Below are positions 1-64,000 of a stretch of 64,000 nt of DNA, one piece after another. The notes beneath the pieces are model-generated. The model was not told where the DNA came from and did not search any database. It saw only the letters and a list, made by a program, of their open reading frames with translations. The DNA is from Raillietiella orientalis (Eukaryota): positions 1,240,001-1,304,000 of the forward strand of contig JAYWIR010000046.1 of NCBI GenBank assembly GCA_036172245.1, written 5' to 3'. Positions within the stretch are counted from its first letter, which is position 1, and each line of letters starts with the position of its first letter. The position numbers were made by a program, and so were the translations under genes.

Positions 1-3000
1 CATTGCGTTCGCTCCTGATCTGTTTTCTGATAGTTCTTCAACTCTGTTGAAAGGTCACAGACTGAGCCGAATGTTCATGTAATGATAAAAGTCCTTCATG
101 GTATCCAAGGATGCAAACAAGTCCTCAAAAGAATTCTCGGAATTAATCCGCGTAAACGAAAGCACAGAATGGAAACGTTCGTCGATTCGAAAGGTCTCTG
201 CAATATTTCTCGAGTCATTTTCAGGGTCTTTGTCAAGTCCGGAAGCAAACTTTTGAATCAGGAATTCGTCAGCGTAGAGTCACATTTTCCGGCGAGCAGC
301 TTGTCCGATGCCATGTGTCCCAATATGGAGTGAAATGTCTCTCAGAGGTCAACAGTCCTGCCTCTGCTGGAAATGGGACGGGATGTGTATTGACTTCTAA
401 GATTCTTGCAAAAAATAGCGACGCATTGCACTTCTGCGAAATTCACGCAAGCAGCAGAATCCAACTTAATCAGGATGGCGATGCATCCTTGCGTTGTGGA
501 CAGTCGGAAATAGGGGCTATGGGAAAGCGTGGATATCAGAAAATGAAACTTAGAGATGTGAAAGAGTTGAAAGAGTTTGGTGTTGCATTTTGTCAGGTTC
601 AGCATGAGTTTCTGAAGGCCAAGAAGTTTTTGTCTGCTGCGAGAAGAGAAACGGCCGTTCCTGAGGATGGGTCATTCGTGAAAAAACCTGTGCATACTGT
701 CCACCGTTGTGATACATGTTCTTCAATCATTCGGGCATCCTAATTTCTCGACGTTCTCTCGGTAAAAGAGTTACATCATTTTTAATTTTTCCGTATTCAA
801 TTTCTTGCCTCAAAATTCCCTCTTGAACACTAGGCCTTCCATTCATCTACGCAAAGTTCTTGCTTTTCGAAGCATAAAGGTTTTGTCTTAGTTTTCCTTA
901 CAGCATCGAAAATCATCCCATTGACGAGAAACGAGCATTCGAACAGAAAGAGGCTTGCATTTTGAGCAGCTTCTGAAAGACACACTCTTGCGTACCCAGA
1001 GTTCCCGTCTTGCGATCCATGTTCAGGTGTGGCTATTTTTGTCAAGTTTGCTTGCATCCTCCTATGGGAGGTAGCGCGGAGCGGAAGACGTGTGCGGAGC
1101 GTATCGTGCAAAACCGATGAAACAGCGTCAGAGTGAGAAGTCTTCCTTCTTGCATTTGTTAAGTGAGGAAAATCATCCGTTGCGTTACTAAGAAATGAAT
1201 AGGCTGTCTCTAATGGTAAAATAGATGAGCGGCAGGTACAAGGAATGAAATGCGAGATGTTCGAGGTGGAATCCCAAGAGAGGTAGGAGGATAGAGTTCG
1301 TTGAATTCAAAGTGCCTTTCAAACGGTGCGTCTCAAAGAAAATCGCCAACTCGATCCCTTGCATACGCCATTCAGAAGACAAACTACTGTGATGTCTGTT
1401 GGCATACAAAACACTGTCTCATCTAAACATCTAAGCGCCGCCTACTCCTAAGGGGGACACGTTTTGTTCAAAATAGTCTTCTCCTTGCTACAGCGTTTCT
1501 GATCATTCAAATCAATTCTCTTCGGAATCTCCTCAGTCTGCATGCAAAGCTCATTGTGAACAAACTCTGGTTTCGTCACAAATAGACTCGCATCAGCAGA
1601 GTCTATTTGTGACGCAAAAGCAGATACCACGTTTCCCATGTGCACTTTGCTGCGAAGGGCCTAAAATGTTGGTGTGTCTTCGAAGAATGTTCTGCTAGTT
1701 CGTGGAGGCGGATGAGTCGTGGCTGGTGAAGACTCAGAGCAATCGGGAAAGATTAGAAAATGTGGCAGAGCTCAGTGAAAACAATGGACTAGAAAAAGGA
1801 AAGCAGTTCCTGTTCAAGAATCATGGCGAGCTGCGGAAATGGGAAGACATGCCTGCACAAAGAAGGGTGCCCACTTTTGGGGAAAGAGAGGACTTCGTGT
1901 TTCCCCAACAGTCAGCCCCAACAGTTTAGCAAACTGCGAGTATCAGCTGCATAGCTTACCACCCTCATATTCTGCTACAAGACATCCTCTGTCGATACTG
2001 CACTGCTGTCTTCATGTAATAAGGGTTTAACAAGACGTCGGATGAAAGCAGTGTGGCTATTTACTTCTGCTCGTTGTCAACGAGTTCAGTGGACCGCCAA
2101 GTAGAAGCACGTCGCACAAGGTTTGAAGAGCCCTTCACGAGATCAGGTGTGCAGCTTTACATTTATCTGCGATGCGGTGGCGATTCCTTACTGCGATTAC
2201 TGAGGCACGCGAGGGCTTCTGTCAGCCTCGAAAATACAAAAAGGACCGGGAGCTACGAGTGTTTCAAATGGCTTTAGGCTCCGAAGGGCGACTTTGGGAT
2301 CAAACACAGTTTAGACCTCAGACCAGTCGCTTCTGCATTCGTTTCCATTGAGATACGTGACGAGTTTACGAGAGTGCTGGCAAGCGGAAATCTCTTCTGT
2401 GACTTTCCAAGAACCTGCTCTCTCGTAATCTCATTGGGATACCGGACGATGTGCACTTCAAGATTCGTAAGCTAGAAGTGTATATTTTTCTAGTAACTGC
2501 ACCGTTCTTTGTCTTTGTCATCATGCGAGTCCAGTCGTCGAGCATGAAGGGTTTCCCTGATGAATGCGATGTCTTCTTCGATCGCACCGCTAATGTGCTG
2601 GCAATCTTTGGAACTCTTTGTAGGTCATGCTTGCGTCTCTCTGAACTCCTTGTTTCTTTTGCAAGAAAGTGGTAGCTTCTTCACCTGCGCTTCTGCTGTT
2701 TACATTGGTGGCATGCGGTGCAGTTTCCGCTCTGTGGCTGAGAAGAGTTCTGTGCGAATCAACGCTTGCCCATCTGAAAGATTCCTCAGCTGTAGAGTCA
2801 TCAGCTGGAGCATCATCGGAAACCTGTTCCGTTCGCTAGCCTCGGAGAATGTCCCAGAATTTTTTCCCCTGCTTTGCTTCTCGATTGAGAAGGCAAAACT
2901 CACCAACTCTTTCTCGGTTCACTCTATCTTCTCGGGATCTTCTGAAGAGCTTGCTGAAGAGCACTCTCGAAACATTCGTTGCTCCATTCAGGACTGAATC

Positions 3001-4620
3001 CCTGCCATTGCATTGTGCTGCTGCGTCCTGCGTATATCCCCTCCACGTTGCACACTGCAGATATGGAATTTTGTTGTCTCGACACAAACGTTGCGCGACT
3101 GGGAGGCACCTGCCACCTCTTGGCTCACCGGCAGATACCTCCATGAGGTGTGGCATTTCTCAAGGGATTCAGCTTTCCAAGGTGTAAACCTCACCTACTC
3201 CCACGGCATGCGTTTCGCATCTCCGCACCAGAACTTGCGAAATCTGATTCGGATTAGCATGTGCACTGAAATTCAAGAATCAGCGTAATCAGATGGCGCT
3301 AGCATTTATCAGAAAGTGCATTCTCTCTTCTCAGAAAACATGCTGATGCGATTAAAGAATTTAGCAATCACATCCTTTTTTCTTATCTCCCTGTTCTGGA
3401 AAAATGCATCTGCATCGACCTTAAGTGACTTAATGAATGATGAAGACCTTTAGAACAAAAGGACTCTCAGAGAATCACAAATGTACACCTTGGTGGCCTT
3501 TAAGTACACCGTTGCTTAGCGAGGATGTGATTGGTCTTTTCCAGGTGATGTATGACTGTTCACGGTGCTGCACTTTTCATCCCGTTATGATCTGGAATGA
3601 TTTGCATCTTCTCTTCAGATAGACTTTTATTAGTTCTTCAGGTGTGCTGCGATCTGCATGCTAGCTGGTTCGATGCTGGGCTGCTTTCCTCTTCTCCGAT
3701 GGAAAACTGCTGTCCTTTATTTCTCCTCCTTGAGATTGTCTATGTCTATCGACGGCAGAGGCCGTGGAATGCTACATTCCTCCTTCCCAATTCATCATAA
3801 ATCATGGTTTGCTATTGAGCACTCGTGCGTTGGTTGCTGCAGCTCGCTTGGACGATGAGGATTTGACCGACTTCTTTCTTTCTGGGAAACCCCGTGCGGC
3901 GAAGAAGATCGGGAGTTCGTAGTGTGCTCTGCAGGGCGTGTGAGTTTTCCGTCCCCAGCGCTCGCGTGTTCTCTAATATTCCCTATTTCGATTCCGTCTT
4001 CCGATGTCCTTTCTCGCTGATGAGGAAGTCAAGGTCGATGGTGCTTTGTCTTCCTCCTTTCTTTTTTTCTCTTCGAGACGTTTCCAAGTCACTTCCCAGT
4101 GGGATCCACCTCGGAATTCCTCCCGTTCTGAATTCTTGGAGCGGAAATCGCCGGGAGCTCCGAGTACCGAGCATGCCTTGGATATCAACCAGGTTCCTAT
4201 GTAGTCTAGAGAACACTTCCAAGGTAGAGTTTCGGCTCCAAGGATCGATGCGCTCTTTTATTGGAAGCAGGTGGAACCTTGCATTGATCTGATTCGAGAA
4301 TAGCACCGTATCCTTTCTTCACACCTTCACACGCTGCGGCAGCGTCGTGGTACTCCTGTTTCGAGTGCTTAGCGTAGCACGGCTACAAGCATCCCTGCAG
4401 AGCAGTTTTCTCTCTTGGCAACCGCAGTCGAGAGCTTCGATAATTCTGGGAGATATGTGTGAACTCTGCCCTGCCACTGATAGGGCAGGGACCCACTATG
4501 TCCGGTTTAATGGATGGAAACTCGAAGGCAGTTGACAGATTTGGAGTCGCTCCTTTGACTTTGAGGATAGGAGAATAGGTTCTTCTGAAGATGACCGCTA
4601 TTGTGCCCGTGAGGAACGAT
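1..4620 (-). mobile_element. Heavily decayed non-LTR retrotransposon (L1/Tx1-like), running off the window start
   Basis: More GC-rich than its flanks, with many stops and frameshifts. Minus-strand motif remnants occur in LINE ORF2 order: GKRGICFCV (~1610-1640), VLYAN (~1400), VGDF (1339-1350, compare APE endonuclease GDFN), EILQRPFES (~185-213), and GLIP/EFF across a frameshift (~128-149, compare DGLPxEFY at the RT start). The upstream part (about 2000-4600) could be ORF1 but is not recognisable. Boundaries are approximate. Confidence 0.45.
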
Positions 4621-4679
4621 TTCGGTGCTCAGGGCATCGTTCGGGTGCGCCAGTTTTACGGGCCACGAATGTCAAGGAG

Positions 4680-5260
4680 AAACCTATTCTCTCCTGATTA
4701 AGGAGCTTTTGGAAACAATTATTGCGCCTTTGGTTTTCAAAGAGATAGACAGTTTCTGTTTATTGAAAATTTTGGGGTTATGCTGGATAATTAGAAGAGA
4801 AATGGAGGATCATTTCATTATTGAGAGCTCACAAGAATTAAATGGAAAGCAGAGAATGTTTTCACTTCTACTTATACTCATCGCGAGTAATCTAAACAAG
4901 GAAGGGTCGTTGCAAGAGTTAAACAGTACGGATACACCATACAAGTGGGCACTGCAACTTACTTAGGCAAAAATCGTTTCGGGAACTCGGAACGATGTAA
5001 ATGTGTTTGAGATAAGAAACGGAAAAATAAAACACATAAATCCCGTTCCAAATGTCCACTTTAAAACATCCAATAATTATCTTTAAGGGAAATCCCGGAA
5101 ATGACTCAGTGTTGCACGATCTCAACTCGTTGTGTCCGAGATATGTGTCCAAGCAACAAAGCCACTACAACAAATATACTTCACAAATACCCTACTCTAA
5201 TTTGTATTGTCCAGGGGTTCCATGACGCTCTTGAAATGTGCTCATAAAGAGTTGGAGTAG
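4680..5260 (+). mobile_element. BEL/Pao LTR-retrotransposon pol relic
   Basis: ELLETI...KILGLCW...DHF...KQRMFS, then VQGFHDALE (~5208-5235), echo the Pao motifs KxLGxxW..DxF, TKRxxLS and LHxFxDAS in the right order. The frames are disrupted. Confidence 0.45.
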
Positions 5261-6299
5261 TTATTTTCTCAACTGACTCAGTTGTCATGAGAGTTGCATT
5301 TGGAAGCAATATTTTGAAGTTTCACAAAAGTACCCCGATCAAAAAGAATGAGAGCATCGTTTTCTAAATCTTGCTTTCAAAAATCTGCTATGAAAATTTA
5401 CTAGAAATAAAAATCACGAAGATCCGGAATCGTGGGACCACTTTCAGTTAAAATCAGCAATGATTCGTAATCATTGCTGATTCCTAGGATCATCGCTCCT
5501 AATTTCTGATTTCGTGATTGCGTTTTCTGATTTTTTCCCAGAAACAGCGAAGTCAGAAAGAATAACAGTATTTTTCTGAAAAGGAGTAAGAAACTCGACT
5601 CTACAATGAATTTGTAAAGTTCTGATATCACAATCACATTCGAAAAGTGGGATTAATGCAATCTTGACTTATTAGTGGTGGACCGATTCATGCAGCGCAG
5701 TATGGGAAGAAAACTGAACTGTCAAATGTGAATTCAGCATTTTATAAGCTTCATCTCATGTTATTCGACGAAATGCGAACGAAATAGTGATTAAAAATGC
5801 AGAAATATCACCATGCTTTTCTCTATGACAAGCGTAACAGATTTTTATTTCCTGTATTTTTTCCATAGTATGGAGATGAAGTACAAGTGTTTTAATAATA
5901 GCATGCATTCCTGCAGGCATCATATGACAAAAATTCTCTGATTTTATACTGAGAAAATAAAAAATTAATTATTTATCCCCAAAATCCTTTGTGTTGCAGT
6001 GCATAGTGCAACTAGAATCTATATGTAAATCAATGAGTGCGAATTTTCGAGTGTACTCACAAAATAAGATGATGGAGCCGTCAAGATATGAAACAAGGAA
6101 GTTTTGTACGAAAAAGAGAGCTCTTGTTTCTCTGAAGAATTAATTACGTTGCTCGCGTCGAAACAATTAATTACCTTGAGTATTCCATTAGATCATGGGA
6201 AAATCAGCTCACTGTCATCGAAAGTTGAAATTAAGACGTAGAAGGGACTAGCACGGATGAGAAACACATTAATGAGCAACTGATGAGAACTTTATCACT

Positions 6300-7950
6300 A
6301 GTGATCGCAATGATCAAAAGCACTAAGAAAAAACTGCTATGGAAAAAATGACGTAAGGAGATCTGTAGCCATCAAAATAATTAGCCATAAATGTTGAGGT
6401 CTGCTGACGCATAAACTAACAAGCATCATTTTGGAGACCCGGAAGTGATGCGAACTAAACTGAAATAAAGGAATGTCAAAATTCAAGGGACCACAAATTT
6501 TTGTAGCTCATTTTCAAGGAAACTGGTTATTCGGAATGATTGTTCCAGAAGAAGGAAGGAATGTGACAAATGCAAGTTGCATGGAATGCTCAGGTTGAAT
6601 GGAAGTTTCGAACCTGAATCATGTATTGTACTTCAAGAGGACGAACTGTGGAACGAAAATGGACCGTTAGAAACCGAAAAACCTTCAGAATACATGGATT
6701 CGGGTTCGAAAAGATTCCATTTTTTTTGTCTCTCAGTTGAACTCTACAGGAAAGAGTTCTGTGAGGAGAAGTGGCATTATTCTTGAAAAAGAACCGCACA
6801 TGATATGAACACCACCAAGAAGGTACATTTGTAATAGAGGTTTGATTAATACTCGACTCGCAGCACCAGCAAGAAAATAAGATTAATGACGTTTGTCAAT
6901 CCATTTCTGAACAGCATCCAAAGCAAATTTATCAGCACCCACATCTTGATTGATAACAAAAGTCAGAGCTACAAGATACTGCTGATCGCAAACTGCAGTA
7001 TATAGTCTTTGAAGAGTAGAAAAGTGACAAACAACATCTTGAAGTTTAACTAAAGAGGTGAATGATTAAAAAGTAGAGGGCATTCCGTGAAAGAAAAAAA
7101 AAAACAGTTTCTACTTTGGTTCCGTGTTAGCGGGAGTAAAAGCAAGAGTCTGATTTTGTTAATGACTGAATGATCGAGTTCTGAAAAGATAAATAAGAAG
7201 TAATTGCTCGCAATCAGAAAAATGAGAACGATCAGACGATCACCCCAAACATCAACAAAAATGGAGTTGCCATGAATAAATGAGTTCAGGATGGCAAACA
7301 AGTTCCAAAATAAGGCGAGATTCGTATTCAGAAAGAAGAGCATAGGGGAATAACTTAAACGAACAGGACAAGGAAATAGAAAATGATAAGAGGAAACGAA
7401 ATCGTTTGATACAAGTTCGTTTTCAACCGATATAAGCGGGTAGCCGGAATGAATCTCATACATATGTTAGCAGAATTAAGGACAGAAAAAGACAAAAAGA
7501 GAAATCAGCACCCATCGCGTATATGATCTGATAGATGCATAAAGACATAATATGTTGAAGGGACTTCGGACGAATGTAATTCATGCTATGTGACGACCAA
7601 CTAATAGGAAGGGAAAACATTCAGATATTTCGCATCTGAATCCGATGTCATTAAGAAGGCACACATGATTGGTACGTGATTACTTTGTATGTTTATGGAA
7701 TAAATACCATCAGATATGTTCACTGTCAATGATCTACACGAATAGTATCCATTCATGCTCTTCGATGTAACAATGCAAGAGGAAAATTTCTTCACAACCA
7801 AGTGATTAGAACACATTAACAGATCCAGATAACATCTACATCTATTGAATCATTTTCAAACAGATAACGATCAATAGATCCGTTGGAATTCCTGCTTTCC
7901 TTTTCGATCGAATTGACTGTCTTCAGGAATTTTGGCTTGTGCTTTGACAG
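6300..7950 (+). mobile_element. Possible very old Ty3/gypsy-like gag-pol relic
   Basis: Purine-rich + strand with scattered remnants in plausible order: CDKCKLHG (~6563, zinc-knuckle-like), KVEGI (~7070, compare KVEAI) and NHFQTD (~7848, compare integrase YHPQTDG). No long ORF remains. Confidence 0.25.
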
Positions 7951-10181
7951 GATGAAACCATACATGGTATGAGTGTTAGCTCAGAAGAAAATCCAAGATA
8001 GGATTTCCTTCAGATAGCATAAAATATCAGCTGCCAGGCTTAAATTTTGCTACAGCGACAATGCTTATCTTTCCAACGGACGATTATAACCTCAAAGAAA
8101 AAAAATTCAGACAAACAAAAACCATTCAGATGAAAAGGAAAAATGAAACAGCGGGTGATTGATATGTGAATTATCCTTGTTATGTTTGGCAGCACTTACA
8201 AGCAAGGATGATTTCCAGGCAGTTAAGTGGATCAACTCAGAGAATATAGGAAATTACCAGAAACGAAGTCTTTTTAGTCTTTTTTTAGGCTGATCACTAT
8301 GCTTGATTTCCCTTCCATCCCCACTTAGGAGGGCATTCGTGATGTCCAAGCAAAAATTGTATTCCTTATTCATAAAAGCTTTCAATTGGATGAAAGTATT
8401 CTTGTGTGTGCTCAGCCCTGCAGAAATTTCATTTCTCATCTCTAGTTTTTCTATAAGCGTACGCATTGATATATACATATATGCAACATCTAAGAACATC
8501 CTGAATTTGGGATTTTCATTGGTACTTCCAATTTCCTACTTTTTATGTCTACTCTTGAGATCGAGAGAAGGTGTTGTCCCTGCACTTAGACCCTTCCACT
8601 CTGCATTAGGGAAAAACCTATTTGTAGAGTAGGAACTTCATGCATACCACCATTCTGAACGGCACTCAGAATCATAGCAAGCAGTTGCGAACAAGACATC
8701 GTGAGACCGCAATACAACCTCAATAGTTACATAACATACTTGTGGGAAGAAAAGGGTGGTACCAGAAATTCAAGAAAAAAACCAGTAGCTTGGAAAATCT
8801 GAAACAGTTTCATTTTTTCCTTCCAAATGGCTTTTATTCTTGCCGTCTCATTCGAGAATTCCCTTCTTCATCTCGTTGGGTTAATCAGAATTTCGAGAAC
8901 TTTTTTAGTTCTTCCAGGGCACCCTTAGTTCAGATCAGATAGACAGTTGCCCTTTCGAATACATGAATGGATACTTGATTGTAAGACTCTGAGAATCTTT
9001 TGGAAATTTACATCCTTCTAGGTTTCCATTATCATTACTTAAGCAGAAGCCTACTGATGTATAGTGAATCAGAAGAAAGGACTATGCAGGTGGAGAGAGA
9101 GTTCGTGAATCCTGGAACCAGTTATTACAAAGCTAAGGTTTCTTAAGCCAACAACAAATGAATCATTGCAATATAGTCCCTTTTTACTAAACGGAATAAA
9201 ACAATTCGTGGCTCCGCCGTGGACGGAAGACTGGGGAGTCCATGGGTTTCTTATGACTAATGGTTGGTTTTATCGTAGACTCAGGGAGCCATAATGCTAA
9301 GCTGGCTGGATAAACCAAATACCTTTGATGCATTTTTCTGCTAGCTCTCCGCAAATTAATGGCTCACCTTGAACTCATGGTGGACTCTAACCTTTCTTTC
9401 TCTTCCTCGTATTCGTTACTGACGGTTTTCTTTGCATTTTTCTATCCTCTCGGAAGGTCATCCGATTTGTTCAACGAAACACTGATTTGAGCTCTTTGGT
9501 GCTTTCCTGAAACAATCGAGCGCATTTTTCCTAAGAAATAGCATTAAATTCGAAATTACAAAACAAGACAACTTTGCCCAATACAATCTTTCATTCTTAT
9601 TTAGATAGTCGAATGTTAGTTAAGCAATTTTCAGTTTTCAGCAAACTGTCCATAACAAAGTGGAAACATTTCGTGATAAACGGAATGGTTGTGTACGGAG
9701 GGTGATGTTCTATAAAAGAGACCAGAAACAAAAATACATCTTCGGATCACACGATGACGTATTTTGTGTCGAAGAAAAAGTTGTTTCTCTTGAATTGGCT
9801 TCAGAGTGATTCGTGAACTCAAAACTTTTTAGAGAGATTCCCTCTAATACGCAAAGTTTGCAGCTGCACTTCTGGTTAGACCACTTCTGATCACTCACAT
9901 GCACTTTCGAAAGGAATCCCAAAAGTCGGTTTTATGAAGAATCTTGGACTGAATTCTTTTTCCAAAAATAATCTCCATGAAGTAATAAAAGACGGTGAAT
10001 TAATTAATCATTGCAGATAACTGTGCGTTCGAATTGAGAGATCGTAATATTAAAATTATTTCTCAGATTTCCACTGATTTGTGATACTGGAAAACAAGGA
10101 TTGTATTTGTACTTTTTAAATCCTGAAATAAAACTCACACTCTCATAAATTATAAAAATAAAGTATTTTTCGATTTTTTAG

Positions 10182-10292
10182 TTCCATCGAATCCTCCGGA
10201 AATCACTGACAGACATGGGAATCCATTGGCTGGAGTTAGCGGTCCATTCAACGAATTTGAGGATCTTTTGTTACGCTGCATCTCTTCCAAAG
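10182..10292 (+). CDS. Sidestep-like gene exon, first half of Ig2
   Basis: tttttag acceptor and gtttgc donor, phase 1 to 1. Translates (x)PSNPPEITDRHGNPLAGVSGPFNEFEDLLLRCISSK. Not in the ORF track. Confidence 0.85.
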
Positions 10293-13200
10293 GTTTGCTT
10301 CCATATTGCACTATGTGTATGAAGTGTAATGGAAAATGATACTTGAATTACCACAGTCTAACTTAACGAGACATGGTAAAAGTACAGGAAATAGCGTATT
10401 AATTTCTTAGTAATTGCTTCAATGTATTAATTGCTTCAAATACATTGCAAATTTTGAGTGGAAAATCGAACTTTTGATATTTGTTTCAATGCATGGAGCG
10501 TGCCTGATTAGCAAAACAAGAGAGATTTATGAATCCATAAAGAGTTGGTCAAAATCCTTGTATACAAACTCCTATTCCCTATTTTTGATGTGAAAAATTC
10601 TTTGATTCTTTCTTCAACCATTTCTTGAAACTGAGTGGTTTCACTGGTTTGATTTTTCATTTAAAATCATTGAGTGAGGCATCTATTTTTTCGATTGATG
10701 GATATGCTAAAACTTTTAGAGAAGTCGAAATAATTCGAAAAATTTTAGTTCAAGTAGAAATCATTCATTCCTTAATTAATTATCGAATTAATTACTTATT
10801 CATGTTTTTATATATCTAGGTTTCATGTATTTTCAATTTATTTCTTCCTGAGAAAAAGGTGGAGACTGTCACTTTTATTGGATCACGTTTTATCTGATGA
10901 ATAGAGTCTGATAAGTTCACATCTCTCATTTCTTAAGAATCGTGAAAAAATTCTTTAAGCATATTTCCAGAAAAGATACAAAAGCCAAAATAGAAATTAA
11001 AATTGAAAGCAATCTGCCAATAAAATACAAATCGAGTAGATTTAATTGAACTTATAGAGTAGTGTGTGTTTCCACCTTTTTAAATGATCGTGTTTTTGCA
11101 ATGATTCTGTAGAAATGAAGTATCCATCGTCCAACCAAGAAACTTTATGGCGAATCAAGGTAAACGATATGTATAAATGTAATCCAATTTCAGTTCCAGA
11201 AATAAGATACGTTTTTATTTTTGTGTTTAAGTAAATTTTTTCTTCCGTATGATGATAGAAAATTCTCATTTTTCAAGTTAAAAATTCCAATTTTCACAGG
11301 ATTGCAGGCTACATTAGATCAAGGGGTTTGTTTATGGTAACTATTTTTTAGTGGAATCTCTCTCTCTCTATGGTTAGAAATAAGGATGTTTTGGGATTAC
11401 CTGTCTTTCATATGCGTAGGGTGCAATCTACAGTCAGCTAGATTGCGTTTTTTTTTTAATGCATACTTGATTCCATATGTGTAGTGTTATTACACTTTGC
11501 CATAAGCATTTTCTAGAAATGAGCAGTTGGATTCCACCCAAGTGTACACAATCTTTTAAACTGTGCCTTCAGGATAAGCATATTAACAAATGTGCCACTT
11601 TCTTCAATAGATTATACATCTGTATATCTTGATTATTTTAGCTGAACTAGTTTGATCCTTAGATCATTTATTTTAGGCAGATTGCATGATTCCGGTCCAA
11701 TCTTAGTGCTGCTTGTGAACTAAGAGCGTGGAGTGCCATTTTTTATTATTTTTCGCGAAGGATTACCTTTCTGCCAACTCAGTTAGAAGAGGATTAATGA
11801 TTTCCGCCGTGTTCTCGGATAATTCTGTTTCTTTCTGTGACGTCTCTATCTGATCTTCAATGGTCCATATAACTCTTGAGTTTCCAAAAAAAAAGCTTAC
11901 AGTTATGAACCAATGCCGTCTGTGTAATGTTGATTATTAGAATTAATTAAATAAAAAATTGAATCAGTGACAAAACACTCGAATTCGAAAGGAATTTGAA
12001 GTTCTGATTCTTAAAGTTCTGCTTTTTAAAACGCTGCTATGGCAGCTATGAGAAACTCTTTAGAGCTGAACGAAAGCATGACTGTTTTAATAGGGGGCCT
12101 ATGTTTATTTTATTTTTTCTCTAAATGGTCCGCGTCTTTCAAAAATCTTGGAAAGATCCTGTTCCTATCTTGTCCGAAAAGTTTATTTAAAAAATACTGC
12201 ACGTTAAATGTTTCTTTACAAAAGCGATCGGGAGTATTTCTGGTATTAAAATCAGAAAAATTACCCCCGTTTACGATGCGAAAGAACTGACCTTTTAAAG
12301 AAGGAATCAATTCTCCCGCGGCGAATCAAAAAAGCGAAACTCCTTGCTGAACTTGATGGAATCTATTTCAAGGCTGAAGAAATTTGAGGGAAAACAAATT
12401 TAGTTCCATCCACTATCCTTTAATCGATCCTCTCCCTACTTCCCGGAATAAAAGTATGAGATCTTCTCAAAGGTCAGTACATGAAAATTCTGTTCTTTTT
12501 AAACGGAAACAAATGAAGATCATATCAAGCATGTAGATGAACGCTTGTTTACACGCAGGTGCCTAATTTCCAATTAAAGGGAAGAATAGAACCGTGATGT
12601 GATAGGTGGATTCCCATTTGGAAAAGAATTCATAATAAAAAGACCGGAAGTCAGCTAAAACATCAGGGAAACCTACATGGATTGTTGAAGAGGCTCTCCA
12701 TAGCTGGAAAACAAAAGATGAGTCGTCGAGGAGATATGAATAAGATCACGACTGTCCTGTCAGAGGGAAAACCATCCGAGTCCCGTGTAATCAAATACAT
12801 GCATTCTTTTACCTACCGAATGATACCTTTAGAAACCATTCATTGCTGTTTATCAGCTGCTTTTCTTTCTGTTGACTAATGGATGCATTCTTTCACATGA
12901 AGATACCAAGAAATTTTGTAAAATAATAAGAAATCTGGGAACTTCTGTTTTGAGTAAAATGCCTTGAAAGAAGTGATGGTACTGACATGATCAATAAAAG
13001 TAGATGTAAATAGATAACAGATGAACCACTATCATCTCGGTAATGATTTCGCTGCAATGGAATCCCATTCTCTCTGGAAAACGAAAACATAATGTAGTCT
13101 AGTTGCAGTCTCTTTGCAGCCATTCTTTTTCCAGAGAACACCTGGCTCCTCGCATGAATACAAATAAATACATTGAAGATTCCATGAAATTGTAAAAGTT

Positions 13201-16200
13201 GCGGGCAACTACGTTTTGCCCTCTCGATTTCCTGGATGCAATGGGTTCGTGTCTCATTGGTTCGTGTCTCTAGCAAGCAGTTTGACTCCTAAATTCTCAT
13301 TCATTCTGAAGTTTTTAATGGAAATACTTTTCCGACTGGGGATGAAGGAACGACAGCAGTTTCTTCAAAGAGCATGCATATTCACAGATGCAGTTTGATA
13401 GGAAGAGTAACCAAGACGTCGAAGAACATAATAATCCCAATTTATTAGAACCAGTAGTTGGTTCTCAAGAAACTGCCCTTAAATAGCTCTGAAAATTACA
13501 GATGGAACTCTCTAGAAAATGAAATGAATTCAGAACATATAAGAGCAGCATCACAGCGTATGCTGCCTAGTGTTTTAAAAAAACCGTGGCAAAATGTAGT
13601 TCCAGGTAGTCCTTATTGTTGCTGAGAAATAAAATATGAAGGACTTCTACGACTTCTTCTATCTACGACTTCTTGCATTAAAGCAGAGGGAAAGACAACA
13701 GTTCTGAGCACTGTGATTGAGTTCCAGAAATACGGAACTCTTCAGATGTGTTTAATGAAAGAAACAAATGACTAATATTGGGAAAAATCCATATTCATCA
13801 GTATAATCAGAAATTGAACTTAAAAATCCAACAACATTTTGGAATCTGATGAGAATTTTATAAAGACAACTAACGTTTGAAACTCCTGAGACAAGCAATT
13901 ACGAAAAATACATGTTCACGAGGTGCTTATTGAGATGCGAGAACTCGACTAAGATTTTCGCCTTGAGGAGCAGGGGTTCTTCATTCCTTCGACTTGTCTG
14001 GCTAACTGAAAGTTTCAGGAATCTTGAGGGAAACAAAGAAACAGAATTAATTACAGTAAGAACGCTACTGATGGAAATTAATAGAACATTGTTAAGATAA
14101 GGGACTATATGTAATGGGATAAAGTCGATTTCATTCGAGAGTTCTAAAGAATCCTTTGTGTTTGCGAGATGGGACTCATAAAAGAGACTTTTTTTTGTTT
14201 TTGTTTCTGGTTATTCCCAGACACGTAATTTCAAGGAAAGTATTCCAACTTAGCCTTCTACATTTCTTATGCTATACCATCGAATGATTCCGCCATGTTC
14301 CAACATTCCGTCATAGTTTGCTTGTTTGCCCTTTTATTTGTTTTTGACTCGGTGTTGCCAAGCTATCCATCCTATAGAAAATCTGCCAACTTTTTAACTT
14401 TCACCTGCATATACAAAATGATTTGATTTAATCATCACTGTTTTTATCTCACGTTTGCTTTCTCCTTATTTCTAAATATGCAAGCTGATGAGCACTGGAT
14501 GTGCAATACCATTCTCACTCACAGACAAAATTGGAAATATGGAAAACTGACGAAGAGAATTCCTCTTATATGGTCGTGCAGAAAATTGCTGAAAAAGAAC
14601 ATTTGTGAATTAGAAAGGAACTGAATCCTTATATGCTATAAACGAAATAGGGACGATTCGAAATGATTCTCAAGATAATCCAAACTTTTCAGAGCTCCAA
14701 GAGTGATTAAGATACATTCGAGTGCAACTAGAGCATCCACAAGAATTCAGATAAGTACAGGACACAATTAGAAGTTTCGGAATGTAGATATTCTGCAATT
14801 TATAAGAAATAGCTCTAGTGAATGCCTGGAAAATATTAAGATGATATTATATTAAGTGCTTATTATTAAGATAATTTTTAAAGATAGAAAGACAGTATGT
14901 CACTGAGAACTGCTCTTCAGGCTATGCACTTCATGAAAGCAAAGCTCTAAAGCTCACCCAGAAGTATTCAGAACGAAGTTTTTAATGTTCCTCATCGGAA
15001 CTCTAATCAATGATGATCATATTTGTAATCCCTTGGTATTCTGAACAAGGATAACTTTATCTAAGATTCATCAGAATCCATGTATTAGTGAACTTCATCA
15101 GCAGCAAGGGTGAGATGGACGTAGCCAGTGGACCAACTTACCTACACTGTGAAAACCTCCTAGGAGACACAACTGATTTCAGAAGAGAAAAATTAATATG
15201 TATTTATGAGATTAAAACATGGCTTGATTTTTATTCATGTGAGAAACTTTTTAATTAGTCTGAAGGTGAATATTTGCAGATTATCCGGTCTCCCGTCTCT
15301 CGTGGTGGTCTAGAGGAGAGATGCTCTCCTCAGAATACACAAGAAATGGAAACTTTACACAAGCGGAATTTTTGCTCAGAAATCTAAGCAGGATTCATTT
15401 ACACCAGAAGTTTCTTTGTAAAGCAAGTAATAACAACATGACTGCGGCTGCATCCTCGTCTGTAACACTGGAGATGAATTGTAAGTATTGACTTGTGTCA
15501 AACACTGATTCAGATGGTTTGAAGTTTCACACAGAATGATCTAGAAATCAAATTTACATCTGCTGCCTCACGGGCAGCTGCTTAATGCGTCGTTTGATGC
15601 CTCTATTACTTACATTGCAAGCAATTTCTCTGCGCATAATGCGAGAACAAAAATAGTAAAGCATTTAACGACTTTAAACATTTGTAAACAAACGAATTTT
15701 ATCAAATCGGAAAGATGAACTGAAAGATTGAGAATACTTTTAGTGAATCCTGTAAATGTCTCCATTTCCAATCCACGTCCTTTTCAAGTTGCTGGGGAAT
15801 TAGCTACTTTTGAATGCGAATCTTATGGTTCACGGCCATCAGCAAATATTATATGGATTCTTGGGGACGAAAAACTGACTGCATCTCAGTGCAAGGAGGA
15901 AGTATGTAAAATATCCTTTCGTTTCCTTTAAATTGCAGACTTGATCCTTCAAGTACATTCAGACGCGCAGAACTTTTATGAAACTGAAACTGAGAGTAAA
16001 AGAAGCATCTTTTCTTTTTCCACCTTTTATTCCGAAGTTGACTATTTGCGCAAGATTTCAGATCAGTCGACTTCGAGTTTCATTGACTGCTCGAAAACGA
16101 AAGCTTGCAAATTAAATTTCACTTCTGAATTTCAAAAAACTTAAACTAGTGGATGAATGGAAAAACCATGCAGAATGCTTCTTATGAATTTTGATGAATG

Positions 16201-19200
16201 TCTTCGACAATGGCTGCATTCACCTCGAAAAATGTGTTTTTAATTTGTATTGACCTCTTCTGTTATCATGCAAACAAGGACAACTTTACGACGTCCATCT
16301 TGAGTTTCGTTCCAACTGTTGCTGATAGAAAAAAAATCCTTCGATGCATTGCTTACACCGCAGCATTGTCATTTCCCCTAAAACTGGATGACCATTTGTC
16401 ACTGAATATGACATGTAAGTCACCTAAAACTTGCATAAAGTGAGATTTCTGTGCAATGACTCTTTTCGTTTTCTATTTTTTATTCAGTCTTGTTCTTTTT
16501 TATGAGCATATTCACAAAGAATATTGTTCCAATGACTGAGAGTTCTATTAAAAGCATCGGCAACAAATTCGCATTGATTCACTTAAACCCAATTCGCTAA
16601 TGTTTATCATTGATTGGCAGCAACCAGAGTGTTTACAAGAGATAAGGGTTACAAGCAGTTTGCAGTAAATTCGAGCATGCATTTCTCAACTAAATATCAT
16701 CGTTTCGTTTCAAATTTTTCAAGTTCCTCCGAAAACAGCTTTAGCTGAGATGCACGAAAAAGATCCCTGAAAGATGCGCAGCAAATCGATTTGCCGTTTT
16801 AGTAGTTTCTCTTTTTTAGTTTTGCGTGTTTGCGAAGGTGTTTGAGGTCAACCGAGAAGGAAATGATACCAAGCAATAATGATGCCATGATAGTTCGGTT
16901 TCAAAATTCGGAAATGGTTTTAGGAATTCCGCAAAATTGCACGTATTACTCGCGGTTTTTTCGAACACTTTCATTTCATCTACCTACATCTACTGCTAGG
17001 ATGGCTCTCTTCTTTCAGAAACCGAGATCTAGGGAAGTCAGAGCATTTTTTTTTTTTTTTGAGTTTTCGCTTGCAGATTGAATGTAGTATCCTTGCGGTA
17101 TCCTTGCTTTGGGAGGATACGTTGGATGAGGGGATGTCCAATCTTCCTTCCACTAAGGTGATCATTCGGTACAGAGATACCTTCAAAAGTGTAAAGTGCA
17201 TAAAAAAACACGTAAAATTCTTAAACTTAGAGGGGCTTCCCTAACCTGAATTTAAAGGTGCCACTGGTATTGGCAAGGCAGAATCCTTTCTGACAGAATG
17301 CTCGCCTCATTTCTAAAAGCTAAACCTTCTGCAGACCATTGCTTGCCGCTGATCATTCGTAAATCCGTTCGATTCCCAAACATGTCAATGAACTTCAAAA
17401 ATATGTGCTTTACACTGAGAAAGAGAACTAGAACTTTCTGAAAATTGAGCTTCCATAAGTGAAACGACATTCTGGGTTGCTTCGTTCTCTTGAATGAATT
17501 GTTTAAAGAACCTGCTTCACATTTGCAATGATGGATGATGTTCAAAAGCGATTTCTTTCATCCATACTTAGCTATTGCTTCCTTATTCCAGCTACGAAAT
17601 CCTGTTTTTTTTTAGATTGTATTTGCTGGTGATCCTTGAGTACTCTGGAGTACTTACTAATAATTTGACTATATGAATGCAGACTGACCTAGGGGTCCGC
17701 AGTAATTTCATCTCCTGAGAGCATGCATCTTCAAGTTTAGCCGCTTAGATCTCTCTATCTTGGCTCAGTGCAATCGATAGGTGTGTTATTTACTCCATTG
17801 TGATTTGCGTCTCTCTTCGTACTTGAAAGAATTCATTTCGTCAGGAACCACGCATGACTTCCTTATAGTTCCCATATACGCGATATGTAAACACTCTGCT
17901 TGCTTCAGCTATTTGGCAAGCAAGGTAATATAGGTGTTCTCTGTTTCATGGTAGCAAGTGCATCCTAAGTTCAGTGCTTCGGGGGCGCAGCGAAGAATGT
18001 ACACTCCACGATCGATAACCTTCAAAGGATGCTATTTTTTTTAATAAAATTTTTATGAATGTTTCTAAAGATCGTTGACATGACATGACAACTAAACTAA
18101 AACATGTTTACACGATATCCATTTTGAAGTAACCGACTTTATTTCCAACACATGAATTACATATGCATGCCATGCGTAAGTGAATATCTAGTTACGAACT
18201 TGCAGCACTTCATGAGATCTCATGGTATTTATGAACAGGAAAATAGCTACAAATTGGTTTCTTTCAACAATGTTTTCAAATGACTTTTCCAAATACTGAA
18301 TATTTTACATGAAATAACTGCATTTCCCACTTGACTGCACTCCAAAGATTTCCTCACAATGGGGCGATGCTTCAAAATGATAATTGCCAATAAAAATTTT
18401 CGGCTCGAATTGAATCCGTTTCAAATTTAATCTAAGCTCGAATTTCAATCGGAATGATCTAATTTGAATTCAAAAGCAGCTATTGCGTTCTAATGAACGT
18501 TTTCCAAATTGGACCGGACTGAAAAGATACCTTTTCTGAATTTCCACTAGTACAAACATGGGAAAAAATATAGCGATTTCGCTGTTGCAGAGAATTCTCA
18601 GCTTCCTTTTTTTGCTATTTATCTCTTTGTTGAAACGTACATTTTTGATATCACTACTGCACATTATTCTAATATCTGATCCCTCGCAGGTTAATCATAT
18701 ATTGCATCAAAATGAATTTTCAGATCCTCCATTAGCAAATATAACTTTCGGTGCCAATTTACCATTTAATAATATCAAAGAAGGGGACGATGTGTTCTTT
18801 GATTGCAATATAGAAGCAAACCCTGAACAGCAGAAAATCGAATGGTTTTTCAACGTAAGTAAGAAATAAAAACTGGCAAATCCGTGTGTGACCCTAGCAT
18901 GACTATTAATACAAACAGGGAATATGGACATGTTCCATCTTCGAATTGTTCGATGAAGTGCTGTTTGAATAATTGCTGAGAATATCAGCAAATTCCATAT
19001 AGTGTATACTTTTTGTGTGTCCAAGACAACTTATGCAACGGATTTATGTAATTCTTTAATTTTAGAATGCATTTATGAAAAAATCTCTCGTTACCTTACT
19101 CAGAGCTTTCATCTATGTACTGCTTAAGCCACAACAAGATTTATTAGAAAAAAACAAAGTATCGGAGGATTATTCCAATTTACAAACAGGAAATAACATT

Positions 19201-22200
19201 TGCTCCATTACGGAAATTGCAATTCTACCTTTCGATCGCCGTTTTCGATAACCTGTCTAAATGCTAATTGACTTTCTGAAGGATCTCAATCATTAATTAA
19301 ATTCAAGCTTCGAATAAATTATAAAAAGCTGTTTTAAATTTGAATGTCAAGGTTCGATTTTCGTTTCAAACTTGTAAATAGTTTTGATATTAATGCATCC
19401 TACACTGGTACAGCCTAAAACGCTTTTGTTTATTAGCGGACATTGCCTGTGATTAATTAAATGCAGTTAAATACATCTACAATCTAATGAGCATAGCTCT
19501 TTTTATTTCCAGTAACGCTGTTCATAATCTAGAGTGAATGCACATGTTGAGTAAGCATAAGTAATATTTTGAAATGAAATCCAAACTTAGTTCCCAAATC
19601 CCTTTCATGAAATGCTGGTTATAGATCTACGTATTTCAGATATCAGTTAGGAACTAAATTGAGCAGGCAAGAGAGAAATGATTGGAACCATTTGAATCTA
19701 TTGTGAAACATAAACAATCATTTTGCAGGCTTCAAAGTAGAAGAAAAGCACATTTCTACACTATTTCACTTTCCAGTGAAGAGACAGAAAGTACTTGACT
19801 TGTGTGCATTTCAGACAATCATTGTGCTACGTTTCTAATTTTGACGACGATTAGCAAGACACAAACCTTTACCAATCCTTTTACCTAAATGCTAAATCCC
19901 TATCTGTGTTGAGGCTCAAGCAAAACGCCTACTCACCATACTTGTAAATCACCAAACGATTTTCAAGTACACAAGCGATAGCTTTTGTACTTCTAAACAC
20001 TATAATCTCGAATCATTCCTTATGTATGACTAATGACCTTTGTATATTACATGCACTGAATAATGTACTTTCTTGATTTCATGCACAGCTCTGAAATCTC
20101 AGCTGACTGTGTGACAGAGTTAGAGCTGCCAAAGATAAATATGAATTTTCAGTTATATGACTGCAGTTCTAAAAAGAAAACTATGTAAAGTTCTCATGTA
20201 GATATGCAGCCATGACAAAAATAAAAAAAATTAAACTCCGTTCGTATCAACTAATAGGCCCACAGTGATTATCTAAGATATTGAGAACACAACGTTTCTA
20301 TTTTCTGTGAGATTGTGGGTTTGCAATCAAAGCACTGGAACTCCAGAATATGGCATTTGGTATTGAGATTTTCTTGCAGAGTTTTATTCTTAAAATTAAA
20401 AGTCCAAGGAATCTGTCATCACGTAAACTACTCTATAATCATTTCAATTTAAATTTAATTTAAATAACGTGACTTCACAGAGAGGCAAAGCATACAAACC
20501 TGAGCATGACACGGAAAATACTTGCGTAATAAAAAAGAAAAAGGTCCTTTGAACGGTAAAAGGACAGATTAGCTCAAAAGATTTAAATGAATCCTCACTC
20601 TGTGCTTTACCTTATTTCCATAATTTTGCAAACAGATCTTAGAAGATTATTTGTGTCTATACCTAAGAAATACATGATTTGTGACGTGTGTTATTTGAAT
20701 CATGAAAAACTGCGAGCCAAATCCTTTCGTAGTTCTTTCATCTAACATGCATTCGCAAAAGCTGAGCTCATTTGCGAACTTTGAGTACCAGCTTTTTCCG
20801 AAACATATTCTCGTATTTTATTCCACGCTGGTTTCTAAAATGATGTTTCAAGAGAACGCTCTCACAGTCGGTGACTGTTAAGTCATGGAACTGATGCAAA
20901 CCGTGGGAACGTGTTGAAAAACTCGGTGATAAGTCAGAAAACACGCATTTGAAAATGAATTCAGTTTTCCAATGTTGCGTGCAAATAATAATTCTGCATG
21001 ACCTGACGAGTGTGTGATTGAAATGACCCTAAAATGTCCAATTGTTTTCAAGTCGTTTTTCTCCTTCCTCAGAAAAGAGAACGCCTGATGGAAACATTCA
21101 TTTCTCAAAGTTGTTCTTTGAAAACGAATTCAGGCGCAAAGCATTCGAATCTTTATAAACAGTTTTCAGGGCACGGCACTTTTACACTTTTGTTCTAGGA
21201 TGAGTAGCAACTAAACGAAAGCAGTCTTAGATTTATTATACTCTCCCATGGGCTCTGAATCTTTTTAAAGCTAAAATGATGATTGGATTCGAGGGACAGT
21301 GGACTCTTCCGAAGCATGACGATTCCATTGTGATTTTCGCTATGCAAAGCTATGAAAATCATGAATGATCAGATGCAAGTGTGCTCTATTCGTAACCTGC
21401 TTTATTTCTAACCTGTTTTGTTTTTTTGTATCTATGCATCTGTCACCATTTCAGGTATTCCCATTTCTTGAGACGCATTAATGCTTCCGAAAGTTTGCTT
21501 CACTTCACTCCTTTAGCATCCTTTTCCAAAATGATAGCTGTCCTATCTTTCCCATTGTTGTGACTTTTCTTGTGTTATGGAGCTTTGGAATCGCTGATGT
21601 CTTCCATTCTACATTCCCTTATTTAGGCGACTGCACCTGAGTCAGAAATGGGATCTTTGGTTTGCATTCATAATGAAAGTTATTTTTAGCAGAAAACATT
21701 CAATCTCTTCTTAGCATTCAATTGGATAGTTCTGTTCGGTAAACAAATGTTAGATAAGAGTACAACTTCCTTTTCCAACATGTCCTCTTTCTATTCTAAA
21801 GGATGTGAGCATGCTGAAGAACTTGGTTAATCATTTGCGGGGCCATAACAGTTCTTCCAATAATCCTTAGAATATTTCCAAAAGGATTCTGTAAACTTAT
21901 TTTCTAAGAAAACTTTTGTATACAAACAGAGAATCAAATTTCAATTTTTTTTAATCTTTTGTTACAGAAGCAAACTGATATTCTTTTGAATCGATGTTAA
22001 TCCCTTGAATTCAGCGCGTTTATTTATTACTGGAAGCATCTATGGATAAGAAACTTGATGACTATGTAGTAATTTTGGAAATTTACCTGTTCCATGTGTG
22101 AATGACAATGGCATCCACACATAAAAATGCGTGTGCATTTGCTCTAAGATGATGTACTGCATGTAAAATATCCTTTTTGCATCTTGTGTAAAAACTGTTA

Positions 22201-25200
22201 GGATATTCGGATCGTGTTGACTTAAAAATGCCATTTTCTTGTTCTTTCTTATGCTTTCTTGAATGCAGTTTTTTCTAATTTTCTTGTATGCTTACATTCA
22301 ATTTCCAATATCATGTTTCGTAATATTGATTAGGCTTTTAGAGGTCTTGTTTACATACTTCATAAAATCACCAAATCACCATTTGTTTCCAACCTTCACG
22401 TCACCTTTTTTTATCTCATTCGTTCTGTTATTTTCATTCTTTTACCAGAAAACAAATTTGTATACACTGTCAGATTTCTTCATGATAAAGGATTTTGTTT
22501 TGGAGATTTTCTTTTTGTTTTCAGCGATTAAATTCCATTGCACTTGCTTCTTGCCTTCATTTCAAATTGCACAGTCATCTGTTTTTTCTACTTTGACTTG
22601 TTTCTTGTTTCTTCTCTTCTATGGGATTTTGAACCTGTGATCTCATTTCTTGAGTTCATTTCTATTGAATGCGCTATTTCTGGCAACCTGAAAAATTTCG
22701 ATTCTCATCGGGAAGAAATGGTATTGAAAAGTATCAGGGCAACATAAATTTCACAAGATATCATCACCGTAATAATTTCTAAAACATGTTGGATTCTTGT
22801 TATCAGTGACTGATTCTTAATGCAGACTGCGTCTCAATACAGTAACCAGGAACTAGCGCTCAAAATCATTTACTTCATTACTTTGCCTATGCTAGCATTT
22901 ATCCACAAGAACTGTTCTCAGTAATTTGCATTTAAAATTTACAATTTAGACATTGCACGGTCAGGCCAAACTATGTGCTCTAGTTCGAGTGCCTGTACTG
23001 ATTTGTAACTCTAGAACAACTAACATATTTTGTTTTTATTATCAATTGCAAAGAACTATTCCGAAGTATTATGAATTACGGCAAAACAAAGCATCGAATT
23101 TATAGAAGTTTGCTCGAATCAATGATACTGACATGCTGCGTCTCCGAGAGCATCCAAGCAAAATTTGATGAGGTTTTGCTAAACCCCAAAGACCGTTCGA
23201 TTCTGCGCAAGGGTCCTGAAGAACGAATACCATAATATGTATTATTCGAAATCTGAAAATATGTACTGGAAACGGCTTTGTGTCTACATCAAAGGATCAT
23301 ATGATTAAATTTCCTTTTTTTTTTTTTCATTTAATCATTGTGAAAGTGCTTTCAATACACAGTAGAGAAAATGCACTTTTTTTTCCAGAACACACGACAG
23401 ATATTTTATAGAAATCCGTTCTTTTTTGTAGAGGGAAAAGCGCTTCGGCTTCTCTGAGAAATTTCAAGTTCGCATGTTCACATGAAATGAGAAAAGTTGA
23501 TGAAATTATTGAAAGTAATTTTTGAAATTATGTCAGTGGAAACGTTATGGGGGAGGATTCCATTCGAACTGTGCATGTTAATCCACCTTTCTGTTTCAGA
23601 GCAAACATATCTCTCAAAACATAACAGCAGGAATCATCTTTAGCAATGCATCTCTGGTAATGCAAAAAGTCAGACGATCTCAAAGTGGACGATACAGATG
23701 TTCAGCAACCAACTCACTTGGAGTGGGAATAAGTAATGATTTGTTTTTAAAAATTAAATGTGAGTAAAAAAGGAAATGTTATGAGAAACGTCAGTCGCTC
23801 TGTGTATTTGAATGAGTGGAAGCGAGTGTGTGAAAGTTTCCATCTCTCTTTTCATTAATTGCACATCAGCGCTGTAGTCTGAATGTGTTCCCTGGTTGAT
23901 TTGCAACCAGGGAATAGCGACAAAGCCAAACATCTGCAGAAATCACGTCTTCATTTGTCGTGGAAAAACGAGTCAAGGAAACAAATGATTGTGCAAGAGA
24001 CTAGTTGAAGCTGAAACCGTCAAAGAAATTCTGGAACAGAGTACATGCACGAATCCACGTGTACGTGGTTTGACTTTTGAATACGAGATTTCTCAATTGA
24101 TATTCTCAGGAATCGGAGAATCTCTCCGGAAATAGACGACATGAATCCAAATCTCGAAATTTAATAGAGCCATTCTTCCCTCTCAAATTTCTCAACACTA
24201 TTATAAATTTTTGGATACTGCAGAAATACGACTTGGTGAATATTGTTGCATCAATCAGAGGCTTACACAACATTGAATGAATTGGATTGACAGTGAATTG
24301 GATTACTCATATAAATGAGTTCACGAGCGAAGTGCTAAAGAATTAAATAATCTGTGCCATGAATGAATGAAAAATTTTTTTTCCAATGTATTCGCAAAAA
24401 TAGATTGTTTTATATTTTTTTGTAAAAAAAATCAAATTTTTATTGTTTAACTTTCCGTTCACTCTATATCCTGTTTACTGCACGTACCTTTCTCGTTTAA
24501 TTTAGATGACACGAACAAATAACTAGGAGACAAACTACAAATAAGAGAATAATGACGTTGAAGATTTGAGCTCATTGGTGCATATACTTTGGACAAGGTC
24601 TTTAAGGTCCTTTAAGCTGCCACGCACTTCAAGCACTATAAAGAATTTCGTATTCTCGGAACAGCGTACTAATGCAGTATTAATTCTCGGAACAGGTATT
24701 AATGGAGAAAGCAATACAAGTAATTACATGAAACTGGATGCATCCTGTGAAAAAGGATTTGATGGAAATAACATTACAACGACATTTTGTGGATGACGGT
24801 GTTAAGTCTTTCGGAAAGAAAGTTTAAGAGGAAATAACGAAAAGTAAGCATCGCAGATACCTTCTGAGAAACGGTTATGCAAAAAAGACAAGATCTTCAA
24901 AGAATAAATAAGTGGAGAGAAGGAAGAAAGCGGAACTGTGATACACTTTGAATTTTTCTCTGGATTTTGTAAGGCATCCAGGAATGCCTTACTGCAAATA
25001 TGACAGATGTCATCCTTGTTCTGATGGCAAGCGGATGACAGTACTTTGTAAAAGATGGAGGGATTATGAGGGACGAATCCTGTTGAAGCATTTTTTTTTT
25101 TAAAAAAAAAACTTGTGCAGGATTTGAAAAGTTGAAATTGTCACAACGTCTCACGGAATATTCGAGAAATGAACAACTAGACGTCCAAAGTCGGAGGAAC

Positions 25201-27938
25201 ATATTTGTTTTTTTGTGAAAGGCTTTTGGGTTTTTATCTAAGTGCCCAACGCTTACAGGGAGAGATTTGTTAAAGATGAAAACTGGACGAAATTTCGAAA
25301 GTCAAAGCCCAAAAAACAAAAAAGACTGAAATCGAACAGAATGAAATTGTGCTGTGCATAAAAAATGTAGTTCAAAGAAAACGAAAAAAAAAAAAGATAC
25401 CCGTACTATTTGGTTACAATAGAAGCTCTTTGGATTCAAATCTATTTTAGAATCACACACAGTGACACTTTGAACACTGCTTTTTTACCAAAAATAGATC
25501 TTCCTAAAGTAGCAAGCAAATTCGAGAGTTGCTGATAGTTCTCCAACGACTTTGTTCATTTTTTGAATTCATATCCACTGTGATTGGTGGATCGCGTTTT
25601 GTATAGCTCTTAACATACTGTTTTGCTAGTTAAGTAAGCTGTAGCTGTTCTTATTCGAAGTGTAGCATTTTGGAACCTGCTAGAGCTTATCTGAGAAGCG
25701 ATCAATGTTTGCTGATTTGATTGAAAAGCCATCTATTCTATATACAAGGATAAAAAGGAATTTCTTTTAATTTGATACATCCCCTCCAAAGTTCACTCGA
25801 TCTAGAATCTCAAAGTAAATTGAACCAATCTTGTTTAGGTCTTCGTATTTCTAGTCAAACTCAAACTTGCTAGGGAAACCAGCCAAAAACAAAAAGGAAG
25901 GAAAGAAGAAAACAGGACATGAGTTTTGTTTTCGTTTGAGTTTTCTCGAATGTGATTAATAGATTATCTTATTAATAGAAGTTCCTTATTTGGATAAACG
26001 AGAAAGCAAGTATAGGTACTGATTGCCTCCAGATTAGAGCAACGGAAGGATATATGGTAAGGATAATTTTCAAAGAAAGAGACAAAGCATTATCTCTGAA
26101 ATAGAACTGTCAGTCGTGGAAACGCAAGTGAACTAAGCAAGGATTTTATGAATTTATGAATGGTTTGTAGACCACTTTTTTACATCAAATTAATAACTTT
26201 CAAGATCACAAGCTATTATGTGGAGTTCTACTGTCACCCCTAGCACTATGGAGACAGAATGGAAAAGAATTAAACAATTTTTTACTATGTCTCGAAGTCA
26301 AAGACGTATGTGGCCTGATAGAAGAGAAAAAAACTAATGCACTTTCTAGAGTTTTCCTTGAAAAATGCAAATCGAAGGTCCCAATGGTTGTAAATGAGTA
26401 AGACTTTAAAAACTTGGTGAGAACAATATTGCTTCATGAAGTAAAAAATGGTTAAGGCGTCTCTGAAGAACAGATAGGCAACCAAATAATCAGTTACTAG
26501 TATTCCTACAATAGAAAGCAGCTATGCATTCAGATAACACATTCCTACTGTCTTTTCAATGTATCACTTTTATAGCATTGCAAGTGATGCAAAAGCGGTG
26601 TAGAAGAAACGTGCGGAATGTGCAGTTTAACTCGAAACTAAGATAAGTCTGTACTAGCGGTTCAGGATTCTCTTGGAATTCTTACATATGCAGTCTTCTT
26701 AGAGTATCCACTAGGAAAGCTGGGGACCACGTGGCATCTATGGGCATGTACCACCCATGAAAGTAAATGTACTTGAAGATTGCTGCTACAATACCGTACT
26801 ATGATTGGATGACCTTTCGACAGTTTTTCAACAAGAGGGAGAAACTTAAAATTCCAATGTGCCAAATGTCTTTAAACAATTGCAAAAAATACCATTCGGA
26901 CAATAGTCCGAATGGTATTTTTGATGCAGAAGCATCTTTTTCTACGCCGCGCACACTTTTCGTTTGCAAATGACCCTCTGCATTATGGCGATCTTTTCCT
27001 TTGATGTCTCACTTTCTTCAAACATATGAATATATCACCTCCAAGACTGCTTATGTGGTTGCAAATTTTAGATGTGCCTTTTTGTAAATCAGAACAAAAA
27101 TTTGTGTATGGAGTTTCTAAAGACGAGGACGTCACCGTTTATTGTAAAGTAGACAGCTTCCCTCTTCCACAAAAATTTTTCTGGAAGCTGAATAACAGTC
27201 AGACAACTACTATTCTCCAGCATAGGAGGTTGAATAGTTCAGAAAATTTCCTCATCTACAGACCAAAGTCCATCCACGATTATGGAGCTATAATATGCTG
27301 GTCTGAGAACGAGATCGGCAAACAGAGGGTTCCCTGCGTCTACCACATCGTAGCTGCAGGTATTCAGTGACTCCTGTATCAGGGAGTTGTTGCAGGTTAT
27401 CTTAGGCCCTCCTAAGCCCGTGGAAAACTGCATCATTTCAAACCGCAGCTCTCAAATGTTAGCGATTATCTGCGAAGCAGCATTCGATGGTGGCTTTCCC
27501 GTTAGCTTCGAATTCATTCTAAGAGAAAACAAGAAGGGAGAAATTCTAAGAAACATGACTCGCGTCAAGCCTTTTGCAACCTTCTTAGATTTGGATGCCG
27601 AAAACGCTTACACGGTCGAGGTGTACGCTAGGAATACCAGAGGTGTGAGCAAGCAAACGCAGCTCTTTGTAGAACCCCTGAAACTGGGAGAGCTCAGGCA
27701 TTGTACAAGCACAAAACTGCTAATCCAGCATTATTGCATTTACTTTCAGCTATAAAAGAAGAAACAGATACTCAGACAGTGGTTATTGTAAGTTTCGTTA
27801 GTTCTGCAGCACTCATCTTGCTGGTGATGATTGTGTGCCTATACTTTAGAAAGTCATCAAAGAGGCGGAATTCGACGGACGGCGCTTCCCAACCCAATGA
27901 AACCAGCAAAAAACAATGGAACCAATCACGTGCTTCAG
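10182..27938 (+). CDS. Sidestep/nephrin-like Ig-superfamily transmembrane protein gene, partial multi-exon model (Ig2-Ig5, FN3, TM, start of cytoplasmic tail)
   Basis: Nine exons join with compatible phases into one stop-free protein. It carries motifs typical of arthropod Sidestep-family proteins: GPFNE..L.L.C, CKASNNN, C.S.GSRPSA.I.W, IKEGDDVFFDC.I.ANP, SN.SLV.Q.V.R..SG.Y.C.A.N..G.G.S, DYG.I.CWSENEIGKQ..PC.Y.I, then an FN3 domain and a hydrophobic helix. The paralogue cannot be named without a search. The 5' exons were not found. Confidence 0.9.
12650..13800 (+). mobile_element. Possible second BEL/Pao pol relic, inside an intron
   Basis: Remnants DAFFHMKI (~12883, compare DIxKAFxQI) and SITAYAA...LLLLRNKI (~13547-13637, compare DASxxAYAA...LLxAKxRV). 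Heavily disrupted. Confidence 0.25.
15280..15480 (+). CDS. Sidestep-like gene exon, second half of Ig2
   Basis: ttgcag acceptor and gtaagt donor, phase 1 to 1. Translates DYPVSRLSWWSRGEMLSSEYTRNGNFTQAEFLLRNLSRIHLHQKFLCKASNNNMTAAASSSVTLEMN. Not in the ORF track. Confidence 0.9.
15744..15901 (+). CDS. Sidestep-like gene exon, first half of Ig3 (3' end at 15901 or 15910)
   Basis: ttttag acceptor, phase 1. Translates LNPVNVSISNPRPFQVAGELATFECESYGSRPSANIIWILGDEKLTASQCKEE. Donor is gtatgt at 15902 (phase 0), or alternatively ATATCCTTT at 15911. Confidence 0.88.
16279..16414 (+). CDS. Sidestep-like gene exon, second half of Ig3 (5' boundary uncertain)
   Basis: Translates DNFTTSILSFVPTVADRKKILRCIAYTAALSFPLKLDDHLSLNMT, with a gtaagt donor at 16415 (phase 1). 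The only nearby AG is a weak AAG at 16276-16278, which is in frame. Confidence 0.8.
18724..18854 (+). CDS. Sidestep-like gene exon, first half of Ig4
   Basis: ttttcag acceptor and gtaagt donor, phase 1 to 0. Translates YPPLANITFGANLPFNNIKEGDDVFFDCNIEANPEQQKIEWFFN. Confidence 0.92.
23600..23759 (+). CDS. Sidestep-like gene exon, second half of Ig4
   Basis: tttcag acceptor and gtgagt donor, phase 0 to 1. Translates SKHISQNITAGIIFSNASLVMQKVRRSQSGRYRCSATNSLGVGISNDLFLKIK. Not in the ORF track. Confidence 0.92.
27072..27359 (+). CDS. Sidestep-like gene exon, Ig5
   Basis: ttttag acceptor and gtattc donor, phase 1 to 1. Translates YVPFCKSEQKFVYGVSKDEDVTVYCKVDSFP...DYGAIICWSENEIGKQRVPCVYHIVAA. Confidence 0.92.
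27406..27702 (+). CDS. Sidestep-like gene exon, fibronectin type III domain
   Basis: cttag acceptor after a 46-nt intron. Translates GPPKPVENCIISNRSSQMLAIICEAAFDGGFPVSFEF...FLDLDAENAYTVEVYARNTRGVS...; gtacaa donor at 27703 (phase 1). Confidence 0.88.
27750..27938 (+). CDS. Sidestep-like gene exon, transmembrane helix and juxtamembrane tail
   Basis: tttcag acceptor after a 47-nt intron. Hydrophobic VVIVSFVSSAALILLVMIVCLYF is followed by basic RKSSKRR. Donor ag|gtacat at 27939. Confidence 0.85.
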
Positions 27939-30900
27939 GTACATTTCCGCTATTGATTTTTCCCAACTTACTTCCCTACAGTCTAAATATGCTTCGTGAT
28001 TTAGACAAACGAGGAAGTCTCGCAATTTCAAAAGCACAGTACCTCGTAACAAAATCTGCCTTGAGACCTCATCAGACTTGATAGCGAAGGTTGCACAGTG
28101 CTTCTAGTGACCACGTTCCGATTACACGTAATTGAACTTCAGAGCAAATATTCTTTCATCAGGCTCTTTTGTTTTTGGTGAAGTACAGTTTGCTACGGAG
28201 GATACAGTCGAATGGATTAATTAGTCTTATATCAATACAGTCTTAAAGACTCGAGGAATTCGATGAGATTTTCATTTCAAATTGCAGTTTCAGAAAATTC
28301 CTTTAACATCTTTCATATCCTCTGAAGAACATTAAGAAAGAAAAAAATTGCCAAAAAGAAGTGTCTGGAGAAATTTTGCCGAAATTTTCTTGTTTGAAGA
28401 TTCTCTTCTCTGTGTAGCAACACGAAAATTCCCATTTCTATTCTTTGATTTGGAAGAATCCCCAAGACGACATAAAGGTTAACGACTGCATAAAAAGTTT
28501 CACAATTTTTGGAATTTCTGAGAGTATGCGACATTTTTGAGACAGGTTGTTTAATGGAAAACATGTAGGACCAAGAAAATATATTCTTTGCATCCTTCTG
28601 AATTAGAGAGAGTGTTTGTGAAGCAATGCTTGCATTCGCTCCTGTAAAAAAAATGCACGGCTTCTTGAAAAAAAAAAAATTTAGAGATTTGGCTGATGGC
28701 TGAACTCCTAAACCATGAAATTTTCCACATGGATTGCCTTCCAAATCGTTTCCAAATTGTAAACAAAAGCTTAAAAGTTTGTAGGCATCCTTTGAGAAAC
28801 ATCCATTATTTATTACCAACTATCAAGTGGTTAAATCACCATCTATAATTGAAAGTTTGATTGCACCCTTTCCAGACAGTAATGGCTTAAGGATAGTACT
28901 GACCCTAGCCCATTTTCAGATATTTAATTCAAAATTTCATTCTTTTTATAGCCTTTATTTGCTTGAAGACGTAAATGCTAATTTGAAGTTCATTTTATAC
29001 AACTGGTAAGGTTATGAATTTTTTTTCCTGTTTATTATGCATATGCTCCCTCTTTTAATGTCTCTAAACTGTTTGCCAGCCCGCTTTCTTCTCAAAAGAT
29101 ACAAATTTGTAAATCGGTTCAGAGAAGGGTCTAGTTAAAATGAAAATCTTCATTCCATACGCTATTCATTTGCCTCACTAATCGACAAAATTCTCCCTCC
29201 ATCATAAGTGGTCAATTTCTTAGCATATTTTGTAGCTCATTCCTTCACGGAAAAGTGGCGACCATTAGTGTTTTTCTTTGCACTGCATCTTGCATTCCCG
29301 GAAATGTTTCCTACAAATTTCTTGTTCGTGATGAAAAGACTAAGAGACAAATAACTGCTAGTGAAAGTGAGTTCAACAAGAGGAGAAAAAGACTTCTTAA
29401 AATGTCACAGAGGTTTATATTAATCGGCGTTTATCTTTGTACTTACGAATTTGGTTGCAGTTTGGTTGCTGTTTTACCGTGTGAAAAATGAATGAGAACA
29501 TTCTCCAAGGAGGAATATTGAGAAACTTTTGGAGCATCCACTATTAAAAGCAAACAGAAAATGTTTTCCAGTATCCAGATATGATCACATTCTTCAATCA
29601 GAAATACTAATGTGGATGCAAGTGAAATAATAGATGAAACGTGGGTTCTATGCTAAAGTAATGAAATCCCCGCTAAATTTCCCAAATCGAGAAGACGTTT
29701 GCACGAGAATAATTTGTTTTATTTGAAAGTCTCCAATTCAGTAAGCGAGTGTTCATCCAACAGCTCTATCGTAATCCAAGAGTTTTCTATTCAACAACAC
29801 ATCATTCTGTTGTTATCAGCAGCATTTGATATAGATCGAAATTATACAAAGCAGATTTGTTCTTTGTAAAAAAAAAAAAACAGACGCTTCCTTTTCCTTC
29901 AAATCCACATTTTGATCCTGCTCTTAAGACAGTTCAATGAAATTTACAGCGTCAGGAATTGTTTGTCAGTGAAACGCTTTACTTGACATGATATTATTAT
30001 CATTGAGAAAAAATCAACATTCCGTGTTTCCAAAGACAGCACTCAGATGAATGCCTATTATTCCTTGATAACTCTAACTGAAAGAAATGCAATCCAGAAA
30101 TCATTTCTTGTACATTTCATCAGCTGAAGATTGATGACTTGAAAATTCTCACGGCACTCTGAATTCAGATTCTTTCCCTTCCAGTCGTTTAAATGCATCA
30201 AATTGATCGAGATGTGGAATCCTTTCATATCTTGGAACCACCAAACAATTGATGTTCTGTTCTTAGATAACTCTTTACTTGCACATGGGCAAAGGAATTT
30301 TTTCCTGAAAACAAATGCACCCTAAAGTTGTTGACAGAAGAGAAAACTTATTTCGTGGAACAGATGATTAAGAGGGCTTTAAATTCATCACAAGAAATCT
30401 GGTACTGTCGAACACAAATTTGCAAATCGTAAACTGATGCGGATTGGTGTTAGATGTGGAATCAAATCTTGCGATATCCCTCTGATTTAGAGCTGGCCTT
30501 CGAAAATCCACCGCCCCTTCGCTGCAATTGCTAAGCAATTCTTTCTTTCTTTTCTTTTTTTCCCTGTTTTTTGATGGAATTACAAGGTTCCAATCAAAAT
30601 AGAGTTTCCGTGATCAGTCCCAATAATTGAATGAGATGATTCTGATCAGTTGGTGTCTGATCATTGTCTGAATATGATCAAAAACTCACTTCCATTGAAA
30701 CAGTCATCTAAAAAGGTATTCTACATTCAAACAAAAAACTTTAATTTGCAAAACACTAATTGCTGTCTGAAAATCTTTCCAACCCATTTGAGTCAATGTG
30801 GCACAGCATCCAACACCTCACCTTGGGTTTCCATTTTCACGATTCTGAGTTTCGTTTTTCCTGAAGTCATTGATTACGAAGGGAACTCCCATGCCCATTA

Positions 30901-30949
30901 CATTTTGCAGTGGTTCTTCGCAACTGCACTTTCTATCCAAAACTGAGGT

Positions 30950-31650
30950 AAAAATCTAAGAGTGAGAAGCGACAGGCATGTGAAACTGCTTAGAAAGTGT
31001 CTTTGGCTTCGCTTCACACTGTTTTCTTCCATGCTGCATTTAGAAATTCCACTAGAAAACTCCGACCAGCTTATCTTGTCTTTGTGGTTCCAGAACTGCG
31101 TTTTCTTTCTGACACGGAGCCCAAATCCCCTATTTTCGAATCGCGCATTGTTTTCGGCTGAGAGCACTCGGAAACTTGGTGATTTGACGACTGTTCCTCG
31201 GAAAATCCAACGCAACTCAGCCTCATGCATTTTCCATGAAGTTGAGTTGCGTCAATTCCATCCGTGCAGATGCACTTGAAAGGGCAGAACTGCTCAGAAA
31301 ATCCAGAACATGATACGTTGTTGCCCGATTTCTTGGTCTTTGTTCGCTCGTGCTTTTCATGAGTCTCTTTGGGCTTTCCCTTGAAGAAAGCCCGCACAGG
31401 TAGGCGTTTATGTGACCTTCGAAAGGAAGTCGAACTTTCTGTTTTTCGTTTGTTTGCTCGCATTGTTCAGCATCAAAGGCAATCTATCAGACGTATTCTG
31501 AATTCTTTCAAGGTCAATGCGCGCATTTTTTGGCAAAAGAGCCTTCGACATTTTTTCTATGACAGCTGGTGCTCTCTGTTTCAGGGGTGTGCACGGTCTG
31601 TCTTGCCCATACGGAATCCACTTGAATTCAACTTTTTTTAGAAACCTACT
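30950..31650 (-). mobile_element. Possible Tc1/mariner transposase relic
   Basis: ORF 30898-31230 contains VLSAENNARFE.RGFG....QFW....ISWSE, resembling the Tc1 linker PLLSxxNxxxRLxFA....W..VLWSDE. No TIRs or DDE triad were seen. Confidence 0.3.
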
Positions 31651-34600
31651 CGTTCGGCGAAATCCGTGCCAACACTTAATGATAACATCCTATGTCAAAA
31701 CAGGGGGAAATTCATTTATTTTGAAGATTTGTATGCTTACCATGGATGAGTCAGCGATGGGTACCTTATGTCACCGTGTATCGAATACACTGAAGATAGC
31801 AGATCATAGGAGTCTCCGAAGGTGCTATTTTCTAACTAATGAAAAGGCAAAAGAGGAAGAGTTTAGAATTCTTGCTTTTCTTTATGCTGAGACTAGCTGT
31901 TTAATCGAATAAGAAATGTCTTCGGGAGCAATTCGCTCATGTGATTCTGCCAGTTGGGATACGTTGAGAAGCTTCTCATGCGTCCCTCATTATCTTGATC
32001 TGCAACTCAGCTCTGTTGAGACGTTCATTCTGTGTTAAGTGATCAGACAGCAAGGCATTCTCTGACTACAGTTACCCAGTTGTTCATGACGACAGTGTCC
32101 AAGAATGAGTGACCACAGATTATGAGTAGCAGCTGATCTGTCGGTGAAAGCTCAGAAGTGGTGATTGACAGAAGACAAACAAGGAATGTAGCCGAGAAGG
32201 CGAAAGAAAATAGAAAATGTACAAAAGCCAACTCATTGTTCGGAGTCACCAGCTTTGCTGTTGCTTAGGAAGACAGACTGCCATCACGATCAAGGGCAAA
32301 ACAGATCCCAGAGGATCCATCAGACCCATGAGTCGCAGTCAGTGATGCTGCGCCACGTGTTGTGTGCAGCAATCTTTGCAGAAGCATGCAAAGTCCCAAA
32401 CTCATTCTGAAGGATATGTAGAGGGAGTCGTCTGTCGGGTGAGATCACTAGCTTTTGACGGATTAAATTTTAACCACACTCAAAATCTTGATAGAAATTC
32501 GCTTCAATCAAATTTGCCTTCTGTTCTTAAATATTCGAATTCAAGAAAATTCAACTAGTGATTCACAAAAAAAGAAACACGTCTGTTAGCAAATTCCGTA
32601 ATTCATTATCACGAAGTAGCTGCGGATCACATGCAAGCAAATAGTGACTTAAAGCTGAGGCCTCCTCTGGGTAAACATTCACAATACTGATTGGTTTGTT
32701 GCGAATGCCGTTGTTGTGCGAGCTTCTTTTCTGTCTTGTGAGAGCTCTGTGTTCACTCTTCTTCCATGTGTAAGCTAAACGGTTTCCCGCATGCTCAAGG
32801 AAAAAATCTTGTTCACTGAAGCTGTGTCAGCAAAAAGCAGAAGCCCCGCCCTCTAAATTAAGAGATTTCATTTTTTGTTGCTTTCATCCCGTGTTTGCAT
32901 ATGCTGCGCTTGTACGGTTCGATTCCTCTTCGAGATGATCGCTTACCTCTATTTAGAGGCCTTTTTTTTTTTTGTCAGGAGGTCCGCTCTCTTGGATGAT
33001 TGGTTTTTGCTTAGAAACCTTTGGACTTTCCAGTTCATATCGCATTAGTATTTTTGGAAAAAGCTATTCTCCGTGAGCGTTACCGGCTCGTCATTTTCCG
33101 TTCCTCTTAGTGGTTAACTGAATCTGAATCTCGTTATGACTGGTTCGACAAATCGCTTGGTCGAATTCAGCGCAGGGTTGAGGTGAGCTGGAATTCCACG
33201 AATGAGCTGGAATCACTGGATTTTGTTTCATTGAAGCGGATGACAACCGCAAGTGGAAGTTAATGCATAAGCTGCATAACCATCTGAGAAGCAGTTTCGA
33301 GATTGAGATTTGAACGGAAAGCAGCGCAGCGCGCGTTTCTTGCATTTATGAACTCTCAAGCAAGAGTGCTTAAATAAAGGCCGCTCTTAATGAACTGAGT
33401 CAGGTGGAAGAGTGTAGATCCAAAGGCGAAAGCAAAGTACATGAAGCACGAGATATGAGCTCTGCTACGAAATGGAAGATTCCTTGATGAATGGTGAACG
33501 GCTGCCGTTCTACTGGGAAAGCGACTAACGGATAGTAGTCAAATTTTCGCCTTGAATCATTTGGGTTGGATGAAAAGGGTCTCAGATTCTTCGTAGATAG
33601 GTCTCAGATTATTCCTTCTTATTTCATACCTTTGAGATCTTTAGTTTGGCTTCTTTATCAAGTTTCTTTATGTGGTTGGAATGGAATCTTCGTTGACCGA
33701 TGTAAATTTCGTCACATACCAAGAGAAATCTAGAATGTTCAAAAAATTCATCAAATGAAGGAAACTTTCTGATCCTGTGAGCTCAAATTTGAGATAGCAG
33801 AGTAAGGATGGAAAAGATTGAGTTTGGAGGTGATGAGCAGCAAAAGTGAGTTCTGGTATCGAAAAAATCGAGTTGCTTTTTAAACTGCCTGATAGGTTCC
33901 AAATCAGAAAGGTAGCCTTCTTTACTGAGATCGGCGTTGTGCATCCTCATGAGATGTGTCTGCTTATCGTAAACGCTCATGCGAGATGTCCATGCCGTGC
34001 TCTTCTTCGGTTTCTACAGCTTCTTTGGAACCTTCTTTCGTACTTGGACTTCAGAATGGTCTTCCGAATCAGGAATGATAATTCCTGATGCAGCTCCCAG
34101 AGCCTAAACCGCAAGACTGAAATTTTGACCTGGATGCGGAGGCAGGGCAAACAAAAGAGATTTTGCAACTGATCAAGCTCTTCGCTTTTGATTTCGAGCT
34201 ATTCTGAACGTCAATCGAATAGTTTTGTCTCCGAGCCGCACTGCACAGGCCAACACAGATTTGCTCGGAGTTTTATTTCTCAAGAAAAGAAGACATACGA
34301 GAATCCGTGTGAAAGAATTTGGAGATGAAACGTTCGTCTCTAGAAAATAAAAATAGAAAGACCAACAGTGGCTGAAGTGATCCAGGCAGGTATTGTAGTG
34401 GGAACACGGCCTATCAACGGCGAATGACTCATCATCGTGTTGAAGACAGTGATAAGATGGTATTCCAGTTTTATCTGCAGAATCACAGTAGTAACTGCAT
34501 GGCTGCCATCAGAACCATCATAATAGCATCTCCTGTCATTGTCACTGCACCGCTCAAAAGCATATGGATGTTTCTGATTTCCGTGTCCTCTGCACTCACA

Positions 34601-37295
34601 TTAGCAACACAGCGTTCAGAAATCAGATTTCAGATTCTGTGAATGCTCACTTGCATCCCTTAACGTGAATGCAACCATAGTTATCCTCAAACGTGATACA
34701 GTGTCCAATGAAATTTCAATTTTTTTGAGGTGAAACGAGAGAAGAGAGCTGTGTTAACAGAGGTAGTTCTGTGATGGAAACAACTGAGAATAAGAAAATT
34801 GTGATCAACGTACTTCAAAGATCCAAAGAGAAAAAATTCAAAAAAAAAAAAAATGGCATGATTTCTGAGAACCCAAATTTTCTATTCCTTAACAACGACA
34901 TCAGCATGAATGTGCTGATCACACTTTCTGCCTACGGGTTCGATTCGCATCTTTTCACTTTGGAAACGTCATACATTGAAATTCAGCTTCCATTTTTCGT
35001 TTCACAAATTTCTTTAATTCTTTTCCTTAGATTGATCTATCATATGTTCCTAGGCAACAGACGCAACTGCAAGACAATATCACTGCAATTGCTTCTTATC
35101 AAAGGTTTTTTAAATGCTCCAGGGAAAAGTTTTGAAGATTATTAAACAGCTAAAGCGAACAAGTGAAGATAAGGTCTTCAGAGATTATTCTCTTTTTCTG
35201 AAAAATTCAAGTCCTCAGGCGCAGCAGCAGGATGAACATGAAAGTTTCCAGGCATACGCAGGAATCTAATGAAAATCATGAGCGAGAGGAAAGCTGGATT
35301 TAATTTCCAGAACCTACATCAGAAACGAAGCGTTGGAACAACGATAACATCCGAACCATCTCCGAGCATGCGAGAGCAGACAAGAGCTTGCAACTTCTGC
35401 ACACGAGTGTTGTGAGTGTCGTAGAACTGAAACACATTAAAAAAAAAAGAAAAGCATTCAAATTTATTGTAACCGTCGGATGCAACATGAAGAAATAAGC
35501 ATCAAGGAGATGATGCGACTTTAAAACATGCGCGAGAGTAAACAACTACTGTTCGAACAGAAGCTCTGGAGCAAACGTCTCAGAGGACCTCATCTTTTTA
35601 TTCGCAGCTGCTCATTAGAGTTAGCAGTCAGTTCGTTCTCAGACTGAATTTTTGTTTCAGTAAGAAAGGTACTAGAAAGCTGAGAAGAATTTTCTCTAAA
35701 ACAGAAAACGGAAAGTCGATAGAATCCGTTGCAGAAAACTAAATCGTGATCTTTCGTCTTGAGGATGCATGGCCAAAGGTATTTTCCAGAATGCACCGTT
35801 CTCTTTGGATTTCCTCCTTAACGGGCTCAGAAACTCTCTGTTTCCCTGAATTTTTGTTGTTTGCTTCGTATAAGATTTCTTTTATTGCACCGGATCTTTC
35901 AACCGTGAAACAAGTCAGCCTCTGCATGCATTGCTTATGAATCACATACTCTTCCGCATTGTCCAGCCCCTGTTCAGATGCAGAGAAAGGTTGCTATTCT
36001 CTCACATGTGACATTCATTTGTCAGCCGAAGCTGAAGAGCTCATAGGGAACAAATTGGGAAATGTCAAATGGTCTGTTTTGAAGAGGAATATCAACACTT
36101 GTGTTTTGAACGTGTTTCTTCCATGCGTGATTACCAATTCAGATTGAGAGACACGACGCATTCCATCGTTCAATATACTCCGAAATCATCCATCGGTGGA
36201 ATCATTCCTTTAAAAAGCAGTCGTCTGGGTTATTTCGTACTGATTCACATTTATTCTGGAAACTCACTAGTTTGAGCATCTATCAGGATTAAGCGATTCT
36301 CTCTCAGATGTTCATGAAGTAAGAAAGCGTTTTTTTTTTGTTTTTTTTCCTGTCCTGTTCAGATATTTCTCTTTTTCTTTTTGTCTTCCCGCTTCAATCT
36401 GAACTTTTGCAGAGTCTATTTGGACGCCTAGGATTGCACAAAGCACCTCCATTGAAATATAAAAAACCCTTCCTGAAGACTTCCCCAAATTCTCAAATTT
36501 ACGATGCAACTCAAAATGGTTGCATAATGTCTCTGGGATTTGTATTTTTGATCTCTGTGCTCCGTAGGAAAACGAGATTAAAGTTAAAATTCTCTTGATA
36601 CCATCATCAAAATATTTTCATATGATAAACTCAAGTGATGACCCTGATTTCAGTATGTTCACATTTCCTTTTCTTTCAAAATACGAATCCAATCATTGTA
36701 ATGAACGGGTATTCTATCAAACTTCATAAGAACTCTCAAAAGGGTTTCTTCTGTCATTCAAGGTCCCGGAGATGTATTCTCATCGTTGGGTTTTGTTATG
36801 TGCTTTACATTTAAATGGGAAATTCCGTGCTTGAGCCATAAGAAAATTAATCTATTCATCTAAAATCGAGTGCGTTGCATCTAACAATTGCAAAGCATGC
36901 TGATCAAGTAGTGCAATAGGTGTTTAAAATTTTTATTGACCGACTTAGTACAGATGATGTTATTGTGTGCAGAATCTGTGCTAATCCGTTTGATGGTAGC
37001 TTAATAATCTAATTTGCAGGTGAGTGTCTTTCACCACTAATAGGAACTTAATAACTGATGATATGATTGATGGGAACTAACATTTTACATATGCAGAAGG
37101 TGAATTCGTGAGGAATTTTAGATAAGTCTTCCGAATGCAAGATCAAAACACCTAAGGATTTTTAAAAGTTAAATTGATTTCAAGGGTTTTGTTTCCAGCA
37201 TAGGTATCAAAATTATCATAAGTGATTCCTAAATTGGATACATGTATCATGAACCCATTACTTAACTTTACTAAATCTTCATTTTAACTTTGCAG

Positions 37296-37399
37296 ATGTG
37301 AATTCTGAAGTTCCCATAGTTCCTCTATACGCAATTTCTTATGGAAATTACCGAGATATCTGTGATATCAATCAACTGAACGATGCAGCTTACTCCGAG
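37296..37399 (+). CDS. Candidate cytoplasmic-tail exon of the Sidestep-like gene
   Basis: Good acceptor (ttttaactttgcag) and donor (gag|gtaact). Its phase-1 entry matches the 27938 donor and reads open as DVNSEVPIVPLYAISYGNYRDICDINQLNDAAYSE. No homology support is recognisable. Confidence 0.45.
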
Positions 37400-38668
37400 G
37401 TAACTAGAATAGAAAATATTACATCTCAGTTATTCTGTTTAGCAAACTTTCTATGAGGAAACTTCGAAAACCAAAATGCATGTAAACCAAACCCAGAACT
37501 CTAGTTTCCCCTTAAGAAGATCTGTGGTCACTCGAGTTTAAACTACTTTTTTAGCAGCTACTCAGGTAATTTGTGCATACATCAATTAGACATCGAAAAG
37601 AGAGTATTTTCAAAACTTACACGATAGTCATCACTCAGTTCTTCTGCGAATTCTGAAATATGATGTAACAATCTCGTTGTGCGATAGCTGAGAATTTGAT
37701 AGATCACATCTATCCCATCAATTTATTTTCGCCGTGTTTTCCATGTCATTAAATACTAAATTAAATCGTTTTCAACATGCTGAGCTTCCATTTCCTGCAT
37801 TTGAATCCAGTGTGCATAGATTGGTATTGATACCAATAACCACATATCTCAAGTGGATGTCGTTATAGTCTTCGAGATTAGATAGCCAACGAGCACCAAA
37901 TGCCATGACTTTTCAAGTACATTAATAATGTATTTATGAAACCAACTTTGCCACATGAGAGGCAACCAGTTTTAAAAGCAAAGTTACGCTAATCCTAAAG
38001 ATGCAGAAGGAGACAATTTATGCTTAACAACAGTATCGTTTCATTTGTTAATATAATAACCGTCAATAAGAGACGAGGTGTCTGAGTTTTCCCAAGCCTT
38101 TTGAATCCTATTTCCAGTTTTCTTGCATACTTTTGCATCTCATCAGTGTGCCTACGTCCATGTTTGTTACTTTTCATTATATGATGTGAATTATTAGAAA
38201 CAGACAAACAGTTCACCAAAATATTCCAAACAATAATATTTGAATCACGAATATAGCTTTCTGCTGGACGCGATTTTATGTCCTACGCCCTAACTGTAGA
38301 GTCTTTTAAAAAGATAAGGAGAAAATGATTCAGTAATTCTATTTGTATTTTTCAAAATTGAAACTTCTGTTTTTTAAAAGAGTATGTAAGGAAAAATTTA
38401 ATAATCGATGTTACAAAAAGATGTTACTCTCTCTAAAAAAGCTAGAAAAAAAGGACCGATATCGTGATATTGTCGAATCCATCAGAAGAATCCATCTTCA
38501 GAAGTCTCAACGTGTTATTCTCCGTTATGCCCTCATTATATGGAGGCCTTCGAAGTAATGCAATAACAGAAAGACAAAATTTTCCTTGATTTTGGACATG
38601 TAGGTGAGAGAAGCCTAGTTTCAGCGAAAAAAGAACGTGTAGATTTTTTTTTCTTTTGAGTACATTTT

Positions 38669-38752
38669 TTTCCGTTTATGTAGCTATAATCAGTGATTGC
38701 TTAGACGGAAATCCGTCTAAGCAATCACTGATTATAGCTACATAAACGGAAA
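38669..38752. repeat. Perfect palindrome with 41-bp arms and a 2-nt spacer
   Basis: 38669-38709 (tttccgtttatgtagctataatcagtgattgcttagacgga) is the exact reverse complement of 38712-38752. Confidence 0.97.
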
Positions 38753-41700
38753 TGCATGTCCAGTTTCCAAGAAAGAGTTGCAGGAATAACAGAGCTGTTA
38801 GCAAATACTTCCGTGTACGTAACGGTTTGCTGCGAAATGAGTACCAGGGATCGCGCAGGAGTTTTCCTGTAAAATATTTTGCCATATTTGTCTGCTCAGT
38901 ATTCCCAAAAATTTACTGTTGAGCATGCGAATGTATTTCTGCGTCATATCTGTCAAGTATATTCTCCCGTGTAGATGAGATATGCCAAAAATAGGAATCC
39001 GTTCGAGCTTTCTGTATTTCTTGGAAATTCACAGAAGGATTGGAGTTATTATTTTAATGGAATTTCGTTCGAATTAAAACTTTTCTTACCTTCATCTTCA
39101 TTGGATAAATGTTCAAGGATGCTTTGCTTTTCATATTTGATTCGCATTCCATGGTTTCGAGAGTCTAAATAGATTATTGGGCTAAAGTGAAATTGCTTTC
39201 AAGCCCGAATGACCGTGGAGTACATGGGAGAAAGCTGTATTTTAAGTTCGGAATAATTAGTAAAGTGCCTTTCAGCTTATTTCAAGGACTTTAGAGGAAC
39301 AAATAGAATGATTTCCAAAAGCACATGTAAACAAAGAACAAAGAGAAAAGAAGGAAAAAAACGAAACAACGGAGTGTTTCGTGTGATATCAGCCACCAAA
39401 TCTCCCAAAGACTGAGCACCGGAAAGACAGTTACTGGAAATTCTGAATCTCGGATGCATCAAACCATCGCATCGATGGGCACCGGAAATGAACATGTCAG
39501 AAGCCAAGAAACTGATGTTTGTACAAGCACCAGCAAACGAATAAACAATAGGAGATAAAATCGAAATGAGGACATTGATCCCACCCATGCATCAGAGGCA
39601 CCAAATAAGATTTTTTTTTCAAGGTATCTGGTACAAGAAATAAAATTTTCAACCGCACTTACCTTCTAGATCTCACATTAGATTTTCACTTCTGCTGGTC
39701 GTATGACATGTGAATTTTAAATATCTCTTCTATTTATTTTCCAACTGGAGCTACAAAATCGTCCATTTTAAATCCTGACTTATACAGAGGCAGGAAAACC
39801 GTAACCTCAATAATTTAAAGTTCAAGGATGTGTAAGCTATTAATGGTAAATAATGCAAGTATCAAGCATGTATTACTGAAAAAAGAAAACCAGATTTCAA
39901 AATTTCTCGGAGATGAAGCTTGCAAAGTTGGAAGATAGAAGCTGATAAAACTGTACTTTGCATATCCTCGCTTTCCGAGGCTGCAGTTTTAAACTCTTTC
40001 TCAACTGTTTGCTGCGGCATAATAGGAATTTTCGATCAGCACAAAAAAATTTTCAAATAAAATTCTTTATTTTCTTTAATCACTTTACGGTTTCATTTGC
40101 TTAGATCCATGGCAAACTGAACCACCAAATTTTATGCATGTAAGTTGATGCTTATGATTCGGCCTCAATTAGGAAACTTCCAATAAAATACAAGAATCCC
40201 GTTCTGTTATCCCGATCAATCTGAGTTTAAAAAAACTTTATTTTGCATTGCTTGGTCCGTGATAAATCGTTGAAGAACTCGCCACTTTGAAGAATTCTTG
40301 GGGAGAGCAGAAATTCCCACTGCTTTGTTTTGTTTTTTCCGACCTCTACCACATCAAGAAATAGCTAGATGCTACAGATATCGATGCTGATTAACGGAGC
40401 ATGCCGGATTGAGTTCTTAGTCCAAAGTTAAAGAAAAGGTTTCTGCTTTCTCAAAGCTCAGAATTTGAAACAGCATCGTTTAGTAAAGAAATTATTTAAT
40501 ACACTCAACTTGAAGAATTAAATGATGTAAAAATCCTTGACTGCACCACTAAATTTCGTATCTGCTGCTCATTCAACATCATCACTACCAAGCATTTGCG
40601 AATTCGTCCTGAGTATTTCTCTGGATTTATTTTATAGTTGAAAGTTCAGAGCTTACATTTTTGTGCTCTGTCCAGCAAATGGTAACTGAGAAAAGATTCG
40701 AAGATAGAATGGTTTGATATGCGGATATCAAGTATAATAATGGCACCTGAACTTCAAAAAAGAAAATAAAATGAATTTTTATTTAGGAGGTATTTCTTAT
40801 GATTGAGCTGTATGGTAAAAGATACAGTATTCTAAATCAACTTATATTGGTTGGAATCCAACTGCATGTTGGATTCTTAAAGATTTAACGAAACTGCCAT
40901 GTCGAGAAGTTTTTTACTGACCAGAAAAACAATCAGAAAAAGCTCATTGAATAAATGCCAACTAACTAGTGGATTGATTGCAATAATGAAGTCATGCATA
41001 TAATAAATCTTCATGGTCTGTATTGTATTTTTTGAATTACTGTTTAGCATGCAAATTTTCGACTTTTTTTCTTGGACAACCGCAAATTACTATGAATTAT
41101 TGTGGATTGCCATGTTTTTGAAGTGATCAATGAAACAATCACTCAAAAATACGATAAAAACTTTTCAAGATCATCATGAACAAAAGCATCAACATCCACA
41201 GATCTAACAATTTAATCGCTGTTTAAAGAAAACTAGTGAATGAACATTTTTTAATAAACACGTAAATCCTTTAAATATCTGATACCCGTAAGATGGGTAA
41301 TTCTGGATTCATACTCGGAGTTATGCAATCACCACGACAAAACCTTTTAAAGCTTGCAATGAAAAATTAGTGATTGTAAGATTGAAAAACACGTGAGTCT
41401 TTCTTAAATTACTCAGATGTCACGCGGCGTTTAGGATGACCTTCCATTTGAACGTGATGACTTTTATCCCATATTGTCTTCTATTAATTATCTTCTATTC
41501 CATATTGTCTTCTATCTTTGCTCAGTGCAGCTAAGAAACATGGAAAGATTCCAGCACACGTAGATAGAGGTAAAGAGAAACACCGATTTTTCGTGTGACT
41601 CACTTCGTGCAAACACTGATTTGCAGTTTTGTCAAATTGCAATTGTAAGCGGAAGGAGAATGGAAGTATCTGAAAAGGAAGAGGAGCTTGTCTCTAGAGA

Positions 41701-44700
41701 CTACATCAAACAATGAAATGGAACTTTTCCCAAAACAAGAACTTCAGAATGACAAATCATGGCTAATGTTAGTGATTTATTTTGGGGGGGAACTCATACT
41801 TCTACTCTTGTAAGAGAGTATCTATGTGTTTGTGTGAATAAAGACACGCTCATTCGTTGAACGGAGTGGTCTCCCTATGACGAAATCTCTTCCAAGAGCT
41901 CATGTGGCTTCTTTACAACAGGTACCTTTCGGTACCTTGAGGAATCCAGATGTTTTTGCTTTGTTCCGATATCCAAGATTATTGCATGTCTTTGTGACAA
42001 GGAAGCTGAGACTACTACAAATATAAAATTCATCGGCTCAAAACGTTTATTACTTGAGAAGGAAGAGGATGAAACGACCAGCATCCCAAGTCCGTGAAAT
42101 GAAGATCTTTTAGGAGGAAATGTGCTGAAGAGAAAATCGTGACCCAGGAAGAAGGACTTCTCAGATTTTTGAAATGAATCATTCGTATCGCAATAATCGC
42201 GAATATATGAAAATCACTGGAAACAGCAACTGCAATAAGGAATAGATTTCCATGAAACTGCAAGCAAAAACACAACTGCAAAGGAGGGAAGGGAGAAGGA
42301 GCATCAATCCAGGAAAGTAGGAAGGCGGTTCCAAAATAAAATATATCGACTATTGGTTACTCCGCTTCGTCGACGCATAAACATTCGGAGTCCTGCATTC
42401 TGTTCCATGATTTCTGTTTCTGAGTATGTATTCCCTACAGCCGCAACAGCACGAAAACAAATCGATGAAAATCATGTATAGTAGCAGCAGTGAGTTTGCT
42501 TGAGTCTGGATTCTGAAAATCCCAAATTTTGATCTACCGCTCCTTAACTCGCATCATTTCTTCCTATTTCTGTGATTAGGTTTTCCCATGTACCAGGTTC
42601 CCTGCGAGTCATGTGGATTAATTAATGATAAACGAGGGGAAAAAAAGAGACAAATAAACATTGCCTTTGCTACCCTTTTTGGATCATTTTCTAAATCATT
42701 ACGTGCGAAGTCAGATCAATACGAGAATAATATGGATTGAGTTTCTTGAGGAGAGTAGGTGCTTTCCAGGCTTGCAAAATGGGAGAGCAGTCCATCCCAT
42801 GTGGTTAGAGAGCACAAAAAGAGTGAAACAGCGAGTTAAAATCAGTATGCAGAATTATTGGGATGCAGAAACAGCATCTAGAATCATTTGCCATGCTCCC
42901 TGGAGAAACAGTTTACCTGTTTCTGGATGTGAAGAAAAGCATATTCTTTGTGAGAGCATCTTAAATTTTGCTTTGATTTCGTAATTCAGGCTCTCTTTTC
43001 CTGCGGGGTTCCCTTATCGTTTTTATCTTTTAAGATGAATCATTTGGTAATTTCTTCCCAACAGATTCTGGTGACTCTGTAAGTCGTGAACCTAGTAGGG
43101 CATTTGGGGTAAAAACTGGTTCTGTCGAGCTAAGATCCGTAGTGCAGTGGTCGCCTGAGAATTCAAGCAGCTTTTCTGAGGTTATTTCTTCATAACTTGA
43201 CCAGGATTGCAATTCGGTATTTTTATTTAGAGTGAAACAATTATTGATACAAAAGTGATGCTAATCACTATTCATCATTCTGCGGTAACGAGCCTCACCC
43301 AATGCTGCTAGCAGTTCGAACATGAAAGGCTACCAGACGCAAATACACTCTTGAGCTTTTAACGCAGTCTCTTGCGGAGAAGAATGTTTTCCACGTTTTA
43401 CTTTCTCTTTTCTTTAATGAACAATCGAAGTTTTCTTAAAGCTTTTTCATGTCAGCAAATTATGCAAGTGCTTTCCAAAGATTTTTGCACTCACAAGCAT
43501 TCGGAAATTTATTTGTAACTTTTTTCCTAAAAGGCTTATAAACGGAGTTTGTTATGTTTGCATAAATATCTTCTTTCCGATTTCAATGCTCTTTTCAATC
43601 TCTGCACTCCCTTGCTCAACTTTTTTATTTTCCTTATTTTTTATTTTAGAAAACTATGCATCGGCCAGAATAGTTATTGCTTCACTTATAGAAAATAAAT
43701 GGTGGGTCCTAATCTGTTTTCATCGCATAAAAATTTTCTGCAAATTGCCCTCTTGCTTATCTTGAAAGTGTTCTCCAAACTGTTTACGAATTCTTGAAAG
43801 TCTACATTGATTTCAAACTGGACCGACTTCATTGTCGAGATAATTCTTCTTTTATTTATTTCATTCCAGTCTGAAAATTAGGAACAGCAATCAAGGGAAC
43901 TTTGTTCCGTCCCTATAATGGTTTGCATTTTTCAAAGAACATAGCGTTTGCTGATTTATCCTTTAATGTCTCAGTACTTTTCCATGCCAGATGCTAGGAA
44001 GCCATGTAACATTTGTTGAGATACAGCCAATCAGCTCAACCCTTTTGTCCGTCTTTGGAATTTTCGTTATCAATTGGGAAATCCCTTCTGAATCCTCTTT
44101 GTTAAGCCTTCTTGCATCTCGAAATGCAATTGCGCAGAGTGCATTATTCTTTGACTCATAGTCCTCTATAACGTCTAGATCAAAGATGCGTTTCTTTAGG
44201 TAGAAGAACCCTCATGATCTCGGTTCGAGCTGTTTCTAAAGTTCATTGGTGAAAGGTCCTTGAAATGTTATTCTGATTCCTCACAGAACTCGACCTTCAG
44301 TATCCTCTTGTGATTTTTCTGCCTGTCCTGTTTCTACTGTCCACCTATGCAGTTTCTAAAATTAATAGTGTTTTGAGATGATGATCTCCTCAAGGAAAAG
44401 CTATCACCAAATTCAATCTTATTTTGATCTCATCATTCGTAAGCAGTGCTGGTCGCTTCCCTCTCTCCTTCTGTGGTAGTCTCATCCAGCACTCTAAACT
44501 GGAGTACATCCGCCACAGTCGCCATGATGCCTTGCGTCCTAGAATGAGGGAACCTGATCCACTCGTTCTCTCGATCTTGACTTGCGAATGCTTTGTGGGA
44601 GTGGCGAGTTCCCTATTCTAATCGCTTTCTGAATTTTTTTTTGGTAAGTTTGCTTGTCTGAATCTTTTGCCATTCGCTCGAACTGACGTTTCATGGTTTG

Positions 44701-47700
44701 GTCTCAAAACTTGCTGTTGCAGAAGATGCGACAAATCTGATGAAACGCTTCTGATGTTTTCGATTCGAATTCGAATTTTCTGAACTGTTCCATTTTCTCA
44801 CTGATTTGTCATTTCGTTTTGTGTTTGCTTTTTGAATTTGAAAGAATAGAAATTTGAAGACTCCATTCTTACAATGGAATTTCATCTTTAATTACGGAAA
44901 AATGATTCTGCTAACAGCCATCCCGGCTGTTCGCAGCTACCGCAGGAATATGTGTTAGCAGATTCTCGAAAGTTTTCAGTTTCGCTTACATTATTTGAGA
45001 AATTTTTGGTATATGATCATTCCATTTCTTCTGTCTTCTGATTCGGAATCATTTTTCTGATGAATAATCGCATAGCTAGGTCATTCTTCAGAATTGGAGA
45101 ACTACGAGAATCTATTCACAGCTGAGAAAGATGATAAGTGTTTTACCGTATAGAATATAGAGCTTCATCTTTGAAGGATGCAAGCAAATTGCAAGAATGC
45201 CCAATTTCTTCAAAGTGCAATAAATTGTGATCGGAAATTTCTTTCTTTCCAGCAAACTATGCATGCATTTCTTCCTCGGATAATGAGACCTAGTGCTCCG
45301 GAAATCATAATGGAATTTTTTCTCAACATGAAGATCTACAGCACGCAAAATGGAATTCAATGAAATTCTATCATTCTCTCACAGCTCTATAGAAATTCAT
45401 CTTTATTTTCAGATTCATGGTTTGGGTGAAATTTCTTGTTATGCATCCATACTTGGTTGTACAAAATTTAATTTTGAATGTGGCGCAAGAGCTAGGAAAC
45501 ATTCCAATTTTATGTACACGAATACTGCCATATATAACAGCTTGCACTTGTTTTGCCACCGAACTGACAATATCTCTCTACTTTACTCCTTTTATTTAGG
45601 AAAACACACATTGCAGATTCATTATGTGTATTTCGTTTGTAATTTTTATTTTTTTCTTTGGTTTTTGGAAACCTTGACATGAAGTCTTCCTATTCGCAAA
45701 CCTTAATCCATCAGGTGTTTAAAGGATGTATTCCTCACCTCATTTTGAATAGCCATGAGCGAATCAAAGCACTCTTCTCTTTAGGACACAACATTGCTGA
45801 TACCAACTTGAAAGCAAGGGCATCTGTACATTATCAACGAAAATTCAGCTTCATAAATATTCTTCATAGTGGAAAGATTTTTTTCATGATTACGATGTTT
45901 TCGTGTTTATTTTAATACTTTTCCAGAATTTGCAACCAAAATTTGTGATTTTCTATGTGATAGGAAACGCATTTGATTACCACGATGTCTGGCTCAGCAA
46001 ATCAGAAATTCACTTATTATTCCATTAAACCATCATGCAATCCCAGTAAAATCCATGGAATATCTTCGGGATCGAGTCATTGAATTCAAAACTCTTAGCA
46101 ATTTAAACTGTAAGTTCCATTTTTCAATTTAAAAATGAGCGAGATAAAAAAATGGCTGAGTAAAAACCTCGACACCTATTGAAGGGATTAGAGTTTTTTC
46201 CTTGGATGTGAGCAAACTGATTTTGTTCCCAATGAAACTAAGACTTTGAAAAGATTGTGTATTCCAAGCATGAGGCCCACAGGCAATTTCGAACTTTGCT
46301 CTAAAAGCGAATCGGAGCACGCAATCTTCGGATATTGGGAACACATATATATGCGTATATGTGTGAGTGCATGCCCACTCCAATCCTTCAAAATCAAGTG
46401 TGTTCTTAATGTACGTACACATCTGTGAGTGAAGATTGAAAAACGGTACTTTTCATCGTAGTTTTTAGTTCTTATTTTAAGTATTGATGGATCACAATAG
46501 AGACATGACTTTAAATTAGCGATTCTAAGTGATGATTAGTAACTACTAAACGTCTATCCTACTAAACGTCTGTAGCCAACAAATTGCCCAGTCACGATGG
46601 AGCAAATGAGAGCTAGTTAATTTTGCTTTATTTTAACAAGACAAGTTCACGACGAAAGATCGTTAACAAATGTTTCTTTCCCATAGTACAAAACTAAAAT
46701 AATGTAAAGTACAATGTTCCTATAAACGCAAAAACAAAACAAAACAACGCACAAGTACGAAAATTTAGTTGGAAGGATCAAGTGCGAGCGGAAAATCATA
46801 GAAAGTTTGATTTAGTTCTGCGCAAACTCTTCTACACCTTTAGTTTCTATCGATTTCATAGCACTTATCATTTTTTGTCCCATTATTTCATTTAAATGGG
46901 AAGACGCTAAGAAAAACCGACTTGCACTTCACAACAGATTTCACGTTTTCCTGAAATTACTCTTTCCTCTTTTATAAAAAATATGATCAAATAGCTTCAT
47001 CATGAATATAAATTGAGGGATTTTGCCCCGATTTGTACTTCCCACATGTAGCTCTCAGTTTATACTTTCCAGAACATGTAACAAAGAGGGAACGTATAGC
47101 AGACGAGTAATTAAAAAAATACATAGATAAATGAAGAACAGATGTGGAAGAAAATAACGAATAATTGAAAACGTGGAAGCTATGTTTTATTCAATAGTTC
47201 CAGTTCTGTATGGCTTTCGAATCCCTTTACTTTTCAAAATCAGCTTCTGTATACAAGCAAATATGTCTGAGCTCCTTCGATGTGCTTTTGATTACCTAGG
47301 AAGTGGTCATCGTGTGAGAGAAATCTGGAAGCTTTTTCAAATCTACAAGAGAATGATTCTTACTTATGATTTGAGGCAACAGTGATGCTATTTGGAAATG
47401 CCAAAAAGAAAAATATAATTTGAGGGCTTGAAGAATTTTTAACACATGTTTTACATCAACTCATTCAACTTATAAGAATGCACACTCATTAGTAGGCTAA
47501 AAATTCAACTTAATATCTTCGTTAAGAATTTTAGTTGTCATTTAATTTTGATTTGTTAATCATACTTAAATGTTGTAATGAGTCCTTTTTTTTATTATGA
47601 AATGAAAATTGCCAAATTATTGGGCTAAATACCTAACTGATAGCACTTCAACTTTTAAACAAACTTTCGTGAGTTCAATTACGAAGAAATGAAGTATGTA

Positions 47701-50555
47701 GTGAGGGAACACACTTGCCGGTCACTGTTCTCATGACTTGCTTTTTATGTGGCATGAAGAATGTTCCTTAGTCTAGAGACGAAAGAACTCATTTGAACTG
47801 GGTGACACGAGTATTGGAGTTGATGGATGCAGATCTTTGCCTCTGATGCACACATCTGAGCTAATCAAGGCATGGTTTGCCTTTATACGCCCTGATCAAA
47901 TACAGGATGCTCTTAGAAAGTGCAATGTTGGGTGTAAAAGGAGTGGATCTTATAGATTATCAAGAGACTGAGAATCCGGGATGCTTTCAGTTTTCAGAAA
48001 ATGCAAGGTTGAAAAAGTAGCTTATTGAAAAACACGTGTTGATCTTATCAAACACTTGAAATGTTTTCCTCCGCACGGAAACAGAAGCAGAGCCGAAATC
48101 ATGGCTCTAATCGAGCTGAGAAACAGGAAATTGCATCCATTGAGCACCGGCTTGGAGTTCGTTACAACGAATCCAAAGTGGCCACGTTTTTTTCCAAAGA
48201 TCCTTTCCAGTAATAGGAGAAAAACAACAGGATTTCGATGTATTTGCATAATTGGGAAAGTTATGAATCTCGAGGATACCTAAAATCGGAAACATGAGAG
48301 ATAAGGAGTAGAAAACGATAGTTTCATTGGGAAAACTGACACTAGGAAGGGAAGAAAAAGGTATGAATATAGTGTTCCCCAGTTCCTTTTGCGACATAAG
48401 AGCTTAGACGTCATTCTTAGCTATGTTTTATCCTTCAAAGTGGTTGCATTGGGTTGCAGTTAACTTTAGAATAAGTATGTGAAACTGCCTAAGATTACGT
48501 GGTGTCCCTGAAAAGCAAAAAATCTTGAGGAGACCGCATTTTCCATGCGTATTAATGTTGGCCAATTTTTCAATTCCGGAGCCCGAAGCAATACTCTTTA
48601 AACCCAGGAGAGCATTCTTTTAAAAAAACAAAACTTTTTGTTTTGCAGGGATTATTGAACGTCTAATTCCTTGATTTCTAAGAACTGAGAAGATAAAGTC
48701 CATCTATTGTCGAAATTTAAAAGCAAAAAATCATGTGGTGTTAGAAGACTGATAAATTACTTAATATTATTTGGGAGATGCAGTAGTAACCTCGAGTGAA
48801 TGGAGTGATCTTCGAATACCAGGGAAAGCTCTGGCACCAGATTTTCAAGGCTTCATATTTCACATTATGTATATTGCAAAGAAATCGATACTTACCCCTC
48901 TTGAAATTACATTATGTAATTTCTACAAGAGCATCAAAAACAGTAATGTCATGAGAGCTTTCCTTCAGCCGGTTGTACTCTTTTCTTATCACAATCCCAA
49001 GTAAACGACCAAAATGAGTATGAAGCAAAGACTTATAACAGGAGCCATGAACTCTGCTTTCCCGTTCCTAAAATCTGCTTCCATTCGATAGCTGAAAGCT
49101 GCACTGAGAGGAGTGATTTTCAAGCACAAAAGACTACAAACCATCGTCCGCATGATGAAAAGGAAATGCTCTCTTATTTGGAAAAACTTTAATTTTTTGT
49201 GACAGCTTTTTGTACCTTCCCAAGTTCAGATAACATGAATGGTTCTCTTGTTTTTCCGTTTTTCAAGAAACATTGAATTCTGGTTTGAAGTTCCGCGATT
49301 TTCCTTCCGCTCAGCTTTCAATTCACAGCAGTCAGAATTCGGATAGTGTGCGTGGAAACTGTTGCTGACCTTGTTATTTTCCGTCTCCTCATGCTATCTG
49401 CACTTGGGTTTCTTCTCGCCAAAACTTCAGCAGTCGAGTGGCCGCAGGGTTTTTCGACCAACTTACATACCGATCACAAAACTACAACCTTCTTTATTTG
49501 AAAGACTAAATTTTATCATCAAATTACAGAATGTCATACAGTAGTTGGCCTGCATTCTGATTCAATTGCTACGAAACAAAAGCATAGAATGAAAGAATTG
49601 TTTAATAGTAAGAAATTCATGAGAAATTTTGCAGCTATGGCATGGAACGTGGTTCTTGATTGTTCCTGAATATTTTCAGGATCAGCTGACGGTGCTTCCA
49701 CTTTGACAGGACTCGTTTACTTGAAAACCATGGAGCATTCACGGAACTCCTAAAGCGAGAGTTTTATAAATCTTCAGGTTTCACTGGAAAACCTCAATGG
49801 AAAGATAAGAAAAAAGTTATTGACTAGTGTCTTCTGCTCTTGATTTTGGATTCGAGCACCACTTGTGGAAATTCGCAGATTTAAAAAAACGAATAGTTTC
49901 CCATGTGTTTGTCCATCGTCATGCGACAGATGAAGTGTAAAATAAGATGCACTAAAAATATCAAAGTATCTATTATTCGTGATTTTATGAAAAGACTGTG
50001 AAGTTGAAGTTTATTTTCCTGAGATGGTCAGTCACCCTTTGCCTTTTCAACGAATCCATGTTGAAAATGTTTTTGTACTGAAGAATAAACATTCCATTTT
50101 TCACATATTGTCTTTTCATTTTCCTTCTTTCTCTTGCAGAAATAAACAGGATGGATGTCTATGACCAAAATTAAGCTCTGCAATGTTTGTGAGGAAAACT
50201 TGGTGGTACGGCGAGAGAGTTTAACGAAAACCTCAAATCCCTTTTTTTCATTCTAGTTCGTCTGTGATTAATTGGTAAAAGTGATATCAAGTATTCATGT
50301 CTGAGATGCAGCCATGAATAAGGCAAAGAGGAGTTTGAAGACTCGATGCACATGAAGCTATTATTATTTTGGCATGTTACAAAATACGGAAAAGACCTAA
50401 TTAAGAGTTTTTCTCGTTTTGTTTTTTGGACGAATTTACTGTCTCCGCTTGGCAGTCAGAACGTTCTCTTTGTGTGTACACAAGCACTGGAAGCCAAATA
50501 ATGAATGAAGAATAAATAAAAGCCATGCTTCTACAGTTAATGTATTTAATCAACC

Positions 50556-51038
50556 TCAACAGAGAATTTCATAAATTTTCCTAAACCTTCTAATAAAATT
50601 TATGAAAGGATGCATTAACAGCAATGAAGGCCCTCTCTGTAAGTATATTATGCCAGTGAAATTATAGTGTATGAAAGCTTTATTCCGGTCAGTAATTTTG
50701 CCGAAGTAGAAATCATCATGAGTGAAGATTGGACTGAAGGTTTCACTTCTGAAAAGCAAACACTTCGTATTTCCGTTCATGTCCATCATGTGGAAATGAA
50801 TGAATTCGGAGTCAGTAATCTCCACAGCTAGCAAAATCATCCAAAGGGAATCGGATCTTTCCTTTCTAAGTTCACCGTTCGTAGAAATGAAGTATGTAGA
50901 GGCGATTTCAAACATCAAGTCGTTGAAGTTCAACCGCTTAAGACAGTCGATGGAAAAATTGCCCTTTGACTCATACCACGAATCCACTGTCTCATAAACA
51001 TTCCTCAAATCGTATCCGATGTCTGTATGATCATACAT
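50556..51038 (-). CDS. Unassigned 160-aa ORF or terminal exon
   Basis: Long for this AT-rich background, with globular-protein-like composition. An ATTAAA polyA variant lies on the minus strand just after the stop (50545-50550). No family recognised. Confidence 0.35.
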   Translation of the reverse strand: MYDHTDIGYDLRNVYETVDSWYESKGNFSIDCLKRLNFNDLMFEIASTYFISTNGELRKERSDSLWMILLAVEITDSEFIHFHMMDMNGNTKCLLFRSETFSPIFTHDDFYFGKITDRNKAFIHYNFTGIIYLQRGPSLLLMHPFINFIRRFRKIYEILC

Positions 51039-52739
51039 CTACTGGATGCAAACACCAATGCCCGTTTGCGCAATTAGCAGGCATATCTTGTTTCATGTCT
51101 GGTTAATAATCGTGTGTTCTACAAGGAGGAGACTCAATTTACATGAAGTAGTGACGAACATTGTTCTAAATTCGGAATTAGAAGAGAGAACGGTTGCTGT
51201 AATTCAAAACGGTATGTAACAAAAATAGGAGTGAAATTGCTAGCGAATCGAATTTCGTTTCTTCAGACTCACTTTCGAACTCGAAAAACAAAGATGATGC
51301 CGGAAAAGACCAACAAGAATGTCAAGTGTCGAGAATGCAGCACTTACACTTTAGTTTACTAAAGGACTTACCATCCATTGCTAATCTTGATACACTGCAG
51401 CGTAGTTTCGTTCAAGCAATAAATAAATGCTTTGCAGCATTCAGGACTCATGAACCCAGAAAATTCTTGTCTCATTGAAAAATAATGGCTTTTCAAATGA
51501 TAATTCATCCTTCTTTTCATTCTTTATGTGAGGCAGAACCATTATGAAGACTCATAACCATAGCAAACCATTGCAGATTCGCTTACAGTGCTTGCTCCGA
51601 TAGCATTCCACATATCAAAACTTCAGCAAACCTTTCTCTTGGTTTAATAATCATATTTGCACATTCATATTGATAAACACTCTTTGAGACATTGCATCAC
51701 ATTAAATTACATCAATAAACAAGTCAGTTTCTCTGGTTTCCTTCAAACAAGGAAGAAAAATGATTATTTTGTATATAATAATTGAGTGCTCTAGGAGCGT
51801 GCTTCATTGGAATCGACTTGAGTTGGCATTCAAAAGTGATCGGACCTGGGTTTCTCTTGAAATAAAATTTCCAGATGTGGGAATTGGAGTTGACTAAATC
51901 AGTCATCTTCAATTTGCTTCACGAAAGAAAAAAAGATGGATAAAAACACTGAGTAATGCTTTGATTTAATTATCTTGGTCTTGCACTCAGACGCTAAATT
52001 TTTCTCCTTCGATTAATCTCCATTAGGAAACAAAAATGAGTAATGTGACTGAGGAAAGTTTCACCAAGCCAGAGAACAATTCATGTAAGCAAGAAACTGT
52101 AAATGAAACCGTTGCTATTGACCAATGATCGATACTATCAGAAGGGAACATTTAGATGGTGAAAATTAAATTTCTTAGTGTGCATATGGTTTTATCTCTC
52201 CAGCTGCTTTATGTTTTTTCGGATCTCACATCCATAATTTGAGCTCTGGGGACTTCCAGCCAAATGTTTGACAAACGGCTACGCCTCACAGCATCTGAAA
52301 GCCTAGAATCTTATTTGATATTGGAATGCAAACACTATAAGCCGCCTTATGCTAACAACGAATCTGTCATTTGTACAAACAGAACACTACAACATGAAAA
52401 CGAATTCTCCTGAGTACAAAGAGTTGATTTCTATGAACAGCAGCCTCCTTGATGCAAATTGCGCTGGTACTGCAAATAGTTCTAGATTGCTAATTTGTTT
52501 CCAGAAAAGCACATAATTCACGAGAGAATAGCAATTGCCACAGTGTTTTTTTTTTAAAAGAAAAAAAAAGAAAGAAAGAAATGTACAGGTTCAAGTGCCC
52601 AGTTTGTTTCATGTTTCCTTTTGCATTAAAATTTGTCACTTCGTTCATATTCGGAAACAACCTGAAACTTTGATTCTTTTCAGCACGGTGAAACCGTCAC
52701 TTCTAGGTACCAAATTAAACCGGATGTAATAGAAAAATA

Positions 52740-53620
52740 ACTCTTTCTGTTCCTCACCCGGTGCGCCGGGGCGTTTATTTCTAAATTATCCAGAAACAGA
52801 GTTCCCGAACAAAGGACACAGAAGAAACGAAGGGGAGGATCCCAATACGCAGGTCGGTAAACCGAAAGTCCGGAACGGGAGGGAGGGAACCACAAATACA
52901 GATATTAAAAATGCAAATAAAGATATGGGGAGGGGAGGGGACAGGGGTCTTTGGTTTGGCCGTTCCTCTCCTTCAGAACCGGCTATGGATGCCGGTGATC
53001 TCGCTCCTAACGTCCTCTGGAAGATGGGTCCACTCGGCAGCTGACGCTATGTTCACACCGGCTATTCCGGTGGCCTGACAGCGAATCGCCAATTTCTCCA
53101 GCTCTCGGTGGGCCCTGTCGATGGTGCGGGTGCAACAGACCGTTGCGATGACAGCACCTAAGGACAGGCCGCCTGGCATGAAGAAGCGGCGCATCAAGTC
53201 TCTTGCGGTGTCCCCCTGGTGCAGGAGAGCTGAGGCCAGTCTCTGCCACAGTCCTTGGAGGACACCGCAGTCCAAGAGCAGGTGCGGGAGCGTTTCCACG
53301 TCTCCGCACCGTTTACAGTTAGGGGAGACAACTCCCCCGGAAACATGGTTCGTCCGCTAGTTGGAGTGAAAACCCCAATGCATCAGCATGATGACGTCCT
53401 GTTTCCAGCTCAAAGGAAACACAGAAGTGTTCGAGCAGGAGGAAAGGACCACAAGTTCTTCGGGGGGCACACTCGAATATTCGCTCCACCGAAGGAGTCC
53501 CTTCACAATGTTGAGAGGCGTGGCGGCGTCTGCCAGCTTGCAAGTCCTCCAGCCGCCTATGGGTCGGGCTGCTCCTGCGATGGTGCAGGCGACCTCCCAC
53601 CCCGCCGGTAGGCAGCTGTC
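52740..53620 (-). mobile_element. 5'-truncated non-LTR retrotransposon: ORF2 C-terminus with CCHC zinc-binding motif plus 3' UTR
   Basis: Sharp GC-rich island. The minus frame reads SPNCKRCGDVETLPHLLLDCGVLQGLW, the zf-RVT-type motif of L1/Tx1-like elements. There is one in-frame TAG at 53357-53359 and a stop at 52973. AATAAA lies on the minus strand at 52774-52779, followed by a CCCGG-CGCA-CCGGG stem-loop. Confidence 0.8.
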
Positions 53621-55168
53621 ATCACTCTTGCTGTATTGATAGAAGTGGACGCATGAAATGTAGATGCAAACCACAGGCCTATGAAATGAAATCCAGGATC
53701 TCAAATCTTCCAAAATGGTGATTCACAGTCTTCGAGAATGATTTGAGAAAGATGGAACTATTTACTGAGCAGCACCTTTTGCATTCATAGTATCTCATCT
53801 TTGTACTACAGACGAAATTTCAATTCTAATCAAGATTAATATAGTCAGTTGTGTCGTGTGCGAAATATGACGAGCATTTCAAACACAACAGATTTTCAGT
53901 TCATTTTTAGGAATTCATAGAGAATATATTAGATAGGAAACTTCTAATTTGCTCATTTATATGAAATTAAACAAATTACATGTTCTGTGACTCTTAAGCT
54001 AACATCATAGGTTATTCGTGGGACAGAGTAATACAGAATTTGAACAACACTCCAAGGTAAGTAAAATGGAAATTTTAACTCGTCTCTTTCAAGTTCTGTG
54101 AAAAAGTAATTCTTTTTTTTTACGTTTGTTTTCTTGAAAGATAAGGATCAGTGTGATGGAAAGGATGGATTAATTCAGAAAGCTACACACCACTGCATTT
54201 CTGCAGCCGATGCATGTTATGCATTTGGTGATTTTTTCTAGAAAAAGATGAATTTTGCTTGGAAAGAATGGTCGGGTTTCTGAGACTATAAATGAGACTA
54301 GGCAATCGTACCTTACGAAAGTACGTACAAAAATGAACCACATTGTGATTTGAAACTGCCTCTTGTACGTTAAGTGAGAGAAAACCACGAGTGAACGTTT
54401 AGGATGTATTGAAGAAAGCTATGGATAATGCCATCCTTTAAATTTAAGCAGAGCTCAAAGGAAAAGGTTACTCTGCTCAAAATTCCTGCTAAAGGGCTGC
54501 AAAACACTTTTAACATCAGTTCATTTAATTTGTTTTTTCAAAAAAAAAAACACTCGGTATTAGGAATTTAAGAAATTGTTCTGAATTTTCAGGGACGATG
54601 TTTTAAAAAAACAAAGCACCCGCACTTGTATGCATTAGCACTTGTAGGTACTTTTCCCAAATCTCTTTTTTACTCGCAGATGAAGGCTTCGTAAAAGCAA
54701 ACATTTGTTAGAGGAAAGGCAGAGATCAAAGTTTAGTTGAAAAAAAGCCAGCTTGTTGAATAAAAATTAGTTTTCTTGAAGGCATCTTGAGTTTTGAATG
54801 GATAGAAGCATGCAAATAAAGACTGTTGAAGATATGAATCCAGAGGTCTCATTTGGGTATAACAAACTATTTATGAGCTGGTATGGAAGAGCTCTCATCG
54901 TACATCTCAGTATGTGGAATTGTTTTAAGGTTCAGATTGGGAAGATTGAGAATTTGGACTTTCAATCTAACTTCCAAAAAATTAGGTAAGCAGAAGAATA
55001 TCACTCCTCATGCAGTCTGCATGCCAACGATTTCATAAAACCGGTAAGGTCAACAAGTTCAAATGCTCCAAGCAAGTCCCCGGTGAAAAAGTATCATGCT
55101 AGACAGAACTTACATTTGGTGTGGTGAATCTTAAGAACTGCAAAAAACCAGGTTGCATCTTGATGTTT

Positions 55169-55442
55169 TAATGAATGAATCCCTCAACTAACTTTTTCAT
55201 GTACACGTGTTCCTGTATAGTCTGCAATAGGATAATATGCTAAATGTATACACAAACTTATTTCTCATAGAATATTAATCTTGTAGCAATAATACAAATT
55301 CTGAATACATATTGCTACAGGATAAATATTCTATAAGAAATAAGTTTATGGATACTCTTAGCATATTATCCTATTGCGGACTATACAGGAACAATCATGC
55401 ACACGTGTACATGAAAAGGTTAGTTGAGGGATTCATTCATTA
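55169..55442. repeat. Long imperfect inverted repeat (about 120-bp arms, 18-nt loop)
   Basis: Left arm 55169-55291 pairs with right arm 55310-55442, with a few mismatches and a 10-nt extra segment near 55391-55400. The loop at 55292-55309 is ATACAAATTCTGAATACA. Confidence 0.95.
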
Positions 55443-55453
55443 CATTCATTCAT

Positions 55454-55527
55454 TATAACATAGTCAAATCGCTTAACCATTTGTATTCAGAATTTGTATA
55501 ATGGTTAAGCGGTTTGACTATATTATA
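55454..55527. repeat. Inverted repeat (28-bp arms, 18-nt loop)
   Basis: 55454-55481 pairs with 55500-55527 with 2 mismatches. The loop at 55482-55499 is TGTATTCAGAATTTGTAT. Confidence 0.95.
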
Positions 55528-58500
55528 GTATGAAATGCGGTTTTATCGTTTAATATGGATTTTGAATTTTATAAGTACATGATACTGTAATCCTATAAGT
55601 TCTATGAATATACTTTTGATAAATTACTAAACATTCGGTTATGATAAATATCTAAAATACTCATATTTATTTAGCGTGTATAAAGTATAAATATTAATGA
55701 CAAATGTGCATAGGAATTTTATAATTTATACTGAATTCATAACAGTTATATTGCATAACGACTTGTGCGTGTTATGTAAAGTCTTTCAAGTGATGTTACA
55801 TGTCCATTTAAGAATAATTTTCCTTCATGAAATATTTACATTTCATTTATACTCGATATCCTTATGTATAATTCGATATAGAAATTGTATTGATGTAGAA
55901 TCTATATTGGGGGATGGAGGTTTCCATTTTTTGTTCAATGAATGTAGTGTTTAATGACATATATAATTACATAAGTTTATGTACAAGTAGGTATTATGCA
56001 TTAGCCCGAATATAATTTCCGAAAATGAAATGAAAAAAATTGCATTTTATTGATTTTAAAGTCGAGAATAATGATGAGAGTAATTTTCAAGTTTGCATTC
56101 AAATTAAGAGTACTATAATTCAAATAAAGTACTATAGGTGCTAATTTGAAGGCGTTTATATTCTCATATATATGCATTCACATTAAGAGTATCTGAGTAC
56201 TTTATTCTATACATTATTTGTAGAAAAATACTCTTATCTAATTTGCACTCGAAACATTAAAAAGAACTTAGTTATGTTTTCACCTTTCCCCAATGCATTT
56301 TGAATCACATGTTATGTGATTCAATTCATAGAAAACACAAATAAATACATACAATCTTAGTCTTACATGCTCAGTACATACTGAGGATTTAGTATTATTC
56401 GTGATATTCCTCTTTAAAATGACATATTGCAAGGGACATACATTACATTAAACAAATGCGATTCAAGTAAAGATTAAGTTTTTATGTTCATTCAATTCGA
56501 TATTAGAGAAAGTCCATTTTAACTAAGGGTCTAAATCTAAAAACATGACAATTTGTGAATGTCCAAATTTCCTTCTTCTTGAGTGTCGATTTATTATATG
56601 AGAGTACTAAAATCCTTTCTATCTATATTTATCTGAAATGGATACTTACAAAAATAGTCAACTTCTTAACTCATGATGAAGCTTGCTCTTCAAAATCGAG
56701 TGATCCCAATGTGCATGGAAGTTGGCAAAGATTTTCGAGTTCCCTTTTGATGCGCTAAAGTTCTTGAGCGCTTTCGTAACGAGAGAATGGGCAGGCAGTT
56801 CTTTCTTATGTCTCTAGACATACAAGGTAATTGAGGAAAATATTTTCCAAAGATTCAACGGAAACTCACTCACTTTAAATGTACGAATGTGATTGGTCGT
56901 ATTTTAGTCAATTTGATGAGATAACACTCTGACTTGGTGTCTGCGTTTGAGCTCTGGATCCTTCTCAATGGGAATGATAGAAACAGAGATCGCAGCTTGG
57001 GTATTTGATCCAGAGTTAATGATGGGATCCTCGTAACCATGTTTTAAAGTTGTGCTATGGAAAAATTCATGAAATTTAAAAGCGAGATATCAAAGCAGAA
57101 GCAAGATGGAACAGCATATGAGAATGTATTGCAGAAGTGAAATATTGAACTCTTGGAATACCGTTTGTTTAATTCTCAAAAATGGATTCTCTCAACGGAT
57201 GTTGATATCTTTGAAGTTTGTGATCATTTGACCAACAAACTAGCTCTTCCTTTAGGTGTCTTAATTCCCAAGGGAGCAGACATGTTCTCATCTTTTTGAA
57301 ATTTCATGTCTGCTATTTGTTGTGGATGAAAAGGTTTGAGACGAAGAAACGATTTTAACGAAAAGAATAATTCATGAAGGATCATGTGCTGAAATTTATT
57401 GGCAAACTGTTGATTAATACAAAGAAAAATGATTAGCATAAGTAGATTCTAAGCATGGTTTATCTTATACTCCTCTTCCAAGAAACAACTGGAAAACTTT
57501 CATTGCATGGTGGCTCAGTTGAGCTGCATGTCAACGAAACTGTGCTGTGAAACTCAAACGAGTAAGAAAGTTGCTTCTGTGACGAAAGGCATTTACAGAA
57601 GAGATCCATTATAAAAAGAGAATCATTAGATATCACCTGTATCAAGATTGTAGCAAACTTTTCATTACATTGCAACCAAAAGGAGGAGGTTAGGATTAAT
57701 GCCAGTCAATTCTAATGTGCATCAAAACATTGAAAAAAAGAGAAGCAGACTACTGAGGAATAGTAGTAGGAGAGAAATTTATCCGTATAAATTAGAAAAT
57801 ACAGCATTAGATAATAACAAGTACTCACAACCTTCCTCTGCGGTAATTGGTTAAAAACGAGTTCATATGAAGGGAGATCTGGCCAAATTGAGAGCAGGAA
57901 GAATGCAAACATGATTTTGCATTGTACAGTTCCTTGAAGCCAAGTATTAGCTAATGGTGCGGGAAATGGTAATCCTACTTGTATGATTTTCGAAATAGAT
58001 TATGGGAAATACTGCACTCTAAGCATATGCTACAGTCTCTTTCCATTTTCAGCTTCCAGGAAACCGTGTCAATAAGGCATTTGCTTCTATGATGTTTTGA
58101 TAGAAAGAAAAGTCCCATGTTTCTCTTTCTTGAACTTTTGAAGTGCTCTCTTGGACTCAGTTTCGTTTTAAATACTGACTGTACTATACGAGCTGTTCTA
58201 ATATTTTGTTTGTTGTTTTCTCTCACTGATAAGATTTCAAAGTGAGAGCTGCAGGAATACCCAAATCTACTGGAAGTGTTGAAAAACAAGAATCTTAAAC
58301 AGCACTATGCCTCTAGTTGAATGCCCTCCAGATTGTTGAAGTTCAGAAAAATTCCATTAAGCTATTAGCTGAGAAGTGCATACGAACGAGAATGCAGATA
58401 AAAAAAACGTGAAGTTGGTGTTTCTTTTGGCAACGTCAGAGTGTATTTCGAGATCACGGTTGTTTACAATCGATGTCGGTTACTTAAGCAAACATTCTGA

Positions 58501-61136
58501 AGGCTAAGAAGGAAACAACATTTCGCCACCATTTATCAGAACAAAACCAGATGAAAGCAGTACAAAACAACGGGATGCAAACCAGAATGAACTCTTGTTT
58601 GAACGAAAGCGAATTTCTGAAGACTCCGAAGAGTCGAATAGCTTGAGGAAACCAAGTTTATAGAATCCTGATTATTTCAAATAGGAAATTATGGAAAATT
58701 TCTTTTGAGCTACAATTCAAACTGCGATCATTGTGTAAGCGTCTTTTTGCTTGTTCTTCGCATCAACGAAAGAAGCAACTCTGGTTATCGCCAGCGGCTC
58801 TGAATCTACAATACAAATCCTACTATTGTAACCTCAGTTCAAGCAATCCTGAGACAGGTGTTAATGTAATGTATTTGCCCGCCGAATTGTGTTTCTCATC
58901 GGCAATTTTGGTTTTTGAAGCCTTTCAATCAAAACTTCTTAATCTTGCCGTGCACTCTTCTTTTACTTATTCATCTCCCGTCTCATTAACGCCAGTTGTC
59001 ATTTGCATTATAAAATTCAATTTCTTATTTTCCGACTTTTCGCAGTGATTTTCTTTCTTTCTCTTCATATATTAAATGCATTATTAATAAAGCAAATTTT
59101 TTTCTTCAGATAAAAGCATCCTTCGTTTAACTTTGTTGACACCACAAAAGCATAGCGCAACTTTCCCGATAGCCAGCCAGATCCTGTTGTTCTCCCATAG
59201 GAAGAAAAATTGAGGTCTTTTCACCAATTCTAAGATGCTTTAATTATCTGGAAACTGACATGGAACTAAACGAGATTATAGAGTTGAAGCCTCAGAGCAA
59301 ATGAAAGTTGACCGTTTAGCCCCGAAAGGCTCTGTCTAAACGGTAAAGAAATCATCTGGAGAAATTTCAATGATCTTCTAAAATCAGTAAAGGGTTTCAA
59401 AAGGAGGAGCTATATCATTTGTTGTTCTATCTTCCTTCAGAAGAGTGATCTCTAGCTGTAAATGTCCTCTTGACGACGAGTTTCGGCTGGAATTTGCTTC
59501 TGAAGACCAGGAAAGTATCTTCCTTCTAAGACAAACTTACCGTATACGTCCTCTGACATATGCCCATAATGAACAAATGAATCTCACCTGTTAACAACAT
59601 GTCACCTTCGCTTTCTACTTCAATATACATTGGTGAGTCCTCTTTCTTTCTTTGCTTAGAAGAAACCCGTCACACTGACCACACAACACATCACACTTGC
59701 CAGATTCAATTTTAGCTCGGCGAGACGATAACTCTAGCTGCATCTGAACATTGTAAGCATCATATCTGGAAAAGATGCCCTCGTGGCCATACAAAACTCC
59801 TGAAATAGCCCCTGATCTTCCAAATCCTTTCCGTGCTCTTTGTTTTCCGGAAGCTCTTTGATGCTGCTAACTGCAACATGGAAGATTTCCAGCTCGATCG
59901 TGTCTTCATTTTTCTGCTCGTTGTTGTTCCAAGTTATAATCTTGGGTCTTTTCCTTTATCGATCTTTAGGCTACTGGGTGTGTGACTTGCAACAGTCTTT
60001 TCAACTGAAGAAGAAAGGGAATTGAGTTCGGCTGGGTCGTGGCTTCTCACTGATTCCAAAGTTGCTAGTCATTAATGAATTAATCCTTCCTTTCCATCAC
60101 ACTGATCCTTATCTTCCAATAAAAGAAACGTAAAAAATGGACAAATTCCTTCCAATAGATAAAGGATTTTTCTTCTCTTTTCGCAATTTTTCTGGATTAT
60201 CTTCCATCCTGCTTGGTCTTGATCCTGGCAAATGATTGCAAACGTCAAGAGAAATCAGGATGTAGCGTCGTACCATATCTGATACCTCCATATCTGATTT
60301 CACTTTTAAGTGAAATATCTGTCGAAGAAAACAAGGGAGTATCCTTCTTTGCTTTTGTCATTTCAAAAAGGAACTGAGAAGAGTCTTTAATTCACTCTTT
60401 AATTCATGAGTGAATTCCTGAACGTCTTCGTTTGCCTCTCCATGCCATTTTCAGAACCGTCCTGTTTTTCTTGGAAGCTGTTTCAAAATTTATTTCACCT
60501 TATTTAGATCAAAAGAATTCCATTAGCCTGATTTTTGTGGGAAATTTCTTGAAATTTCCCGAGTTACTTTCTCCAAATCATCTTTCCAAGAAGTTCGATT
60601 TTCGGTTCCTTCAGGAATTTTTTATGCGCCACGATTCCCGTTCATTTATTCAGCAATTTTGGCTGAGGCTATTCGAATCATTTTATTTTGACATGCACTT
60701 TGTTTCTCGACGTCAGTATTTATGCAATGAGACTTCATTCAAAGCATCCCTAAACTAGAGAAATTGATTTCAAATCACGGAGTTTCTACCATTATCCATA
60801 TGCCAAGAATCAAGTTGTTCTTCCTGGTCGCAAGGCGGCTGTTTCAAAATAAATCCGAGAGAGCGTGCCTGAGATAGACGAGGAGAAGAATTTGTACTCC
60901 ATCACAGTACTTAAAAGCTTAAAATTATGGGAAAAATCGTGGAGGATCACTTCTGCGACTGAATAGTCCAGAAAATATCCTGTACACAGAACACATCACA
61001 GAGTTACAAAAAGTCGCTTAGAAGTAAGATTTCCAGAAATAAAAGAATAATATTTGAAAACCAAATGCAACTGTGCGTGATAAGGACCGGATGGACCAGC
61101 TGTAGATACACCAATGGGGGAAGTATCAGAAAAACT

Positions 61137-61171
61137 TTAGGTTAGGTTAGGTTATTAGAATAGGTTAGGTT
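61137..61171 (+). repeat. Short interstitial TTAGG repeat tract
   Basis: ttaggttaggttaggtta ttagaa taggttaggtt. TTAGG is the canonical arthropod telomeric repeat. Confidence 0.75.
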
Positions 61172-63028
61172 ATTTTTGAGAGTCTGTAAGGAGCACAGTT
61201 CCCTCTTTAGGAGAAATTGTTTTCTTGTGTTTTTCTTCAGGAAACACAGAGACTTCACAAGTCATTCATGGCAGTTCCTGTTGTTGTTAGGAGTTCCTGT
61301 TGTTTACGGATGATGCACGACTGGGTTTGTTAAAGTCCTGCATAATATTAGAAGTTAGTGACTCCAGTCAGATTCTTGTCTATTTTCATGTCCTCAGCTA
61401 CTAGCACCAGTAACAAGGAAAACAAAATATAATGAGGTGACTGATAGTAACATGATAGTGACTCATTTCTAGATCCTCAAAATCAAAACAGCTAGCGATG
61501 GGAATTTGTCTGTCTGTAGGACAAGATTGCAACTGAATGACAACCATGATATAAAGAATTGGGTTAAATGCAGAAATCTCAAAATTTCTTGGATACTTGC
61601 AGCGGACGTCTTTCCTGTTAACAAAAATGAGTAAAGAAAAGACTTAGAAATGAAAATATTTCTCAGAATGCTATTCAAGAAGGGGTTGCTTTAGCAGCAC
61701 TTGATATTTGTAAAGAACACCGTTTTCGAGAGTGTTCGAAAGCAAATTCATATGAAGTGGATGATATTGTCAGCAGCACGTTGACATAAATGAAAAAAAT
61801 AAACCACACATTTTACAGTTATACTATAAATTAAGATCTCATGGATCAATTGTGAGCCTGAAGATTTAAACTACTTTAGCAGCTAAGGTAAATTCAGATT
61901 GCTTGTCCATATGGAGGATACTGAGAAGTCAGACAGGAGTATAGCAAGCATCCGTCACCAAGAAATGAATGAATGAAATTATATCCAAACATCTTTTTGT
62001 TTTTTCTTTGCGAAATCTTTGCATATTTCACTAAAATGCATTTTGGCTTTCAAATATACAAATGTGAATGCATTAAAACTATTAGCATGATGAAGAACAT
62101 ATATGTGAATATATAATTTCAGAAGGATATTCATGTTACACCTATGATGCTTGCTCATCAAATTCGGAAACTTACTCCGCTTTAATGGTGTCTCTGGAGT
62201 AGGATGATAGTTTTAGCTCATCCTGCTTTAAGCAAGCTAAAGCCACAGCCTTAACAGCTCCATAAGATGAGACATCTCATAACAGAATGCAGATATTAAG
62301 TTGTTAAGAAGAGATCGCAAGATCTGTTTCGGTTTGCGGAATATTTTATCCACCAATAGTGTTCAAAAACCTTTGTGAACAAATCCTCCAATATTAAAAT
62401 ATTCCCATTTAAAAGGCTTTTTTCTATCCCAGTTTTGTCATTAAAATCTTATTCATATGCTTTTGAAATTTTATTGGTGCATTAATGTTTGCACACTACA
62501 AGAAAACTTCACGTTTTTTTGATTAAAACTTCATGAAACAACTACAAAAGCAACTCAACTTCGGCCAATTATTTCATGTTTTATTGTCATCCACTATGCA
62601 TTTTGGTTTCCTTATGAACAGTATGAAAATTCTCTCTTTCTTTCGGAAAGTTTTGAATGAAATATTCCACTGTAGCTACATAATCTGTAGTTGCGGATTT
62701 CGTTGTCTATGAGTACTTCTTTCTCAATTTCATTTCCGAACTCAGCACTATGCTTTAAAAAAAATCACCTCATTCTTTGGAAATCTGCAGAAGTTAGCTT
62801 AAATATGTATGATCTGAGCGATCATTTCTCAGTTTAATGCGTTCAACGCTTGCTTTATTTAAAGGGCATAGAATGCATTATTCAAAGCTGACAGTAGTTG
62901 ATTTGTACTTGATAATTGAATCTGTAGCTATCTTTGCATCTTGATTTCGAAGCTAAACATGCACTGAGTTTTTATGCATTTTAATATTTATCTATAGTGA
63001 CATCTAAACGACACGGTAATTGTTCCAG

Positions 63029-63067
63029 TTTAGAAAGAAACGCCCCAGCGCACTTGGGTGAGAAGCA
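63029..63067 (+). mobile_element. About 40-bp relic of the same LINE 3' end seen at 52748-52785
   Basis: tttagaaagaaacgccccagcgcacttgggtgagaagca aligns with the reverse complement of the LINE tail, tttagaaataaacgccccggcgcaccgggtgaggaaca. Confidence 0.65.
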
Positions 63068-64000
63068 ACTGTTTCAGTTTCAATACCGTTTTGCCAGGAA
63101 CTCGGCATTACATAGTTCGAAGCAACAGAAGTCTTTCATCCTCAGAACAAAATACGAAGTGATGTAAAAGTTTCGAAGGTTTTTAATAAACTTAAATGCT
63201 CTCAGATTCAATAGCGCTGTGTGCCTGTCATATTGTCGTAAACTGAATTTGTGTTCTCAATTTGTTTGTTTCGAAGCTGCTCCAAGAGCACTCTAATTCA
63301 GCTTGTTTGCATGTAGCCATCGAGTGCAGAGAACTTGTCTTTCCTTGTCTCTTTTTCCATATTTGTGATTGATATCTGATTTTGATCTCACTCCATTCGC
63401 ACAATTTTCAAGAATTGGAAGGAAATGCCGCACGATTTTCAAGTAAGAAATCTTATTACAAGGATAAGAAGAACAACGGCGTTACTGAAAGTGCACCTCG
63501 AAGAAACAGTGCACGGCTTAGCTCTTGTTAGAAGCTGTTACGTGAAAAGTGGCTTTTCTTCTTCCAATTGATCAATGGGAACTATATTGCTTTCGCCACA
63601 TAGGACTCCTACAGCTAGTGAATTCTGGACTCTCGACAAAGTCAGCGGAGAAGACAAGTTTACTGGAATCAGAGTAAAAGTTGTAGTTCCAGAAATTGCG
63701 CTCAAAACAATTGTAAAAGGATATTATTCAGGAGCAACGAAAATTTTAAGCAATTTTTGTCTCTTGCTCAAGGGAGCATTTAGCAGCAGTGACCGTGAAC
63801 GTATTTTGTTCTGGCGATCGATGAATAAGAAAGCTAACGAAACAGAAGCTCTACTACATGAACATCAGTTCGCCTTGAACTCATTATTTTGGAAAAGTAA
63901 CTGAGAAGGTAATTGTTTCTAGTTGCACATTCGAAATCCACAGATATACAGCCCTCTTCTGGAAGCAATTTATTACTTTTCCTCACAGGAATCAGTTAAC

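What the first reader, a model, noticed from the sequence alone, without database searches (positions are those of the whole stretch)
55169..55527. Two adjacent hairpins with unrelated stems share an identical 18-nt loop in flip/flop orientation
Seen: hairpin 1 (about 120-bp arms) has loop ATACAAATTCTGAATACA. Hairpin 2 (28-bp arms, starting 12 nt later) has loop TGTATTCAGAATTTGTAT, the exact reverse complement. The stems show no evident similarity to each other and carry mismatches, yet the loops are identical. This is the opposite of a normal MITE, where termini are conserved and the spacer drifts. A duplicated ATTCATTCATTA sits at the junction (55431-55442 and 55444-55455). Inference: the 18-mer may be a recognition or nicking site that repeatedly seeds fold-back copying of adjacent DNA. 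Alternatives are a flip/flop hairpin end or origin from an integrated linear DNA virus or plasmid-like element, or a conserved processing loop of a hairpin-RNA family.
Basis: partly seen in the sequence, partly recalled or inferred. Interest (0 to 1): 0.8.

Follow-up and report, generated by a model that had tools for sequence, protein, structure and literature searches.

The report
Twin fold-back scar sharing one loop
Two neighbouring DNA hairpins in a non-coding stretch of an animal genome share their 18-base loop because both most likely came from one old break-repair or copying accident, not because the loop is a special recognition site.

Summary
Hairpin 1 has arms 55169-55291 and 55310-55442. 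Hairpin 2 has arms 55454-55481 and 55500-55527. Their 18-nt centres are exact reverse complements and occur nowhere else in the window.

The block 55163-55527 has a compact description. It reads t-p-L | p'-t'-q'-L' | q-t. The inner 190 nt are the reverse complement of a circular permutation of the outer 167 nt: 156 matches, 11 mismatches, two indels. An 8-mer (t) occurs at both ends and once inverted in the middle.

Both hairpins have about 7% arm divergence, so they are the same age. At that divergence, 18 of 18 identical loop bases has P about 0.29. The mismatches give no sign of selection on an RNA: 4 are G:U-compatible on each strand.

One event reproduces the architecture, including the opposite loop orientation: a break between two inverted copies of L, snap-back copying at both ends, and annealing at t.

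I found no other copy, no viral or transposase gene and no RNA-family match. Elsewhere, 72 occurrences of the 18-mer never sit at a palindrome centre.

No whole genome was available, so recurrence in this genome is untested. Verdict: a neutral rearrangement scar of modest interest.

The parts
55163..55170 (+). t (left): 8-mer ATGTTTTA, the first copy of the terminal direct repeat
   Evidence: Pairs 7 of 8 with the inverted middle copy at 55454-55461 (I6, 37). Background frequency of a match of 7 of 8 or better is 42 of 63,992 window positions.
55171..55291 (+). p: outer (left) arm of hairpin 1, 121 nt
   Evidence: Positions up to 55228 are reproduced without any difference by one short-read contig of run X1.
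55292..55309 (+). L: 18-nt centre of hairpin 1
55310..55453 (+). p': inner arm of hairpin 1, the reverse complement of p. It carries a 10-nt insertion (about 55391-55400) and a 13-nt tandem duplication (55431-55443 / 55444-55456).
   Evidence: The 10-nt insertion extends a local 8-nt palindrome (ACACGTGT) to an 18-nt near-palindrome (read).
55454..55461 (+). t': inverted middle copy of the 8-mer (TATAACAT). It pairs with both terminal copies and is shared by the two hairpins.
   Evidence: 7 of 8 and 7 of 8.
55462..55481 (+). q': inner arm of hairpin 2, 20 nt
55482..55499 (+). L': 18-nt centre of hairpin 2, the exact reverse complement of L
55500..55519 (+). q: outer (right) arm of hairpin 2, 20 nt
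55520..55527 (+). t (right): 8-mer ATATTATA, the second copy of the terminal direct repeat

Best explanation
The block is the scar of one old, complex inverted duplication. It was made by fold-back (snap-back) DNA synthesis during break repair or replication, and it has decayed neutrally since. It has no dedicated function.

Shown:
- The block reads t-p-L | p'-t'-q'-L' | q-t. The inner 190 nt are the reverse complement of a circular permutation of the outer 167 nt.
- The two loops are therefore two copies of one sequence.
- The two stems are the left and right flanks of that sequence.
- Both hairpins have the same divergence.

Inferred, the most explicit path (M1):
1. The ancestral locus was t-p-[L..L']-q-t. 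It held a short palindrome, or the two inverted ends of an element that has since been lost.
2. A break between L and L' left two 3' tails that both ended in L.
3. Each tail folded back and copied its own flank, giving p'-t' on one side and q-t on the other.
4. The two new ends annealed through the 8-nt repeat t and were filled in.

A replicative route gives the same product and is counted in the same class: three template switches on a single-copy p-L-q, or one turn around a small circle or dumbbell.

Today the block is simply a cruciform- or hairpin-prone stretch. If it is transcribed it would give hairpin RNA, but nothing shows that this is used.
For: -: inner 55310-55499 aligns end to end with the reverse complement of [L + q-t + p]. 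There are 156 matches, 11 mismatches and only two indels. The 8-mer t is present three times (7 of 8, 7 of 8, 6 of 8), against a background of 6.6e-4 per position.
- a simulation of M1 from the outer pieces reproduces the observed 491-nt stretch with 458 matches, 10 mismatches and 23 gap columns (the two known indels). It gives one L and one L' as observed. A staggered break in a single-copy L gives two loops in the same orientation and does not fit.
- arm divergence is 9 of 123 in hairpin 1 and 2 of 28 in hairpin 2, both about 7%, so the two are the same age. Of the 11 mismatches, 8 are transitions and 3 are transversions, which looks like evolutionary decay and not read error. Wobble-compatible mismatches are 4 on each strand, so there is no RNA-level selection.
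- P(18 of 18 identical) is about 0.29 at this divergence.
- next to the loops the stems of the two hairpins agree at 5 of 8 positions. This is expected if L..L' was the core of a slightly longer imperfect palindrome (P about 0.06 by binomial, my calculation).
- Both indels lie in the inner copy and both are templated: one direct duplication and one that extends a local palindrome.
- The mechanisms are documented. Template switches create hairpins and invert loops (PMC8794818, passages). Snap-back synthesis followed by microhomology annealing occurs at Drosophila breaks (PMC2943611, passages). Self-complementary 'dogbone' circles arise from template switching at short inverted repeats (PMC10766183, passages).
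- A second palindrome (38662-38759) in the same window shows that such events occur in this genome.
Against: - There is no microhomology at the two fold-back points. The last bases of L cannot pair next to the end of p or q (read). The priming step is therefore unexplained in every version of the model.
- Snap-back tracts reported for synthesis-dependent end joining are much shorter than 129 nt (describes short insertions).
- The ancestral state (a single L, an L-L' palindrome, or element ends) is not observed. No outgroup, second haplotype or whole genome was available.
- Whether the 18-mer recurs elsewhere in this genome is untested.
- The 5 of 8 agreement next to the loops is not significant on its own.
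Confidence: 0.55

Rival explanations
1. Two adjacent members, or one composite member, of a dispersed palindromic repeat family (MITE or foldback-like element) whose conserved centre is the 18-mer.
For: Whole-length palindromic miniature elements exist in animals (my knowledge, not tested here). Both hairpins begin and end with TA. The organism's genome could not be searched.
Against: - There is no other copy of arms or loop in the 64-kb window.
- Only 1 of 13,397,869 contigs of run X1 was laid on 55000-55700 at 80% likeness or better, and that one is the locus itself. The run is of low depth, so this evidence is weak.
- Independent insertions would not explain the shared 8-mer t' or the circular-permutation relation.
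- There is no target-site duplication around either hairpin.
- No transposase was found in the window.
Confidence: 0.12
2. A functional hairpin-RNA locus: hairpin 2 as a microRNA-like precursor and hairpin 1 as a long hairpin siRNA source.
For: - Hairpin 2 folds as a 92-nt RNA stem-loop at -40.0 kcal/mol (+ strand) and -35.8 kcal/mol (- strand), z about -10 to -11.
- Template-switch hairpins are a proposed source of new microRNAs (10.1101/2023.04.19.537475, listing and abstract start only).
Against: - The Rfam matches are far below threshold: MIR8675 at 32.7 against 90.8 bits and mir-3118 at 30.7 against 89 bits.
- Stem mismatches show no strand bias, with 4 G:U-compatible on each strand.
- On one transcript the two loops would be reverse complements of each other, not the same loop.
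Confidence: 0.07
3. One reading: the 18-mer is a site-specific nicking or recognition site (for example a transposon end or an endonuclease site) that recurrently triggers fold-back copying of whatever lies beside it.
For: The break in model M1 falls exactly between two inverted copies of the 18-mer, which a site-specific cut would explain. It cannot be tested in the organism's own genome.
Against: - The two copies seen here are accounted for by a single event.
- There is no further copy in the window.
- None of 72 occurrences in other organisms lies at a palindrome centre: at most 10 of 20 flanking bases are complementary, against 18 and 19 of 20 here.
Confidence: 0.06
4. Assembly or library artefact: a chimeric palindromic read, an amplification chimera, or an adapter at a palindrome centre.
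For: - Palindromic chimeras with a fixed centre in either orientation are a known artefact class (my knowledge).
- From memory only, the junction of loop and right arm of hairpin 1 resembles the insert-proximal end of a common nanopore ligation adapter. This was not tested because no adapter list was available. My one literature search for it found nothing usable.
Against: - The arms differ by 11 substitutions, 8 of them transitions, and by only two templated indels. That is unlike read error and unlike a fresh chimera.
- An independent short-read contig reproduces 55033-55228, which includes two arm-mismatch positions, with 0 differences. The run may come from the same sample.
- In a template-complement chimera, p' would be followed by the reverse complement of the left flank, not by q'.
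- Hairpin 2 lacks the adapter-like bases.
- 28-nt arms are too short for a read chimera.
Confidence: 0.06
5. Integrated remnant of a hairpin-ended linear replicon (parvovirus-, poxvirus- or plasmid-like) with flip and flop termini.
For: Formally the block is one full turn of a self-complementary single-stranded circle, that is a closed linear duplex of about 150 bp with a loop at each end, the two loops being inverse complements.
Against: - No replicase, capsid or other viral family was found among 145 open frames of 75 aa or more in the window.
- The exact arm 19- and 20-mers are absent from IMG/VR, and the one viral 18-mer hit is not palindromic.
- There is no match in the phage collection.
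- There is no coding body between the 'termini'.
- In known flip/flop systems the stems are the same and only the asymmetric tip inverts (my knowledge).
Confidence: 0.03

Closest known systems
Template-switch mutations that create hairpins and invert loops (Loytynoja & Goldman 2017; Monttinen & Loytynoja 2022, PMC8794818)
   Same: Reverse-complement copies of adjacent sequence made in one event give near-perfect stems that later decay. Loop inversion is a documented outcome.
   Different: The four-point model has two junctions and usually involves tens of bases. This block needs three junctions and tracts of 129 and 28 nt. It produces two hairpins at once.
Snap-back synthesis-dependent microhomology-mediated end joining at Drosophila double-strand breaks (Yu & McVey 2010, PMC2943611)
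   Same: A 3' end folds back and copies its own strand. [quoted passage not shown] The block shows an 8-nt junction microhomology and templated direct and inverted indels.
   Different: The reported insertions are short. Here both ends would have snapped back, over 129 and 28 nt. No primer repeat is visible at the fold-back points.
ODIRA 'dogbone' intermediate and inverted triplication (Brewer lab, PMC10766183; PMC4689423 seen in listing only)
   Same: A self-complementary single-stranded circle with two loops has the same topology as this block opened in one stem.
   Different: ODIRA gives three copies with the same arms and different loops at kilobase scale, and it needs a replication origin. 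Here the flanks do not continue the pattern. The arms differ and the loops are the same. The unit is 167 nt.
Foldback inversions formed through single-stranded DNA hairpins at resected breaks in yeast (PMC7467729; abstract start in the search listing only)
   Same: A hairpin forms at a resected 3' end, and synthesis then gives an inverted duplication with an unpaired spacer as the loop.
   Different: The yeast events use short inverted repeats to prime and give large chromosomal rearrangements. Here the event is local, two-sided and without visible priming repeats.
Bacterial REP/BIME hairpin doublets (earlier scan note e1-3235185)
   Same: Twin hairpins with unrelated stems whose loops are reverse complements. 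That note reports loop inversion within the family.
   Different: That case is a dispersed, multi-copy bacterial repeat family. Here there is a single eukaryotic locus with no other copy found. I did not test that note.

Membership tests
Single four-point template-switch mutation | The derived sequence is explained by one excursion to the opposite strand (two junctions) | tested here: not met
   The decomposition needs three junctions: L|p', t'|q' and L'|q.
Single four-point template-switch mutation | Ancestral state known from an outgroup or parent sequence | not testable with these tools
   No genome or relative is held. One low-depth run covers only 55033-55228.
Snap-back end joining (SD-MMEJ-like) | Inverted repeat spanning the junction, with microhomology where the two ends meet | tested here: met
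   The 8-mer t' is shared by both hairpins at 7 of 8 with each terminal copy. The simulation reproduces the block.
Snap-back end joining (SD-MMEJ-like) | Short primer repeat at the fold-back point | tested here: not met
   No complementarity exists between the 3' end of L and the bases next to p or q (read).
ODIRA inverted triplication | Three copies, the middle one inverted, so that the flanks continue the repeat | tested here: not met
   The flanks show no significant similarity to the block. Between 138 and 480 of 500 shuffles reached the observed scores in the eight comparisons.
MITE / foldback transposon | Multiple dispersed copies | tested here: inconclusive
   No copy in the window and none among the contigs of one low-depth run. 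The full genome is not available.
MITE / foldback transposon | Target-site duplication flanking terminal inverted repeats | tested here: not met
   Neither hairpin has a direct repeat at its edges. The 8-mer pair flanks the whole block, and the ends of the block are not inverted repeats of each other.
Flip/flop hairpin telomere of a linear virus or plasmid | Hairpins at the ends of a replicon that carries replication genes | tested here: not met
   There is no sequence between the hairpins. None of the 145 window open frames matched a viral or replication family. No viral DNA match was found.
microRNA / hairpin-RNA gene | Match to a curated family, or evidence of processing or expression | tested here: inconclusive
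   The Rfam hits score about a third of the gathering score. No RNA run is listed. Expression could not be tested.
microRNA / hairpin-RNA gene | Stem substitutions biased towards pairs tolerated on the transcribed strand | tested here: not met
   There are 4 T:G mismatches and 4 A:C mismatches, so the strands are symmetric.

The most novel reading that the evidence does not exclude
The 18-mer pair marks a site-specific break point, such as the two ends of an unrecognised DNA transposon or the target of a nuclease. Cutting there repeatedly provokes two-sided fold-back copying, so the genome would hold many palindromes with different arms and this same centre in either orientation. That would be a new route by which a mobile element or nuclease manufactures hairpins.
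Probability: 0.07. Interest if true: 0.65.

Novelty: new member of a known kind. Interest (0 to 1): 0.3.

Why it matters
It is a clean natural example of a two-sided fold-back repair or template-switch event, and its product can be read base by base. It shows that 'identical loops, unrelated stems' can arise from a single accident and need not mean selection on the loop. That is a useful caution for scans that look for conserved hairpin loops.

Such scars are also raw material for new hairpin RNAs and are potential fragile sites. If the 18-mer proved to be recurrent in this genome, the finding would become considerably more interesting.

Tried and rejected
- Whole-genome search for the 18-mer: not possible, because no genome is held.
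- Sequencing runs: one DNA run (X1) was listed, holding 0.36 of the sampled words, and no RNA holder was listed. When laid at 80% likeness or better it gave one 196-nt contig (55033-55228). Nothing covered the rest of the block. A part without cover proves nothing.
- Collection scans with the 18-mer: 1 viral and 71 metagenome loci, all chance-like and none at a palindrome centre. These are other organisms, so they do not test this genome.
- Exact arm 20-mer and 19-mer in IMG/VR: 0 hits each. Phage collection blastn: no match.
- Rfam: only sub-threshold microRNA-like hits. tRNA scan: none.
- Periodic or concatemer extension into the flanks (satellite array, ODIRA triplication): rejected, because the flanks are not similar to the block.
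- Staggered break in a single-copy L with two snap-backs: rejected, because it gives both loops in the same orientation. It would need a later loop inversion.
- Tandem duplication plus simple inversion: worked through by hand, and no pair of breakpoints gives the observed order.
- hAT-like element with an 8-bp target duplication: rejected, because the ends inside the 8-mers are not inverted repeats.
- Sequencing-adapter origin: considered from memory only. A literature search for an adapter list found nothing usable. I rejected it on topology and substitution pattern, not by direct comparison.
- Earlier-findings look-ups: nothing was found for this genome. One sequence hit was spurious. One bacterial analogy was found.

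Full report
**Context**

The window is AT-rich (35-46% G+C) and has few long open frames.
- It holds immunoglobulin and fibronectin-III type exons at about 18.5-28 kb on the + strand.
- It holds a G+C-rich block with a weak reverse-transcriptase zinc-finger match at 52.9-53.4 kb.
- The best Atlas cluster for one exon is mostly arthropod, which is a weak pointer to the host lineage.
- No whole genome is held for the window.
- The finding lies in non-coding DNA. No tRNA, no protein family and no curated RNA family above threshold lies within kilobases of it.

**The observation**

- Hairpin 1 has arms 55169-55291 and 55310-55442 around the 18-nt centre L (55292-55309).
- Hairpin 2 has 28-nt arms 55454-55481 and 55500-55527 around L' (55482-55499), the exact reverse complement of L.
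- The 18-mer occurs only at these two places in 64 kb, even with 3 mismatches allowed. None of 100 shuffles gave two matches.
- The repeated ATTCATTCATTA is a 13-nt tandem duplication.
- As single-stranded DNA the stretch folds into two abutting hairpins at -134.2 kcal/mol, z = -30.
- The stems are not significantly alike.
- The exceptions are 5 of 8 positions directly beside the loops, seen as the 34-nt, 82% inverted repeat, and an 18-nt stretch at the junction between the hairpins.

**What the junction shows**

The palindrome of hairpin 1 does not stop at 55442. Through the second copy of the tandem duplication, 55163-55180 pairs with 55444-55461 at 17 of 18 positions (I6). The last 8 nt of that pairing (55454-55461, t') are also the first 8 nt of the left arm of hairpin 2.

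I name the pieces t (55163-70), p, L, p', t', q', L', q and t (55520-27). The block then reads t-p-L | p'-t'-q'-L' | q-t.

One search tested this directly.
- The inner 190 nt (55310-55499) align end to end with the reverse complement of the circular permutation [L + q-t + p] of the outer 167 nt.
- The alignment has 156 matches, 11 mismatches and just two indels, the 13-nt duplication and a 10-nt insertion at about 55391-55400.
- The middle 8-mer matches each terminal 8-mer at 7 of 8. The background frequency of such a match is 42 in 63,992 positions.

The block is therefore one local 167-nt unit, bounded by an 8-bp direct repeat, plus one complete inverted and circularly permuted copy of itself. 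An equivalent description is one turn, plus 8 nt, around a self-complementary single-stranded circle. This single description accounts for the identical loops, their opposite orientation, the unrelated stems and the abutment of the hairpins.

**Age and selection**

- Arm divergence is 9 of 123 in hairpin 1 and 2 of 28 in hairpin 2, both about 7%. The two palindromes are therefore equally old.
- At 6.6% divergence the chance that two 18-nt copies are still identical is about 0.29. The contrast 'stems carry mismatches, yet the loops are identical' is not evidence of constraint.
- The 11 mismatches are 8 transitions and 3 transversions.
- Four mismatches are T:G on the + strand and four are A:C, which would be G:T on the - strand. 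Neither strand has been kept foldable as RNA.
- The substitution pattern also argues that the block is real and old, not a read chimera.
- One short-read contig of run X1 reproduces 55033-55228, including two arm-mismatch positions, without a difference. That run may come from the same sample.

**Mechanism**

I worked through the possible histories.
- A staggered break in a single-copy L followed by snap-back at both ends gives both loops in the same orientation. The simulation produced two L and no L'.
- A tandem duplication plus an inversion cannot give the observed order (worked by hand).
- The flanks do not continue the pattern. Between 138 and 480 of 500 shuffles reached the observed scores in eight comparisons. 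This excludes an ODIRA-type inverted triplication and a local satellite array.

The following path does reproduce the block.
1. The ancestor was t-p-[L..L']-q-t, with a break between the two inverted copies of L.
2. Both 3' tails then end in L.
3. Each tail folds back and copies its own flank, giving p'-t' on one side and q-t on the other.
4. The new ends are complementary through t and anneal.

Simulating this from the outer pieces gave 458 matches, 10 mismatches and 23 gap columns against the observed 491 nt, with one L and one L'. The inverted L pair could have been a short palindrome broken at its centre. The window has another palindrome, with 48-nt arms at 94%, at 38662-38759. Alternatively it could have been the two ends of an element lost by abortive gap repair.

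The 5 of 8 agreement beside the loops fits a somewhat longer, imperfect ancestral palindrome, but it is not significant alone (about 0.06). A replicative route gives the same product, and I cannot separate the two. That route is three template switches on a single-copy p-L-q, or one turn on a small circle closed at the 8-bp repeat.

Both indels lie in the inner copy and both are templated. One is a direct duplication. The other extends the local palindrome ACACGTGT to an 18-nt near-palindrome. This fits low-fidelity repair synthesis, although the indels may be later events.

The weak point of every version is that no microhomology is visible at the two fold-back points.

**Literature**

From passages read:
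- Template switching creates perfect stems and can invert loops, including the MIR633 loop (PMC8794818).
- Snap-back synthesis followed by microhomology annealing explains inverted-repeat junctions at Drosophila breaks (PMC2943611).
- Template switching at short inverted repeats can expel a self-complementary single-stranded 'dogbone' circle (PMC10766183).
- Small extrachromosomal circles are associated with direct repeats at their ends (PMC9578701).

Yeast foldback inversions (PMC7467729) and de novo microRNAs from template switching (10.1101/2023.04.19.537475) I saw only as listings with abstract starts. I did not search for, and make no claim about, whether this exact two-sided architecture is in print.

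**Rivals**

- Dispersed palindromic repeat family. The window has no other copy. At 80% likeness or better, only the locus itself was laid among 13.4 million contigs of one low-depth run. The shared 8-mer would also be unexplained. The full genome was not searched.
This remains possible only because the genome could not be searched. The 72 occurrences of the 18-mer in viral and metagenome contigs have at most 10 of 20 complementary flanking bases, against 18 and 19 of 20 here. Those are other organisms.
- Hairpin-ended virus or plasmid. No viral gene was found and no viral DNA match.
- Functional hairpin RNA. There is no family match and no strand bias. Expression could not be tested.
- Artefact. 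This is unlikely on substitution pattern and topology. From memory, a few bases at the loop-arm junction of hairpin 1 resemble the end of a nanopore adapter. I could not test this, so an adapter screen is listed as a next step.

**Verdict**

The best reading is a single, old, neutral fold-back rearrangement scar (confidence 0.55). It is a new instance of a known kind of mutation, with an unusually legible two-sided architecture. Interest is modest (0.3). It would rise if the 18-mer proves to recur at palindrome centres or as element ends in the complete genome.

Noticed in passing
window 38662-38759: A second, unrelated palindrome: 48-nt arms at 94% complementarity with a 2-nt spacer. The inner 40 nt of the arms are perfect, so it looks younger than the block studied here.
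   Followed up: partly
window 55391-55400: A 10-nt insertion, present only in the inner arm of hairpin 1, extends a local 8-nt palindrome (ACACGTGT) to an 18-nt near-palindrome. It looks like a small templated (snap-back type) insertion.
   Followed up: partly
window 52700-53720: A G+C-rich block with long overlapping open frames on both strands and a weak match to the zinc-binding tail of reverse transcriptases (E 0.0059, below cut-off). It is probably a fragment of a non-LTR retrotransposon, about 1.5 kb upstream of the hairpins.
   Followed up: partly
window 18540-28078, + strand: Exon-like open frames with immunoglobulin-domain matches below cut-off and fibronectin-III-like features, followed by a transmembrane-like segment. 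This is probably a cell-adhesion receptor gene of an animal, possibly an arthropod.
   Followed up: partly
window 54782-54803 and 55155-55176: A 22-nt direct repeat at 82% identity. Its second copy spans the left boundary of the block (flank plus the first 8-mer). The blastn E-value was 3.9, so it may be chance.
   Followed up: no
window 1-4000: This segment is markedly richer in G+C (46%) than the rest of the window (35-41%) and is dense in overlapping open frames with no family match.
   Followed up: no
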